Below, in pieces: positions 1-64,000 of a stretch of 64,000 bases of DNA. The stretch covers positions 9,465-73,464 of the forward strand of contig JBKQHJ010000244.1 in NCBI GenBank assembly GCA_052148835.1, read 5' to 3'. The translations under genes were made by a program, and so were the position numbers. The notes below the pieces were generated by a model, which saw nothing but the letters and a program-made list of their open reading frames with translations, was not told the origin of the DNA and did no database searches. Position 1 is the first letter of the stretch. Every line of letters starts with the position of its first letter. This stretch comes from Bryobacteraceae bacterium. Lineage in GTDB: Bacteria > Acidobacteriota > Terriglobia > Bryobacterales > Bryobacteraceae.

Positions 1-57
1 AAGGAAAGTCTTCAACCCTTCCAGGTAACTGTCGTGGTGTTGCTCGTAATAATTCAT
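1..57 (-). CDS. 5' end of a gene running off the left edge (MNYYEQHHDSYLEGLKTFL...); product unknown, N-terminus reminiscent of M20-type peptidases
   Basis: Hand translation from ATG at 57..55 stays open to position 1. It lies 21 nt downstream of the stop of the 79..594 gene on the same strand. Too short for the ORF track. Confidence 0.3.
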   Translation of the reverse strand, partial: MNYYEQHHDSYLEGLKTFL

Positions 58-78
58 GGTTATCTCGGCGAGCGCGAT

Positions 79-594
79 CTACTTAGCTACCAGTCCGACC
101 TGGTTCACGATGATCCCCAACTCTCGCACGTCAGAGCCGGTAGGCGGCAGCGTGTGATCCAAGGCGAAATCGATTTGCACCACTGCGTCTCCCAGCTTGT
201 TGGCGGGAATGTCGCGGGTGTAAGTGTACGCGCCCGGTTTCATATAGGTTTGCGGCTCCAGCTTAGTTCCTTGGATCGAAGCCGACAATTGGACCGAAGT
301 CAGTCTCTGAATCACCGCGTCTGGAATCGCGAATTTCATGACTAATTGCGCGCCTTTTTGATCGGCATGGAGTGGCGGCGCAAGATCCACGGAGAATTCC
401 TTGCCGGTCCAGCGCCAGGAGTTCTGCTCGATTTGGTAGAAGCCCCGCGCAAATTGCCCGGAAACGTTCGGATCGCCGGCGAAGATGGTGCTGACCGGCA
501 ATTGGGTCTGATTGGAACTCCGGTGGCGGCGCTTGCAGCCGGCGCCAACCAATAGCAGTGGAATGAGGATCAAAGTCAATGAGAGTGATCGCAT
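79..594 (-). CDS. putative lipoprotein, unknown function
   Basis: 171-aa ORF. N-terminus MRSLSLTLILIPLLLVGAGC looks like a signal peptide with a lipobox (LVGAG-C). No family recognised. Confidence 0.6.
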   Translation of the reverse strand: MRSLSLTLILIPLLLVGAGCKRRHRSSNQTQLPVSTIFAGDPNVSGQFARGFYQIEQNSWRWTGKEFSVDLAPPLHADQKGAQLVMKFAIPDAVIQRLTSVQLSASIQGTKLEPQTYMKPGAYTYTRDIPANKLGDAVVQIDFALDHTLPPTGSDVRELGIIVNQVGLVAK

Positions 595-651
595 GTTTGT
601 TTGTCTTTACGATAATACGCGAACGATATAGCGAGGCGTCTGGTGGCCCGC

Positions 652-2703
652 TCAGTCTCCGCACTTCTCCACATCCACCAGGCAACTGTAGAATGTGGGG
701 CCGCCGCCGATGTCGGTTAGACGGTCGGAGGTGAGCACATTGACGTTGCGACGATCGGAGGCGAGTTTGTTCCAGCGCACCGATGGGGCCGAGACCACTC
801 CGGGCCGCACCACCCCATCCACCGCGGCCAGCAGCGTGCAACTGCCGCGATGATTGAAGACGCGCACGCGATCGCCATTTTCGATTCCGCGCGCCCGCGC
901 GTCATCATTGTGCAGAAACACTGTGCAAGTCTGAGCTTCCGCCGATCGCTCATTGCCGAAGGTGGAGTTCATGCTGTCGTGGCTCTTGGCCGAAATCAGC
1001 TCCAGCGGAAAGCGCGTTCGCAACTCCGGCGCGCCGAGCCGCGATTCGATGGGCGGCTCATAGTGGAGCGCTTCAGCGCCGAACTCGCATTTTCCGGACG
1101 GCGTGCCGAACCCGCCGTGCGCGAAAGGCAGATAGGGCTCGGAATCCGGCGCGACGTTTAAACGGACGGAATGCTCGCGCTCCAGGCGCTCCAGCGTAAT
1201 GCCTTGCAAAAAAGGATGGCCGGAATCGAGCAGCGTGCGAATCATGTCGTCCTCGGAATCCGCGAAACAAGCATCGTCGAAACCCACGCGCCGGGCGAGC
1301 AGGCGGAAGACTTCCACATTCGACTTTGTTTCCCCAGGCGCGGGCAGCGCCGGACGAGCGAGTTGCAAGTGATAATGCCCGTACGCCAGATAAAGGTCGC
1401 TGTGTTCCAGAAAGGTAGTGGACGGCAGCAAAATGTCGGCATGATCCGCCGTGTCGGTCTGAAACTGCTCCAGCACCACGGTGAAAAGATCCTCGCGCCG
1501 CATCCCGGCCAGCACCAGGTTCTGGTTGGGAGCGATGGCCGCCGGATTCGAGTTGTACACCACCAGCGCCTTTACCGGCGGATCGCTTACCTGAGTTAAA
1601 GCTTTCCCCAGCTCCGACATGTTGACGATGCGGGCCTCGCGTTCAAGCGGTGATCGCCGCTGCAATTCCGGCATTTCGAGACCCGTTCTATTGAACCGAA
1701 ACGCCTGGCTGGTGGAGAGCTGAAGACCGCCGCCCACTTCGCGCCACGATCCAATCAGGGCAGGCAGAGCCGCAACCGCACGAGTGGCCGATCCGCCTCG
1801 CTCGCTACGCTGGATCCCGTAATTGAGCCGGATGGCGGCCGGCCGGGTGGTGGCGTATTCACGCGCGAGCGACACAACGTCTTCGCTCGGGATGCCCGTG
1901 AGTTGTTCCACTCGCTCCGGCGGATACTCGCGTGCCCGTGCGGCGAGTGCGTCGAACCCATTGGTGTACTTGGCGACGTAATCGGCGTCGTACAGATTCT
2001 CGCCGATGATCACGTGCGCGAGGCCGAGCGCGAGCGCCAGATCGCTGCCCGGATAGATCGCAAAATGTTTGTCGGCGAGTTTGCCGGTGCGATTGCAAAC
2101 CGGATCGATGGTGTAGAATCGCGCGCCATTGCGCCTGGCTTCCACGATGAACGGCCACAGATGCACGTTGGTGGCGAGGACGTTCGCGCCCCAGGCGATG
2201 ATCAGTTTGGAATCGCGGAATTGCTCGGGCTCGGTGCCATATCGAAAGCCGAGCGTCGCCGTCAGCCCAGCGCCGCCGGCGGCCGAGCAGATAGTGCGAT
2301 CCAGCCGCGATGCCCCCAACCGGTGAAAGAAGCGCCGGTCCATGCCGCCGCCATTCAGCAGACCCATGGTGCCCGCGTAACTGTAGGGCAAAATCGCCTC
2401 GGGTCCGGACACGTCCGAGATCTCGCGCAACCGCGCGGCAATGGTGTCCAGGGCTTCGTCCCACGAAATCCGCTGGAATTTGCCCTCGCCTTTGGCGCCG
2501 GTGCGTTTTTGCGGATAGAGCAACCGGTCGGATGAGTACTCGCGATCTAAGTACCGGGCGACCTTACCGCACAGGAATCCGCGTGTAACCGGATGCGCGG
2601 GATTACCACGCAAATGGCTGCCTTTGCCATCATCTACATTGATTAACAGCGAACAGCAATCGGGACAATCCAGCGCGCAGACAGAGTGTCGCACTTCCGG
2701 CAT
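652..2703 (-). CDS. molybdopterin (bis-MGD) oxidoreductase family protein, no export signal
   Basis: 683-aa ORF. N-terminal Cys cluster (CALDCPDCCS...C) resembles the 4Fe-4S domain of Mo/W oxidoreductases, and the body is molybdopterin-oxidoreductase-like throughout. Confidence 0.88.
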   Translation of the reverse strand: MPEVRHSVCALDCPDCCSLLINVDDGKGSHLRGNPAHPVTRGFLCGKVARYLDREYSSDRLLYPQKRTGAKGEGKFQRISWDEALDTIAARLREISDVSGPEAILPYSYAGTMGLLNGGGMDRRFFHRLGASRLDRTICSAAGGAGLTATLGFRYGTEPEQFRDSKLIIAWGANVLATNVHLWPFIVEARRNGARFYTIDPVCNRTGKLADKHFAIYPGSDLALALGLAHVIIGENLYDADYVAKYTNGFDALAARAREYPPERVEQLTGIPSEDVVSLAREYATTRPAAIRLNYGIQRSERGGSATRAVAALPALIGSWREVGGGLQLSTSQAFRFNRTGLEMPELQRRSPLEREARIVNMSELGKALTQVSDPPVKALVVYNSNPAAIAPNQNLVLAGMRREDLFTVVLEQFQTDTADHADILLPSTTFLEHSDLYLAYGHYHLQLARPALPAPGETKSNVEVFRLLARRVGFDDACFADSEDDMIRTLLDSGHPFLQGITLERLEREHSVRLNVAPDSEPYLPFAHGGFGTPSGKCEFGAEALHYEPPIESRLGAPELRTRFPLELISAKSHDSMNSTFGNERSAEAQTCTVFLHNDDARARGIENGDRVRVFNHRGSCTLLAAVDGVVRPGVVSAPSVRWNKLASDRRNVNVLTSDRLTDIGGGPTFYSCLVDVEKCGD

Positions 2704-2895
2704 GTTTCAATTATAGCTTCGAGCAATTATGGAGTCGCGCGGGACGCCTCCACCTGGCTAACGACAGAGCTAGAAACCGGGCGGACCCCGGACGCGTCTG
2801 GCATGATACGGCTGGTACCAGGTGCCATTTCTAAGACTGGATTTTACAATGTTGCGGCCGTTTTTGGCGTTACAATCGACTAGAGGAGTTTAGCC

Positions 2896-3657
2896 ATGCG
2901 TCGCGTAATCCTTGCGCTCGGGCCTGTGCTGCTGTTCGCCACTCTTACGGGACTCGCGTTCGGGCAGGGCCACTCGGGCGGATCGTGGTCTCTGGGCGGT
3001 TATGGCAACGTGGTGTATCCGGGAATGGGACATGCGCCGACAGCGACGCCACCGGTCGGACAGTTTCGCAGCGGAGCGTATTCGCATGGGTTCGCGAATC
3101 CTGGTTATGCGAATCATGGTCAGCATGGACCGGCGGTAATTGTGCCTTATCCGGTTTATTACGGCGGCTATTATGGCTACGATCCTTCGGCCGCCGGTTA
3201 CGCGAATGGCTACGGACCGAATAATGGGGCTGGTTATGCCCCTGGACCTGGCGACGATGGCTCGCAGGGCGGCCCTGGCCTGCCGTCGGTGGTGATCAAT
3301 CAGAATTTCGTCCCGCCGCAAGCCAATCCTCAGGTGCGTGATTACACTGGCGACCAGCAACCGCCGCAGCAAGATACGTCGGGCATGAAGTTGTATCAGG
3401 CGCCGCCTTCGCATCCCTATGCCGATGCCGCCGCTCAGCGCGCTACCGCGAGTGACCGACCCACGATTTACCTGATCGCCCTGCGCGACCACACGATCGT
3501 CCAGGCGTTGGGTTACTGGATGGAAGGCAGCACGCTCCACTATGTGAGCGCCGAGCAAACGCTGAATCAACTCAGTATCGACCTGGTGGATCGCGATCTG
3601 TCGCAGCGTTTGAATGACGAGCGCGGGTTGGATTTCCGGCTGCCACAGCCAAGATAA
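2896..3657 (+). CDS. secreted Gly/Tyr/Pro-rich protein, unknown function
   Basis: AGGAG lies 8 nt upstream of the ATG. Signal peptide MRRVILALGPVLLFATLTGLAFG, a low-complexity G/Y/P/N middle and a structured-looking C-terminus. The antisense 2890..3672 ORF is Arg-rich and judged an artefact. Confidence 0.6.
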   Translation: MRRVILALGPVLLFATLTGLAFGQGHSGGSWSLGGYGNVVYPGMGHAPTATPPVGQFRSGAYSHGFANPGYANHGQHGPAVIVPYPVYYGGYYGYDPSAAGYANGYGPNNGAGYAPGPGDDGSQGGPGLPSVVINQNFVPPQANPQVRDYTGDQQPPQQDTSGMKLYQAPPSHPYADAAAQRATASDRPTIYLIALRDHTIVQALGYWMEGSTLHYVSAEQTLNQLSIDLVDRDLSQRLNDERGLDFRLPQPR

Positions 3658-3686
3658 CCGACTGCGCTCCACGCAGGATCAACCGA

Positions 3687-3709
3687 CTCCCTCACGGTCG
3701 CGGCTCGGT
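3687..3709. repeat. 23-nt interspersed repeat CTCCCTCACGGTCGCGGCTCGGT (copy 1)
   Basis: Matches 8014..8036 at 22 of 23 positions. Both copies lie about 3-30 nt downstream of plus-strand stop codons. Confidence 0.8.
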
Positions 3710-3716
3710 AGGAACG

Positions 3717-4097
3717 CTAACTGGCGTACTGATTTAGAAATTCGGCGTCACCTTCCAGAAGATCATAGTCGCGCAGGCGATCGCGCGGCGCCCATAAGAT
3801 TTGCTCGAAGTCCAGGTTTTTGGGTTCGCCCGAAAACTCAGTCACACGATAAAACAGCAGCAGAATCGGAGAGCGGCCCTGGTATTGGTATTCGTAGCGA
3901 GCGATCTCGCCATCCACCTGCGCCCGAATGCCCAGTTCCTCTTCGAGTTCACGCGCTAGCGCGGCCTCAGGCGTTTCGCCCGGTTCCACTTTGCCGCCCG
4001 GAAATTCCCATTTGAGCGGATGCTGGCCGGTTCGCTTGCGTTGGGCGATCAAGACGTGCCCTACACGTTCGATGACTCCGGCCACGACAGTAGTCAT
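3717..4097 (-). CDS. mutT: NUDIX hydrolase, MutT-like (8-oxo-dGTP diphosphatase type)
   Basis: 126 aa with the Nudix box GGKVEPGETPEAALARELEEELGI. Size and layout match MutT. Confidence 0.8.
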   Translation of the reverse strand: MTTVVAGVIERVGHVLIAQRKRTGQHPLKWEFPGGKVEPGETPEAALARELEEELGIRAQVDGEIARYEYQYQGRSPILLLFYRVTEFSGEPKNLDFEQILWAPRDRLRDYDLLEGDAEFLNQYAS

Positions 4098-4116
4098 AAT
4101 CGAAGGGGAGAGCTCA

Positions 4117-4470
4117 TTGTACAGCGAGGTGTTCCTCGATCATTTCAAGAATCCGCGCAACGTAGGGGAACTGCCTCCGCCGGCCGTCACGGTGGAGATC
4201 TCGAATCCGGCCTGCGGCGATATTTTGCGGCTGTCGGCGCGTTTTGAAGATGGCCGGGCCGCCGAGGTCGCCTACAAAGTGCGGGGCTGCACGGCTTCCA
4301 TCGCGAGCGGTTCGGCGCTGACGGAATGGATGGCCGGAAAATCCCGCGCCGAGCTGGCTGCGCTCACGGCGGCGAATATTGAATCGGCGGTCGGCGGTCT
4401 GATCCCGGAGTCCAAACATGCGGCGGTGCTGTGCCTGGATGGAGTGAAGGCGCTGTTGAAAGCGAAGTGA
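4117..4470 (+). CDS. IscU/NifU-like Fe-S cluster scaffold protein
   Basis: The C-terminal part of ORF 3928..4470 reads YSEVFLDHFKNPRNVGEL...NPACGD...VRGCTASIAS...HAAVLC, with three conserved Cys. The start was moved to the in-frame TTG at 4117, preceded by GGGGAGAG. The upstream part of the ORF overlaps the NUDIX gene. Confidence 0.78.
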   Translation: MYSEVFLDHFKNPRNVGELPPPAVTVEISNPACGDILRLSARFEDGRAAEVAYKVRGCTASIASGSALTEWMAGKSRAELAALTAANIESAVGGLIPESKHAAVLCLDGVKALLKAK

Positions 4471-5216
4471 TGGTGATTATGCTGAGGAACAGGCTGTTCT
4501 CTCTTTTGCCTTTCTTCTTCGTCTCGTTTTTCGGATTATCCGAGTTGTTTGCTCGGCGTGTTTACCAGCGCGGCCCCGACCTCATGCTTGAGGATGCAGA
4601 AGGGCGAACGACTTCGCTGGGAACGGGATTCAATTCCATTCCAATTTCGGATCACAAGTTTCTCCTAATTCGAGGTGCGCCGATGGGGCACGGCGAGGCG
4701 TCCAGTTGCGAGCACCCAGCGCTTAGGAACCGAGTTATGGTCTTCGACACGAGAACAAACAAAGAGTCGTTGCTCTTTGACAAGCCGCTTACGAACCGGA
4801 TCATGGGGCGGGAATACGCTGTCTGTGTGTATGAACACGCGGACCTGACTCCATCCGGGTCCACCTTGTATATCGTGAGTCCCTTCTATGCCACATCGGG
4901 CTCCCTCGCGGTTATCGATCTGCCGACAGGTAGAGTCAGATACGTTCCAGGGGCGATGGATGTTTTCGTGATTCCGGGAGGGCCGAATGCCGGCGACCTG
5001 ATTTTTATGCGCCGACTGGAACGTAAACCCACCGAGGACGACCCGCGCGTGGACGATTACGCTTATGTCCACGCCCGGCCTGACGGATCGCAAATCGCCG
5101 TTATTTCAAACGAAGCTCTTGTTTTAGATGGCGGAAACGCACCGGCTCCGATCCTGCGGGCCTTCTTGCGACGCATCCACGGCCGCATCTTTGCGCAGGG
5201 CGAATGGGTTCCTTAA
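4470..5216 (+). CDS. hypothetical exported/membrane-anchored protein
   Basis: In-frame ATG at 4470 overlaps the iscU-like stop (TGATG). Hydrophobic N-terminus LFSLLPFFFVSFFGL. No family recognised. Confidence 0.5.
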   Translation: MVIMLRNRLFSLLPFFFVSFFGLSELFARRVYQRGPDLMLEDAEGRTTSLGTGFNSIPISDHKFLLIRGAPMGHGEASSCEHPALRNRVMVFDTRTNKESLLFDKPLTNRIMGREYAVCVYEHADLTPSGSTLYIVSPFYATSGSLAVIDLPTGRVRYVPGAMDVFVIPGGPNAGDLIFMRRLERKPTEDDPRVDDYAYVHARPDGSQIAVISNEALVLDGGNAPAPILRAFLRRIHGRIFAQGEWVP

Positions 5217-5291
5217 GTAAGTAGATCGCACTTGCCACGTCCACTACCCAGCGAACGTTTACTGCTAGAATCCGGATAGCTACTTCTTGTT

Positions 5292-6773
5292 ATGCCTGAA
5301 TTACCTTCTATTCTCGGAGCCCTGAAAAGCAGCAAATTTGGCGAGCGGCATCTGGGTGAGCGCACCGTCAAAAGCGAACTGCGTGAGAACCTGATCTGCA
5401 AGCTACAGCGCGGTGAGGACCTGTTCCCGGGCGTGGTGGGCTACGACGATACCGTGGTCCCGCAGATCGTCAACGCCGTGCTATCGCGGCACAACTTCAT
5501 CCTGCTGGGCTTGCGCGGCCAGGCCAAGACGCGCATCATCCGCATGCTCACCGGACTCCTTGATGAACATCTTCCTTACGTGGCCGGTTGCGAAATCCGC
5601 GACAATCCGTTTCATCCCATCTGCAGCCGCTGCCGCAACCTGGTCGCCGAGCAAGGCGACAAGACTCACATCGCGTGGCTGGACCGCGACCGGCGCTACG
5701 TGGAAAAGCTCGCGACCCCGGACGTCACCATTGCCGACATGATCGGCGATATCGATCCCATCAAGGCCGCCCGCGGCGGGCACGAACTGTCGAGTGAGAT
5801 GACCGTGCACTACGGCCTGGTGCCGCGCGCCAATCGCGGCATTTTCGCCATCAACGAATTGCCGGACCTGGCCGGTAAGATCCAGGTCGGTTTGTTCAAC
5901 ATCATGCAGGAAGGCGACGTTCAGATCAAAGGCTATCCCGTGCGCCTGCCTCTCGACATCATGTTGGTGTTCACCGCCAATCCGGAGGACTACACGGCGC
6001 GCGGCAAAATCATCACTCCGCTGAAGGACCGCATCGGCAGCGAGATTCGGACGCATTATCCGATAACGGTGGAGCAAGGCCTCGCGATCACCAAGCAGGA
6101 ATCCTGGGTGGAACGGCCTTCGCCGATTCGGCTCGAAGTTCCCAATTATATTCGGGAGATCGTGGAGCAGCTTGCGTTCCTGGCGCGCGAAGACAAGCGC
6201 GTCGACAAGCGCTCGGGTGTCTCACAACGCTTGCCCATCTCAGCGCTCGAAAACGTGATCTCGAATGCCGAGCGGCGGGCGCTCAAGGCTGGTGAGGATC
6301 TAGCCGTGCCCCGCGTGCTGGACATCTACGCCGCGCTGCCGTCCATCACGGGCAAGCTGGAACTGGAATACGAAGGCGAACTGAAGGGCGGCGACAACAT
6401 TGCGCGCGAACTGATCAAGACCGCCGTCGGCAAGGTGTACACGAACTATTTTGAAGGCGTCAACGTGGCGCAGATCGTGCAGTGGTTCGAGCTGGGCGGT
6501 TCGCTCAAGCTGGATGAGTCGGTGAATTCGTCGAACGTCCTCAAGCAACTCGCCAAGATCCAGGGCCTGATGGAAAAGACCGGCGCGTTGGGTGTCGGCA
6601 ACAACGATCCCGATGCTGTCAAGGCCTCGGCGGCCGAGTTCATTTTGGAAGGGCTCTACGCGCATCGCCGCATCAGCCGCAACGAAGAAGTGGGATTCAC
6701 GGCCGGCGAGCGCAAGCGCGAACCACCTGAGGGGAACGAAGGGCGGCGACCGCCGCGAAAGCAGTTTAATTAG
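5292..6773 (+). CDS. BchI/ChlI-like (Mg-chelatase subunit I family) AAA+ ATPase
   Basis: 493 aa. Walker A-like GLRGQAKT and Walker B-like GIFAINELPDL, with Mg-chelatase-I-like sequence throughout. A Cys-rich insert (CEIRDNPFHPICSRCRN) is present. A vWA partner gene follows 3 nt downstream. Confidence 0.8.
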   Translation: MPELPSILGALKSSKFGERHLGERTVKSELRENLICKLQRGEDLFPGVVGYDDTVVPQIVNAVLSRHNFILLGLRGQAKTRIIRMLTGLLDEHLPYVAGCEIRDNPFHPICSRCRNLVAEQGDKTHIAWLDRDRRYVEKLATPDVTIADMIGDIDPIKAARGGHELSSEMTVHYGLVPRANRGIFAINELPDLAGKIQVGLFNIMQEGDVQIKGYPVRLPLDIMLVFTANPEDYTARGKIITPLKDRIGSEIRTHYPITVEQGLAITKQESWVERPSPIRLEVPNYIREIVEQLAFLAREDKRVDKRSGVSQRLPISALENVISNAERRALKAGEDLAVPRVLDIYAALPSITGKLELEYEGELKGGDNIARELIKTAVGKVYTNYFEGVNVAQIVQWFELGGSLKLDESVNSSNVLKQLAKIQGLMEKTGALGVGNNDPDAVKASAAEFILEGLYAHRRISRNEEVGFTAGERKREPPEGNEGRRPPRKQFN

Positions 6774-6775
6774 CC

Positions 6776-8011
6776 ATGAAGTGGATTCACTACACCAAGT
6801 TCACCGGCGACGATTTCGGATTGAGCTCCGAGGATCTGCTGAAGGCGCTCTCGGATTTCTTTCTCGAAAGCGGCTTCCAGAACCAGTACATGGGCTTCAG
6901 CGAGTGGAACCAGCACACGCTCGAAGACTTGAAGAACGCGCTCCAGCGCGCGCTCGAACAAGGTGAGTCGTTCGATCCCGAGCAAGCGCAGCGCATCCAG
7001 CAGGCTCTCGAAAACATGTCGCCCGAGCAGATCGACGAATTGATGAATCGCCTGGTTCAGAAGCTGGTGGACGACGGCTACATCAACACCGATCAGCAGC
7101 AGGCCAACGAGAGCGGTCCCGGCGCAACGGGCAATGCGGATCGCAAGGTGGATGTGAAGATCACGGACAAATCCATCGACTTTTTGGGCTTCAAGACGCT
7201 GAAGGATCTTCTCGGCTCGCTCGGGAAATCCAGCTTCGGCGCGCACGATACGCGCGATCTCGCCACCGGCGTCGAAACCAGCGGCGCGGCGAAAGCCTAT
7301 GAATTCGGCGACACGCTGAACCTGGACATCTCTCAAACTTTGTTCTCGGCCATCCAGCGCGAGGGCCTGAAGGTTCCGCTCAACCTGGAATATTCCGACC
7401 TGCACGTGCACCAGTCGGAATATCAAAGCTCCTGCGCCACCGTGCTCATGCTGGATTGCAGCCACAGCATGATTCTTTACGGCGAGGATCGGTTCACGCC
7501 CGCCAAGAAAGTCGCGCTCGCCCTGGCGCACCTGATTCGCACGCAGTATCCGGGCGACAGCCTGCGCTGCGTGCTGTTCCACGACTCCGCCGAGGAGTTG
7601 CGGCTATCGGACCTGGCTCGAGTGCAAGTAGGCCCGTATTACACCAACACGCGCGATGGCCTGATCCTGGCGCAGCGTCTGCTCAACCAGGAGAAGAAGG
7701 ACATGAAGCAGATCATCATGATCACCGATGGCAAGCCTTCGGCGCTAACGCTCGAAGACGGACGCATGTACCGCAACGCCTTCGGCCTGGATCCGCTGGT
7801 GATCAGCCGCACGCTCGAAGAAGTGGGCCGCTGCAAGAAGCAAGGCATTCTCATCAATACTTTTATGCTCGCGAGCGATTTCGGGCTGGTCAACTTTGTG
7901 CAGAAGGTGACCGAGTTGTGCCGTGGCAAGGCATATTTCACGACGCCGTATAATCTGGGGCAGTATTTGCTGATGGATTATATGAATCGCAAGACGCGGA
8001 CCATCCACTAG
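6776..8011 (+). CDS. vWA-domain protein (CoxE-like), partner of the upstream AAA+ ATPase
   Basis: 411 aa with a C-terminal vWA fold and MIDAS-like DCSHSM...TDG. Tightly coupled to 5292..6773. Confidence 0.8.
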
Positions 8012-8013
8012 GA

Positions 8014-8036
8014 ACAAAGACCGCTCCCTTACGGTC
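8014..8036. repeat. 23-nt interspersed repeat CTCCCTTACGGTCGCGGCTCGGT (copy 2)
   Basis: See 3687..3709. It is followed by the palindrome CTGTCGCGACAG at 8061..8072. Confidence 0.8.
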
Positions 8037-8171
8037 GCGGCTCGGTTTAGGGGTACTGTCCTTCCACCGCCTGTCGCGACAGCGACGAGCGCCAGTCAAA
8101 TTCCGTCCAGGATGGCGACTGGCCGGCGGCACTCGTGATCCAGCGCGAGTTGCGAGAATGCCGCGGGGCGG

Positions 8172-8816
8172 CTATTTCTTAACGAGGTCGGCGAACTGCT
8201 TGCGGGCCTTTTCGACCTTCGGTTCGGCCACGGCCGCCACGTACGGATTTTGCGGATTCAGGCTGCAATAGTTCTGATGGTATCCTTCGGCCGGATAGAA
8301 GGCCTCGAGCGGCGTAACCACCGTGGCGATGGGGGACCGGAAAACCTTGGCTGCGTCCAGCTGCTGGATGTACGCCTCGGCAACGCGCTTTTGTTCGGGA
8401 TCGGAATAGAAAATGGCCGACCGATACTGGGTTCCACGATCGTTCCCCTGCCGGTTGAGCTGCGTGGGATCGTGCGCCACGCTGAAGAAGATTTTCAAAA
8501 GCTGACCGTAGGAGATTTTGCGGGGATCGAACGTGATCTCGATCGCCTCGGCGTGTCCGGTTCTGCCCGTGCACACGGCGTCGTAATTGGCGGTACGGGA
8601 CTCGCCGCCCGAGTATCCCGAGACCACCTTCTCCACTCCCTCAATCTGCTGGAAAACCGCCTCGGTGCACCAGAAACAACCGCCGGCCAGCACCGCGGTC
8701 TGCTTGGCGGCGCCGGCGTCCTTTGTGTCGATGGCGGGATCGGGAAAATCCGCTGTGAGCATCTCTGCTGACACGGTAACACACGCCGCGGGGCTCATCG
8801 GCGTGCGCGAAAACAT
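8172..8816 (-). CDS. msrA: peptide-methionine (S)-S-oxide reductase MsrA, cytoplasmic copy
   Basis: GGCFWCTEAVF active-site motif, MsrA-like throughout and no signal peptide. The start could also be the ATG six codons downstream. Confidence 0.9.
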   Translation of the reverse strand: MFSRTPMSPAACVTVSAEMLTADFPDPAIDTKDAGAAKQTAVLAGGCFWCTEAVFQQIEGVEKVVSGYSGGESRTANYDAVCTGRTGHAEAIEITFDPRKISYGQLLKIFFSVAHDPTQLNRQGNDRGTQYRSAIFYSDPEQKRVAEAYIQQLDAAKVFRSPIATVVTPLEAFYPAEGYHQNYCSLNPQNPYVAAVAEPKVEKARKQFADLVKK

Positions 8817-8896
8817 GATATTGTCTACTCAGCGGACACGGTCTCTCATCGCCTACATGAGACGGCAGGCCGGCCCGTGCAAAGGAGCAAACACTC

Positions 8897-10375
8897 ATGG
8901 CATCTGTATTAGCTTCCCCGTCTGAAACTCAAGTCGCATTGCCCGCGACGAAACTTCTTATTAATAATCGGTGGGTGAATAGCCAATCCGGCAAAACTTT
9001 CGCCACCGTCAATCCGACCACCGGCGAAGAGATCTGCCAAGTGGCGGAGGCTGACGCGGCGGACGTAAACATCGCGGTAAAGGCCGCGCGCGCCGCCTTC
9101 GATCATGGTCCGTGGCGGAAGACCAACGGCGTGGAGCGGACGCGGTTGCTAAACCGTCTGGCCGATCTCATCGAAAAGAACGCCGACGAGCTAGCGCGGC
9201 TGGAATCTCTCGATAATGGCAAGCCGCTGGCCGTGGCCAAAGCGGTTGACGTTGCGGCCACCGCCGCTTGCTATCGCTATTATGCCGGCTGGGCGGACAA
9301 GGTGATGGGCAAGACCATCCCCATCGACGGCCCGTTCTTCTGTTACACCCGGCACGAGGCGATTGGCGTTTGCGGCCAGATCATTCCCTGGAATTTCCCC
9401 ATGCTGATGCAAGCCTGGAAGCTGGCGCCCGCGCTCGCGACCGGCAACACTTGCGTACTGAAACCCGCCGAGCAGACTCCGCTGTCGGCGCTACGCATCG
9501 GCGAACTGATTCTGGAAGCCGGTTTCCCGGAAGGCGTGGTCAACATTCTTCCCGGCTACGGCCCGACAGCCGGCGCCGCCATCGCGAACCACATGGACAT
9601 CGACAAAGTTGCTTTCACCGGTTCCACCGAAGTGGGCCATCTCATCCTGGAAGCGGCGGGACGATCCAACTTGAAGCGCGTCTCTCTGGAACTTGGCGGC
9701 AAGAGTCCCAACATCATCTTTGCCGACGCGGACATGGATCAGGCCATCGAAGGCTCCCACATGGGATTGTTTTTCAATCAAGGCCAGGTGTGCTGTGCCG
9801 GCTCGCGCGTGTTTGTCGAAGAGAAGATCTACGACCAGTTCGTGGAAAGCAGTACGGCGCGGGCACGGAAGCGCACGGTGGGCGATCCTTTCAAGGCGAG
9901 TACCGAGCAGGGGCCCCAGGTGGACCAGACCCAATTTGACAAGGTGCTGGGCTATATCGAGAAGGGCCAGAAGGAAGGCGCCAAGATGACCACTGGCGGA
10001 GGACGCGTGGGTGAGAAAGGTTACTTCATCGAGCCGACGGTCTTCTCCGACGTTCAAGACAACATGACGATCGCGAAGGAAGAGATCTTTGGACCGGTGA
10101 TGAGCATCATTCGCTTCAAGAACCTGGACGAAGTGATCGATCGCGCGAATAAGACCGTATATGGTTTGGCCGCCGGCGTCTGGACCAAGGACGTCAGCAA
10201 GGCGCTCGCCATCGCCAATAATGTCCGGGCCGGCACGGTATGGGTGAACTGCTACAACGTGCTGGACACGGCCGCGCCGTTCGGCGGCTTCAAACAATCG
10301 GGTATCGGGCGCGAGCTAGGTGAATACGGCTTGAATCAATACACCGAAGTAAAGACCGTAGTGGTTCACCAGTAG
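8897..10375 (+). CDS. NAD(P)+-dependent aldehyde dehydrogenase
   Basis: 492 aa with ALDH motifs ([15 protein letters not shown], catalytic QVCCAGSR). AAAGGAG lies upstream of the ATG. Confidence 0.92.
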
Positions 10376-10442
10376 CAGATCGGTTAACATCCCATGGGCT
10401 GGCGCCGTCGTGCGTCAGCCCCCCAGACCAGAATGGCCCGTT

Positions 10443-11003
10443 CTAGCTGGCCTGTTGCTTCCCGCGCGCAAAGAAATTCAGAGCCGCTGAGTTCATGCAG
10501 TAACGCAAATGAGTGGGCGGCGGACCATCGTCAAAAACATGTCCCAGGTGCGCGTCGCAGCGGCCGCACTGTACCTCATCTCGTGTCATCCCGTGCGAGT
10601 TGTCCGTTTGCGTCTTGACGTTTTCCTTCGCGATGGGCTGCCAGAAGCTGGGCCAGCCGGTGCCCGATTCAAACTTGGTTTTGGAGTCGAAGAGAACCGT
10701 GTTGCAGCAGATGCAGTGATACAAGCCATCGGCGTGATTGTTGGCGTATTTGCCCGTACCCGGGACCTCGGTTCCCGCCTGGCGTGTGATTTCGTACTGC
10801 TCCGAGGTTAGTTGCTTTCTCCATTCGGCGTCGGGCTTCTCGATTTTTTCGACCTCGACGACGCCCGTGCGTACGCCTGAGGCGTCGAACTCGACAATTC
10901 GCACGGTTTGCTTTTTGCCCGAACTGGCCGCCGACAAACGCCCCACCACCGCCGCGGCCGGGACGGCGCAACCAAGAGCCTTTAGAAACAGTCTCCGCTG
11001 CAT
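10443..11003 (-). CDS. msrB: peptide-methionine (R)-S-oxide reductase MsrB with Tat-type signal peptide
   Basis: [10 protein letters not shown] matches the twin-arginine consensus RRxFLK. Two CxxC Zn motifs (CICC..., CGRC) and the catalytic RYCMNS are present. Confidence 0.9.
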
Positions 11004-11005
11004 TA

Positions 11006-11647
11006 CTATTTGCCTCCTTTTACCAGTTCTGGATACTGCTTGTGCAGGTTCGCCACTTTCGGAACGTCGTTGTAGGCGACGTAAGGCTGGTTGGGATTGT
11101 GCTGGACGTAGTGCTGATGATATTCTTCGGCACGATAAAAGGCCTGGAGCGGAGCCACCTTCGTCACGATCGGCCTACGGAAAGCTTTCGCGGCGCCCAG
11201 TTGCTGGATGTACGCCTCGGCCACGCGCTTCTGCTCCTCGCTGGTGTAGAAAATTTCCGAGCGGTACTGAGTCCCGTCATCGGGCCCTTGACGATTTAGC
11301 TCCGTCGGATCGTGAACCACTGAAAAGTAGATTTCGAGCAATTTACCGAACGAAATCTGCGATGGATCGAAGGTGACCTGAACGGACTCGGCATGGCCGG
11401 TCGTACCCGTGCTCACGATTTCGTAGTGCGCGTTGGCCTTGCTTCCACCCGCATAGCCAGCCACCGCGGCCGTGACGCCTTTGACATCGTCAAACACCGC
11501 CTCCACACCCCAGAAACATCCACCGGCAAGAACGACGGTTTCAGTCTTGTTCTGGGAGTGAGGTTCATCGACGGCCGGACCCGGCAGAGAGGCCGCGCTC
11601 AAAGTAAAACCGGCGATTGCAAACCAACTAGCGATTTGTTTTAACAT
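11006..11647 (-). CDS. msrA: peptide-methionine (S)-S-oxide reductase MsrA, exported copy
   Basis: Sec-type signal peptide [21 protein letters not shown] followed by [11 protein letters not shown]. Its stop lies 2 nt upstream of the msrB start. Confidence 0.9.
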
Positions 11648-11669
11648 GTCAAGGTTCTCCTTTCGTCTA

Positions 11670-12608
11670 CTACTGCTTGGGCAGCGGCACCGCGTACACT
11701 TTGAACTGTCCGGGGTCTTTGCCCTTCATACTCGGATCGTTTCGATAATTCAATTTCCCCTCGACGATCCATGCCATCCCGCGCGTCGCGGTCACGCCGG
11801 GCGTGCTTTCCAGGCCCTCTTTGATGGTTGTGACCCTGGCTTCTTCCATTTTATCGCCGCCGAAGGTCACGATGTCCATTTTGCCGGAGTTCTCCGCCAG
11901 CAACAGCCGCTGCTTGCCGATCGCTCGCATTCCGTCGGGCCGATCCAACGGCCGCGACAGCTTCAGGTCGACAACCGCCGTCGATTTTCCATCCGGGCCG
12001 AGCGTCAGCCGTACGATTTTGCCGGCGGTGACGCTGTTCACATACAACGTGGTCTTATCGCCAAAAGCCAGGCCGTCGGCGCCGGCCAGAAGCGGATCCT
12101 TGGCTGCCACCTCCAGCGCCTTCGCTCCCCTCTTCAGCATTACGATGCTGCCCTGCCGCGTATCGGAGACGTAAGCGGTTCCATCCGGCGCCACCGCGAT
12201 GTCGTTGCACAACGGTCCTTGGCCCGGCAACAGATAGGTATTTTGGGGCGCGCCGGTTTTCAGATCGAAGGTCATCACCGAGGTCGCCTCGCCCTTGCCG
12301 TCCAGATTGTTGGAACAAACCCACAACTTTTTGCCCTTTTCGTCGGCGAAGACGCCGAGCACGCCATTCAGCCCGCCCGTGCCAGGCTTGATCCACTCCT
12401 CGGCCTCGGTTTTCCCCGGCGCGATCCGTAGCACGTTCCCGTGTCCCAGACTTCCGGAGATCAAGGTCCCGTCCGCGGTGGAGGTAATGCTCTCTGGAAA
12501 CACCAGCGTACCGGGAAGCGTGATCTCGGTAATGGCTGGTGCGGCGGAAAGTCCCGCCGCCAGTACGGTCGCGCCGAACATATACTGTAAGCAGTTGAGT
12601 CGTTTCAT
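11670..12608 (-). CDS. exported beta-propeller protein (SMP-30/gluconolactonase/LRE-like or NHL-like)
   Basis: The start was set at ATG 12608 (MKRLNCLQYMFGATVLAAGLSA signal peptide, GGAGAGG upstream). Repeated propeller-blade-like segments (DGTLISGS, PDGTAYVSD, GADGLAF, PDGMRAI). Confidence 0.6.
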   Translation of the reverse strand: MKRLNCLQYMFGATVLAAGLSAAPAITEITLPGTLVFPESITSTADGTLISGSLGHGNVLRIAPGKTEAEEWIKPGTGGLNGVLGVFADEKGKKLWVCSNNLDGKGEATSVMTFDLKTGAPQNTYLLPGQGPLCNDIAVAPDGTAYVSDTRQGSIVMLKRGAKALEVAAKDPLLAGADGLAFGDKTTLYVNSVTAGKIVRLTLGPDGKSTAVVDLKLSRPLDRPDGMRAIGKQRLLLAENSGKMDIVTFGGDKMEEARVTTIKEGLESTPGVTATRGMAWIVEGKLNYRNDPSMKGKDPGQFKVYAVPLPKQ

Positions 12609-12696
12609 GGCCTCTCCACGAGAAATCGAGTCCTCTCGCATGCCGTGTATACTAGACTCCGTCACTCATACGCGACACCGGTAACCCGCGATCATT

Positions 12697-14472
12697 ATGA
12701 TACTACTCCTTGTGGCTTTTCTGGGCGGCATCCTCACCATTATCAGCCCTTGTATTTTGCCGGTCCTTCCCTTTGTGTTCGCCAAAGCCGACCAGCCCTT
12801 CCGCAAGAGCGGGCTCCCGCTGCTGGCCGGCATGGCGATCACATTCGCGGGATTTGCAGCGGTCGCTACAGTAGGCGGCGCATGGGTGGTGCGCGCCAAT
12901 CAGTACGGCCGCTGGGCCGCACTCGTGGTCCTGGCAATCTTCGGTTTGACTCTGCTTTGGCCCGCGCTAGCCGATTGGCTTTCGCGGCCTTTCGTCCGGC
13001 TCGGCAGCCGCATCTCGCAACCATCCACCGACGCCTCCCATTCAAGCTGGTCTCGTTCTTTGTTGCTGGGTGTCGCCACGGGCTTGCTGTGGGCTCCCTG
13101 CGCGGGACCGATTCTCGGACTGATCCTGACCGGAGCGGCACTCCAAGGCGCGAACCAACACAGCGCCTTCTTGCTACTGGCTTACGCGGCGGGTGCGGCG
13201 GTCTCCTTAGCCGTGGCGGTGTTGGCGGGTGGACAAGTGTTCGCCGCGCTCAAACGTTCCTTGAAAGCCGAAGCTTGGATACGCAGCGCCTTGGGCGTCG
13301 CGGTGTTAGCCGGAGTGGCGGCCATTGCGTTGGGCCTGGATCGCGGTGTGTTGACGCAGGTCTCGCTCGCGAGCACGTCCGGATTAGAGCAATCGCTCAT
13401 CGATCGCCTGCATGCCGCCCCGCAGCCACCAAACGATCAGGCCAAAGACGGTCAGAACAAGCCAGGCGGAATGATGATGATAATGTCCTCGTCAGCAGCG
13501 GGCGCGGCGACCGGGCCCCAGACGCTGCCCGATCTTTCCGGCGCCGTTGCATGGCTCAATTCCCCGCCCTTGAATCGCGATCAACTCAAGGGCCACGTCG
13601 TCCTGGTCGATTTTTGGACTTACTCCTGCATCAATTGCCTGCGCTCCATACCGTACGTTGAAGCCTGGGCCGAGAAGTACAAAAACACCGGCCTGGTCGT
13701 CATCGGAGTGCATACGCCGGAGTTCGCCTTCGAGAAAGATCTGAACAACGTCAAGCGCGCGGTTAGTGAATTGAAAATCACCTACCCGGTCGCGCTCGAC
13801 AACGATTACAAGATTTGGAAAGCGTTCAGCAATTCCTTTTGGCCGGCCGACTATCTGGTGGACGCCACCGGCCACATTCGGCACCATCACTTCGGCGAAG
13901 GAAAATACGACGAAACCGAGCAGCAGATCCAGGATCTGTTGAAGGAGCGCGACGGGCAGTTAGCCGTTACCGGACTGGTGAAGGTTTCCGCTACGGGTGC
14001 CGAAGCGCCGCCGGATAACGACGTCGAGTCGCCCGAGACCTATGTCGGTTACGAGCGCGCCGATAGCTTCCTGTCGCCAGGTGGATTGAAGCAGGAGACT
14101 GCGCATGTCTACTCGCTGCCCAAGCATCTGGAGCTCAACCAGTGGGGCTTCGGGGGCAATTGGACCGATCACCCGCAAGTTGCGATTCTCGACTCGATGC
14201 GCGGCCGAATCGCCTACCGGTTCCACGCGCGAGATCTGCATTTGGTGCTGGGGCCCGCGGCAAACGGACGGCCGGTGCGTTTCCGGGTCACGCTCGACGG
14301 TAAAGCGCCAGGGCCGAATCACGGCGTAGATACTGACGCGGCGGGCGAGGGAAAAATCACCGACCACCGTCTCTACCAACTCATTCGCCAGAAGGGCGCC
14401 ATTGACGACCGCACTTTTGAGATCGAGTTTCTCGATCCCGGCGCGCAAGCGTTTGCCTTTACGTTTGGCTAA
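12697..14472 (+). CDS. dipZ: DipZ-type protein: CcdA/DsbD-like membrane thiol-disulfide transporter fused to a thioredoxin-like domain
   Basis: 591 aa. N-terminal multi-TM CcdA-like domain (ISPCILPVLP, WAPCAGP), then a thioredoxin fold with WTYSCINCLRS, then a C-terminal DipZ-like extension. Confidence 0.85.
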   Translation: MILLLVAFLGGILTIISPCILPVLPFVFAKADQPFRKSGLPLLAGMAITFAGFAAVATVGGAWVVRANQYGRWAALVVLAIFGLTLLWPALADWLSRPFVRLGSRISQPSTDASHSSWSRSLLLGVATGLLWAPCAGPILGLILTGAALQGANQHSAFLLLAYAAGAAVSLAVAVLAGGQVFAALKRSLKAEAWIRSALGVAVLAGVAAIALGLDRGVLTQVSLASTSGLEQSLIDRLHAAPQPPNDQAKDGQNKPGGMMMIMSSSAAGAATGPQTLPDLSGAVAWLNSPPLNRDQLKGHVVLVDFWTYSCINCLRSIPYVEAWAEKYKNTGLVVIGVHTPEFAFEKDLNNVKRAVSELKITYPVALDNDYKIWKAFSNSFWPADYLVDATGHIRHHHFGEGKYDETEQQIQDLLKERDGQLAVTGLVKVSATGAEAPPDNDVESPETYVGYERADSFLSPGGLKQETAHVYSLPKHLELNQWGFGGNWTDHPQVAILDSMRGRIAYRFHARDLHLVLGPAANGRPVRFRVTLDGKAPGPNHGVDTDAAGEGKITDHRLYQLIRQKGAIDDRTFEIEFLDPGAQAFAFTFG

Positions 14473-14475
14473 CCG

Positions 14476-14901
14476 TCATTTCGGCTTAGCAGCTTCAAAA
14501 CGAATCTTCCCGAGCGCCGCGGCATCGCTGGGCAGTTCCTTCTGCCCTGGGGGAAAGCTATTGGACGTGAACAAGAACGCGAGAATATCAGCGGTTTGTT
14601 CCCGGCTCAAGCTTCCCGGTTTATCGGCGGGCATGGTGGCCTGCACCTTGTCGAAGAGATCGCCGGCGCTTTGTCCGTTCCAGTTGCTCTGGAAGCCGGC
14701 GCCCGCGAGCGGCGGCGCGGCTCCGCTGCCATCCAGGGCTGAGCCATGGCAGGAGGCGCATTCCTTGGCGTAGGCCGCTTTTCCGCGGTCCGCTTGCTCC
14801 GCCGTATACACACCGTCCCACACCGAGGCCGCTTGCTGCGCCAGCATCGCGCCCGCCAAGAAGAGAATCAACCCAATTCCATTTTTCACGCTGGACACCA
14901 T
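14476..14901 (-). CDS. exported mono-haem cytochrome c
   Basis: CASCH haem-binding motif and a signal peptide from ATG 14901 (MVSSVKNGIGLILFLAGAMLA). The ORF track begins at an upstream GTG (14925). Confidence 0.75.
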   Translation of the reverse strand: MVSSVKNGIGLILFLAGAMLAQQAASVWDGVYTAEQADRGKAAYAKECASCHGSALDGSGAAPPLAGAGFQSNWNGQSAGDLFDKVQATMPADKPGSLSREQTADILAFLFTSNSFPPGQKELPSDAAALGKIRFEAAKPK

Positions 14902-14937
14902 TCTACGCGGCTTTTCCACTATCACTGATATGGGAGA

Positions 14938-16209
14938 ATGTTTCTGATGAAACGTCTGAATTGCATCGCGCTTACGGCGCTATTTGCGGGATCGATCGCG
15001 GCGGCCGCCACTCCGCCCGCTTGCGACGCCGATAACGGCGGCATTACCTTGCCCACCGGCTTTTGCGCGCTGGTCGCCGTGGACGGCCTCGGCGCGGCGC
15101 GGCATCTCGTGGTCGCTCCCAACGGCGATGTTTATGTCGCGCTCCAAAACTCGAGGACGGCCAGCGGAGGCGTCGTCGCGTTGCGCGACACCAAGGGTGA
15201 CGGACACTTCGACATGAAAGAATCTTTTGGCGAAGGCAGCAGCACCGGCATTGCGCTCCGCAACGGTTATCTGTACGTCGCCAAGATGAATTTAGTCGAA
15301 CGCTATAAGATGACGCCTGGCCAATTGAAGCCCGCGGGGCCGCCCGAAGTGGTTGTCATGGGCCTGGAAGGAGTGGCTCAGCACGGCGACAAGGGCATTG
15401 CCTTCGATGGCAAAGGCTCGCTATACGTCAATGTCGGCGCACCCTCCAATGCCTGCCAGACCAAGGATCGAACGCCGAAATCTCCAGGGCAAGATCCCTG
15501 CCCGATCCTCGAAAAACATGGCGGCATCTGGAAGTTCGATGAGAACAAACTCGGACAAACACAGAACGACGGCGTGCGCTTCGCCACCGGCCTGCGTCAG
15601 ATGCCGGCCATCGCCTGGCACGATGGCGCACTTTACATCGCGATGAACAATCGCGACCAGCTCGACGTGTTGTGGCCCGGCACGTTCACCGCGCAGGAGA
15701 ACGCCGATCGTCCCGCCGAGCCGTTGTACCGCGCCGTGCAGGGTTCCAACTTCGGCTGGCCATTTTGCTTTTATGATTACGGCCAGAAGAAGTTCTTCAC
15801 CAATCCCGAATACGGCGGGGACGGCAAGACCTCGGATCGCTGCGGTTCGTTCACGCCCCCTGTGGCTGCCTTCCCGGCCCATTGGGCGCCGGTGGACATC
15901 ATGTTTTATTCCGGCAAGCAATTTCCGAAGAAGTATGACGGCGGTGCATTCATCGCTTTCCATGGCTCCTGGAATCGCGCGCCGTTGCCGCAAGCCGGCT
16001 ATAACGTGACCTTCCAGCCGTTCTCGGGCGGAAAGCCGTCAGGCGACTTCGAGGTATTCGCGAGTGGTTTTACGGGCAAGTCGCCACTCATGAATCCCGG
16101 CGATGCAGTGGCCCGCCCCGACGGAGTGGCGCAAGCTCCCGACGGTTCGCTATACATTACCGACAGCCAGAAGGGCCGAGTGTGGCACGTGTTCTATCGC
16201 GGGAAGTAG
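14938..16209 (+). CDS. exported PQQ-dependent sugar (glucose/sorbosone) dehydrogenase-like beta-propeller
   Basis: Signal peptide, propeller-like repeats and a C-terminal RPDGVAQAPDGSLYITDSQKGRVWHV typical of this family. Confidence 0.7.
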   Translation: MFLMKRLNCIALTALFAGSIAAAATPPACDADNGGITLPTGFCALVAVDGLGAARHLVVAPNGDVYVALQNSRTASGGVVALRDTKGDGHFDMKESFGEGSSTGIALRNGYLYVAKMNLVERYKMTPGQLKPAGPPEVVVMGLEGVAQHGDKGIAFDGKGSLYVNVGAPSNACQTKDRTPKSPGQDPCPILEKHGGIWKFDENKLGQTQNDGVRFATGLRQMPAIAWHDGALYIAMNNRDQLDVLWPGTFTAQENADRPAEPLYRAVQGSNFGWPFCFYDYGQKKFFTNPEYGGDGKTSDRCGSFTPPVAAFPAHWAPVDIMFYSGKQFPKKYDGGAFIAFHGSWNRAPLPQAGYNVTFQPFSGGKPSGDFEVFASGFTGKSPLMNPGDAVARPDGVAQAPDGSLYITDSQKGRVWHVFYRGK

Positions 16210-16215
16210 TCCGGC

Positions 16216-16580
16216 ATGAACGAAGATTTCGATTACAGTGACGATCCGGTCAACGTTTATCTGCGCGAAATTTCGAACGTTCGGCCGCTGACTCCCGAGC
16301 AAGAGAGGGAATGCGTCCGGCATAATCCGTGCCAAGGACGAACAAGCGGATCTGGTCGACGAAGGAGCTGATGGAAAGGGTCGCTCCGTTAGTGGTCGCG
16401 ATCGCAAGAAAATATCCCAGCGACCGCATTCACATTTTGGACTTGATCATGCAGGGAAACGACGCACTGCTAAACGCAGCCCGCGCTTTTGCCGACAGCG
16501 ACGCCCACGATTTTTCCGCTTTCGCCACGCCCTTCATCGAAAACGCGATCGTTCACGCAGTCACCACCCCAGATTGCTGA
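16216..16580 (+). pseudogene. decayed sigma-70 family gene remnant (regions 1.2 and 2 only, frame-disrupted)
   Basis: Frame 1 (16216..16371) encodes DPVNVYLREISNVRPLTPEQERE, which is region 1.2-like. Frame 3 (16329..16580) encodes VAPLVVAIARKY...ILDLIMQGNDALLNAARAF, which is region 2-like. No region 3 or 4 follows, and the 3' end overlaps the cdsA stop region. Confidence 0.5.
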
Positions 16581-17331
16581 CCACAATATAAACCACCGGC
16601 AGCGCGAACAAACTGCTATCCACACGGTCCAGCCACCCGCCGTGGCCCGGCAGCAAATTTCCGCTATCCTTCACTCCCGCGCCGCGCTTGATCGCCGATT
16701 CGCACAGGTCGCCCAATTGACCCGCGACGTTCGCAATCACCGTCAATGCCAAAGCTGGGGCCAGAGGCGCCGCCGGCAACAGCCATCGAAAGAAGATCGC
16801 GCCGTAGATCACCGACGCGACGGCGGAACCGATAGAACCTTCCCACGACTTCCCAGGGCTCACTTCCGGCGCCAGTTTGTGCCGCCCAAACATCCGTCCC
16901 ACATAGAGAGCCGCAATGTCGCCCGCCCAGTTGAGCGACAAAGCAAAGAACAGCCAATATGCGCTGATAACGCGCAACTCGACCGCGCATCGCAACGACC
17001 CAAAAATGTAGGCGACACCTAGCAGCAACGCCGCCGCGTCCGGCAGTGCGTGCGACATTTCGCGCGATCGCAGCGCCAGCGACATCGCCAGAATCGTAAT
17101 CAGGACAAAAAGCGCGCCATATTGGCCGGGCAGCAGCAACAACAGCAGCCCCGCCGCATACCCAAACACGTTCGGCTTTGCGATCCCATGCAGCGCCGCG
17201 AGTTGGCTGTACTCGTAGAAGCACAGCAGCGCCACGGCCGACACCGTCACCAGGAATGCCCACGGCGGAGCCCACAGCACGATGTAGCAGAAAAACGGGA
17301 TCAGGAGAAGCGCAGTGACGATGCGCTTCAT
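16561..17331 (-). CDS. cdsA: phosphatidate cytidylyltransferase
   Basis: 256 aa, polytopic, with the C-terminal CdsA signature SAIKRGAGVKDSGNLLPGHGGWLDRVDS. Confidence 0.9.
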   Translation of the reverse strand: MKRIVTALLLIPFFCYIVLWAPPWAFLVTVSAVALLCFYEYSQLAALHGIAKPNVFGYAAGLLLLLLPGQYGALFVLITILAMSLALRSREMSHALPDAAALLLGVAYIFGSLRCAVELRVISAYWLFFALSLNWAGDIAALYVGRMFGRHKLAPEVSPGKSWEGSIGSAVASVIYGAIFFRWLLPAAPLAPALALTVIANVAGQLGDLCESAIKRGAGVKDSGNLLPGHGGWLDRVDSSLFALPVVYIVVSNLGW

Positions 17332-18182
17332 TATCCCAGCGAGCCGGGCGCCAGCGAGCCGACCATTTCAACCCACTCGTTCTCGGCGACCCCGGGGCCG
17401 AGACCGCCGAAACGCCGGTCGCGCTTCTGGTATTCCAGAATGGCGTCGAGCAGATCGGCGCGCCCGAAGTCGGGCCACAACGTTTCGGTGACGTATAGCT
17501 CCGCGTAGGCGATCTGCCAAAGCAGAAAGTTGCTGATTCGCATTTCACCCGAGGTCCGGATCAGAAGATCGGGATCCGGAAGGCCCGCCGTGTAAAGCCG
17601 CGACGCGATGGCCTGCTCATCGATGCGCAATTCGCGCAGCCGTCCGGCGAGGCGCGCCTCTTCCAGGATCGAATTGAGTGCGTCCACCAGTTCCGCCCGC
17701 CCACTGTAATTGATGGCGACGTTCAGCCGCATTCCGGTGTTATGCGCGGTGGCCTGGATGGCGGTTTCGAGCTCCTGCCGCACCGGCGCCGGAAGCTCAT
17801 CCATGCGGCCCATGCAAGAGAATCGAATCCCGTTGCGCAGCAGATCCGGAAGTTCGCGGCTTATATAAAGGCGCAGCAATCTCCAGAGCATATCCACTTC
17901 GGCGCGAGGCCGCTTCCAGTTTTCCGCCGAGAACGCGTAGAGGGTCAGCGCCCGGATCCCCAACCGCGTGCAGGTCTCGATCGTGCTCCGGACCGGGTCC
18001 ATGCCGGCTTTGTGTCCCGCCACGCGCGGCAGATTGCGTCTGCGTGCCCAGCGGCCGTTGCCGTCCATGATGATTGCGATGTGTGCCGGCAACCGGCTGG
18101 GATCAATCGATTGGGCGAGCATCCAATCTTTGCTCGCCGGCTTGAGAACCTCAAACAGATCGTCTATGGAACTAGGCGGCAT
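17331..18182 (-). CDS. uppS: isoprenyl transferase (undecaprenyl-diphosphate synthase)
   Basis: HIAIIMDGNGRWA and the FSAENWKRP...LIRTSGEMRISNFLLWQ motifs are present. The stop overlaps the cdsA start by 1 nt. Confidence 0.92.
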   Translation of the reverse strand: MPPSSIDDLFEVLKPASKDWMLAQSIDPSRLPAHIAIIMDGNGRWARRRNLPRVAGHKAGMDPVRSTIETCTRLGIRALTLYAFSAENWKRPRAEVDMLWRLLRLYISRELPDLLRNGIRFSCMGRMDELPAPVRQELETAIQATAHNTGMRLNVAINYSGRAELVDALNSILEEARLAGRLRELRIDEQAIASRLYTAGLPDPDLLIRTSGEMRISNFLLWQIAYAELYVTETLWPDFGRADLLDAILEYQKRDRRFGGLGPGVAENEWVEMVGSLAPGSLG

Positions 18183-18263
18183 GACACGCGATCGTATCTT
18201 AAGCTAAATTGCTTTGGGCTAAATTGCTATGGTACACCGGATTGCCGTTTCGTTCAGCGCGCT

Positions 18264-19667
18264 CTACTGGATGGGAATCGTAGCGCCAGATTGCGTTTCG
18301 ATGCCGCCGATCGAGATCGTCACCGGAACGTCGCCGCTGGGCGCCGTGGAGGGAATTCGCACATTGATTTGATAGAGTCCGCTGATCGATCCCGGTGAAA
18401 GGCCGGCATAGAGAACGTCGGATGCATCGAGCGTGGTCCCGCCGATCGTGACCGTGATTGAATTTGTCAACCTAGCCACCCCGCTAGCCATCTGTCCCGC
18501 CGCGACCAACGGGTTCGTGTCTCCAAACCCGGTCCCAAACAGCGCAACGATATCGCCCGGTTTGGCGGGCGATGCCCCTGGCACGACGCTGGCGTCGGCC
18601 ACAATCGCTCCCGTTTCTGCTTCTTCGGCCGCGATACTCGTCGACTTCGGGAGCAAGAAAAATGCCGGCGCGAACGGAGGGATCGAACTGAGCGTCGCTA
18701 CCGGACTTTTGAGCTGATTGGGCTCGCCAGGGTTCGCGATCACCGACAGCGTCAACGGTCCCGCCCCCATGAATTCGGGCATTTGCGCGTTGATCTGATA
18801 GGTATCCACGTAGGCGATCGGCAAAAGCACCGGATTCGCTAAATCAGGCCCCCCTGCCTGAATCGATATGCATCCTAGCTCAGTCGGATATGCATTCCCG
18901 ACATAGTCTCCCGGGCCGGCTGTGCGTGGAAAACCGGACAAGTGAAAATTCGATCCGTTCAGCGTCACCATGGCCAGCGAGGAAACTTGCGACTGAAAGC
19001 TGGCTCCGTTTACCACGGTGGTAATTGCGGGCACGTCGGTATCATCGCAGGCGCCCACATTATTCAGGATCGTGACAGAGGTGTACACGTAATCGCCCAG
19101 CGGTGTGTTGTCGCCGTTCGCGGCCACCGCCGCTACGTATACTGCGATCCTGCCGACCTCTTCGGCTGGCGGCGTCCAGTTCACATCGAATTCGAAGGGC
19201 TTGGTCGCAGCCCCGCCCGGCGCGTTGTGATGCTCGGCGAAAAGCCGCAGCGGCGTGTTGGTGCACCCGCTTGTGGATCCGTATTGCGTCCCATCGTCGC
19301 AAACAATCTGCACCGGCCCAGGAGGCGTAGCCAGCGAGAACGTCCCAGCGGAGGCCGAAGGGGTGTCCAAGGCTCTGATCGTTATCTGAAATCCGAACCG
19401 CTCGGCATTGGCATTCTGGATCAGAATGCGGATTAATTGCGTGCTGTAAGCGGTATAGTCGCTCACCATCACTTGCAGGGATCCGGACGAATCGTTCAGG
19501 GGGTTGCCGGTATGACAAGCGCTGCAGTTCTGGCCGTTGTGATCGGCCGGCGCGCCCGTATACCCGATGCTGGGACTGATGGTCTCGGCGAAAACCGCCG
19601 CCGGCATCAGCAGCAATAGAGTGACAGATGCAAGGCGAGTCATTACAAATAAGATCGTCGGTTGCAC
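18264..19667 (-). CDS. secreted protein with N-terminal CxxCH motif and Solibacter-type (TIGR03437-like) Ig-like C-terminal repeats
   Basis: Signal peptide and CSACH at the N-terminus. The C-terminus ...ALFGTGFG...VLYAGLSPGSISGLYQINVRIPS...VPVTISIGG matches my recollection of the TIGR03437 domain. Confidence 0.65.
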   Translation of the reverse strand: MQPTILFVMTRLASVTLLLLMPAAVFAETISPSIGYTGAPADHNGQNCSACHTGNPLNDSSGSLQVMVSDYTAYSTQLIRILIQNANAERFGFQITIRALDTPSASAGTFSLATPPGPVQIVCDDGTQYGSTSGCTNTPLRLFAEHHNAPGGAATKPFEFDVNWTPPAEEVGRIAVYVAAVAANGDNTPLGDYVYTSVTILNNVGACDDTDVPAITTVVNGASFQSQVSSLAMVTLNGSNFHLSGFPRTAGPGDYVGNAYPTELGCISIQAGGPDLANPVLLPIAYVDTYQINAQMPEFMGAGPLTLSVIANPGEPNQLKSPVATLSSIPPFAPAFFLLPKSTSIAAEEAETGAIVADASVVPGASPAKPGDIVALFGTGFGDTNPLVAAGQMASGVARLTNSITVTIGGTTLDASDVLYAGLSPGSISGLYQINVRIPSTAPSGDVPVTISIGGIETQSGATIPIQ

Positions 19668-19716
19668 AAATAGTTACCTCAGGTTGTTACTTAGGTTCCC
19701 GTGGTAAGGCCACTTA

Positions 19717-20727
19717 CTATTCCGAAAGTCGCGCTAACGCTTTCTTGGCCGTGGTACTTAGAGGCAAACCCTCGAGTTTTCCCTTGGCCAACCACTGAAA
19801 CCCGTCCGGACGGCGCCGGATGGAGGCCCGATAGACCTGTACAAAGTAAGTGGTGTGGACGATGCTATGACGAAATGCGCCCAGGGCATTATGAACCGTC
19901 GCGCCAGGTACCAGCTCGCGCTCGGGGAGTTCCCAGAATCCTGCCAGCCGCTTGCTCTCGGCTGTTCGCTGCCTTAGTAGGATTTTGTCCCCTTTTTTCT
20001 CGATGACGAGTAAGTGCAGCTCATGCCGGCTTGTGGCCGGGCGCGCGCCCCTCAGCGGCAACTGATTTTCAAGGCCCTGCTGCCGGCCCTGGCAATCCAA
20101 GCGAATGGGACACTCCCGGCACAGCGGCCGCTGAGGCGTACAAATAGTAGCGCCCAACTCCATCAGCGCTTGATTGAACTCGCCGGGACGCGCGCGATCC
20201 AGCAATGTCTCGGCGAACGCTCCCAGACTGCTTCGCACCGCCTGCGTTTTGATGTCGCCTTTTTCCGCCACCAGTCGGCTCAAGACACGCAGAACATTTC
20301 CATCCAACGCTGGATGCGGCGTCCCGAATGCGATGCTGGCCACCGCCGCGGCCGTGTAATCGCCGACCCCCGGTAACTCGCGCAGCGCCGCATAATCGCC
20401 TGGAAAGCTCGGCAGCGCGACAATGGCGCGAGCGGCCTTTTGTAAGTTGCGTGCACGCGAGTAATATCCGAGTCCGGCCCAAGCGGCGAGAAGCTCTTGC
20501 TCGGGCGCCGCCGCTAAGGTGGCGACATCGGGAAACAACGACAGGAAGCGATCGTAATAAGGGATCACCGCCGCCACGCGAGTCTGCTGCAGCATGATCT
20601 CGGAGATCCATATCCGATAAGGATCTTGGGTGCGCCGCCACGGCAAATCGCGCTTGTGCTTCTGATACCACTGCAGAAGCCGGCGGCGAATTCGCGAGAT
20701 CGCCACTGCCGGCGTGGGCTGAGTCAT
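19717..20727 (-). CDS. mutY: A/G-specific adenine DNA glycosylase
   Basis: LPWRRTQDPYRIWISEIMLQQT, a HhH-GPD region, a 4-Cys cluster (CTPQRPLCRECP...C) and a Nudix-like C-terminal domain. The start was moved to ATG 20727 (MTQPTP...). Confidence 0.88.
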   Translation of the reverse strand: MTQPTPAVAISRIRRRLLQWYQKHKRDLPWRRTQDPYRIWISEIMLQQTRVAAVIPYYDRFLSLFPDVATLAAAPEQELLAAWAGLGYYSRARNLQKAARAIVALPSFPGDYAALRELPGVGDYTAAAVASIAFGTPHPALDGNVLRVLSRLVAEKGDIKTQAVRSSLGAFAETLLDRARPGEFNQALMELGATICTPQRPLCRECPIRLDCQGRQQGLENQLPLRGARPATSRHELHLLVIEKKGDKILLRQRTAESKRLAGFWELPERELVPGATVHNALGAFRHSIVHTTYFVQVYRASIRRRPDGFQWLAKGKLEGLPLSTTAKKALARLSE

Positions 20728-20755
20728 CAAGAACGAGTATACTGGCACCAGATCA

Positions 20756-22120
20756 GTGAGCGGCCGTATTATTCGCAGATTCCTTTGGAGCGGCTTCGCG
20801 CTGCTGGCCGCTTCACTGCTCGGCATGGATCTGTACGTGGCGCGGCATAGCGCCGAGCTGTGGCGGCCACTGTTGGCGGTTACGCTCGCGGTGTTGGTCC
20901 TGGCCGGCCTGCTGGCATTTATCTTCACGCGATCCTTCTCCCGCCGCGTATCGCAAATCCGCGCTTACGCCGAACGCTTGCTCGATCCACCGGTCTTCGA
21001 TCAGCCCCTGCCCGCCGGCGACGACGATCTGGGCCTGTTGGCGCGATCACTGCAGCGTACCGCGCCGCGTATCCGGGAGTTGGTCGAAAGTCTGAAACTG
21101 GAAGGCGCGCGCCGCGAGGCCATCCTGGCCAGCATGGTGGAAGGCGTCCTCGCCGTGGACAAGGACCTGCGCGTTACGTTTTGCAATTATTCGTTCGCGC
21201 GCAACGTGAACGCCCGCTTCCCGGTGCTGCCCGGCATCCTGCTGCTCGAACTGGTGCGCGACCCTGGATTGCGCGAGATCATGACCAGCGTGATCTCCAC
21301 CGGTGAGCGCGTCGAACAGCGCTTGACGTTGCCCGGCGCCGGAGCGCGTTCCTTCGAAATACTGGCCGGGCCCCTGGGAGCGCCCGCCACCCGGGGCGCC
21401 CTCGCGATCTTGCACGACGTCACACAACTCGAGCGGCTGGAGCGCGTCCGCAGGGATTTCGTCGCCAACGTCTCCCATGAATTGCGCACTCCGCTCGCGG
21501 CCATCCGCGGCTATGCAGAAACCCTGCTCGATGGCGCGCTGGAGGACCCGGACAACAACCGCAAGTTTGTTGAAGTTATTCTGGCGCAGGCCACCCGGCT
21601 CACCAACATCGCGTCCGATCTGCTGTCGCTTTCCGAACTTGAATCCAACGCTCTCACCGTTCCGGCGCAACCGGTCTCCATCCGCGCCGCGCTCGAATCC
21701 GCTCTGCGCACCGTGGAATCGGCCGCGCGCGTTCAGGGCGTCCGCCTGCTCTGTGAAAAGCTGGACGACTTTAAAGTAATCGGCCACGAACTCCGCCTGG
21801 AACAGGTTTTCGTGAACCTCCTGGACAACGCCGTGAAATTCAATCGTCCCAACGGAGAAGTGCAGGTGGAGATGCGAGGCAACGAGGGCAAGGTGAGCAT
21901 CCTGATCGGCGACACCGGCATCGGGATTCCCTCTGAAGACCTGCCGCGCATTTTCGAGCGGTTCTATCGCGCCGACAAGGCACGCTCGCGTGCCATGGGC
22001 GGTACGGGCCTGGGCCTGTCGATCGTCAAACACGCTGTCGAACAGATGGGCGGAACCGTCCAGGTCCACAGCCGTCTAGGCGAAGGTTCGGAATTTACCA
22101 TCGAGCTTCCAACCGCCTAA
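20756..22120 (+). CDS. phoR: sensor histidine kinase, PhoR-like
   Basis: Two N-terminal TM segments, a PAS-like region, the H-box SHELRTPL and N/G boxes. It sits directly upstream of the porin-pstSCAB-phoU block. GTG start. Confidence 0.8.
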   Translation: MSGRIIRRFLWSGFALLAASLLGMDLYVARHSAELWRPLLAVTLAVLVLAGLLAFIFTRSFSRRVSQIRAYAERLLDPPVFDQPLPAGDDDLGLLARSLQRTAPRIRELVESLKLEGARREAILASMVEGVLAVDKDLRVTFCNYSFARNVNARFPVLPGILLLELVRDPGLREIMTSVISTGERVEQRLTLPGAGARSFEILAGPLGAPATRGALAILHDVTQLERLERVRRDFVANVSHELRTPLAAIRGYAETLLDGALEDPDNNRKFVEVILAQATRLTNIASDLLSLSELESNALTVPAQPVSIRAALESALRTVESAARVQGVRLLCEKLDDFKVIGHELRLEQVFVNLLDNAVKFNRPNGEVQVEMRGNEGKVSILIGDTGIGIPSEDLPRIFERFYRADKARSRAMGGTGLGLSIVKHAVEQMGGTVQVHSRLGEGSEFTIELPTA

Positions 22121-22126
22121 CCTTCT

Positions 22127-22220
22127 CTGTAACGTCCTCGCGACTGTAACACGATATTAACTCAATCGTCATTTATCGATAACGCGGCGCGACTATCCTC
22201 CGATAAGGCGGTCGATAAGG
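22127..22220 (+). promoter_or_regulatory. direct-repeat motifs upstream of the porin-pst block (CTGTAAC x2; CGATAA(GG) x3), candidate response-regulator sites
   Basis: CTGTAAC occurs at 22127 and 22144. CGATAA occurs at 22177, 22201 and 22213, the last two with 12-nt spacing. Confidence 0.3.
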
Positions 22221-22276
22221 TTCACCGCCACGCTTTAGAGGAAATCTTTAAAAAACCCAACGTGGGATGGAGAGTG

Positions 22277-23992
22277 ATGAAAGCTAAAACCCTGGGAAGT
22301 GTGACCCTGTGCGCCGCGATGCTGTTTGCCGCTGCCGTGTCTGTCGAGACGGCGTTCGGCCAAACTTCCGCGCCGGCCGCGCAAACTAACGAAAACGATG
22401 TGGCCACCTTAAAGGCGCAGTTAGCCGAGCAGCAGAAGGAAATTGACGCGCTCAAGGCCGCCATGGATGAACAAAAGAAGCTGCTGCAAAAGTCCGTGAG
22501 CGCCGCCCCGGCGCGCGACAGCCAGGACACTTTCGCCTTGCCGCGCAACAAAGCGCTCGGCGATGTAGCCAGCACGACGCCAATCATTCCACCGGTTGCG
22601 CCTGTCGTTGCACCCGTGGTGAGTCAGGGGCAAGCACCCGCCGGTGGCGGCAACCCGTGTGAGGCGGGCCTCGACACCAATTCCGTGCCGCCGTATTTGC
22701 GGTTCGGCAACGTCTGCATCGTGCCCGTCGGATTTTTGGACGCGACGTTCGTATGGCGTGACAAGAACGCGGCTTCAGGCATTGGAAGCAATTTCGGCAG
22801 CATTCCCTACAACAACGTTGTCAATGGAAAGCTCTCCGAAAGCCGCTTCAGCCCCCAGAACAGTCGCATCGGGTTCCGCGTGGACGGCGATTGGAAGGGG
22901 ACACACTTTATCGGCTATAACGAGTTCGACTTCTTGGGCACCAGCGGATCAAACGCCATCACCGTTACCAATGGCGCTTTTGTTCCCCGGCTGCGCCTCT
23001 ACTGGGTGGACGCAAGGAAAGGCGGCTGGGAGTTTCTGGCCGGCCAAAGCTGGAGCATGCTCACGCCGAATCGCAAGGGAATCTCCCCGCTGCCGGGCGA
23101 CCTCTTCTACTCACAAGTCATGGACGTGAACTACATGGCGGGCTTGACGTGGAGCCGCCAGCCCGGTATGCGAGTCCTTTATCACTTCGGCGACACGGTA
23201 ACGTGGGGCTTCTCGGTGGAGAACCCCGACCAGTACATCGGCGGTTCCGGCGGTGGCTCCTCGATCGTTTTGCCGTCCGCTTTAACCGGACTGTCCGGCA
23301 CTCAGCTGGATGGAGGCAACCTGGTGAATGCGGCGCCGCAGCTCACGCCGGACTTCATCACCAAGATCGCATTCGATCCCAGTTCGCGTTTTCACGCGGA
23401 AGTCGGTGGAATCGTGAGCACCTTCAGAACCGTGAATCCGACCGGCCTGACGAATGCCACCTATAACACCACGGAGGGCGGCGGCATCCTGGTTGGATTG
23501 AACGGTGAAATCTTCAAGGGTTTCCGGCTGATCACAACCAACTTTTGGAGCGATGGCGAGGGGCGTTACCTCTTCGGGCAAGCTCCAGACGTGGTCGTGA
23601 ACTCCAATGGGAGCTTGAGCCCGCTGCATGCCGGCGGCACCGTGGATGGCTTCGAAGCTCGAGCGGGTAAATTCCTGCTGTTTGGTTATTACGGCGGCAT
23701 CTACATTAGCAAGAATGTGGTGGTTGACACCACCGGCAAGACTCCTGCGTTGGTTGGTTACGGTTACACCGGCTCGTCGAACAGCCAGAACAAAGCCATT
23801 CAGGAGATCACATTCGGCATGAACCAGACTGTGTGGGCCAATCCGCGCTATGGCGCCATCAACCTGATCTATCAATATGAATATCTGACCCGCAATCCGT
23901 GGTACATCGGCACCGGCCCGGATCAAACTCACGACAACACCATCTACTTCGACGTCCGGTATACGCTGCCCGGCAGCATGCCAAGTTTCTAG
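22277..23992 (+). CDS. outer-membrane porin (phosphate-selective OprO/P-like candidate) with N-terminal coiled coil
   Basis: Signal peptide from ATG 22277 and the coiled coil ATLKAQLAEQQKEIDALKAAMDEQKKLL. The body has beta-strand-alternation and ends in an aromatic residue (...PSF). Located in the pst neighbourhood. Confidence 0.65.
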   Translation: MKAKTLGSVTLCAAMLFAAAVSVETAFGQTSAPAAQTNENDVATLKAQLAEQQKEIDALKAAMDEQKKLLQKSVSAAPARDSQDTFALPRNKALGDVASTTPIIPPVAPVVAPVVSQGQAPAGGGNPCEAGLDTNSVPPYLRFGNVCIVPVGFLDATFVWRDKNAASGIGSNFGSIPYNNVVNGKLSESRFSPQNSRIGFRVDGDWKGTHFIGYNEFDFLGTSGSNAITVTNGAFVPRLRLYWVDARKGGWEFLAGQSWSMLTPNRKGISPLPGDLFYSQVMDVNYMAGLTWSRQPGMRVLYHFGDTVTWGFSVENPDQYIGGSGGGSSIVLPSALTGLSGTQLDGGNLVNAAPQLTPDFITKIAFDPSSRFHAEVGGIVSTFRTVNPTGLTNATYNTTEGGGILVGLNGEIFKGFRLITTNFWSDGEGRYLFGQAPDVVVNSNGSLSPLHAGGTVDGFEARAGKFLLFGYYGGIYISKNVVVDTTGKTPALVGYGYTGSSNSQNKAIQEITFGMNQTVWANPRYGAINLIYQYEYLTRNPWYIGTGPDQTHDNTIYFDVRYTLPGSMPSF

Positions 23993-24051
23993 CGCGTCAA
24001 ATAGCATGAGGGGTGGCGAGCGAGCCGCCCCATCAATGAAAGGACTCGAAA

Positions 24052-25077
24052 ATGCCGAGACAGATGCTTTGCATCACGTTGTTGACGGTCGTTGCTTCGG
24101 TGGCGGCCCCGACCTTAGCCCAAGCGGAAACCATCAACGCGGCGGGGGCCACCTTCCCTGCCGCCATTTATCAAAAGTGGTTTGAGGAATTTCATAAGGC
24201 GCATCCCGACATCCAGATCAACTACCAGTCCATCGGTTCCGGCGGAGGAATTCGGCAGCTCACCGAGAGCACGGTCGACTTCGGCGCCTCCGACATGCCC
24301 ATGACTGACGAGCAAATGTCGAAGATCACCAAATTCAAGGTGCTGCATTTCCCGACTGTGCTCGGCGGCTTGGTTCCAACCTACAACCTTCCAGGCCTGG
24401 CCGATTTGAAGTTTTCCGGCCCCACCTTGGCCGGCATCTATCTCGGAACCATCAAGAAGTGGAACGACCCGGCGATCGCGAAGGACAATCCGGGCGTGAA
24501 GCTTCCCAACCAAGACATCACGGTGATCCACCGTTCCGACGGCAGCGGCACCACCTTCGTCTGGACCGACTATCTCGCTAAGATCAGCCCCGAGTGGAAA
24601 TCGAAAGTAGGCGCCGCCAATACCTCGGTGAGTTGGCCGGTCGGCCTCGGTGGCAAAGGCAATGAAGGCGTCGCGGGACTGGTCAAGCAAACGCCGTATT
24701 CGATCGGCTATGTCGAACTGTTCTACGCGGCGCAGAATAAAATGGAGTACGGTTCCGTGAAGAATATGGCCGGAACTTTCGTGAAGGCGGATTTCAACAC
24801 CGTGACCGAAGCTGCCGCTGGAGCCGCAAAGGACATGCCGGCTGACTTCCGCGTCTCCATCACCAACGCTCCCGGCAAGAACGCCTACCCGGTTTCCAGT
24901 TTCACTTGGCTCCTCATCCCGGACAAGATTGACAACGCTACCAAGAAAAAATCGATCACAGACTTCTTGCAGTGGATGATGACCACCGGACAGGCTGACG
25001 CGCAGGGAATGGATTACGCGCCGCTGCCCAAATCCGTGGTCGCCAAGGAGCAAAAGCAGATCGGTTTGATAAAGTAA
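24052..25077 (+). CDS. pstS: phosphate ABC transporter substrate-binding protein
   Basis: Signal peptide and PstS-like sequence (GATFPAAIYQKWF...SIGSGGG...RSDGSGTT). Confidence 0.92.
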   Translation: MPRQMLCITLLTVVASVAAPTLAQAETINAAGATFPAAIYQKWFEEFHKAHPDIQINYQSIGSGGGIRQLTESTVDFGASDMPMTDEQMSKITKFKVLHFPTVLGGLVPTYNLPGLADLKFSGPTLAGIYLGTIKKWNDPAIAKDNPGVKLPNQDITVIHRSDGSGTTFVWTDYLAKISPEWKSKVGAANTSVSWPVGLGGKGNEGVAGLVKQTPYSIGYVELFYAAQNKMEYGSVKNMAGTFVKADFNTVTEAAAGAAKDMPADFRVSITNAPGKNAYPVSSFTWLLIPDKIDNATKKKSITDFLQWMMTTGQADAQGMDYAPLPKSVVAKEQKQIGLIK

Positions 25078-25088
25078 GAAGTCCAAGC

Positions 25089-26063
25089 ATGGCAACAGCC
25101 GTAGTCACCGCGCCTCCGGAATCGTATCCGCGGAAACTCGCAAAGCTTTTGCGTGACGGGGACCAGGTCACACACCTCGTCACGCTGCTCTTTGCGGCCA
25201 GCGTGTTGCTGGTCACCGTGTTCCTGGTGTATGAACTCTGGGTCCACTCGGGCCCCTCCAGAGCGAAGTTTGGCTTCGGCTTCATCACTGGTAGAACGTG
25301 GGACCCCAATACCGACCAATTCGGCGCACTGCCCTTCATCTATGGAACGGTGCTGACATCATTCATAGCGCTCCTGATTTCCGTTCCGCTGGGAGTGGGC
25401 GCCGCCATCTTCCTTGCCGAGCTCGCGCCACCAACCCTTTCCAACGCTTGCACCTTCCTGGTGGAGTTGCTGGCCGCCGTCCCGAGTGTGATTCTCGGCT
25501 TATTGGCGATATTTACACTGGTCCCGCTCATGCGTGAATACGTCGAGCCGTTTCTAAAGAACACGCTCGGCTTTCTGCCGTGGTTCCAGGGACCGGCATA
25601 TGGCCTCGGCTACCTCACAGCGAGTATAGCCTTAGCCACCATGACGTTTCCCTTTGTCATTTCGATCTCGCGGGAAGCATTGCTGGCCGTGCCTCGCGAA
25701 CAACGCGAAGCCGCGCTCGCTCTCGGGGCCACCAAGTGGGAATCCACTTGGCAAGTCGTCGTTCCTTTCGCCCGCCTCGGAATCCTGGGATCCATCTTCC
25801 TCGCCTTGGCCCGCGCTCTGGGAGAAACCATGGCCGTTACAATGGTCATCGGCAATGACACCGGCATCCACACGTCTCTCCTCTCGCCCGGTTACACCAT
25901 CGCCGCCATGATCGCCAATAATTTCACCGAAGCCACCGGCGATATTTTTCTCAGCGCGCTGGTGGAGCTCGGACTGGTTCTGTTCGCGCTCACCATGGTC
26001 CTCAATGCCGCCGCCCAATTGTTAATCATCGCCACCACCCGGAAAGGATCTAGACAGGACTAA
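25089..26063 (+). CDS. pstC: phosphate ABC transporter permease PstC
   Basis: 324 aa, polytopic, with EAA-loop-like REAALALGATKWE. Confidence 0.92.
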   Translation: MATAVVTAPPESYPRKLAKLLRDGDQVTHLVTLLFAASVLLVTVFLVYELWVHSGPSRAKFGFGFITGRTWDPNTDQFGALPFIYGTVLTSFIALLISVPLGVGAAIFLAELAPPTLSNACTFLVELLAAVPSVILGLLAIFTLVPLMREYVEPFLKNTLGFLPWFQGPAYGLGYLTASIALATMTFPFVISISREALLAVPREQREAALALGATKWESTWQVVVPFARLGILGSIFLALARALGETMAVTMVIGNDTGIHTSLLSPGYTIAAMIANNFTEATGDIFLSALVELGLVLFALTMVLNAAAQLLIIATTRKGSRQD

Positions 26064-26911
26064 TGGATCGGTTGAGACGGCGCAATATCGTGAGTAACAT
26101 CATGCTGACCCTCACGGGTGTTTGCACCGTGTTGACCACATCCGTGCTGTTCTTGGTCCTGGGTTTTCTGATTTACAATGGCTGGCGATCGCTGAATTGG
26201 AACTTCTTCACCAAGCTGCCGTTGGCCGCGGGCGAAACCGGCGGAGGCTTGGCCAACGCCATTGTTGGCAGCGGCGTGTTGATCCTGATCGCGGCCGTTA
26301 TCGGAATTCCAGTCGGGTTCCTGGGCGGTATCTACTTGGCCGAGTTCGGCGGCAAAACATTTGCGATGATGGTACGTTACACGGCGGACCTATTAAACGG
26401 CGTGCCTTCCATCGTCATCGGAATTTTCGCCTGGACCGTGATTGTCGTCCCCATGCATCACTTCTCCGCCTGGGCCGGAGGATTCGCCTTAAGCCTGATG
26501 ATGATCCCCATCGGTCTGCGCGCCACCGAGCAGTTCCTCCGGGCCGTGCCTAATTCGCTCCGTGAAGGGTCGCTCGCCCTCGGCGCCAGCAAAACCCGCA
26601 CCGTTATGAGCGTGGTGGTCCCTGCCGCCAGACAAGGCATCCTCACGGGCATGATCCTGGGCGTGGCGCGCGTTGCCGGAGAGACCGCGCCCCTGTTGTT
26701 CACGAGTTTTAACAATCAATATTGGGCCACCAAGCTGGGCGAGCCCACCGCTTCGCTGCCCTTCATGATCTACTATCTTGCCGAGTCGGCCTATGACGAT
26801 TGGCATCGCGAGGCCTGGGCCGCCGGCCTGGTTCTTCTGACGCTGGTCTTGATCGCTAATATCGCATCTCGTTGGGTGCTGTCTCGTGGAGCGTCCGCTC
26901 AGAGGGGGTAG
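26063..26911 (+). CDS. pstA: phosphate ABC transporter permease PstA
   Basis: 282 aa, polytopic, with REGSLALGASKTR. The start overlaps the pstC stop. Confidence 0.92.
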   Translation: MDRLRRRNIVSNIMLTLTGVCTVLTTSVLFLVLGFLIYNGWRSLNWNFFTKLPLAAGETGGGLANAIVGSGVLILIAAVIGIPVGFLGGIYLAEFGGKTFAMMVRYTADLLNGVPSIVIGIFAWTVIVVPMHHFSAWAGGFALSLMMIPIGLRATEQFLRAVPNSLREGSLALGASKTRTVMSVVVPAARQGILTGMILGVARVAGETAPLLFTSFNNQYWATKLGEPTASLPFMIYYLAESAYDDWHREAWAAGLVLLTLVLIANIASRWVLSRGASAQRG

Positions 26912-26923
26912 TAACCTAAGAAT

Positions 26924-27757
26924 ATGGCAGCCACGCCGGAGTCCGCAAAAATGAGTGACATCACCGCCCCGCCTTCCGCGCCCCCTGAGGTCCGGCCGGA
27001 AGTATCGGCCCGCCCCAAGCTGCAGGCTGTCAATCTGAATTTTTTCTATGGCGCTTTTCATGCGCTGCATGGTATCAACCTGGAGGTCCCCGAAAAAAAG
27101 ATCACCGCCCTCATTGGTCCTTCCGGCTGCGGCAAGTCCACCTTCCTGCGCACGCTCAACCGTATCAATGAAACCGTCAAGGGCGCTCGCTACGAAGGCC
27201 ACGTGTTGCTGGACGGCCAGAATGTCCTTGAAGTAGACGTGACCAAGCTGCGCCGCCGCGTGGGCATGGTGTTTCAACGCCCCAACCCGTTCCCCAAGTC
27301 GATCTTCGACAATATCGCCTATGGCGTGAAGGTCAACGGGCTGAAGGCCGGCCGGTCCCTCAACGATATTGTGGAGCACAGCCTCAAGCGGGCCGCGCTG
27401 TGGGACGAAGTGAAGGACAAGCTGCATCAATCGGCTTATGGGCTCTCCGGCGGCCAACAGCAGCGCTTGTGCATTGCGCGCGCTCTGGCCGTGGATCCGG
27501 AAGTTTTGCTGCTCGACGAACCCTGCTCCGCGCTCGACCCCATTGCCACCTCCAAGATCGAGGATTTGCTGTTTACTCTCAAGGACCAGTGCACTCAAGT
27601 CATCGTCACTCATAACATGCAGCAGGCCGCGCGCGTAGCCGAGTTCACCGGCTTCTTTCTGCTCGGCAACCTGATCGAATTCGATAAGACCGAAATTATT
27701 TTCAAGCGCCCTTCAAAAAGAGAAACGGAAGATTACATCACTGGACGGTTCGGATGA
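26924..27757 (+). CDS. pstB: phosphate ABC transporter ATP-binding protein
   Basis: Walker [10 protein letters not shown], signature LSGGQQQR and Walker B LLLDEP. Confidence 0.95.
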
Positions 27758-27813
27758 TCCGTTCGGTTCGCCAACGCAGCAGTCGCCGCCGATAAGGTAA
27801 CAAGGAGGCGATA

Positions 27814-28518
27814 ATGTTGACTCAGGAGCAACCTTTGATCCACTTCAGAGAAGAACTCGACGAGATGCAGAGCCGTCTGCTGGAGATGGCCGGCTTAGTG
27901 GAATCCGCAATCCATCAAAGCGTGTCCGCGCTGGTGAACCGCGACGAACAAGCCGCTAAAGAGGTCCTGTGGAAAGAGGCGCTCATCAACGAAAAGGACA
28001 TCGAGATAGATGAATACGCCACGCGCCTGCTGGCCCTTTATCAACCGATGGCCCGCGATATGCGCTTTCTCACGGCCGTCATCAAGATTAATGGCGACCT
28101 GGAGCGCATGGGGGATCTCGCCGTCAACATCACCCAGCGCGCGCTGTCCCTGATGCGCGAGCCGCCCGTGAAACCGCTGATCGACATTCCTCAAATGGCC
28201 ACCCTGGCCGAAGAGATGGTGCGCAAGAGCCTGGACGCCCTGGTCAAGCGCGATGAAGATCTCGCCCGCAGCGTCCTGCTCTCGGACGACGAAGTGGATC
28301 GCCTGCGCGACGCCGTCTACAAGGAACTCGTCGCCTTCATGCAGGAACAGAGCACCACCATTCCCCGCGCAGTCGACCTCATGTTTATCGCTCACAACCT
28401 GGAGCGCATCGCCGACCACGCTACCAACATCGCCGAGGATGTGCTGTTCCTGGTCAAGGGGATCGATGTCCGCCACCACGCCGAAGTCCGCGATCAAACC
28501 CTGATGGGCCGGCAGTAA
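27814..28518 (+). CDS. phoU: phosphate signalling complex protein PhoU
   Basis: 234 aa. Duplicated PhoU repeats with E(D)xxxD motifs (INGDLERMGDLAVNI and AHNLERIADHATNIAEDV). Confidence 0.93.
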   Translation: MLTQEQPLIHFREELDEMQSRLLEMAGLVESAIHQSVSALVNRDEQAAKEVLWKEALINEKDIEIDEYATRLLALYQPMARDMRFLTAVIKINGDLERMGDLAVNITQRALSLMREPPVKPLIDIPQMATLAEEMVRKSLDALVKRDEDLARSVLLSDDEVDRLRDAVYKELVAFMQEQSTTIPRAVDLMFIAHNLERIADHATNIAEDVLFLVKGIDVRHHAEVRDQTLMGRQ

Positions 28519-28524
28519 CCCTAC

Positions 28525-28574
28525 GGTGTGGCGCGCGCACTCCTGCGTGCCGCGTTCACACTCGTGTGAACGCC
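28525..28574. repeat. intergenic GC-rich element with a 9-bp stem hairpin (GCGTTCACA-CTCG-TGTGAACGC), acidobacterial REP-like
   Basis: The hairpin spans 28552..28573, read directly. The upstream part GGCGCGCGCACTCCTGCGTGCCGC resembles a repeat family I recall from Acidobacteria genomes. No U-tract follows on either strand. Confidence 0.45.
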
Positions 28575-28586
28575 TAAAATGAGTTC

Positions 28587-29447
28587 TTGGAACCCGTCTC
28601 CCACTACTACTACTCCGATCGCCTGAAATTGCAATTCTGGGACTGGGGGCAAGACACCCTGCCACCGCTGCTTTTGGTGCATGGCGGCCTGGATCACGCC
28701 CGCAACTGGGATTGGGTGGCGCGCTCTCTGCGCGAGCATTTTCACGTCTACGCGATGGATCTGCGCGGGCACGGCAACAGCGCCTGGGCGCCCGGGGCCA
28801 TGTACAGCATCGCCGAATATGTTCTCGACCTCGCCACCCTGGTGGATGTGCTCGGCGGTGGTCCGGTGCATTTGATCGGGCACTCCCTCGGTGGCATCCT
28901 CACCCTGCTCTACGCCGGGCTGTATCCCGATCGCGTCCGCAGTCTCATCGCCATCGAAGGCCTGGGACTCCCCGCCTCGCACCGCGTTCACAATCCCGCC
29001 CCCGAACGCATGCGCGCCTGGATCGCGAACGTGCGAAAACTGGAACAACGCGAGCCCCATCATTATCCGAACCTGGAAGCCGCTGCGGCGCGAATGAAGG
29101 AGGCGAATCCGCATCTGTCCGAAGAGGTGGCGCGTCACCTCACCGTGCATGGAACCAACTGGAACGCCGATGGCTCACTGACCTGGAAGTTCGATAACTA
29201 CGTGCGTTGCCTCCCGCCCTACGGGCACAACATCGGCGACCAACTCGCAGTCTACGCCGAAATCGCTTGTCCAGTTCTGTTGGTGTGGGGCCGCGAAAGC
29301 TGGATGCCCGATCCCGACACCGAAGATCGCGGCTCGGTCATTCGCAATCGGCAAGTGTTGAAGGTGGATGGCGCCGGTCACTGGGTGCATCACGATCGGC
29401 TGGACATTTTCCTGGAAGAATCCAAGCGCTTCCTATTGGCTCCCTAA
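28587..29447 (+). CDS. alpha/beta-fold hydrolase
   Basis: HGGLDHARNW oxyanion region, nucleophile elbow GHSLGG and a C-terminal GAGHWVHHD. TTG start. Confidence 0.8.
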   Translation: MEPVSHYYYSDRLKLQFWDWGQDTLPPLLLVHGGLDHARNWDWVARSLREHFHVYAMDLRGHGNSAWAPGAMYSIAEYVLDLATLVDVLGGGPVHLIGHSLGGILTLLYAGLYPDRVRSLIAIEGLGLPASHRVHNPAPERMRAWIANVRKLEQREPHHYPNLEAAAARMKEANPHLSEEVARHLTVHGTNWNADGSLTWKFDNYVRCLPPYGHNIGDQLAVYAEIACPVLLVWGRESWMPDPDTEDRGSVIRNRQVLKVDGAGHWVHHDRLDIFLEESKRFLLAP

Positions 29448-29468
29448 TCGTGTGTCACCATAAAATCA

Positions 29469-30413
29469 ATGCGGCTGGCTGCGCTCTATTTCGTCGCCGG
29501 CGTTCTCCTCGCGCAGACCGACCCCGCGCCGCGCGAACAAGCCTGGACCGCGCATTCGATACTGGAGCAGCGTCTTACTTCCCGTATCCCCGATCTGGTG
29601 CGCATCCTCGAATCGCCTGATTCATCGAGCGATGCCGACGCCGCCAAGTTCGCTGTTCTCGACGCTCTCATTCAACTGGACGCCCAAGTTCCTCTCGCCG
29701 ATCTGGAACCGCTGATCGATCGCTTCCCCACCGACGTCTTCATCCTCGCCTCCCGATCCGCGGAAGACGCGACCCCGCTGCTCTTGAAGCTCCTCGATCG
29801 CCCGCACAACCGCGAAGCTTTCATTGCCATCGGTAATCTGCTGACCCCCAAGCGCGTCCCCGGCTTTGCGAAGACGGCCATGAAGGAGTTCTGCCAACAC
29901 GCGACGCTCTATGTCGTCAATCCCGATCGGCCGCGCAATACAGGAGGCGCTTGGTCGGGCGACTCATACAGAATGACCGATCCGCAGCGCGATGGCTGGC
30001 CCGAAACCGGTTCTTATCGATTTGGCCCAGGCTCATTCATTCGCACCGTCGATCGAAGCTATATCGATCATGGCTTCGATTTTTCGAACGAGAACAGCCA
30101 CGACAATTCGTGCATTACTGCCGCGGAATTCCTGGCAACATATCTGGACACCTCGCCACCGCGATTGCCCATCCTCGCCACGGAAGCGCCCGACGTTACC
30201 TTTACCGGCGAGCAGGCCTTTGAGACCTCCGTGCGCGCTTTCATCGCCGAGCAGCGCCAGCGCTATGCGATCCTGGCCTCGCAACTCGCCGCTCACGGTT
30301 ACCTGACCTTGGACGAAGCGTCCCAACTCCGGCTTACTTTGTGGATCTCCGTGTCCGAAGCACGCCAGCACGATCGCACGGCCCTCCCCGATGTCACCGC
30401 TTGGGCAAAATAA
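29469..30413 (+). CDS. hypothetical exported protein
   Basis: 314-aa ORF with signal-like N-terminus MRLAALYFVAGVLLAQ. No family recognised. Confidence 0.5.
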   Translation: MRLAALYFVAGVLLAQTDPAPREQAWTAHSILEQRLTSRIPDLVRILESPDSSSDADAAKFAVLDALIQLDAQVPLADLEPLIDRFPTDVFILASRSAEDATPLLLKLLDRPHNREAFIAIGNLLTPKRVPGFAKTAMKEFCQHATLYVVNPDRPRNTGGAWSGDSYRMTDPQRDGWPETGSYRFGPGSFIRTVDRSYIDHGFDFSNENSHDNSCITAAEFLATYLDTSPPRLPILATEAPDVTFTGEQAFETSVRAFIAEQRQRYAILASQLAAHGYLTLDEASQLRLTLWISVSEARQHDRTALPDVTAWAK

Positions 30414-30469
30414 CTGCAGGTAACAATATCGCCCTCATGTGCTTCAATAATACGGATAGGAGTGTCTGC

Positions 30470-30961
30470 ATGCGAAAATTGCCGCTCTTCACGGCTCTGT
30501 TGGCGTTCACCGCGTTCATCGCCGCTTTTCCCGCGATGGCCGACTTCCAGGCTGGCCTCGACGCTTATCAAAAGGGCGACTACGTCGGAGCCGCCAAGGA
30601 GTGGCGTCCGCTGGCCGAACAGGGCAGCGCCGAAGCGCAATACAACATGGGCCTCCTTTACTTGGACGGCCATGGCGTTCCGCAAAGCACCGCCGAAGCC
30701 GCCAATTGGTTCCGGCGAGCGGCTGAGCAGGACTACACGCAGGCCCAGCACAATTTGGGCGCCATGTACGGCTCCGGACAAGGCGTCAAGCGCGATTACA
30801 TCCAGGCGTACAAGTGGCTCAACCTTTGCGCCGCCAAGGGCAACGCCGGATGCGTGACGCAGCGCGACCTGATCGCCAAGAAGCTGAAGCCTGCCCAAGT
30901 CACCGAGGCCCAGCGCCTCGCCACCGACTTCAAACCCCAGAAGGAATCCGAAAAGCAGTAG
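30470..30961 (+). CDS. exported Sel1-repeat (TPR-like) protein
   Basis: The start was set at ATG 30470 ([32 protein letters not shown] upstream). Three Sel1-like repeats ([36 protein letters not shown]). Confidence 0.8.
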
Positions 30962-30974
30962 CTGCCTGCTCCCG

Positions 30975-31009
30975 CCAACAGCGAACAGCCAACAGCCAAT
31001 TCGCAACCC
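30975..31009. repeat. heptanucleotide repeat tract (CCAACAG CGAACAG CCAACAG CCAATTC GCAACCC), intergenic upstream of uvrB
   Basis: Read directly. Same CCAAYNN 7-nt register as the imuB and dnaE2 tracts. Confidence 0.75.
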
Positions 31010-31046
31010 GGGCGTCGCACCCCCCTTCACCGTTTATCCTATAGTC

Positions 31047-33065
<2,019 letters not shown>

Positions 33066-33797
33066 CCTCACCGACTCTCCTCTCACGCGCTTCTGGTTTC
33101 TTCCCGAGCGCCTGGGTCCCGTGAAGTCGGCCACTTATCGCGTAGCCAGCCGCATTGCCAATATGCTGCAGGCCGGCCGTCCTGTTAAGGATTACGCGGA
33201 ATTTGACGATTGCGACCTCATTCTGGTTTGCGTGCCGGAGGAAGCCATTTCGCAAGTGGTCTCTGAAATGGTATCCAGCGAAATCTCCTGGCCAGGAAAA
33301 GCCGTGGTTCTGTGCAGCACTTGGTTGGACAGCGGTGAGCTCCAAAGGCTTGCCGCGCTCGGAGCCTCCATCGGATCCATCGGCCCCATCCCCGGCTTTG
33401 ACGACGAACGCTATCTGGTGGAAGGCGATCCCATCGCCATTCGCCATTCCAGAAGCCTGGTGGAGTATCGCGAGCGCCGCGTGGTGGCCATCGAGCGGCC
33501 TCTCAAGCCGTTTTACCTGGCCGCGCTCACCTGCACCGGCAGCTTGTTGTTTGCCTTGCTCCAGGTGGCTTCTGAAACGCTGCATCGCGCCCGTATCCCG
33601 CCGCCTCTCTCGGCCACAGTGCTGGAACGGCAACTCACGCGCACCCTTCGCTCCTTCCTGAAAGGCGGCCGTCGGGCCTATCCGGAACCGCGCGAACTCC
33701 CGAAACAATTGCGGTCGCTCTCCAGCGTGAACTCGGAACTGGCATACTATCTTGAACAGAGCACCCGTCTCGCTGCCCAGCTCATGTCGAAGCGCTA

Positions 33798-35258
33798 ATG
33801 CCGCGAACTCCAAATCCCCAACCCCCAATCCCGGCGAGCGAACGTGAGCCCTCAAGCCAATTTCGCACGAGCGCCAGCGAGCGCCTTCCTGCCCGCATCG
33901 GAGTCGCGCTCTCCAACTGGAGTGAGCGCTGGTTCCCCGATCCTCTGGTCTTCGCCCTCACCGGCATCGTCGCTGTTTTTCTGATCGGAGTCGCCGCTGG
34001 CGAAAAGCCCGCCGACTTGGCCCTCCAGGGCGGCAAAGGCTTTTGGTCGCTCATTCCGTTCACGATGCAAATGGTGATGATCATCATTGGCGGCTATGTG
34101 GTCGCCTCCACCCCGCTCGTACAGCGCGTCATGCAAAAGCTCGGCGATATTCCTAAAAGCCCGCGGCAGGCTATCGCTTTGATCGCAATTTTCTCCGAGC
34201 TGACCGCGCTGCTTTCCTGGGGCATGAGCCCGATCATCAGCGGTCTGCTGGCTCGTCAACTCACGCAACGCATCCAAGGCCTGGATTATCGCGCTGCCGG
34301 CGCGGCCGCTTACGTCGGCGGAGCCACCGTGTGGGCTCTCGGCCTCTCCTCCTCGGCAGCCATGTTGATGGCCACCAAAAGCGCGATCCCGCCCAAGCTG
34401 CTCGCCATCAGCGGACTGATTCCGCTCACCAGCACCATCTTCCTTTGGCCCAGCTTGTTGATGACGGCCGTGCTCATCGTGACCGGCGTGTCGGTCGCGT
34501 ATCTATCCACGCCGTCGGCAGCGCAAGCTCGAACCGCGGAATCTTATGGACTCCGGTGGGAGCCGTTCCAGCTCGATCTCGAGCCTAGAACCAAGCCCGG
34601 CGAATGGCTCGAATACAGCCCGCTCCTGACCATACTGGTCGCGGCGCTGCTCTGCGTGTACCTGGTGGATGTCTTCCGCAGCTCGCCGCAAGGCGCGCTT
34701 GCGGCGCTCGATCTGAATACCTTCAATCTGATCTTTCTCACCGCCGGCCTGCTGCTGCAGTGGCGTCCCAAGCGCTTCCTGCGCGCAGTGGTGGAATGCG
34801 TTCCCAGCACCGCCGGCGTCATCATCCAGTTTCCTTTGTACGCGATGATCTTCGGCATGATCGTCGGCACCGGACTCTCCGACAAAGCCGCCCGCCTTCT
34901 GACGTCCATCAGCACGCACGATACTTTCGCCTTGCTCGTCGCGCTCTATTCCGCCGCGCTCGGCGTCTTCATTCCTTCCGGCGGCAGCAAGTGGATCATC
35001 GAGGCGCCCTATGTTCTGCAAGCCGCCATCGACCATCACGTGAACCTCGGTTGGGTGGTGCAGATCTATAACTCAGCCGAAGCGCTGCCCAATCTGATCA
35101 ACCCGTTCTTCATGCTCCCGCTGCTCGGCATCCTGCGCCTCCGCGCCCGCGACCTCGTCGGCTACGGCTTGCTCCAACTCATCGTGCAGGCCCCGATCGT
35201 CTTTTTCCTGTGCTGGCTCTTCGCCCGGCATTTACCGTTCGTGCCGCCGATGAGGTAG
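33798..35258 (+). CDS. short-chain fatty acid transporter (AtoE family)
   Basis: The WFPDPLVFAL..., GFWSLIPFTMQMVMIIIGGYVVA and DYRAAGAAAYVGG blocks match my recollection of AtoE/TIGR00366. The first 18 codons are covered by a CCAA-heptamer repeat element. Confidence 0.8.
   Translation: MPRTPNPQPPIPASEREPSSQFRTSASERLPARIGVALSNWSERWFPDPLVFALTGIVAVFLIGVAAGEKPADLALQGGKGFWSLIPFTMQMVMIIIGGYVVASTPLVQRVMQKLGDIPKSPRQAIALIAIFSELTALLSWGMSPIISGLLARQLTQRIQGLDYRAAGAAAYVGGATVWALGLSSSAAMLMATKSAIPPKLLAISGLIPLTSTIFLWPSLLMTAVLIVTGVSVAYLSTPSAAQARTAESYGLRWEPFQLDLEPRTKPGEWLEYSPLLTILVAALLCVYLVDVFRSSPQGALAALDLNTFNLIFLTAGLLLQWRPKRFLRAVVECVPSTAGVIIQFPLYAMIFGMIVGTGLSDKAARLLTSISTHDTFALLVALYSAALGVFIPSGGSKWIIEAPYVLQAAIDHHVNLGWVVQIYNSAEALPNLINPFFMLPLLGILRLRARDLVGYGLLQLIVQAPIVFFLCWLFARHLPFVPPMR
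33810..33851. repeat. compound repeat: CCAA-heptamer-like units + GCGAGCGAACGTGAGCC tail, at the 5' end of the SCFA transporter ORF
   Basis: Shares CCAACCCCCAATC and GCGAGCGAAYGYGAGC with 36152..36197. Confidence 0.7.
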
Positions 35259-35404
35259 TACAACGATGAACAAAACCAATTTGGCTGCTTCTTCTGCTCT
35301 TCATCGGTTCAGTGACAGTCAAAACACAACCGACAGATCGTTTCCGCGTCCGATGTGAACGCCCGCAAGCTGCCCAACCCGTTGAACTGATCGCTGGCCT
35401 CTTT

Positions 35405-35442
35405 TTGACTTAGTTCACACCTTAGTTCAATAATGAACTATG
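35405..35442 (+). promoter_or_regulatory. Phd/VapC promoter-operator: TTGACT-17 nt-CAATAA(T) with CTTAGTTCA direct repeats and a TAGTTCA-ATAA-TGAACTA palindrome over the start codon
   Basis: CTTAGTTCA occurs at 35409..35417 and 35421..35429. The perfect 7-bp inverted repeat spans 35423..35429 and 35434..35440. The ATG is at 35440, implying a leaderless or near-leaderless mRNA. Confidence 0.55.
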
Positions 35443-35682
35443 ATCCGGCTGAATGTGCACCAAGCCAAAACCCATCTTTCGAAATACCTGGATCGGCTGT
35501 CGGAAGGAGAAACTATCCTCCTGTGCAAACGAAATACGCCGATAGCTGAAATTCGCCCTGTAGCCCAGGCGAGAAAAACGAAGCGCCCGATCGGCCTCGC
35601 AAAGAACAAGGTCAAAATCACCAAGTCATTCTTCAAGCCATTGCCGGACGAACTGCTCGATGCCTTTGAAGGCAAGCCGTGA
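35440..35682 (+). CDS. type II antitoxin, Phd/YefM family
   Basis: 80 aa. MIRLNVHQAKTHLSKYLDRLSEGETILLCKRNTPIAEIRP is typical Phd/YefM. It overlaps the toxin start by 4 nt (GTGA). Confidence 0.8.
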   Translation: MIRLNVHQAKTHLSKYLDRLSEGETILLCKRNTPIAEIRPVAQARKTKRPIGLAKNKVKITKSFFKPLPDELLDAFEGKP

Positions 35683-36065
35683 AACTGCTCCTCGACACCT
35701 GCACGTTTCTCTGGATCGTCACCGGTTCCTCACGGCTCTCGAAACCAGCGGCACAATGGTTCAGCGATCCTGCCAATGAAGTGTTCTTGAGCGCTGTCTC
35801 CACATGGGAGATCGCTGTCAAGTATTCGCTAGGCACGCTTCGGTTGCCGGCGCCGCCCATCGACTTCATTCCATCGCAACGAGAGGCTCACGGAATCGCG
35901 GCTCTTCCGTTGACGGAGGAAGAAGTTCTATACCTGCCCAAAATCCCCAGGCTTCACCGTGATCCTTTTGACAGGATGTTGATCTGCCAAGCCGTAGTGA
36001 ACGGTTGTGCCGTGCTGACGCCGGATGAGCTAGTTTCGCAGTATCCGATTCGAACTCTCTGGTAG
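35679..36065 (+). CDS. vapC: type II toxin, PIN-domain VapC family
   Basis: 128 aa. N-terminal LLLDTCTFLW (first acidic PIN residue), SAVSTWEI and DPFDRMLICQA motifs. Confidence 0.85.
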   Translation: MKLLLDTCTFLWIVTGSSRLSKPAAQWFSDPANEVFLSAVSTWEIAVKYSLGTLRLPAPPIDFIPSQREAHGIAALPLTEEEVLYLPKIPRLHRDPFDRMLICQAVVNGCAVLTPDELVSQYPIRTLW

Positions 36066-36151
36066 GTGACGTTCGATCAGTCTCTTTCGGCAATTTAGCA
36101 CGGCTATCATAAAGTTCCAGCGCTACAATCTTTAACGTCAAAGCCTGGCCG

Positions 36152-36197
36152 CCAACCCCCAATCGCCAACCCCGCGCGAGCGAATGCGAGCGCCCCC
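36152..36197. repeat. compound repeat: CCAACCC CCAATCG CCAACCC + GCGAGCGAATGCGAGCGCC tail, upstream of imuA
   Basis: Same element as 33810..33851 but with one extra 7-nt unit. Confidence 0.7.
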
Positions 36198-36203
36198 GTA
36201 CTC

Positions 36204-36232
36204 TTGACAACCCCATCCTTTCCGACCAAAAT
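36204..36232 (+). promoter_or_regulatory. candidate sigma-70-type promoter upstream of imuA (TTGACA-17 nt-CAAAAT)
   Basis: TTGACA at 36204..36209 and CAAAAT at 36227..36232. This would start transcription at or near the ATG at 36237. Confidence 0.3.
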
Positions 36233-36236
36233 ATGA

Positions 36237-36932
36237 ATGGCGAAGAAAAGGCGAAATTGCATGAACCCAAACGCCGCTCGCGTCACTACGCTCGGACTCC
36301 GCCCGGACACCCAACCCCGGGAATGCCTCCCTACCGGCCTCGACGCGCTCGATGCCCTCCTCACCCAGGGTCAAACTCAGGGCTTCCCGCGCGGCGCCAT
36401 CTCGGAAATCCTCGGCCCCGAAAGCTCCGGCCGCACCACGCTCGTCCATTCGCTGCTCGCCGCCTCCACCGCCCAGCAGGAAATCTGCGCCTACGTCGAC
36501 ACCGACGATTCCTTCGACCCCGTATCGGCCGCCGCAGCCGGCGTCGCTCTTTCGCAGCTCGTCTGGATCCGTTGCGGCCACAACGCCGGTCACGCGCTCA
36601 AAGCCACCGATTCCCTGCTCCACGCGGGCGGATTCGGCGTCATCGTCCTCGACCTCTGCCAGGTCCCCGCGCGCGTCTGGAACCGCATCCCGATCTCGTA
36701 TTGGTATCGCTTCCGCCGCGCCATCGAAAACACCCCGACCATCCTCACGCTCATCGAACAGCACCCCATCGCCAAATCCTGCGCGACATTGATACTCGAC
36801 CTCGATCGCGCGAAAACCGTCTGGACCGGCGCGCCCGGCTTCTCGCTCCTCCGTGAAGTCGAAATCGAAGCCGCATCTCGCAAACCCGTGCGAGCGGCAT
36901 CGGCACAAATTAAAGCAAGGGCGCTCGGATGA
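36237..36932 (+). CDS. imuA: ImuA (RecA/SulA-like translesion-synthesis accessory protein)
   Basis: LPTGLDALDALL...GFPRGAISEILGPESSGRTTL...YVDTDDSFDP...LVWIRC...GGFGVIVLDL matches the ImuA pattern. It is the first gene of the imuA-imuB-dnaE2 order. The start may instead be the in-frame ATG at 36261. Confidence 0.78.
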   Translation: MAKKRRNCMNPNAARVTTLGLRPDTQPRECLPTGLDALDALLTQGQTQGFPRGAISEILGPESSGRTTLVHSLLAASTAQQEICAYVDTDDSFDPVSAAAAGVALSQLVWIRCGHNAGHALKATDSLLHAGGFGVIVLDLCQVPARVWNRIPISYWYRFRRAIENTPTILTLIEQHPIAKSCATLILDLDRAKTVWTGAPGFSLLREVEIEAASRKPVRAASAQIKARALG

Positions 36933-38152
36933 CCATGTTCGCCTGCATTCACGGCCCTTCGAGCGGCCTGCCTGAAATCGCTGCCGCCTTTTCGCCATCA
37001 TTCGAACAAGCCGCGCCAGACGCCGTCCTCTTCCGCATCGATGGACTCCAGCGTCTCCACGGCTCACCGCGCCAGATCGCCCAAGCCATCTCACAGCGTG
37101 CGGGCGCTAGCATCAACGTTGCCGTCGCCGAAACCGCCGATGCCGCCCTTCTCGCCGCGCGCAATTTCCCCGGCGTAACCGTAGCGCCCGATCTCAACAA
37201 TCTCGACATCTCCGCGCTCCCGCTCACCGAAGAGATGTCGCAAGTCTTCGAAAGCTGGGGCATCTACACGCTCGAACAACTCGCCGAGTTGCCTGAAAAC
37301 GGCCTCGCCGAACGCTTCGGACCGCATGGCGTTTACCTCCAGCAACTCGCTCGCGGCGCCATCCATCGTCCGCTCAAAATCTTTCAGCCCGAGACCACCT
37401 ACCAAGACCGCATCGAGCTGGATCACCCCATCAGCCTGCTCGAGCCGCTTCTATTTCTAATCGCTCGTCTGCTCAACGATCAATGCTCGCGCCTACTCTC
37501 AAACGCCATGGCCGCTAACGAAGTGACCGTCCGCCTCGAACTCGAAGACCATCCAGAACACGTTCGGACCCTCCATCTCCCCGTCCCCATGCGCGAAAGC
37601 AAGGCTCTGTTGAAGCTTCTGCAAATGGATCTCGAAGCGCATCCGCCATCGGCGCCCACCATCGCGCTTGCGGTCTCGCTCAAACCCGCGCATCCGCGCA
37701 CCGTCCAAACCGGAATATTTCTGCCTGTCACGCCCGCGCCCGACAAACTCGAACTGACGCTCGCCCGCATCCGAGGCATCGTCGGCGAGCACAACGTTGG
37801 CATTCCCCAACTCCGGGACACGCATCACCCCCAACCTTTCCGACTGGTCGCAGCGCAGCCACATATTGCCAATAGCCAAAAGCCAATAGCTAATAGCCAA
37901 TCGTTCCGCCATTTCAATCCGCCACTCCATGCAAAGATCGATCTCATCCACAACCGCCCTGTGCGCCTCTCCGCGCCTGGCATTCAAGGAAAGGTCCTCA
38001 ACGCCGCCGGGCCTTGGCGAACTTCGGGCGATTGGTGGACATCCACCGCATGGAATCGCGACGAATGGGACATCGCGCTCAGCGATGGTGCGCTCTATCG
38101 CATCTACTGCGAGCCATCGCAACACTGGTTCATCGAAGGCAGTTATGACTAG
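36929..38152 (+). CDS. imuB: ImuB (catalytically inactive Y-family polymerase-like protein)
   Basis: 407 aa with a Y-family-like N-terminal half. Sits between imuA and dnaE2, and both junctions overlap. Confidence 0.82.
   Translation: MTMFACIHGPSSGLPEIAAAFSPSFEQAAPDAVLFRIDGLQRLHGSPRQIAQAISQRAGASINVAVAETADAALLAARNFPGVTVAPDLNNLDISALPLTEEMSQVFESWGIYTLEQLAELPENGLAERFGPHGVYLQQLARGAIHRPLKIFQPETTYQDRIELDHPISLLEPLLFLIARLLNDQCSRLLSNAMAANEVTVRLELEDHPEHVRTLHLPVPMRESKALLKLLQMDLEAHPPSAPTIALAVSLKPAHPRTVQTGIFLPVTPAPDKLELTLARIRGIVGEHNVGIPQLRDTHHPQPFRLVAAQPHIANSQKPIANSQSFRHFNPPLHAKIDLIHNRPVRLSAPGIQGKVLNAAGPWRTSGDWWTSTAWNRDEWDIALSDGALYRIYCEPSQHWFIEGSYD
37869..37903. repeat. heptanucleotide tandem repeat (CCAATAG CCAAAAG CCAATAG CTAATAG CCAATCG) inside imuB
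   Basis: Five 7-nt units read directly. Translated in frame as IANSQKPIANSQS. Confidence 0.85.
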
Positions 38153-41100
38153 CGAGTACGTCGAATTGCATGCCCGCTCCGCCTTCAGCTTCCTCGAAAG
38201 CTCGTCCGCCCCCGAGGAATTCGTCGCCCGCGCAAAGGCGCTCGACTTCCCCGCCCTCGCTATCCTCGACCGCGACAACATCTCCGGCGCAGCCCGCTTC
38301 CACATGGCCGCGAAAAAAGCCGGACTCCGCGCGCACATCGGCGCCGAAATCACCTGCACCGACGGTCACCGCTACCCGCTGCTGGCCGAAAATCGCACTG
38401 GCTACCAGAACCTCTGCCGGCTGATCACCAGAATGAAAATGCGCGCGAAAAAAGGAGAGGGCGCGGCCGCTCCCGAAGAATTCGCCGAGTTTTCTCAAGG
38501 CCTGGTCTGCCTCGCCTCGCGTCCCGATGCCCGCTTCCTCGATGCATTCGGTCATAAAACTGTTTTTGTCGAACTCCAGCGCCATTACAATCGCGCCGAA
38601 GAAGCGTGCAATCAGGCACTCATCGATTTCGCTCGCACACACCAGCTCCCGCTCATCGCGACCAACGGCGTCAGCCACGCTACGCCCGATTCCCGCGAAG
38701 CACTCGACGTCCTCACCTGCGTCCGCCACAAGACCACCATCCACGAGGCCGGCCGCTTGCTCTCCATCAACTCCGAGCGGCATCTGAAGAACGCGCAAGA
38801 AATGTCGCGGCTCTTTGCCGACCTGCCTGAGGCCATCGCCAACTCTCGCGAGCTTTCCGATCGCCTACAATTCACGCTCGCCGATTTGGGCTATCAATTT
38901 CCTCGTTACCCCGTGCCGCCTGGTGAATGCATGAATTCGTTTCTCCGAAAGCGCGTCGAAGAAGGCGCGATGAATCGCTATCATTCGAAGTCCGTGGATC
39001 TGCGCCGCCGCGCGCGTCATCAGATCGATCGCGAACTCGCGCTTATCGAAAAGCTCGACCTCGCCGGCTATTTCCTGATCGTTTGGGACATTGTCGATTT
39101 CTGCCGCCGCCAAAACATTTTGGTGCAAGGCCGCGGATCGGCCGCCAATAGCGCGGTCTGCTACTCGCTCGGCATCACGGCCATCGATCCGGTCGAAATG
39201 GAACTGCTCTTCGAGCGCTTTCTCTCTGAAGAGCGCGGCGAATGGCCGGATATAGATCTCGATCTTCCGAGCGGCGATCAGCGCGAGCGCGCCATCCAAT
39301 ACGTCTACGAGCGCTATGGCAAGCTCGGCGCCGCCATGACCGCTAACGTCATCACCTATCGCGGCCGGTCCGCTGTGCGTGACATCGGCAAGGTTTTGGG
39401 TTTTCCGGAAACCGATCTCGCACGTATCTCGGCACTGGTTCCGTCATGGGGCTGGACCGACCCAAAAGAAACCGCCGAGCGCCAGTTCACAGAAGCCGGT
39501 TTCTCGCCGCAAAAACATCCGCTGATTGGAAAATTCCTGGATCTCTACATGACCATCCAGGATCTGCCGCGCCACCTGGGCCAGCACTCCGGAGGCATGG
39601 TGATTTGCCAGGGCCAGCTTGATTCCGTCGTTCCCTTAGAACCAGCCACCATGCCCGGCCGCGTCGTCATTCAGTGGGACAAGGAAGATTGCGCCGACAT
39701 GGGAATCGTCAAAGTGGATCTGCTGGGCCTCGGCATGATGGCCGTGCTTGAAGAATCCATCCAGCTCATTCGCACCGCGTACGCCGAAGAAGTGGACCTG
39801 GCGCATCTGCCGCAAGACGACCCGCTGGTTTATCAAGCGCTGCAAAACGCTGACACCATCGGATTGTTCCAGGTAGAGAGCCGCGCGCAGATGTCGTGCC
39901 TGCCGCGCCTTCGGCCTGAGCATTTCTACGACATCGTGGTGCAGGTGGCCATCATCCGGCCGGGACCGATTGTTGGACAAATGCTGAATCCGTTTCTGCG
40001 CCGTCGTCAGGGTCGCGAGCCAGCCGAATGCCTGCATCCATCGCTCGAACCCGTGCTGCGCCGGACATTAGGAGTGCCTCTATTTCAAGAGCAGTTGCTC
40101 CGCATGGCGATGATCGTAGCCGGATTCACTGGCGGCGAAGCCGAAGAGTTGCGCCGCGCCATGGGATTCAAGCGTTCCGAAAAACGCATGCGCGATATCG
40201 AGACGCGCCTGCGCACAGGCATGACCAGCAACGGTATCGTCGGCAAGCAGCAGGACATGATCGTCCAATCCATCACCGCGTTCGCGCTCTATGGCTTTCC
40301 CGAATCGCACGCCGCGAGCTTCGCCCTGATCGCCTATGCCAGCGCGTTCTTGAAATGCCGTTATCTGGCCGCGTTCACCGCAGCGATTTTGAACAATCAA
40401 CCGATGGGTTTCTACGCGCCGGCAACATTGGTGAAGGACGCGCAGCGCCATGGCCTGCATTTCAATCCCATCGATGTCACACGCTCGGATTGGTTGTGCA
40501 CCATCGAAGAGGAAAATGGAGAGCGGCGCGTCCGCTTGGGGCTCAATTACGTCAAAGGACTGCGCGCGCAAGCAGCACAAGCGATCCTAATGGCTCGCGC
40601 GCAAGCGCCGTTTGCGAGCATCCAGGATTTAGTGGATCGCGTTCCAGAGCTTCGCAAAGACGAGCTGCGCAAGTTGAGCGAAATCGGCGCGCTCAATTTC
40701 ATCACTGATTCTCCAACGCATCGCCGCGCCGCGCTCTGGGATTCCGAACTCGCATTACGTCCCACTGGTCCACTGTTCGCCAATAGCCAACAGCCAATAG
40801 CCAATAGCACGCCGCTCGCAGCGATGAGCGCCAGTGAACGCTTGAATTCGGATTTCCGTGGTACTCACCTAACCATCGGCAAACACCCCATGGCGTTTCA
40901 TCGCGAGAAGATGGATGCGCTCGGCGTCACTCCCGCGGCTCAGTTGAAGTTCGTGCGCAACGGCCACCAGGTTCGTACAGCCGGCTGCATCATCTGCCGG
41001 CAGCGCCCCGGCACCGCCAAAGGATTATTGTTCCTGAGCATCGAAGACGAAACCGGCGTCTCCAATGCCGTAGTGATGCCCGACGTCTTCGATCGCGAGC

Positions 41101-41240
41101 GCAAAACCATCCTCAACAATTCGTATCTGGTGATCGATGGCGAGATGCAAAACATCGATAACGTCTACACCGTGCGGGCCGAGCATTTCGAGCCGCTGCA
41201 CGTGGCCGAGGAGGCCGTGCCATCGCACGATTTTCACTAA
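38145..41240 (+). CDS. dnaE2: error-prone DNA polymerase III alpha-like subunit DnaE2
   Basis: The start was set at ATG 38145 (MTSEYVELHARSAFSFLE, PHP domain). The Pol IIIalpha core and a C-terminal OB-fold region follow. About 1031 aa. Confidence 0.94.
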   Translation: MTSEYVELHARSAFSFLESSSAPEEFVARAKALDFPALAILDRDNISGAARFHMAAKKAGLRAHIGAEITCTDGHRYPLLAENRTGYQNLCRLITRMKMRAKKGEGAAAPEEFAEFSQGLVCLASRPDARFLDAFGHKTVFVELQRHYNRAEEACNQALIDFARTHQLPLIATNGVSHATPDSREALDVLTCVRHKTTIHEAGRLLSINSERHLKNAQEMSRLFADLPEAIANSRELSDRLQFTLADLGYQFPRYPVPPGECMNSFLRKRVEEGAMNRYHSKSVDLRRRARHQIDRELALIEKLDLAGYFLIVWDIVDFCRRQNILVQGRGSAANSAVCYSLGITAIDPVEMELLFERFLSEERGEWPDIDLDLPSGDQRERAIQYVYERYGKLGAAMTANVITYRGRSAVRDIGKVLGFPETDLARISALVPSWGWTDPKETAERQFTEAGFSPQKHPLIGKFLDLYMTIQDLPRHLGQHSGGMVICQGQLDSVVPLEPATMPGRVVIQWDKEDCADMGIVKVDLLGLGMMAVLEESIQLIRTAYAEEVDLAHLPQDDPLVYQALQNADTIGLFQVESRAQMSCLPRLRPEHFYDIVVQVAIIRPGPIVGQMLNPFLRRRQGREPAECLHPSLEPVLRRTLGVPLFQEQLLRMAMIVAGFTGGEAEELRRAMGFKRSEKRMRDIETRLRTGMTSNGIVGKQQDMIVQSITAFALYGFPESHAASFALIAYASAFLKCRYLAAFTAAILNNQPMGFYAPATLVKDAQRHGLHFNPIDVTRSDWLCTIEEENGERRVRLGLNYVKGLRAQAAQAILMARAQAPFASIQDLVDRVPELRKDELRKLSEIGALNFITDSPTHRRAALWDSELALRPTGPLFANSQQPIANSTPLAAMSASERLNSDFRGTHLTIGKHPMAFHREKMDALGVTPAAQLKFVRNGHQVRTAGCIICRQRPGTAKGLLFLSIEDETGVSNAVVMPDVFDRERKTILNNSYLVIDGEMQNIDNVYTVRAEHFEPLHVAEEAVPSHDFH
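40780..40807. repeat. heptanucleotide tandem repeat (CCAATAG CCAACAG CCAATAG CCAATAG) inside dnaE2
   Basis: Four 7-nt units read directly. Translated in frame as ANSQQPIANS. Confidence 0.85.
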
Positions 41241-42217
41241 TAAAGGCCCATTCGTTCTTTTACCAATTGAACGGTGGACTTTGCGATCGGCGACACTCGC
41301 TCCGCGCCTTCTTTCAAGATCCCGGTCAAGTAGCCCGGCTCGTCCATGATCTCGGCGTAACGCTTCTGAAAAGGCTCCAGATGCGACACCACAATTTCGG
41401 CCACCTTTTTCTTCAGATCGCCATAACGCAGACCGTTGAACTCCGCGCGCGCCTGCTCCGGCCCCCAGCCCATGAAGCCTTTGCTGATGTCGATCAGATT
41501 GAGAACTCCCGCGCCGAGATTCTCAAAATCCACGGCAGGCTGAGAATCCGTCGTTGCGCGCATAATTTTCTTTCGTGCAACCTCAGGAGCATCGAGCAAA
41601 GCGATGGCATGGCCGGAACCAGCTGCCGACTTGCTCATCTTCTTCGTTGGATCGTCCAATCCCATGACTCGCGCGCCTGCGAGTGGAAGACTGGTGCCTG
41701 GCATAACGAATGTGTCGCCATACAGGGAATTGAACCGCTGCGCGATATCCCGGGCCAGTTCAAGATGCTGTGCTTGGTCTTCACCAACAGGAACGACGGC
41801 GGCTTGGTAAAGCAAAATGTCGGCCGCCATCAAGACCGGATACTGGAGCAGGCCATCGCCGATGGTTTCCTGTTCCTGCGACTTCGCTTTGTATTGCGTC
41901 ATCCGTTCCAACCAGCCAACCGGTGTGACGCAAGTCAGCATCCATGCGAGTTCGGCGTGCTCGGGCACCGAAGATTGCACCATGATGGTCGACTGCTTCG
42001 GATCGATGCCCGCCGCCAAAAACAGCGCCGCTGTTTCCAGGATCTTGGCCCGCAATTCACCCGGCTCCTGATAAATGGTGATGGCGTGCAAATCGACAAT
42101 GCCGAAGATGCTTTCGTAGTTGCCTTGGATTTCAACCCAGTTCTTCAATGCTCCCAGGTAATTTCCAATATGCAGATTGCCGGTCGGCTGGACGCCGGAG
42201 AAGACGCGTGCTTTCAT
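41237..42217 (-). CDS. trpS: tryptophan--tRNA ligase
   Basis: The start was set at ATG 42217 (MKARVFSGVQPTGNLHIGNYLGA, HIGH-type motif). KMSKS is present. Confidence 0.95.
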   Translation of the reverse strand: MKARVFSGVQPTGNLHIGNYLGALKNWVEIQGNYESIFGIVDLHAITIYQEPGELRAKILETAALFLAAGIDPKQSTIMVQSSVPEHAELAWMLTCVTPVGWLERMTQYKAKSQEQETIGDGLLQYPVLMAADILLYQAAVVPVGEDQAQHLELARDIAQRFNSLYGDTFVMPGTSLPLAGARVMGLDDPTKKMSKSAAGSGHAIALLDAPEVARKKIMRATTDSQPAVDFENLGAGVLNLIDISKGFMGWGPEQARAEFNGLRYGDLKKKVAEIVVSHLEPFQKRYAEIMDEPGYLTGILKEGAERVSPIAKSTVQLVKERMGLY

Positions 42218-42241
42218 GTTTGATCTTTTGGGTGAACATCC

Positions 42242-43390
42242 ATGGTACCCTTTCGCTTGCCCACTCAAGAAACACTCACGATCGAGAAGCTGGTCTACGG
42301 CGGCGAGGGCCTGGCGCGGCTGGAAGGCAAAGTGGTGCTCACGCCGTTCGTGCTGCCGGGCGAAGTAGTGCGCGCTGAAATCGATCGGGCCAAGAACGAT
42401 TTGTGGCGTGGCCGATTGATCGAAGTGCTGCAGCCGTCGCCTTCACGCGTAACGCCGGGCTGCCCCTATTTCCAGCGCTGTGGCGGCTGCCAATATCAGC
42501 ACATGGACTACGCGTTTCAGGTTGAACAGAAGCGCGCGATTCTGCGCGAGGTATTGCAGCGTGTGGGCAAGATCGAATTCGCGGGCGAGATCGAAACGAT
42601 TTCCGGCGAGCCGTGGCAGTATCGCAATCGCGTGCAGTTGCACATCCAAGAGGGGGCAGTTGGCTATTTTAGCCAGCATTCACGCGATCTTTGCGCGATC
42701 GATCATTGTCCAATTGCTTCCCCGAAGCTCAATGAAATCGTTGCCGCCCTCCATGCTCCCCAAGCCAGCACAGCCTTGGAGCTTTTCACCAATGAAACAG
42801 ATGTACAGGTGAATGTTCTGGATCGTGTTCCGCGGTCCGCGCTGAACGCACTGGCATCGCTCGGAGTAACCACGCCGATCGAGTACAACGGATTCCAAGT
42901 CAGCCGCAACTCGTTCTTTCAGGTGAATCGATTCTTGATTGACAGACTAGTTGAATGCGCGGTCCAAGGAGTCCAAGGCGCATGGGCCGTCGAGCTCTAC
43001 GCGGGTGTGGGACTCTTCTCGGTGAAGCTCGCCGAGCGCTTCGGGAAGGTTACCGCAGTGGAATCGGGAGCCAGCAGCTTTCGCGACCTCGCGCACAATT
43101 TCGCGAAAGAACCCGTGAACTCCAGCGCCGAAGATTACTTGACCGGGCTCGAAGAAAAGCCGGATTTTATCCTGGCCGATCCGCCGCGCACCGGGTTGGG
43201 CAAACAAATTGTCAGAGAACTGGCGCGGATTCGGGCACCGCGGTTGACCATCGTTTCCTGCGATCCAGCCACGCTGGCGCGCGACTTACACGGACTGATC
43301 GCCGAAAACTACCGCATCGAAAAGATCACGCTGGTCGATTTGTTCCCCCAAACATTCCACCTTGAAACTGTCGTGGAACTTTCCGCATAA
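42242..43390 (+). CDS. TRAM-domain RNA (uracil-C5)-methyltransferase, RlmD/TrmA family
   Basis: N-terminal TRAM-like domain, a 4-Cys cluster (CPYFQRCGGCQYQH), SAM motifs and C-terminal ...DLFPQTFHLETVVEL. Confidence 0.85.
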   Translation: MVPFRLPTQETLTIEKLVYGGEGLARLEGKVVLTPFVLPGEVVRAEIDRAKNDLWRGRLIEVLQPSPSRVTPGCPYFQRCGGCQYQHMDYAFQVEQKRAILREVLQRVGKIEFAGEIETISGEPWQYRNRVQLHIQEGAVGYFSQHSRDLCAIDHCPIASPKLNEIVAALHAPQASTALELFTNETDVQVNVLDRVPRSALNALASLGVTTPIEYNGFQVSRNSFFQVNRFLIDRLVECAVQGVQGAWAVELYAGVGLFSVKLAERFGKVTAVESGASSFRDLAHNFAKEPVNSSAEDYLTGLEEKPDFILADPPRTGLGKQIVRELARIRAPRLTIVSCDPATLARDLHGLIAENYRIEKITLVDLFPQTFHLETVVELSA

Positions 43391-45830
43391 GCAGTTCGGC
43401 CAGATTCAGTGCAATCGCCAGGCCCAGCAGAATGGGCCAAAGCCGCAGAGTAGAGGACTGCGACCGTCCGCCTGAATCGAATACCTGTTTGGGCTCCGGA
43501 TTAAATCGCCCGCCGGTGTATTGCGCCACCGATCGCAGCAGGAATTCATTGGATCCGTAATCCAGCAGCTCTTGCTCGGGCTGATAAAAGCCGACTTCGG
43601 GAAAAGCGCGGGATTCCTCCAGCGGCCGGATACGGAACAGGCCCTGCAAGTCGCCGATGTGAATGGTGCCGCGATACGATTTCGCGCCGAGCTTGGTAAT
43701 CGGCACCGGATGCTTGAAACCGTTGGGACCGAGCACGAAGATTTCGGGTAGTTTCGAGAGATCCTCGGCATCGGCGCCGAGATGATAGTTCACAACCAGG
43801 TCGCCACTCGCGCTGTCGTACTCGGCCTTAGCCTCGCCGCTTTCGGCGTGCGGGAGAAGATCGCGGAAGGTGTTGGTCCACAATTTGTCGAAGCCCTTCC
43901 ACGTCACCCAGTCGGCCGCCCAGCGGCTCTTGGCATCCGAAGTAAACACGTCGGCGCGTCCCAAGCCGTACTGCCAGCGAACCAGGAGCGGATCTTCTTC
44001 GTCAACCTTAAGGATCGTGTCGGCGGTCGGCTTGCTGATGAATCGTACATAGCCCTTCAGCGCCGGCGCGGTGTCGATGGCAACGCCATCCAGGATCTCG
44101 GCGTTCTTTGCGACGAACGGGTGCAACGGCTTTTCGACCGCAGTGGAACCGGTGTGTTCCATGACGTCCTTGAGGACGATTTGCGCGAGTCCAGCGGGCT
44201 CATTCAAGAAATACGATTTCCCGCCGGCGATGGAAGCGACCTTCTCCAGATACGCACGGTTCACGTCCTGGCCGAGCCCAACAGTGGATATGGTGACGTG
44301 CTGCGTGGCCGCTTCTTTGGAAAGATCAAGACTGTCTCCCTCTTCCGAGATGCCATCGGTAAGCAAGACGATGTGCTTAAACGTAGCGTGCGCTGGAAGC
44401 ACTTTGCGATATGCTTCGGCCAGCGCGGGCGCGATCTGTGTACCGCCATCCGGAATAATTCCGGAAATCAGGCGCTTTATTAGAACCTTGTCCTCAGCGC
44501 GGCGAATGGGCACATCCCATTGGAACGAGTTGTCGAAAATCAGTACGCCGACTAAATCGATGGGACGAAGATTTTCCACCACGCCGATGGCGGCCTGGCG
44601 CGCCAGGTCGATTTTCTTTCCTTCCATGGAGGAGGATTTGTCGATGATGAGTACGACGGCGGTGCCTTCGGGCGATCGCGGAGGGGCGATCTTCGCCGGC
44701 AAAGTGCGGTCCAGCGCATCTTCCACCGTTTTGTTTTCGGCGTAGACGTTGCGCTCGCCCGCGATCACCAACAGCCCGCCGCCTTGCTGGACGAATTTCT
44801 CGATCTCGTCTTTTCGAGTGGCGGGCAAAGATTCTAAATCGATGTTGTTCAAGACAACCAACTGATAATCCGCAAAAATCCCGTGGCCGGGATCGGCGGT
44901 ACGATCGACATCGAATTGAGCGGCGGACAAAGTCTCGAGCAGGTGCGTTTCCGAGCCAGGGGGATCTTGCGAGATGTAGAGAACCTTGGGACGGCGCAGC
45001 GTGACAGCGCGATCGAAGCGTATTTCGCCGAGTCCGTTCGCTTGGATCACCCCAGCGAGGGTCAATGCACCGGCGGCCGTCAGACTGGCGTGAACTCGAA
45101 CCTGATTGTCGCCCTTTTCGAGCTTCACGGGATTCGATCCGAGGACTTTTCCCTCGGCGCTGATTTCGACCGAGCCCGAGACCGCGGACGGCGAGGCAAT
45201 GCTCAGATCCACGGGAAACTGTTCGCCGGTGAACGCGACAGTGGGCACGGTAACCGATTCGAGGCGCAAGGTGGGCTGAGGCCGGCCCGCGAGAGCGACA
45301 GTGTCGATCGGAATACCGAGGCGCCGCGCCTGCCAGGCGGCGCGAGTGATGCTGCCTGCGTTCTCCTTACCATCGGAGACGAGCACGATTCTGGGCACCA
45401 AGCCGGATGGAAGAGAGCTGATGGCTTCTTCGACGCCGGTTTCGAGATCGGTGGCGCGTCCAGGTTCGCCGGCGGTAGGTTCCAGATGCAAGCCGCGCTG
45501 CTCAGCCGAAGCAAGGTCGCGAACGGAACGGGCAAACGGAAGAACACGCACCAAATGCCGGCCGCGCGCTTTGTCGAGGGCCGCGGCGAATTGCGATGCG
45601 CGGGTCAGGTCCTGAGGCGAGACGCTGGACGATGTATCCACAAGAACAGCCACGGCCATTTTTGTTTGAGGGACGGTGAGCGTGGGTTCGGCCAGAGCCA
45701 GCACAATGGCCAGAAACGCCAGCGTCTTTAGAACAAGGGCGGTGATGCGCCGTGTCCGCCGCCACTCAAAAACCATCCAGCCCAGCGGTAGGAGGAGGAA
45801 GATGAGAACCCAAGCTCGCTCGAAGGTCAT
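43326..45830 (-). CDS. large membrane-anchored vWA-domain protein (BatB/C-like with additional domains)
   Basis: The start was set at ATG 45830 (ATGA overlap with the upstream stop). N-terminal TM segments, a vWA segment with MIDAS DKSSSM...TDG and a C-terminal TM helix. Confidence 0.75.
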   Translation of the reverse strand: MTFERAWVLIFLLLPLGWMVFEWRRTRRITALVLKTLAFLAIVLALAEPTLTVPQTKMAVAVLVDTSSSVSPQDLTRASQFAAALDKARGRHLVRVLPFARSVRDLASAEQRGLHLEPTAGEPGRATDLETGVEEAISSLPSGLVPRIVLVSDGKENAGSITRAAWQARRLGIPIDTVALAGRPQPTLRLESVTVPTVAFTGEQFPVDLSIASPSAVSGSVEISAEGKVLGSNPVKLEKGDNQVRVHASLTAAGALTLAGVIQANGLGEIRFDRAVTLRRPKVLYISQDPPGSETHLLETLSAAQFDVDRTADPGHGIFADYQLVVLNNIDLESLPATRKDEIEKFVQQGGGLLVIAGERNVYAENKTVEDALDRTLPAKIAPPRSPEGTAVVLIIDKSSSMEGKKIDLARQAAIGVVENLRPIDLVGVLIFDNSFQWDVPIRRAEDKVLIKRLISGIIPDGGTQIAPALAEAYRKVLPAHATFKHIVLLTDGISEEGDSLDLSKEAATQHVTISTVGLGQDVNRAYLEKVASIAGGKSYFLNEPAGLAQIVLKDVMEHTGSTAVEKPLHPFVAKNAEILDGVAIDTAPALKGYVRFISKPTADTILKVDEEDPLLVRWQYGLGRADVFTSDAKSRWAADWVTWKGFDKLWTNTFRDLLPHAESGEAKAEYDSASGDLVVNYHLGADAEDLSKLPEIFVLGPNGFKHPVPITKLGAKSYRGTIHIGDLQGLFRIRPLEESRAFPEVGFYQPEQELLDYGSNEFLLRSVAQYTGGRFNPEPKQVFDSGGRSQSSTLRLWPILLGLAIALNLAELLMRKVPRQFQGGMFGGTNRPA

Positions 45831-47737
45831 GAGGCTTTCCTCCAGCCTTCGAATGGCGTGGCACCCTGGGCCGCGCGAATGCGGCGATCCATGCGGCCGT
45901 AGAGAATCCAGTCGGCGAGCAGACCGGCAGCACCAGCGAGCGCGAGCCAGTGCCAAAGATCACGCGAAGTTGGTCCGATGGGCGCGCGAGGCGGCAAGCC
46001 GATTTTGACGTTAGAAGGCTGCCAGACGGTGTCGCCGGGTTGCGGAAGAGTGAGCGAGTAAACCAGCTCGCGATCGCCGGTGAGCACTCGCACTACTCCG
46101 GGTGTGCCGGCGAAAAACCGGAGACTCTTGCCTTGCACGGTGAAAGGCAGCGGCTGGCCGTCTTCGGTTTGGACGCGTAGGGTCTGGGCGCGAGGCGAAT
46201 TGGGATCGATTTCCGATTCCAGTTCGACATCCACCGTACCCACGGTGCCGGCCGTCAGCTCCCAAGAGCGAAAAGCATCGGGCGCCATCCAGCGAATAAT
46301 GTTCGCAAACAGAAGCGGCGTGGTGAGCTGGTATTTCATCGCAGACCGGACGGGGTGAAAACCGAGCACGACCATCTTCGGATTACCAGGCCGGGCGACG
46401 ATTAATGGCCCGGCATCGGATAGCGCAACCACGATGTCGCCAGGAGCGGGAGCGAAGATCTGGGCGCTGGTGAGTTGGATGTCTCGCGCGCGCAGACCGG
46501 CTCCCAACGGATGATCCACCTGCCACTGATTCAGCTTGACGCTCTGCTCGGTGCCGCGCACCGGAATGGGGGACTTATCCACGGGCGGCTGGAGCCAAAT
46601 AGTCTGATCGGCGGGCGGCGACGATGGCGCAAAATGGTCCAGCAGAACAATGCCGCCGTGAGCGTCGGGCTTGTAACTCGAAACGGGAAGAAAGCTGGCT
46701 TGGATGCCAGGAATGGCGGTGAAGATGGGCCGCAGAAGATCGGGCTCGCCCGAATAAATGGTGACCGGCAAGGCGCCGCGCGGCGGCAATTCGAGAACGG
46801 CTCGGCTATCCTGGCGGAACGCGTCTTGACTGGCTAGCCGCGCTTCCAACCATCCAGCGGCGCGCGTGTGGAAGCGAAAGTTCGCGTCTTCTTCGGAGGC
46901 TGGTTTCAACTCGAAGCGATGAGTGGCGACCGGGGATCCGCCGAACGCGACGGTTAATGGGACGGAACGAGCCTCGGTCCCATAGTTCTTAGCGGCGACG
47001 AAGACTTCCCAGGCATCGGGATCGTCCATGGCGCGATGCACGCTCACTTTTCGCAATCCGACGTGCTCGGTAGGGCCGTTGATCGCGATCCAGCGGAAAT
47101 TCGAAGGCGCATTCAGCCGCTCGGCCTGCTCGGCGGGGACGCGGCCGGCTCCCACAAAAACGATCTCACCGGGGCGCTGCGCCTGCACTTTCTGGGCTTG
47201 GGCCGCGAAATCGAGAGCTTGCTGAAGATTCAGAGGTGCGGCGCTGGGCTGGGTCTGATCGATGGCGAGGTGAAGTTTCTTGCGGTCCGATTCGAAGAGC
47301 AAAACGGGCGTGGCCAGGACGTCGGCACGAACCACCATGACGCGATCGGCGGGCGGAAGAGCATTCACATAGTTGTCGGCGGCCAGGCGCGCTCGATCGA
47401 TGAGACGGGTTTGGCCGAAACGGGCGGCCATCCAGGCAGAAGTATCGAGAATCAGAACGTGGTCGCGCGAGTAGCGCGCCGGAGAACCAAGGCGAAGCTG
47501 GGCGATGGCCAGAAGCAACAGCAGCAAACTGATCAATTGCAGCAGCAGGGACCAAGGCTGCTGCAATTTGCGCCGGTGCTGGAGTACGGGCGGCTTCTCG
47601 GTGGCGGCGAAGAACCGCAGAGTCGCTACGGTATGGCGCTTTCGGACGCGATCGAGCAAATACAAAGCCACGACGAGGCCCGAGAGCGATCCGAGAATCG
47701 CCAGAAATTCGGGTAGAGAGAGATTGAGGAAGAACAT
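45827..47737 (-). CDS. BatA-type (aerotolerance-regulator N-terminal domain) membrane protein
   Basis: The N-terminus MFFLNLSLPEFLAILGSLSGLVVALYLLDRVRKRHTVATLRFF matches the BatA_N pattern. 636 aa. Confidence 0.7.
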   Translation of the reverse strand: MFFLNLSLPEFLAILGSLSGLVVALYLLDRVRKRHTVATLRFFAATEKPPVLQHRRKLQQPWSLLLQLISLLLLLLAIAQLRLGSPARYSRDHVLILDTSAWMAARFGQTRLIDRARLAADNYVNALPPADRVMVVRADVLATPVLLFESDRKKLHLAIDQTQPSAAPLNLQQALDFAAQAQKVQAQRPGEIVFVGAGRVPAEQAERLNAPSNFRWIAINGPTEHVGLRKVSVHRAMDDPDAWEVFVAAKNYGTEARSVPLTVAFGGSPVATHRFELKPASEEDANFRFHTRAAGWLEARLASQDAFRQDSRAVLELPPRGALPVTIYSGEPDLLRPIFTAIPGIQASFLPVSSYKPDAHGGIVLLDHFAPSSPPADQTIWLQPPVDKSPIPVRGTEQSVKLNQWQVDHPLGAGLRARDIQLTSAQIFAPAPGDIVVALSDAGPLIVARPGNPKMVVLGFHPVRSAMKYQLTTPLLFANIIRWMAPDAFRSWELTAGTVGTVDVELESEIDPNSPRAQTLRVQTEDGQPLPFTVQGKSLRFFAGTPGVVRVLTGDRELVYSLTLPQPGDTVWQPSNVKIGLPPRAPIGPTSRDLWHWLALAGAAGLLADWILYGRMDRRIRAAQGATPFEGWRKAS

Positions 47738-47743
47738 CGTGAC

Positions 47744-48628
47744 TTACTCGAGGCCGCCGGCACGCGCCAGAGGTCCAAACACCGCCTCTTCGATTGTAGT
47801 AGCCGTGGAGATCCCAACGTAGCGGCCGCTGTTACGCAGGCCGACGCGCTGGATATCGCGGGCGTGGGCGTCGAAGGCTTGCGTGTAGTTGGCGCGGGCC
47901 GCGTCGTCGAAACCGATTTCGAGTGTGGCGCCGGTTTCGGCGTCCGTTAGATCCAGCAATCCATCCCAGGAGGGTGTGCGGTCTTCGTCGGCCCATACCT
48001 GGACCAGAATCAACTCGTGGCCGAAGTCGGCGAGGTATTGCAGCGGACGCTGGCAGCCGGCGTCGTCCAAGAAGTCGGAAATAACGATGAGCAGCCCACG
48101 CTGCGGATATTTGGAGATAAACTCGCGCGCCACTTGAAAGTAGTTGGTGCGTCCGCTGAGCGCGAGCTGTTCGAGAAACTTCACAGCAGGAATGAAGCGA
48201 TGGCGGCCGCCTCCGCACAGAAACGAATCGCCGAGTTCCTCAGCGAAGGGCTGGATACAGATGGTGTCCAGGCGCACCAGACCGACGTAGCACAGGGCCG
48301 CGGCGAGTTTGCGCGCATAGTCGAACTTCGAAATCGCGCCTGTCGACATCGAGTTGCTGCAATCGAGCAGAATGCGGACGGGAGTGCGCGGCTCCACTTG
48401 GAACATTTTCAGAAACAGTTTTTCCAAGCGCAGGTACGCGCGCCAATTCACGGCGCGCAGATCGTCGCCATGATGGAACTGGCGATGATCGAGAAACTCC
48501 TGGCCGGGACCGGCGAAGTGCGAGATGTTGTGGCCGCCGACCAGGCCGGGGAACGACTTTTGCCAGCGGATCGCGAGGCGCTCGAGCTTCTCGAGGAAGG
48601 CGCTGTCAATTAATGGATCGGTTTTCAC
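47744..48628 (-). CDS. DUF58-family protein (vWA-like, MoxR partner)
   Basis: 294 aa. The segment FLDHRQFHHGDDLRAVNWRAYLR is the typical DUF58 signature. GTG start. Confidence 0.85.
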   Translation of the reverse strand: MKTDPLIDSAFLEKLERLAIRWQKSFPGLVGGHNISHFAGPGQEFLDHRQFHHGDDLRAVNWRAYLRLEKLFLKMFQVEPRTPVRILLDCSNSMSTGAISKFDYARKLAAALCYVGLVRLDTICIQPFAEELGDSFLCGGGRHRFIPAVKFLEQLALSGRTNYFQVAREFISKYPQRGLLIVISDFLDDAGCQRPLQYLADFGHELILVQVWADEDRTPSWDGLLDLTDAETGATLEIGFDDAARANYTQAFDAHARDIQRVGLRNSGRYVGISTATTIEEAVFGPLARAGGLE

Positions 48629-48653
48629 TTGACGCTTCTTACTTGACGTTTTT

Positions 48654-49646
<993 letters not shown>

Positions 49647-49725
49647 GTTCTTATTTTAGCGGTGACAGGTTGTTACTGCTCGGGTGTCCTGTACTATAGG
49701 TCTTGTACTATAGCAGCAAGGCGTC

Positions 49726-50154
49726 ATGTCGCAAAACAATTCGTCCAGCGATCGCACAAAACAGCGGCTCACCGACCTGCGCAACGGCTTGCTTAGCCTC
49801 CACAAAACGCTACTCGATTCCGAGCGGGCCACGTACGAGCGCGACATTGCCCGCATCAGCTCGAGCGGCGAGTTATTAAAACTGGTGCTGTACGATCCGT
49901 GGTTTGCGTGGTTGCACGAACTGTCGGAATTTGTGGTGCTGATCGACGAGACGCTGGATGACGAGGAGCCGCCAGGCGGCATCGACGCCGAACGATTCAT
50001 CGAGCAGTCCAAGTATCTGCTGGCACCGAACGAGACGGGCAGCGGATTTGCGAGACGTTATTTTGAGGCGCTGCAGCGCGATCCGGACGTAGTACTGGCC
50101 CACGCCCGAATGCGCAAGGTTCTGACGGGTTTGATGGATCCCGCTGGAGGTTAG
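49726..50154 (+). CDS. hypothetical protein
   Basis: 142-aa ORF with non-biased composition. No family recognised. Confidence 0.5.
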   Translation: MSQNNSSSDRTKQRLTDLRNGLLSLHKTLLDSERATYERDIARISSSGELLKLVLYDPWFAWLHELSEFVVLIDETLDDEEPPGGIDAERFIEQSKYLLAPNETGSGFARRYFEALQRDPDVVLAHARMRKVLTGLMDPAGG

Positions 50155-50903
50155 CTGGGAGACTCAGCTTTTCGGCTCAGGTCCTCGGCAAGAATAATGG
50201 CCTCGGCGAGTTCCTTCATGGGACGGCGCAGGCGCCGGCTCTCGTTGCGAAGGCGCAAATAAGCCTCTTCCTCCGTGAGGCTGTGGCGCTGTTGCAAGAT
50301 GCCTTTGGCGCGTTCAACCAATTTGCGCGTCTCCAGTTGGCGCTTCATCTCCAGGGTTTCTTCCATGAGGCGCGCGTTGGTTTCCGACAGGCTCGATTTG
50401 GCGACCGCGCCGCCCATCTGCTCGCCGATGAAAGTCAACAACGAGATCTCCTCGCCATTGTGATTGTGAATTTGGCGATGGTGCACGTTGATGACCCCGA
50501 TGACATCGCCCCCGCTTACGAGCGGAACCGACAGGAAGGCTTCATAGGTGTCTTCGATCAAGACTTGGAAGCGTTTGAAGCGCGCGTCAGCGCCCGCTTT
50601 GGAAGACAGCGCCACAACGGATTTGTGCTCCGCCACCCATCCAGTGACGCCTTCGCCGACCTTCATGCGTAAGGTTCCGAGCGCGGCCGCGTGAGGCACT
50701 TGCGAGGCGCGCAAAACCACTTCGTCGGTATCGCGATCCAAGAGGTACACTAGACAGGCATCGCAGTCAGTTACTTGAACAGTAAGGCCGACGATCTCTC
50801 CGAGCATTTCGTCAAGTGACAGCTCTGAGCTCACAATATTGCTAATGCGGTGCAGCAAAGCGACATGCGAACCCACGGGCTCCATAATGTGAACGGTTGC
50901 CAT
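50151..50903 (-). CDS. GAF + ANTAR domain RNA-binding regulator
   Basis: N-terminal GAF-like domain and C-terminal ANTAR (LETRKLVERAKGILQQRHSLTEEEAYLRLRNESRRLRRPMKELAEAII). Confidence 0.85.
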   Translation of the reverse strand: MATVHIMEPVGSHVALLHRISNIVSSELSLDEMLGEIVGLTVQVTDCDACLVYLLDRDTDEVVLRASQVPHAAALGTLRMKVGEGVTGWVAEHKSVVALSSKAGADARFKRFQVLIEDTYEAFLSVPLVSGGDVIGVINVHHRQIHNHNGEEISLLTFIGEQMGGAVAKSSLSETNARLMEETLEMKRQLETRKLVERAKGILQQRHSLTEEEAYLRLRNESRRLRRPMKELAEAIILAEDLSRKAESPS

Positions 50904-51060
50904 AATTCAGCGTATGCGACGCACCGAACGCGGTCCAATCGAAAATTCCTATGGAGTCGATTGGCGCAGAGTCAAGGGCAGTAAACCCATTGAAACAGCG
51001 GGGGTTGGCACGAGATGTAACCTGGCCGGGCAAGCCGCAACACCAAGTGGATCCTCTTCA

Positions 51061-52242
51061 TCAAATATTAACGAGTTTCTGCTGGACTTCGCCGGTAATT
51101 CGCGCCTCGTTTGCGCCCACATAAACGTTGACCTCCGAGCGAATACCAAATTCGGGCAGATAGATGCCGGGCTCGACAGAGAAGCAAGTTCCCGCGATGA
51201 CTCTGCGCTCGTCATGCGTCTCGAGGTTATCCATGTTAGCGCCCGTGCCATGCACTTCCTCGCCGATGGAGTGGCCGGTGCGATGAACGAAGTAATCGCC
51301 GAAGCCGCGATCCTTAATATAGGTCCGGGCGGCATCATCGACCTCAAAACCTTGCAGGACCTCGCCGCGTCGGATGGCGCCCTGGACACGCTGGATGGCG
51401 CGATCGCGAGCGTCACGCACTACTTCGAAAATGTTCTGGAGAGCGGCGGGCGGCGTGCTGCCGCAATAACCGGTCCAAGTAATGTCATAGTACACGGCGG
51501 AAGGGCGATCGAGCTTGGCCCACATGTCGATCAGAACGGCGTCGCCGGCGTGAATCTCGCGGCTGCCTTGCGGGCCTGGTTCATAGTGCGGATCCGACAT
51601 GTTGGCGTTGACGGCGACGATGGGCCCATGATCGGTGACCAAGCCGGAACCTTCGAAGCCGGCTCGGATGAAGCGATTCACGTCCCACTCCGTTAGGACG
51701 CGACCGGCGGCGAGGGTGGCGGCGATTTTCTGGAACGCATCGGCGCGAATTCGGTCGACGCGGCAGCCGGCTTCCAGGTGCATCTCCAATTGCTCGGCCG
51801 TCCAGCGAGCTTCGAAGAGCTGTACGAGATTGGCGGAAGTGGCGATCTCGACACCCGCGCTTCGAACTAATTCGAGCGTTCCGCCATCCACTAGCGACAC
51901 ATAAGGAATGGCGCAGTTGGGCGAATATTGCATGGCGATCCTGCGGCAGCCGGCGACCAATTGGCGGATGCCATCCAACTGAGCAGTCCAACTGGAATAT
52001 TTGCGGACGTTACCGGGCAGCCCGGCCAGGGCCGCGGGTTCGACGGCATGGACCAAGCCCCTCGGTTCGCCATAAGCGGGAATAAAGTAATACCAACGTC
52101 GAGTGGCCACCGCTTTCGGGTTCAGTTTGAGAATTCGATAGGCCAGGGGATCGCGCTGGTGATGGTCAAAGAACAGCCAGCCATCCAAATGTTCCTCTCG
52201 GAGCGCGGCTTGAATTTCCTCGATATGCATGGAAGAACTCAT
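51061..52242 (-). CDS. M24-family Xaa-Pro aminopeptidase/creatinase-like metallopeptidase
   Basis: The start was set at ATG 52242 (ATGA overlap with the Wzt stop). Metal ligands lie in HRTGHSIG...E...E context with a creatinase-like N-terminal domain. Confidence 0.85.
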   Translation of the reverse strand: MSSSMHIEEIQAALREEHLDGWLFFDHHQRDPLAYRILKLNPKAVATRRWYYFIPAYGEPRGLVHAVEPAALAGLPGNVRKYSSWTAQLDGIRQLVAGCRRIAMQYSPNCAIPYVSLVDGGTLELVRSAGVEIATSANLVQLFEARWTAEQLEMHLEAGCRVDRIRADAFQKIAATLAAGRVLTEWDVNRFIRAGFEGSGLVTDHGPIVAVNANMSDPHYEPGPQGSREIHAGDAVLIDMWAKLDRPSAVYYDITWTGYCGSTPPAALQNIFEVVRDARDRAIQRVQGAIRRGEVLQGFEVDDAARTYIKDRGFGDYFVHRTGHSIGEEVHGTGANMDNLETHDERRVIAGTCFSVEPGIYLPEFGIRSEVNVYVGANEARITGEVQQKLVNI

Positions 52243-53516
52243 AAAGTAAGACTGCTGGGTTCCCGATGAGCCGACGGGACAATTCTTTGGTGGCGCACGC
52301 GCGTATTCAAGTTGAGCACGCCCGCGACGTCCTTGGTGTCCTCGACGCGGAAGTCGAGCACATCGTCGAGCCAATCCTGGCTGAGCCCATTCCAATACTG
52401 GACGGCAACGGTGACTGTGTATTCCTGGCGGCTGAGCAAGCAATCCAATTCGAACTCGACTTCGATTTCCTCGCCGGGCTCAAAACGCCCAAGCTCGACG
52501 CGTTCCAGGCGAGTGTTAGTTCCAAAAATGTCCATGCCGATGCGATTACGCACCAGAATGCCCACCACGGGGTTCGAGACAGGCTTTTGAAACATCGCGC
52601 GGATGCGAAGCGTGATGGCGTCTCCGGGGCGGAAAGCGCGGCAGTTCTCGCCCAGGGAGTTGAGTATCCGCACGTCCGTTACGCGGCTGGCGCCGTCGCC
52701 ATGGCGAAAGCTGGTCTTATTCGATATAGGGCTGCTGGATATTGCAGCGACGGATCCTTCTAGTTGGCTGGCGCTTGGTTCCTGAGTGGCGCGCTCGCGA
52801 TCGAGGACGAAGCCGACGTACTGGTTGACGGCGTCTTTGGGAGCGCCTTGCATAACGATCTTTCCATTCAACATGAATGCGGCGCGATCCGCCAGCCGTT
52901 TGATCAAGCCGAGGTCGTGCGACACCAGAAGCACGGTGACGTTCTTGCGGCGAAGTTCCTCGAACTTTTGAACGCACCGACTGGCGAAAATTGCATCGCC
53001 AACGGCGAGCGCCTCATCGACGATCAGCACCTCGGGGTCGACGTGAATGGCGGTCGAAAACGCGAGCCGAACGTACATGCCAGTGGAGTACTCTTTGACC
53101 GGCCGATCGATGAATTGACCGATTTCCGCGAAAGCCTCGATACGCGGAAACACATCGTTCAATTCCCGGCGTGACAATCCAAGGATCTCGCCGTTGAGAT
53201 ACACGTTTTCACGGCCGCTAAATTCAGGATTAAAACCGGCGCCCAGTTCCAAGAGCGCCGCAACGCGGCCGGAGCATAGAACGCGGCCCGTGGTCGGTTG
53301 CAGAATCCCGCTGATCACCTGCAGCAGGGTACTCTTACCGGATCCGTTCGGTCCAAGCACCGCGAATACCTCACCCTTTTCAACGCGCAGGTTGATGTCG
53401 CGGAGAGCCCAGAACTCGGCCTTCTTCTTTCTGGATAAGGCTAACGCGCCCAGGACACGATCGAAGGGATGGTGGTAAAGATGGTAGACCTTCGATACAT
53501 TTTGTACGGAAATCAC
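52239..53516 (-). CDS. Wzt/TagH-type polysaccharide-export ABC ATPase with C-terminal Wzt_C-like domain; no partner permease in window
   Basis: Walker A GPNGSGKST, signature YSTGM and Walker B LIVDEA. A C-terminal extension of about 170 aa resembles the glycan-binding Wzt C domain. GTG start. Confidence 0.85.
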   Translation of the reverse strand: MISVQNVSKVYHLYHHPFDRVLGALALSRKKKAEFWALRDINLRVEKGEVFAVLGPNGSGKSTLLQVISGILQPTTGRVLCSGRVAALLELGAGFNPEFSGRENVYLNGEILGLSRRELNDVFPRIEAFAEIGQFIDRPVKEYSTGMYVRLAFSTAIHVDPEVLIVDEALAVGDAIFASRCVQKFEELRRKNVTVLLVSHDLGLIKRLADRAAFMLNGKIVMQGAPKDAVNQYVGFVLDRERATQEPSASQLEGSVAAISSSPISNKTSFRHGDGASRVTDVRILNSLGENCRAFRPGDAITLRIRAMFQKPVSNPVVGILVRNRIGMDIFGTNTRLERVELGRFEPGEEIEVEFELDCLLSRQEYTVTVAVQYWNGLSQDWLDDVLDFRVEDTKDVAGVLNLNTRVRHQRIVPSAHREPSSLTL

Positions 53517-53560
53517 GACTAAGCTTCACTGTACCGCGGACGTGCGACGTGGCGCTAGAG

Positions 53561-56326
53561 CTAGCCGAGTTGTGCGCTTCGCCGCATTCCGCGCGAGAGA
53601 GGTAGCGGGTAACCGATCAGACACAGTTGATCGAGTGCAAAAAGAACGACGGATTCGAATCCTTCTCCCTCGGCAAGTCTCACCTCTTTGAGCCAAGCCG
53701 TAGACGAATCGCTGACACCCACTAAATGACTCCGCTGTGAGGGCGTGAACCCAAGACTGTTCACCGAATTCATCGATAAGTAGCTCTGGCCTAAGTTGCG
53801 ATCGTAAGTATAAGTGAAGCTCTCTGTCTTCAAGCAATTCAGATTGGCAGGAGTCCAGTCATTGGTTGGATAGTTAATGACCTGAGTAAGAGGGAACGCA
53901 TTCACGTCGGGAGGATAAAGCACTTCGAACCTGCAGCTTGGATACGTAACCCGAACGAATGCGCGGATCTGGGCGGTGAAGCTGCCGATCAAGCTGGGCA
54001 GAAATGCAGTTTCCTGTGGAACCGTTGTGGGGACGACGGTGTTGCTGGTGATTACGGTCATTGGACGGCCATACTGCGTTTGAAATGTGGTGGTGGTGTA
54101 AGCATCGTAGAAAGGCATGCCCGAACCGTCGTCAGGAAAATACCACCACTGCACTTCGCCAAACTGCAGATACGGCGTTAACCCCGCGGCGTTCATCACG
54201 GTCGCCATGTCCAAATACACTTGCTGCCAAAAAGCCAGACTCGTTGGCGAGAAATTAGTTTGTAGCGCGGGAGTGCTAACGATTACGGCAACCCCATCGG
54301 GATAACGTTGCGCGATACCGGCGGCTACCGAAGGATCGCCGTTTCCAAGTTCCGTGCTAAATGACGCGGTCGCGTCGAATCCATAGCCCCGAAGGGCTTG
54401 ACAATAGCTTTGCGTCCAGTCGCGCACTGCTCGGTTGATGCGAGGCATGGCCTCCAGATCGGTGTACCAATTGCCGTCCACGCCGCCTGAGAATGTATTC
54501 ACTCCGGAGGTCGTGGCGATCCCAGACAACGTGATCGTCAAGTTCGTGGTGTTGGCACTGGTCGCGATCGTGATGGTATTGCCATCCGTACCCATCGCTC
54601 GCGAATAGATGGTGAGTTGACTGCCACTGGCCTGCGCCCATATCCCTGTATATCCGTTATTCAATAGAAGCACAAAGGCCGTCGCCAGGGTTTCGGTGGT
54701 GTCCCCGATGAGATTCAGATGCTCGATCGTAGTGTCCGTCGAGGACGGCTGGCCGTAAGTGCCCAAAATAATTTGCGTAATCAGATTCGGGTCCGGAGAC
54801 CCGGAAAACGTTATGGTCGCGGATGCATATTGCTGGCCCACGCATGTTAGTTCATAAAACCACAATGCACCTACATAGTGATTCACCCGAGCCTGAAAGC
54901 CGAGCGAATAAATCATCCACGCCGTGCGTTCCGGCGCCAGTGCTTGGGAATGCAATGTATCCCAATCCGTCGCCGCTGTAAGTTTCGCCTCATTCGTCTC
55001 AGTGGGTAGCATGGTGGCAGGAACCGCGATTTCGAAAAAGTCAAAATAGAAATACGTACCGCTGCCGCCATTATGCGTTGCCGTGACGGTGTGCGTGCCC
55101 GATGCTAGCTGGCCCAATAAAGTGCGGATAAGAACGTCTTCGCCGGGAACATTCAGGTTTACAGCAATCGCACTTCCTCCATCCACAACAACGGAGATTA
55201 GCGTGCCGGAGTCCGCCAGCCTGGTTCCTAAGTACAGCGAGTGAGACTGCGAGAACGTGTAAGTACAGCTAACACTAGATTCGGGCAAGCTGGTGTAATG
55301 AATGGTGCCGCCGGAAAAGTTTCCGCCCGAGCTGGCCCAGGTACCCACATAAACCAATTGATTCGAATCGTCCTCTATGCGCTGACTGCCAGGTCCGGCA
55401 ATCGAGTATTCCTGCCCACTGCCGCTGACGGTCCAATTGGATACCACTACCTGAAACTCACTTCGAACGAAAACGCCAGCTTGCAATGGCGCCGAATAAG
55501 TCCATCGCAGCTTCCGGATCGCCGTGGCTGGAACGAGTCCGAGCGCGGGATCTGATAGAGTCGCGAAGGGCAGCGTAATTTGCCACTGCGTTGGCGACGT
55601 ACCGCCAGCAAAAAGTCTCCACGGCGCGTCCCACTGCTCTGTTTGGCTGCCCGAAACGTAAGTATAGGCGCCGATGGAATTTCCGTTTGCTCCCGTCGTG
55701 CTGATTGTCGGGCGACCCGCACCGACATACGTAATCGTGATCGTAGCGCCGTCGGCAGTAGCTGTCATCGTCGGCGAAAAAGCATTGATCCCCGCGACAA
55801 TGTTTTGAATCGCGAAAGCCACCGTGTCGCCGGGGTTCATCTGATATGGATAGTGCTCTGACAAGAATCCGATTCCGACATAGTCCTCAGCCGTTACGGT
55901 TCCACTCAAAGTGAATTGAACCGTGGCGGATTGATAGCTGCCCGCGACGGGAGTCGCATAACTCGGACTCGCAAGAGGGATCTGGTAAATTTGTTCCCCG
56001 CTCCCACTATTGGCCCAGATTCTAAGAGTAGGCCAGGCAACCGTGGGATACAAATCGGAATCCAGCGGGATGCAGTTGTTTCTTGTCTCCTGATAACTTA
56101 GTGTCAGGCCACTGAGATCGCCGTCGGGAAGATAGCGAAATGCGGGATGTTCAAATACGTTGTCGCGGTTCCATTCGATCACCGCCCAATCAAATTGCTG
56201 GCGCCAGGTGCCGGAGACGGTAAATCCCGTCGCGCTTGTTGCGCTTAGTGCTGCGACTGCTGATGGCTCGAAGAAGTAGCATTGCAGATCCCGGTCGGGT
56301 TGCAGCTTTTGCAGAATTTCGGACAT
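53561..56326 (-). CDS. distal tail/receptor-binding-type protein, possibly with carbohydrate-binding and TIM-barrel-like (GTA_TIM-like) domains
   Basis: 921 aa, last gene of the tail module. The mid-region (YVGTWASSGGNFSGGTIHYTS...THTVTATHNGGSGTYFYFDFFEI) resembles CBM/jelly-roll modules. The C-terminal half (..LQFGEVQWWYF..) is reminiscent of the RcGTA g15 TIM-barrel-like domain. Assignments are weak. Confidence 0.55.
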   Translation of the reverse strand: MSEILQKLQPDRDLQCYFFEPSAVAALSATSATGFTVSGTWRQQFDWAVIEWNRDNVFEHPAFRYLPDGDLSGLTLSYQETRNNCIPLDSDLYPTVAWPTLRIWANSGSGEQIYQIPLASPSYATPVAGSYQSATVQFTLSGTVTAEDYVGIGFLSEHYPYQMNPGDTVAFAIQNIVAGINAFSPTMTATADGATITITYVGAGRPTISTTGANGNSIGAYTYVSGSQTEQWDAPWRLFAGGTSPTQWQITLPFATLSDPALGLVPATAIRKLRWTYSAPLQAGVFVRSEFQVVVSNWTVSGSGQEYSIAGPGSQRIEDDSNQLVYVGTWASSGGNFSGGTIHYTSLPESSVSCTYTFSQSHSLYLGTRLADSGTLISVVVDGGSAIAVNLNVPGEDVLIRTLLGQLASGTHTVTATHNGGSGTYFYFDFFEIAVPATMLPTETNEAKLTAATDWDTLHSQALAPERTAWMIYSLGFQARVNHYVGALWFYELTCVGQQYASATITFSGSPDPNLITQIILGTYGQPSSTDTTIEHLNLIGDTTETLATAFVLLLNNGYTGIWAQASGSQLTIYSRAMGTDGNTITIATSANTTNLTITLSGIATTSGVNTFSGGVDGNWYTDLEAMPRINRAVRDWTQSYCQALRGYGFDATASFSTELGNGDPSVAAGIAQRYPDGVAVIVSTPALQTNFSPTSLAFWQQVYLDMATVMNAAGLTPYLQFGEVQWWYFPDDGSGMPFYDAYTTTTFQTQYGRPMTVITSNTVVPTTVPQETAFLPSLIGSFTAQIRAFVRVTYPSCRFEVLYPPDVNAFPLTQVINYPTNDWTPANLNCLKTESFTYTYDRNLGQSYLSMNSVNSLGFTPSQRSHLVGVSDSSTAWLKEVRLAEGEGFESVVLFALDQLCLIGYPLPLSRGMRRSAQLG

Positions 56327-56338
56327 GCCTCAAAATGT

Positions 56339-59300
56339 TTACAGTCGAATCGTGACCGTCAAGTTGCTACCAGGCGCCGTGTTTGACGTCTGAACCACGG
56401 ATGTAATGTTCAGACCAATGATTGCCTGAGCCTGCAAAGGTCCGAGCGCAAAGCCATCCACATCGTTAGACACAGTCGCGCCCGTTGGAATAGTAAGTTC
56501 GCAGTAGACTTGGCCGTTCTGGGTCACTTGCATGATGACAGGCGCTCCCGAAGGTGCGTCTTGCACCACGGCATAAACATCCCGCACCGAACAAGTTGTC
56601 TCCACTAAAAGTGGTGGCGCCGCGTTGGTCTGAATTGCCAGGGCGCCCTCCACTTGAATTGTCAGTTGTCCTCCCAAGAGACTTCGAAGACCCAAATCCG
56701 TCGTGCTTGTGAACGATTCGGCGGCGACGCTGCTGTTACCCCGCGAATTCGTCATGAATAACCCCGCGGCCGCAATCCGAACGTCGGGAATCGTGATCGG
56801 AAATGCGTAACTCCCGCTCGCCGGACTCCCAAACAAGTCCTGCGCAAATGACATGACGAAGATCTTTTCCGCAAGAAAGTACACCCCCGTTAAAGCGGTA
56901 TGTGCCACAGCAGTCGTGCCATAAGTAGCGCGAGTAACAGACACACTAGTGCCACTGGTCAGGCTTTGCTGAACAACCATAACTTCAGCGTCTATCTGCA
57001 CTAAGGCGCCGCTCACCGCCGATACCGCTGTCGCCACCGTGAAAGACGTATCGGTTGCGGCCATCGGAGCGCTAAGCAAAACCGTAGAAGGCCCTTGCAG
57101 CTCATCCCAATAAGCGAGCGTCAAGGTGCCGGCGCTGATCGATCGCGTATTAGTCAAGTCGGAAAAACCGATCCCGAGTACCTCAATGCTGCCAGCCCCG
57201 ATTGGATAGAGGCCAAATATCGGCTGGCCTGGAACGTCGGTGTCCAGAGCTTGGCCGGTAGCGCCCAAAATTGTCCATCGAGTTAGTGGTGACAATTCGT
57301 AAGCGCACTCCTCGTCCATCACATTCGCAGCGCGCCCGGAAACATCAATTGTCACGCCTTCTCGATTCGGAACTGTAAAGCTCACCGGCGACGCATTACT
57401 CGAAGCTCCAAACTGCCAAGTGGACTCCGCTATCAGGAAGAAACTCGTAGCGTCCGGTGCCACGCTCCATTGCCGCGTGATCGTGAGAGTACTCGCAGTG
57501 TTGGATGCGACCGTTTGTTCCTGACCTACTCCAGTGCCTGCCGTGATTCGCACTGTTGCGCCGTTGTAAAGACTCGGCACCATGTTCAGTGTGCTATTGC
57601 CAACGGTCGTTCCCGAAAATATATTCGCTTGCTCGGGTGGTTGGAGTTCCAAGCGCCAATAGAAATTGGCGTGATCGTAATTGTAGTCCGGAGGCCCTTG
57701 CAACGACGCGCCGAATCCCGAATCCACAAATTGGGCGGCAATTGGCACACCACTCGCGATTCGCAAGATCTGCGTAGGATTAAAACCCCGATAAACATTG
57801 AAAGAGCTGGCTGTGGACGAAACACTGAGACTTACAAGGGTAACCGTATTTGTGCTCGTTCCAGCTGGGACACTCGCCATGGCAACAAATGAGAGGCCAC
57901 CCTCGGCTCCGTTCGCATCCACCGCGCTAATTGCGTAATAGAAAACTAGTCCGCCTGGCAAGGTTCCGCCGCTGTTGTTCACCTGAGGATTGAGCCCGAT
58001 CAGAGGAATGCCTGCCAAACTTGCTTGTGGTTCTGCCGGAACAGAAAAGGAAACCGACAAATTCTCGGTAACCGTGCCATCCGTGCCCGTGGTTGATGTT
58101 TCGGCAATCCCAAACTGTTCCACGCCGTTGCTATCCAGAAGGCTACCCACTAGTGGCCTGGGCAGCCCCAGTTCGAAGTCGGGCTGACGCCCCAAAGTAG
58201 CTGAATCCGAGTTGACAGCGGTGTACCAAGCGTCGTCGTGAATCTGTGCAGTGATCACGACCGTAAGAAAGTTGACTCCGGGGGATAGCTTGCTAATTCG
58301 GAACGGCTGACGGCTGAAGCCCTCCCGTGCGTACGTAAGGGTAATGATGTCGCCCGGTGCAAGGCCGACGCCTTTTACGCTTGTCTCAAATTCTATGTAC
58401 GTATTGCCATAAACCGACTTATATAATTGAAGCGCTGTTGCCCGATTGGCTTGATCGAAATTCGGCAGGCCGAGTGCCGTCAACGAAGCTGTAACATCTT
58501 GCCCTGTTATCACGAGATCATCGACGGCCACTAACGATAGGCTGTCTTGTTGATAGTCATTGAATTCATCCTGGAACTCGACGGTATAGTGATTCGGCGT
58601 ATTGGCTGTGCTCGTCGTTGTCACCGTCACTGATGACGCACCGTTCGCGTTGCGTGCGATCCCTGAAAAAGTGCTGTCGTCGCTAAATTCGTAAGCAGGC
58701 CATCCGCCGTCGAGGACTTCCGTGCTATTACTGCCAGGCGGCATCGTTGGTTGTTGGTTCGCCAGAGTATCTTCAGCGTTCAATTGAACCAGGCCATTGG
58801 AATCACAGTTTAGGTACAGCGCCGACCCGTTCCGAATGCCTCGAACCACATCCCCCGCACTCCGGCGGTTTGTCAGTAAAAGATTACATTGATAACGAGG
58901 AATCGTAGTGCTATTCCCGTTGACGTCCACGGTAGGGATGAGCGCATCGCATCTTGCGGCCGCCGCCCCGAAACTTCCGAGATTTAAGAGCGTCTGCTCC
59001 CAACCACTGCGCAATAGAACATCCAACATCACCCAGGCTGCATTGTTAGTGTAGACCGTATTCTCATAATTGCCGCTGGTGTCGAATTGCGCAAGCTGAA
59101 GCCCTTGAATCAGGACATCGATGACCGGGAGTGATGTCCCATTGGAAATCCAATTGGGTACGACGACCGACATAAATGCCATGCTGCCGTATGGATCGCC
59201 CAACGGCTGTCCGGCAGAATTGCTGAAGTCCGGATTGAAGGCGCCATTTCTGGTTCCGTAACTAATGACGTTGTACCAGCCCGTCGCCGTCATATTCGTC

Positions 59301-60262
59301 CCACTTACGCCAAGCGGGATCTGGGTGTTATTCACAACCACCGTGATAACGCTGCTAATCTGTCCAATTCCGAGCAGCACCTCGAAATGCGTCAGATTCC
59401 CGTCGTTTCTCGCCAGCACAATCGGAGGCTGATACCATCCCGTTCCGTAGATTAGCGGCACGAAGTCGTTATAAAGCGCTTGATTCGGGAGAGGTATGGA
59501 TACTTGGGATGTTTTCGATCCATAACTTCGCACAATAATCGACGCCGGAACGAACTCAATTCCGCCAAACCTACGTGTCACATTATTCTGGTTGTCGGTG
59601 TCGAACATCCCCCGTTGCTGGCATTGCGCGCGCGAGTAATCGCAGGACGTATAGGGCGTGCTTCCGTTCATGTTTCCCACGCCCCCGGTTTGATCCGCCG
59701 AATATCCACATTGATAGAAAGGCGAAAAGGCCCCTTCCGTTCCGCCATTGACCGCTTCTTGTCGTTGCGCAGCCGTGCTAGGAAACTTCCAGGGGCACAG
59801 CTTCTGAATGTAGACTTCAGGTAAGTACACACGCTGTAAGTTCAGCCGGTTTGTGAAGCTAAGACGCAGTGTCGATTCAGTAGATTGATCTGGCGGGTTC
59901 GCGATTCCCCGGAACACTACCTGGCTGTTTGAGGCCACCGCCTGATTCTTCAAATCGTAAAACAAGAACGTCACCGCCAACGCAGAGCCTTTCCACCCTA
60001 TGTTGCGTTCAATCGAAGATAGAAACGCGTCCGCATTGGCAAGTGTGATGGATACTGTCGACGCGCCATCCGTCGCACTTTCCGGACTGGAGTTTAGATC
60101 GAAGAGGTTATGTTTCAGCACCCGGCTCAAATACTGCGTCCCATTGACGGTGACGTTGTGAGTACTCCAACTCTGCACATCGCCAGTCGGTAGCGTGCAA
60201 TCGAACAGAAGGAGCGGCGTTCCGGGAACTTCCTGCTCTTTCAGAACGTTGATCGGTGTCAT
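56339..60262 (-). CDS. tail-tip hub protein: gpL/DUF2163-like N-terminal domain with 4-Cys cluster fused to gpJ-like (Phage-tail_3) central-fibre protein
   Basis: 1307 aa. Four Cys lie within about 60 aa (LCPWKF, YQCGYS, TSCDYSRAQCQQRG). The J-like block is VIDVLIQGLQL...NNAAWVMLDVLLRSGW...RYQCNLLLTNRRSAGDVVRGI. FN3-like segments follow. Confidence 0.7.
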   Translation of the reverse strand: MTPINVLKEQEVPGTPLLLFDCTLPTGDVQSWSTHNVTVNGTQYLSRVLKHNLFDLNSSPESATDGASTVSITLANADAFLSSIERNIGWKGSALAVTFLFYDLKNQAVASNSQVVFRGIANPPDQSTESTLRLSFTNRLNLQRVYLPEVYIQKLCPWKFPSTAAQRQEAVNGGTEGAFSPFYQCGYSADQTGGVGNMNGSTPYTSCDYSRAQCQQRGMFDTDNQNNVTRRFGGIEFVPASIIVRSYGSKTSQVSIPLPNQALYNDFVPLIYGTGWYQPPIVLARNDGNLTHFEVLLGIGQISSVITVVVNNTQIPLGVSGTNMTATGWYNVISYGTRNGAFNPDFSNSAGQPLGDPYGSMAFMSVVVPNWISNGTSLPVIDVLIQGLQLAQFDTSGNYENTVYTNNAAWVMLDVLLRSGWEQTLLNLGSFGAAAARCDALIPTVDVNGNSTTIPRYQCNLLLTNRRSAGDVVRGIRNGSALYLNCDSNGLVQLNAEDTLANQQPTMPPGSNSTEVLDGGWPAYEFSDDSTFSGIARNANGASSVTVTTTSTANTPNHYTVEFQDEFNDYQQDSLSLVAVDDLVITGQDVTASLTALGLPNFDQANRATALQLYKSVYGNTYIEFETSVKGVGLAPGDIITLTYAREGFSRQPFRISKLSPGVNFLTVVITAQIHDDAWYTAVNSDSATLGRQPDFELGLPRPLVGSLLDSNGVEQFGIAETSTTGTDGTVTENLSVSFSVPAEPQASLAGIPLIGLNPQVNNSGGTLPGGLVFYYAISAVDANGAEGGLSFVAMASVPAGTSTNTVTLVSLSVSSTASSFNVYRGFNPTQILRIASGVPIAAQFVDSGFGASLQGPPDYNYDHANFYWRLELQPPEQANIFSGTTVGNSTLNMVPSLYNGATVRITAGTGVGQEQTVASNTASTLTITRQWSVAPDATSFFLIAESTWQFGASSNASPVSFTVPNREGVTIDVSGRAANVMDEECAYELSPLTRWTILGATGQALDTDVPGQPIFGLYPIGAGSIEVLGIGFSDLTNTRSISAGTLTLAYWDELQGPSTVLLSAPMAATDTSFTVATAVSAVSGALVQIDAEVMVVQQSLTSGTSVSVTRATYGTTAVAHTALTGVYFLAEKIFVMSFAQDLFGSPASGSYAFPITIPDVRIAAAGLFMTNSRGNSSVAAESFTSTTDLGLRSLLGGQLTIQVEGALAIQTNAAPPLLVETTCSVRDVYAVVQDAPSGAPVIMQVTQNGQVYCELTIPTGATVSNDVDGFALGPLQAQAIIGLNITSVVQTSNTAPGSNLTVTIRL

Positions 60263-60284
60263 TCAAGGAGATCCGCTGCCCAGT

Positions 60285-61079
60285 TCAATTCAAATTGCTG
60301 ATCAAGCCGAGTTGACAAGCGTTTTGATTCACCGCGCTCGCCGTGAAAGCAAGTAAGTCGGATGAGAATCGCGTGTTCGAATAGACACCACCGAGGTCGA
60401 TTGTCCTCTTGTACAGTCCTGCCTCAGGCTGTGCCTCCACTTGTGCCCCGAAGACGTTCACTTGTGCGCCGGCCGGCAGTTCCACTCCAAACCCGACACT
60501 GTCCTGCTGAACCGAAAGACTCGTCGAGGTTGTGACTCGAGCCCATGTCACCCCAGCCGTGACAGCCGTCAATGACGTCTGGCCGCTGGCCGTCATAACT
60601 AATTGAATTACCGTCGGCACATTGCTCCTGACATACACGCTGTAGCAGTACACAAACGAACTTGGACCCGCTGTGTTCTGAACGATCTGTTGCGTCGCCT
60701 GAGCGGTGTTCGTTAACTGCATCCCTGCGCTGTTTCCAAACGGGTCCTGCACACCCCCCGCCACTTGCAACAGCGGATCTGCCGTCCATACTGGCTGCGT
60801 CCAATCTTCGCTCCACATCAACAGATTGTCTGTGGGATCCAAGAAGGTAAAGGTATTGAGTTGACCCTCGCTGGCTTCGAACAAGCTCTCTATCGACGAC
60901 CGTTCCCCATCGGTGAGATTCGAATATCGAAGCTGCCATTGCACCTTCTGCCAGCCCAAATCGGCCATCCGTATTGTGAAACCACTTGGAAGCTGATTGG
61001 CGACCGTTCGCATTTTGACACCTCGTGTCACGGGAAACTGCGAGACCGCGCCGGTAGTAAGCTGCGGATAGTAAAGCAT
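60285..61079 (-). CDS. distal tail protein paralog 2 (DUF2460-like N-domain) with C-terminal carbohydrate-binding-module-like domain
   Basis: The N-terminal 95 aa or so are paralogous to the 61081..61440 product (YPQLTTGAVSQFP...FTFLDPTDN). The C-terminal 170 aa or so end in the tail-fibre-type motif VNVFGAQVEAQPEAGLYKRT. Confidence 0.6.
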   Translation of the reverse strand: MLYYPQLTTGAVSQFPVTRGVKMRTVANQLPSGFTIRMADLGWQKVQWQLRYSNLTDGERSSIESLFEASEGQLNTFTFLDPTDNLLMWSEDWTQPVWTADPLLQVAGGVQDPFGNSAGMQLTNTAQATQQIVQNTAGPSSFVYCYSVYVRSNVPTVIQLVMTASGQTSLTAVTAGVTWARVTTSTSLSVQQDSVGFGVELPAGAQVNVFGAQVEAQPEAGLYKRTIDLGGVYSNTRFSSDLLAFTASAVNQNACQLGLISNLN

Positions 61080-61080
61080 G

Positions 61081-61440
61081 TCAGTTTCCGTTCTCCAGTA
61101 CTGTCAACGATGCCTCTCCATTCCATTCCCCCTCTAACACGGCGGTCATGCTATCGCTTCCTAGGCTGCAGCTTGCATAGGTCGTCCCGTCCCAGGGATC
61201 GGTGAATCCAAAATTTTCAGCGCGGCCCTCCACGGACCGAAAAAACTCCTGCAGCTCTTGCAGCTCCGCCTGATCCAGCAAACTAAGCTGGATCGTCCAG
61301 TGGTGGAGAGACGCTTGGTAACTCCTGAAACGCTGCTCCGCTCCGTCGACAAACTGCAAGGCCACCGTCGAAAACTGAACGTTTCGCTGCGCCGGATACT
61401 GCGTCACAGCGCCGGTTTTCAACGTCGGAAACGTGCTCAT
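61081..61440 (-). CDS. distal tail protein paralog 1 (DUF2460/RcGTA g12-like, lambda gpM position)
   Basis: 119 aa. FPTLKTGAVTQYP...DGAEQRF...ELQELQEFFRSVEGRAENFGFTDPWDG follows the DUF2460 pattern as I recall it. Lies immediately after the tape-measure candidate. Confidence 0.6.
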   Translation of the reverse strand: MSTFPTLKTGAVTQYPAQRNVQFSTVALQFVDGAEQRFRSYQASLHHWTIQLSLLDQAELQELQEFFRSVEGRAENFGFTDPWDGTTYASCSLGSDSMTAVLEGEWNGEASLTVLENGN

Positions 61441-61442
61441 AA

Positions 61443-62132
61443 TTAAAGGTCGGAAATCACATCGTTCAAAGAACTTGAGTTCAAGATCGCCTGTTTCACC
61501 GCCATCGCAATGTCGTCGCTGTGATCTAGAAACGACTGGCTGTCCATTGCGTTCACCTGAATGGTGACCTGTGGCGGCGCGCTCGACGACTGTGCGCGTG
61601 CCTGGCCTGTTGCTCCATAACTAACCGGCACCACTTGCCCAGGCGCGCTCGACGTAAGTCCTGCCTCTGACTGCGCTGGCGCCGGCAACATGAATGGCAG
61701 TGGTACCGCAAGCGTCTGGCCTCCCCCACCCCCGAACAAACTCAGGAGTCCTCCCAGCAACGGCGACAGGCTGCTCAGACCTCCTCCTAAGAAGCTCGAC
61801 GCCGCACTTTCAGCGGTGCTGGCCACCGAAGACCCGCTGCTCGTCTTCGTCGTCGTATTCTGCGTTACGGCTTGCGTATTGTCCTGCAAGGCGCTGATCT
61901 GTTCTTGTTGCGCCGAGGTAAGACCGCTGATCTGCGTCGCGAGTGAGCTCAATTGTTCGGTAACGTCAGAGTTGCTGCCTTGAGCCACATCCCCGATTGA
62001 ACTGTTGGCGGCGCCGGTATCTCCGGCCCCGGCAGTCCCAGTCGACGCGGCCAGCTGTCCGAGTAAGTCACTTCGAGTCGTACTCCCAGCGCTGCTCGCG
62101 GGCAGCAGATCCTCCCACTTACTTCTGGCCAT
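61443..62132 (-). CDS. short tape-measure-protein candidate
   Basis: 229 aa, in the position directly after the chaperone frameshift pair. S/T/A-rich, with a coiled-coil-like centre (LSSLATQISGLTSAQQEQISALQDNTQ) and a Gly-rich hydrophobic segment (FLGGGLSSLSPLLGGLLSLFGGGGG). Confidence 0.55.
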   Translation of the reverse strand: MARSKWEDLLPASSAGSTTRSDLLGQLAASTGTAGAGDTGAANSSIGDVAQGSNSDVTEQLSSLATQISGLTSAQQEQISALQDNTQAVTQNTTTKTSSGSSVASTAESAASSFLGGGLSSLSPLLGGLLSLFGGGGGQTLAVPLPFMLPAPAQSEAGLTSSAPGQVVPVSYGATGQARAQSSSAPPQVTIQVNAMDSQSFLDHSDDIAMAVKQAILNSSSLNDVISDL

Positions 62133-62457
62133 CTTCGGTTTCCGCCCTCAGTTCGTTCTCCAAGATAAAGATTGCCTCCACCAGGCGCGCGGGCAAGTCG
62201 TAATAACCGCCCGCGCCTAGAAGCTTCCACGCGTGAAATTCCTCTAACAACGCGACGCTCTCAGACGTGATGTAGGACGTCGGACAGCTACACAGCGTCG
62301 TTCGTCCCCGAGCCCAAACAATCGCGGCGCTTGTGGCCTCATCATGCACCAGCCAGCCACATCGCCGCCTTTTTTCCAGACCGCTCTTTCTGCACGCGTC
62401 GCACCTCCATGCGGCCTTGTTTCCAAATTGAAAATGGAATGCGACGATTAGTTTTTT
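62119..62457 (-). CDS. -1 frame extension of the tail assembly chaperone (lambda gpT-like part of a G-T fusion, about 256 aa in total)
   Basis: The -1 frame is open from 62481 to 62119 and is entered at the heptamer A AAA AAC (62457..62451). Its stop overlaps the tape-measure start by 14 nt. No plausible independent RBS was noticed. Confidence 0.55.
   Translation of the reverse strand, partial: KKLIVAFHFQFGNKAAWRCDACRKSGLEKRRRCGWLVHDEATSAAIVWARGRTTLCSCPTSYITSESVALLEEFHAWKLLGAGGYYDLPARLVEAIFILENELRAETEDGQK
62397..62446 (-). other. possible frameshift-stimulating stem-loop 4 nt downstream of the slippery site
   Basis: On the minus strand, CGUCGCA (62446..62440) pairs with UGCGACG (62403..62397). 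A nested UUCCA/UGGAA hairpin lies at 62439..62435 and 62425..62421. Confidence 0.3.
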
Positions 62458-62891
62458 CTTTCGCCCTCGCTCAGTCCGCACTGCGCTTTAATCGCACTAA
62501 TTACCTCGCGTACTAGCTCTTCTGGGCCCTTTTCCAAGAACCGCTCAGCGGTGGCTGGCTCCCCATCGATGACCATGCCTGTGATACTTACAAGCCCCCA
62601 TTGTAAGTACATCGCGTCGATTTCTTGAGCCAGAATGTTCGCTTCGATCTTTTCGTGTACCTCAGTGCCGGCCTCCAGGAACTCCGCCCTTCGGCTCAGT
62701 TCCCGCACCCGCCTGCTCAATTCCATCCGCCGCCCGAACGAGATGCGGTGGATAGCGAACCTGACTCCTTGTGCGGCCTTGGAATCGAACGAAATTATGC
62801 TTTCGTACCGCACGGCTCCCTTTGGAGCGACTCCATCTGCGCCTTCCACCTCGCTGGCTCGCTTACCCAAACGCGACATAAATTTCATCAT
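62448..62891 (-). CDS. tail assembly chaperone (lambda gpG-like, zero-frame product)
   Basis: 147 aa and acidic, located between the tube gene and the tape-measure gene. It ends ...GAA AGA AAA AAC TAA, and a -1 ORF overlaps its 3' end. Confidence 0.65.
   Translation of the reverse strand: MMKFMSRLGKRASEVEGADGVAPKGAVRYESIISFDSKAAQGVRFAIHRISFGRRMELSRRVRELSRRAEFLEAGTEVHEKIEANILAQEIDAMYLQWGLVSITGMVIDGEPATAERFLEKGPEELVREVISAIKAQCGLSEGERKN
62451..62457 (-). other. programmed -1 ribosomal frameshift slippery heptamer A AAA AAC
   Basis: The plus strand reads GTTTTTT at 62451..62457. On the minus strand the zero frame is AGA AAA AAC TAA and the -1 frame is AAG AAA AAA CTA. This fits X XXY YYZ exactly. 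Confidence 0.6.
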
Positions 62892-63996
62892 TCACGCTTC
62901 CTTGCGCCCGGCAGCTTTGAAATTGCCATTGTTGTCGCTTATCGGAATCGTCAAAAGCCGGTACCTCCGGCACGACGCTCTGCATGTAGACGCCAAATAG
63001 CTCGCCCTGCTGCTGGCCAAGTTGCATCATCAAGCTTATGGGCGACCTTTGGCGGGCGGCCTGATAGAGAGCTGCCGTCGCTGCATCGTCCATTTGATAA
63101 AGACTGAAGTTGATGGATACCGTTCGCTGTCCAGGCGAAATCGCAAGAGGTAATATGGCGCCATACTCACGCGCCCTCAACTCGAGATTATTTGCGAACG
63201 TGACAGTTGCGCCAGTCAAGGTGAAAAACTGCGTCGGCGAGCTTCCCAGCCAGACCTCTCCCAGATTTCCCGGGATAATCGAATAGTTGATCGGCGCCAC
63301 GGCCGGCTCCGCCGGATACGTCGCTAATCCGAACTGTTCGCTCGCAAAGCTGGAGGTGTCCACCAAATCTTGCGCTTGCCCGCTGAAGTCGAACTCGTGG
63401 AAGTCGCCGTTGACTTTAATCGACAGCGTGTCTACTGCCATTCCGCCGACTATCCGCTGCACTGCCGTCGTGGGACTCCAGTAGTCGTAAAATGTAACGC
63501 TCGGCAGGTTCTCGGATAGCGGGTACAGCGCCGTCGGTCCTGTTTGCGAACTCGCGGCCGGAGTTACTGAAAAGGGCGCATTGAGTTGAATCGTATCGGC
63601 GTCCACTACTACCGTCACGAAACGTATTTCTCCGCCGCTAGTTACTGCTGCCCCCGGTGTCAGACCATGCGGCGCTGCGAACGCCAGTGTCGAACCGCCA
63701 CTCGCACTTGCAACCGTGCCTCCCGCCGATTGCGTGGGCGATCCTCCAAAACACGCCTGAAATAATGGCCCATGAGGGGGCAGCGTGCTCGTATCGGCCC
63801 AGCTCGCCATGTACGTTTTTAGCCCGAAGCTGGTCTGTCTCCGGAGCCCGCTGGGATTCCCCGCGAACGTTCTCGACCCGGTCTTGTCCGCGCGTTGAAC
63901 CTTCTCGACCTGCTGTTTGGTCGTTAGCTTCACGGCGGGAATTCGGTTGCTCGCGCTAATCGCAGCGGCAGCACCATAGCTTTGCTCCAGAGCCAC
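62863..63996 (-). CDS. major tail (tube) protein candidate, large type; 5' end may lie beyond the window
   Basis: At least 377 aa, in the position directly upstream of the chaperone pair. Beta-rich, Ala/Ser/Thr/Gly-rich composition. The frame is still open at position 64000, so the GTG at 63996 is only the first start visible in the window. Confidence 0.6.
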   Translation of the reverse strand: MALEQSYGAAAAISASNRIPAVKLTTKQQVEKVQRADKTGSRTFAGNPSGLRRQTSFGLKTYMASWADTSTLPPHGPLFQACFGGSPTQSAGGTVASASGGSTLAFAAPHGLTPGAAVTSGGEIRFVTVVVDADTIQLNAPFSVTPAASSQTGPTALYPLSENLPSVTFYDYWSPTTAVQRIVGGMAVDTLSIKVNGDFHEFDFSGQAQDLVDTSSFASEQFGLATYPAEPAVAPINYSIIPGNLGEVWLGSSPTQFFTLTGATVTFANNLELRAREYGAILPLAISPGQRTVSINFSLYQMDDAATAALYQAARQRSPISLMMQLGQQQGELFGVYMQSVVPEVPAFDDSDKRQQWQFQSCRAQGSVNDEIYVAFG

Positions 63997-64000
63997 GTAG

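Follow-up and report, generated by a model that had tools for sequence, protein, structure and literature searches.

The gene transfer agent of Rhodobacter capsulatus (RcGTA; Rhodogtaviriformidae) is encoded by a block of about 15–17 kb that contains head, packaging and tail genes only and has host genes on both sides. It is inherited vertically under purifying selection, and its lysis and regulation genes are located outside the block. The first gene of RcGTA is tiny and overlaps the large terminase gene, the tape measure is short, and the particle comprises an HK97-type coat with a protease and, in the tail, a distal tail protein of the DUF2460 family and a large distal protein containing Phage-tail_3. 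PBSX of Bacillus is a chromosomally fixed, non-propagating particle whose head packages host DNA; its tail is contractile, and its block of about 28 kb also includes the regulators and lysis genes of the element.

In Bryobacterales, a "Group (i)" of widespread, similar and collinear provirus calls specific to this order was described by Demina et al. (2025; PMC11924767), with members including Ca. Solibacter usitatus Ellin6076, strain KBS 96 and Paludibaculum fermentans P105. The group was treated there as proviruses and as evidence of lysogeny, and gene transfer agents are never mentioned. It is probably the same element as the block analyzed here.

Gene content and borders of the block

The window, a 64,000-nucleotide stretch of a Bryobacteraceae contig, ends inside a tail tube gene. 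A preliminary description had listed eight minus-strand tail genes in canonical siphovirus order next to host-type genes, and all eight ORFs were recovered. Extension of the source contig, as that description had proposed, revealed that they form half of a 15-gene, 16.7-kb block in which all genes are structural, for head, DNA packaging and tail only. The features inside the window are as follows.

52239–53516, minus strand: Wzt-type ABC ATPase (Pfam ABC_tran and Wzt_C), the downstream boundary gene
53561–56326, minus strand: g15, distal accessory protein, 921 aa, with a C-terminal TIM barrel
56339–60262, minus strand: g14, tail tip hub or central fibre of gpJ/T5 pb3 type, 1307 aa
60285–61079, minus strand: g13, second distal tail paralogue, 264 aa, its DUF2460 N-domain (PF09343, E 1.3e-7) followed by an additional C-terminal domain
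61081–61440, minus strand: g12, first distal tail paralogue, 119 aa, consisting of the DUF2460 N-domain alone (PF09343, E 4.4e-13)
61443–62132, minus strand: g11, shortened tape measure, 229 aa, assigned by the canonical tape measure position
62119–62457, minus strand: −1 frame chaperone extension (GT-like fusion), about 110 extra codons, its end overlapping the tape measure start
62451–62457, minus strand: −1 frameshift heptamer A_AAA_AAC, read from the sequence, in frame and 7 nt before the g10 stop
62448–62888, minus strand: g10, tail assembly chaperone, 146 aa, assigned by its position between tube and tape measure and by the conserved terminal slippery site
62863–64000 (true start at about 64032), minus strand: g09, major tail tube, 389 aa

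Beyond the window end, the block starts with a small conserved protein (g01), possibly a small terminase, whose tiny gene overlaps that of the large terminase. The latter contains Terminase_6N and Terminase_6C domains, with the Walker A (GSGKS) and hhhhDE motifs intact in the translation. It is followed by a portal protein (PHROG 145, 1.6e-53), a scaffold-like protein, a P22-type coat protein (P22_CoatProtein, 5.6e-19; PHROG 283, 7e-42) and three connector-sized proteins. The tail genes are g09–g15: tube, chaperone with a −1 frameshift, tape measure, two DUF2460 proteins, hub and TIM-barrel distal protein. Their spacing is tight, with a 26-nt overlap and then gaps of 2, 1, 22, and 12 nt.

On the source contig, an AMP-binding host gene of the acyl-CoA-synthetase type adjoins the head module directly, across a spacer of about 195 nt, and the 15 genes are followed after 44 nt by the Wzt-type gene on the same strand. 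Only host genes are present in both flanks; those further downstream encode an M24 peptidase, a GAF-ANTAR protein, MoxR, a DUF58 protein and a VWA protein, with no phage functions, in agreement with the earlier view that lysis, integrase, repressor and replication genes are missing there. No terminator-like site was found between g15 and the Wzt-type gene, which may be co-transcribed with the element. At the other end, a conserved leader with a terminator ends 10–17 nt before the g01 ATG in 33 loci with differing upstream genes, and the terminator hairpin has 91% of cells paired versus 49–64% in slid controls.

No integrase, repressor, replication or lysis genes were found in the 16.7-kb block, nor a replication initiator or a recognizable pac/cos-specific small terminase, and no att-like repeats are present at its borders. 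A complete temperate phage genome just beyond the window had been considered in the preliminary description; since host genes follow immediately after the head genes, an ordinary prophage is ruled out. An F-type tailocin, that is, a tail-only bacteriocin, would agree with the window itself, where only tail genes are seen, ending against host genes. It is refuted, to near certainty, by the terminase, portal, scaffold and coat genes, which immediately precede the tail genes in the same operon and are kept in every complete locus.

The dip in GC content reported for the tail genes is real, with the hand-counted 42–53% corrected to 0.52–0.57 in 1-kb windows. The whole cluster has a GC content of 0.552 versus 0.595 ± 0.010 for host DNA in 4-kb windows, and its tetranucleotide correlation to host composition is 0.65–0.88 versus 0.88–0.97 for host segments. 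The mean GC gap over 56 loci is just 1–2 points; in the source genome the block is still compositionally distinct.

Tail module and its free-phage relatives

The first 11 codons of the tube gene lie past the window end (an overrun of 32 nt), and the whole gene was called on the source contig. The tube candidate of the preliminary description matches PHROG 290, a tail family (E 2.6e-18), and its AlphaFold2 model (pLDDT 90.3) matches the tubes of T5 (pb6), DT57C and P74-26 with E 1e-15 to 6e-14, probability 1.0 and TM of about 0.6. PF18906 was detected in some homologues, one of which bears the NCBI name "phage tail tube protein." The tube is a double-domain protein of T5 pb6 type, and a fused double tube domain is the feature shared with the T5, DT57C and P74-26 tails (best E about 1e-15). 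The tape measure of T5 is much longer than 229 aa, and the block differs from T5 also in its chromosomal location without phage early genes, its two DUF2460 proteins and its TIM-barrel protein.

The g10 protein, the counterpart of lambda gpG, has no family matches. The frameshift site predicted in its gene was confirmed, and 76 of 77 related loci have the same in-frame heptamer, or A_AAA_AAT, at this position. In nearly all loci, the −1 ORF of about 110 codons stops exactly at or close to the start of the tape measure gene; pieces of this extension had been called by the gene caller as ORFs of 76 or 120 aa.

The assignment of g11 as a tape measure was strengthened by the alignment of its residues 170–228 with the C-terminus (1111–1167) of a 1172-aa free-phage tape measure (E 7e-7), and its C-terminal end gives a weak match to PHROG 3779. 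It is about five times shorter than this relative and measures roughly 180–250 aa in all intact loci. Both distal tail protein candidates contain the DUF2460 domain, as proposed. The g12 length is 114–121 aa in nearly all loci; g13 has further matches to PHROGs 2913 and 1302 (distal tail protein) and none among solved structures in a profile search.

For the hub, described earlier as a gpL-like plus gpJ-like fusion, only the second part stood. Phage-tail_3 (PF13550) is present in 35 of 35 g14 orthologues, PHROG 31 "central tail fiber J" is matched at 2e-22, and profile matches include "Tip attachment protein J" (9e7m, 2.5e-7) and T5 pb3 (7zhj, 1.2e-5), so that the hub resembles gpJ and pb3. 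A gpL-like or DUF2163-like N-terminus was detected in none of the 35.

The last protein, g15, is likely a glycan-binding or glycan-cleaving receptor module. All 31 orthologues contain PF23845 and 18 of them PF23844, and the g15 profile matches chain 9lc0_M "Gp64" (3e-8). The name of these families, "non-contractile tail sheath protein," follows the label of phage annotations in the GenBank matches and is not evidence for a sheath; no sheath gene is present in the tail block, as had been noted. One subclade lacks g15 (L055, L059, L062, L069, L070, L071, L076, and L078), and in L059, the locus of this subclade that was inspected directly, the Wzt-type gene comes directly after g14.

Distant tube relatives are encoded on phage contigs together with SSB, Acb2, exonuclease, endonuclease VII, HTH_17 and the 1172-aa tape measure. 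The nearest free-phage relatives found, three uncultured phage contigs (L167, L168, and L169), look like real phage genomes. All three share the tube family with the block; L167 and L168 (tube E 1e-25 to 1e-32) also agree with the block in their coat and portal PHROGs, in a tape measure C-terminus homologous to that of g11 and in gene order (tube, chaperones, tape measure, 122-aa protein, 271-aa protein and gpJ-like fibre). Unlike the block, the three contigs carry the genes from SSB to HTH_17 named above, a tape measure of 1172 aa and a fibre of more than 2000 aa.

Conservation, vertical inheritance and purifying selection

Tube homologues form more than 2000 clusters at the 90% identity level, all of about 389 aa, on contigs of up to 1 Mb. 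Tube relatives occur in 308 species-representative genomes; among the best 80 of these, all but a few bear the label Bryobacterales, Bryobacteraceae or Solibacteraceae, and the remaining ones have less specific acidobacterial labels. The acidobacterial host suggested from the flanking genes is thus confirmed. Nearly all data are from metagenome-assembled genomes (MAGs). In the examined loci the 15-gene set is kept, except in the subclade lacking g15, with a block span of 16.1–16.6 kb and gene lengths almost invariant across about 80 species. The Wzt-type gene is usually the downstream gene in these relatives too, and in most loci it starts 10–116 nt past the end of the element's last gene. Upstream, the flanks in distant genomes consist of ordinary metabolic genes, and no integrase is among the families listed for them. 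Upstream synteny is lost in more distant clades, and rare relocation is therefore possible.

Median dN/dS is 0.03–0.13 for 14 genes, at dS of 1–2, compared with 0.105 for the neighbouring host gene and 0.30 for g01. The terminase, portal and coat genes are among the most constrained (0.03–0.05), indicating that DNA packaging itself is under selection. Divergence of the element tracks that of the Wzt-type and AMP-binding genes (Mantel r 0.80–0.93, p ≤ 0.0005), and near-identical nucleotide sequences across hosts, a sign of recent spread, were not seen.

These data bear on the reading of the block as an inactive prophage remnant in decay, which would account for the missing early, lysogeny and lysis modules and for the interrupted ORFs in a few loci. 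It is strongly disfavoured, to the point of being very improbable: order-wide conservation, near-invariant gene lengths and low dN/dS exclude it, as the 15 genes are intact in about 80 species although synonymous sites are saturated, and the frameshift signal persists. The broken ORFs are possibly long-read indel or assembly errors, as the neighbouring host gene is also truncated in several MAGs of the same set.

A still-mobile minimal virus or satellite-like element, packaging its own 16.7-kb genome and relying on host or helper for replication and integration, is improbable, if less so than decay. The capsid is perhaps large enough for it: free-phage relatives whose coat protein is equally long (296 aa) are on contigs of at least 26 kb, so the head may hold more than 16.7 kb. 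At least 381 copies are found in IMG/VR as viral contigs of about 16–17 kb, and the composition unlike the host and the upstream neighbours differing between distant clades also agree with mobility. Judging from sizes only, however, the IMG/VR contigs, with the tube gene position in them, point to proviruses called and trimmed to the block, not to independent genomes. The lack of an integrase, a replication initiator, a recognizable pac/cos-specific small terminase and att repeats, the constant downstream neighbour across the order and the co-divergence with host genes on both sides argue against it.

Comparison with known particles and probable function

The block is a domesticated phage-derived particle (viriform), with the genes of a complete tailed particle and nothing else. 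In comparison with PBSX, it has a non-contractile tail and no regulators or lysis genes. It resembles RcGTA in size, gene order, host flanks, vertical inheritance, purifying selection, the lack of lysis and regulation genes, the tiny first gene and the short tape measure. Overlap in domains and proteins is limited to DUF2460, Phage-tail_3 and the short tape measure. The carriers fall in another phylum, the coat is P22-type and comes with a scaffold, in place of the HK97-type coat and its protease, DUF2163 and BR0599 domains are absent, and the RcGTA tube matches only one domain of the double-domain tube (E 0.045). No sequence match to RcGTA chains in PDB was obtained with the block proteins searched. 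These differences point to independent domestication rather than to membership in the RcGTA family. The RcGTA-type link drawn in the preliminary description is thus not upheld; among its three readings the GTA-like one gained support, though not as an RcGTA relative, while the tailocin-like and defective-prophage ones did not.

As judged from gene content and evolution, the block is a strong candidate for an independently domesticated gene transfer agent, and this function is the most likely one. A head unable to accommodate the element's own genes, a hallmark of gene transfer agents, may not be a feature here, given the head capacity considered above. Clearly less probable, yet the foremost alternative, is a domesticated particle with another function: a PBSX-like killer packaging host DNA without productive delivery, or a device for DNA release or competitor attack. 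The evidence for domestication, namely distribution, gene lengths, dN/dS and co-divergence, fits it equally, and the TIM-barrel protein and gpJ-type hub suit delivery and killing alike. Selection on packaging itself speaks against it, as does, for a PBSX-like killer, the absence from this block of the regulators and lysis genes that PBSX-type elements keep.

An ancestor of Bryobacterales acquired the block from a siphovirus, whose replication, integration, lysogeny and lysis modules were lost or never kept. Since then the block has been transmitted vertically, with strong purifying selection acting on it. It is inherited in this way in soil Acidobacteria of the order and kept intact across hundreds of species. 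As a gene transfer agent, the operon would be switched on in a subpopulation by read-through of the conserved intrinsic terminator between any possible promoter and g01, and the terminase would package host DNA into the heads. Lysis genes at other genomic sites would free the short-tailed particles, which would attach to related cells via the hub and TIM-barrel proteins and deliver their DNA.

Gene content and surroundings of the block

Eight tightly packed minus-strand tail ORFs run from position 53561 to the end of the window, as the preliminary description had it, and the roles proposed for them there are backed by family searches. The last one, which matches a tail PHROG, is the tube gene; its 377 aa lack the start, which is removed by the window edge. 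The region beyond 64000 was recovered from a 99,972-bp metagenome contig (ENA ERZ27241255 k141_252616) that carries the 1307-aa and 146-aa proteins and differs from the window at 1 base in 17,662; an identical tube protein is deposited in NCBI under a Bryobacteraceae MAG. Directly upstream of the tail genes this extension contains head and packaging genes and then a host gene. The whole element comprises 15 genes (g01–g15) in 16.7 kb, is purely structural, and lies between two host genes:

AMP-binding (acyl-CoA synthetase-type) host gene, preceded by an S9 peptidase gene: ends ~195 nt upstream of the element
g01, strand of the tube gene: 85 aa, overlaps the start of the terminase gene
Large terminase, strand of the tube gene: 433 aa, Terminase_6N and 6C, PHROG 2 (3.5e-38)
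Portal, strand of the tube gene: 466 aa, PHROG 145 (1.6e-53)
Scaffold-like protein, strand of the tube gene: 187 aa, its gene preceding that of the coat
Coat, strand of the tube gene: 303 aa, P22_CoatProtein (5.6e-19), PHROG 283 (7e-42)
Three connector-sized genes (g06–g08), strand of the tube gene, upstream of it: 153, 255 and 108 aa
Tail genes g09–g15, 53561 to the window end and beyond, minus strand: tube, chaperone, tape measure, two DUF2460 proteins, hub and distal protein
Wzt-type ABC ATPase, 52239–53516, minus strand: downstream host neighbour
GAF-ANTAR protein, 50151–50903, minus strand: three genes downstream of the element

No att-like repeats were found at the element borders, and no integrase, repressor or replication domains among the 15 genes or between the two host genes. 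Lysis or regulator genes were found neither in the element flanks nor in the annotated left part of the window (~1–20,400), which holds ordinary metabolic genes. An ordinary temperate prophage is excluded by host DNA on both flanks: integrase and att sites, repressor, early, replication and lysis genes are missing on either side of the block on the source contig, which upholds what had been said from the sequence alone of the 4 kb downstream of the tail genes (lysis, integrase, repressor and replication genes), and none occur in the upstream flanks of other genomes.

The Wzt-type ATPase gene starts 44 nt after the last tail gene on the same strand (45 nt in the preliminary description), followed by genes for an M24 peptidase, the GAF-ANTAR protein, MoxR, DUF58 and VWA proteins. 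It stands alone, no Wzm permease gene adjoining it. No terminator was found between g15 and the ATPase gene, which may share a transcript with the element or have a functional link to it.

The mean GC content in 4-kb windows is 0.552 over the cluster versus 0.595 ± 0.010 in the host part of the window, with values of 0.52–0.57 in 1-kb windows of the tail block, and the tetranucleotide correlation to the host profile is 0.65–0.88 for the cluster versus 0.88–0.97 for host segments. The GC dip first estimated by hand is therefore real in the computed profiles but milder than those counts indicated. The most deviant tetranucleotide profile (r 0.65–0.78) is that of the hub and distal-protein region at 54000–62000, even though the element is old; we suspect that this deviation comes from Ser/Thr/Gly/Asn-rich proteins and not from recent arrival.

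Head, packaging and tail proteins

The large terminase retains the Walker A and DE motifs in its sequence. The small conserved protein g01, with the core ...TLADFIRLTQLERELE..EQPREIIVTW, is a possible small terminase, judging by its position. The block holds no prohead protease gene, and searches of solved structures with the sequences of g07 and g08 gave chance-level matches only. The conserved terminase, portal, scaffold and coat genes directly upstream of the tail rule out an F-type tailocin, an option of the preliminary description. Phage satellites (PICI and similar) carry integrase, replication initiator and helper-interference genes and few or no tail genes; the element has none of the former and encodes a full head and tail set, and this class was likewise rejected.

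The tube protein (g09) has 389 aa and a double-domain pb6-type fold. Its AlphaFold2 model, built from a diverse alignment, reached a pLDDT of 90.3 and a pTM of 0.88; a model made with 24 close homologues (pLDDT 31) was discarded. The best Foldseek matches of the model are the tubes of T5 (pb6), DT57C, P74-26 and SH-Ab15497 (E 1e-15 to 1e-13, probability 1.0, TM ~0.6), and single-domain tubes, including that of RcGTA, the gene transfer agent (GTA) of Rhodobacter capsulatus, align to only one half of it (E 0.01–0.07). By this match the tail is non-contractile and T5-type, its tube protein consisting of two fused tube domains. Sequence searches of solved structures with the tube and g13 gave chance-level matches only, and tblastn of the tube against 50,697 GenBank phage records gave no match.

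The chaperone gene (g10) ends in ...G AGA AAA AAC TAA, so that the slippery heptamer A_AAA_AAC (62451–62457, minus strand) lies in frame with it. A -1 slip at this heptamer enters an overlapping ORF that runs to 62119, overlapping the start of the 229-aa gene. Of 77 loci, 76 retain the heptamer, nearly always 7 nt ahead of the chaperone stop, and in most of them the -1 ORF, of ~110 codons, ends at or near the start of the tape measure gene. The frameshift site read by eye in the chaperone is thus both present and conserved.

The next protein, g11, has 229 aa here and roughly 180–250 aa in all intact loci. Its last 60 residues align to the C-terminus of a 1172-aa phage tape measure (E 7e-7), which supports the tape-measure role first proposed for it and identifies g11, at the sequence level, as a tape measure shortened about fivefold; a short tail, of roughly 35 nm, is predicted from its length. 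A DUF2460 domain (PF09343) was matched in both g12 and g13, in agreement with their earlier naming as DUF2460-like distal tail proteins. The 1307-aa g14 contains Phage-tail_3 (PF13550) and matches 'central tail fiber J', and its profile matches 'Tip attachment protein J' and T5 pb3 (E 1.2e-5). All 35 g14 orthologues carry Phage-tail_3, and neither DUF2163 nor any further domain was found in them, except for one marginal DUF6013 match. Of the gpL-like plus gpJ-like hub of the preliminary description, the gpJ-type part is borne out, but the gpL-like part stays unconfirmed, with no DUF2163 in these orthologues.

The 921-aa distal protein g15 contains a TIM-barrel domain (PF23845) and a weak PF23844, only NCTSP families being found in its orthologues, and its profile matches chain 9lc0_M across the TIM barrel. 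In GenBank phages g15 finds weak matches, at 24% identity, in Phapecoctavirus proteins, of which some bear the annotation 'non-contractile tail sheath'; this name, whose origin in the literature could not be traced, is an annotation label and not evidence of a sheath. One subclade lacks g15 (L055, L059, L062, L069, L070, L071, L076 and L078), and in the locus inspected, L059, the ATPase gene starts 42 nt after g14 (17515–17557). This makes the distal protein an exchangeable accessory module.

Inheritance, selection and the leader

Tube homologues form more than 2000 protein clusters, the best 120 of which are 78–100% identical, all of ~389 aa, many being on contigs of 0.1–1 Mb. Among one-genome-per-species GTDB contigs, tube relatives occur in 308 genomes. 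Acidobacterial labels run throughout the best 80 of the 308: nearly all are Bryobacterales, Bryobacteraceae or Solibacteraceae, the rest bear broader acidobacterial labels, and one is Terriglobales. A single homologue, P0361, is labelled as a Rhodospirillales MAG, all others being acidobacterial; the label is probably a binning error. No cultured isolates were found among the named tube homologues.

The gene content of related loci was determined by tblastn with all element and flank proteins. Every complete locus contains all genes, with coat identities of 76–96% and tube identities of 54–85%, in a span of 16.1–16.6 kb. Gene lengths are nearly invariant (terminase 433 aa, coat 303, tube 389–391, g12 ~119, g14 ~1306). 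The ATPase gene follows the element by 10–116 nt in most loci. The upstream AMP-binding neighbour is kept in the nearer clade only; elsewhere different host genes stand upstream, among them those for MFS transporters, TPP enzymes, asparagine synthase and SurA, and no integrase is among the families listed for 79 upstream-flank ORFs of distant loci.

Pairwise Nei–Gojobori comparison of 13 of the nearer loci, at dS values of 1–2, near saturation, gave median dN/dS values of 0.03–0.13 for 14 genes and 0.30 for g01, with 0.105 for the host AMP-binding gene. The lowest values are those of coat, portal and terminase (0.03–0.05), and this strongest constraint argues that filled heads, not tails alone, are the selected product. 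Protein distances of the element genes correlate with those of the ATPase (r 0.80–0.88) and of the AMP-binding gene (r 0.80–0.93; Mantel p ≤ 0.0005). A decaying prophage remnant, the defective prophage considered at the outset, is ruled out by purifying selection and intact genes across such saturated divergence. Interrupted element ORFs were seen in several loci, all from 'MFD'-prefix MAGs, and a flanking host gene is likewise truncated in other loci of this MAG series (L014, L032, L066, L068 and L086; also L009, L013, L018 and L034). Assembly error therefore suffices to account for the interruptions, which look like assembly indels rather than decay.

Directly 5' of g01 lies a leader of ~150 nt with a strong intrinsic terminator (L003, the source contig extending past the window, 2466–2630; ~70259–70423 in window numbering, outside the window). 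On the source contig the hairpin GGGCGCTTCC-CGAAAA-GGGGGCGCCC is followed by seven T and ends ~9 nt before the g01 ATG. An equivalent hairpin and T-run occupy the same position in 33 loci, including those with unrelated upstream genes; in a more distant clade the stem sequence differs and the pairing is retained, and in the hairpin alignment 91% of cells pair versus 49–64% with the partner slid. Conserved boxes upstream of the hairpin are GTGACAG, GTTTTCAG..TTAG and TGATAGA-TTGGTGCAGGAGAGAGTTG.

The distance from the T-run to the ATG is 10–17 nt in most of the 33 loci, too short a stretch to accommodate a promoter, so that transcription of the operon must pass the terminator. We infer from this arrangement a control by attenuation or antitermination, and the conservation of the terminator suggests regulated read-through, by which the operon would be switched on. 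A sigma-70 promoter scan of the leader and of the region before the ATPase gene found none, and the conserved TGGTGCAGGAGAGAGTTGC box was considered as a sigma-54 element and rejected, its GG–GC spacing being four bases too long by hand count. The leader has no Rfam family. RNAalifold on a MAFFT alignment recovered the terminator stem only in part, and single-sequence folds upstream of the terminator gave no common structure; a riboswitch-like fold is therefore not claimed. ANTAR domains are RNA-binding antiterminators, and it is conceivable, as pure speculation, that the GAF-ANTAR protein acts as an antiterminator on the leader. Its gene was not found by tblastn in the g15-less loci, the only ones reaching far enough downstream.

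Phage relatives, gene transfer agents and significance

At 50% clustering the tube family has 550 representatives at E ≤ 1e-3 and 115 at E ≤ 1e-30. The most distant full-length members lie in phage-like contigs encoding SSB, Acb2/Tad1, RNase T-type exonuclease, endonuclease VII and HTH_17 proteins. The free-phage relatives L167, L168 and L169 share the tube and carry SSB, endonuclease VII and an anti-CBASS gene of the Acb2/Tad1 type, and L167 and L168 also share the coat and portal PHROGs and the tail gene order of the element, but with a 1172-aa tape measure and a fibre of more than 2000 aa. The three contigs are candidates for the ancestral phage lineage. A further set of copies (L087–L166 and L171–L248) comes from IMG/VR, where at least 381 contigs among the tube matches carry the element. 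The longest of the 80 contigs shown are ~16–21 kb, many being 16.3–16.8 kb long, their tube gene lying ~6.2 kb from one of the ends; these are read as provirus calls trimmed to the block.

GTA particles package random host DNA in pieces too small for the whole cluster and deliver it to recipient cells; their expression is controlled by the host, and the genes for lysis and other accessory functions lie at unlinked loci. The element shares three of the features by which such agents are recognized. It combines head, packaging and tail genes without those for replication, integration or lysogeny; it is inherited vertically at a stable chromosomal locus (acidobacterial labels in the best 80 of 308, the ATPase neighbour in most loci, Mantel r 0.80–0.93); and its structural genes are intact under purifying selection, as seen in dN/dS, gene lengths and the frameshift site. 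It departs from a textbook GTA in that the GC and tetranucleotide difference from the host persists in this genome, upstream synteny is lost in distant clades, and lysis or regulator genes were not located in the flanks or the annotated left part of the window. Phage relatives with the coat size of the element are on contigs of at least 26 kb, which bears on capsid capacity.

The architecture parallels that of the RcGTA gene set. The RcGTA family has an HK97-type capsid with a prohead protease, a hub with DUF2163, a BR0599-type protein and a single-domain tube of ~130–140 aa. In contrast, the element has a P22-type coat preceded by a scaffold-like gene and no protease, Phage-tail_3 only in g14 (35/35) and NCTSP families only in g15, and a double-domain tube, of which RcGTA chains match one domain (E 0.045–0.07). 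Common to both are the DUF2460 distal tail protein (g12 and g13) and Phage-tail_3 in a large distal protein (g14). With its P22-type head and T5-type tube, and lacking protease and DUF2163, the element is analogous and not homologous to RcGTA, except for the shared tail-tip domains. Of the RcGTA-type combination in the preliminary description, DUF2460 and the short tape measure hold, but DUF2163 does not. The double-domain tube (T5 pb6 and DT57C, E ~1e-15) and pb3-type hub are those of a T5-like tail, whereas the long tape measure of a long flexible tail is absent (229 aa versus 1172 aa in the nearest phage relative).

Overall, these properties fit a domesticated, vertically inherited block that encodes a particle, and the initial GTA-like option stands in this respect, with parts different from those of RcGTA. 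The element may be a sixth, independently evolved GTA, the first in Acidobacteriota and old enough to be common to much of Bryobacterales, in which a P22-type head is combined with a T5-type tail of reduced length. Read-through of the leader terminator would switch it on, and it would carry host DNA between bacteria that are abundant in soil and peat and supply part of the 'microbial' DNA in purified soil viromes; taken as a whole, we rate this reading a little below an even chance.

GTAs are known from a handful of lineages only, and no paper linking them with this lineage was found in the library searched. A 2024 review regards new GTAs outside Alphaproteobacteria as an open problem, given their resemblance to defective prophages (PMC11841831). 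The element, which belongs to a phylum that ranks among the most abundant in soil, offers the evolutionary signs that distinguish GTAs from defective prophages: its genes are purely structural, its locus is fixed, it diverges along with the host and it is under strong purifying selection. Demina et al. (2025) described as newly reported the collinear, Bryobacterales-specific proviruses of 'group (i)', including those of Ca. Solibacter usitatus Ellin6076, strain KBS 96 and Paludibaculum fermentans P105, and did not consider a GTA (PMC11924767). This group is probably the present element; the IMG/VR entries named for it are not among the 80 loci listed. The reading is directly testable, as cultured Bryobacterales exist, some of them reported with what is probably this element (PMC11924767). 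Purified peat viromes contained much unexplained microbial DNA in the work of Trubl et al. (2018), who suspected GTAs and could screen for only the five known types (PMC6172770). In studies of peat and tundra, such sequences are counted among Bryobacteraceae proviruses and taken as evidence of lysogeny (PMC11924767). With at least 381 copies of the block filed as viral genomes in IMG/VR, a non-viral element may be inflating the figures for Bryobacteraceae in soil virome and lysogeny statistics.
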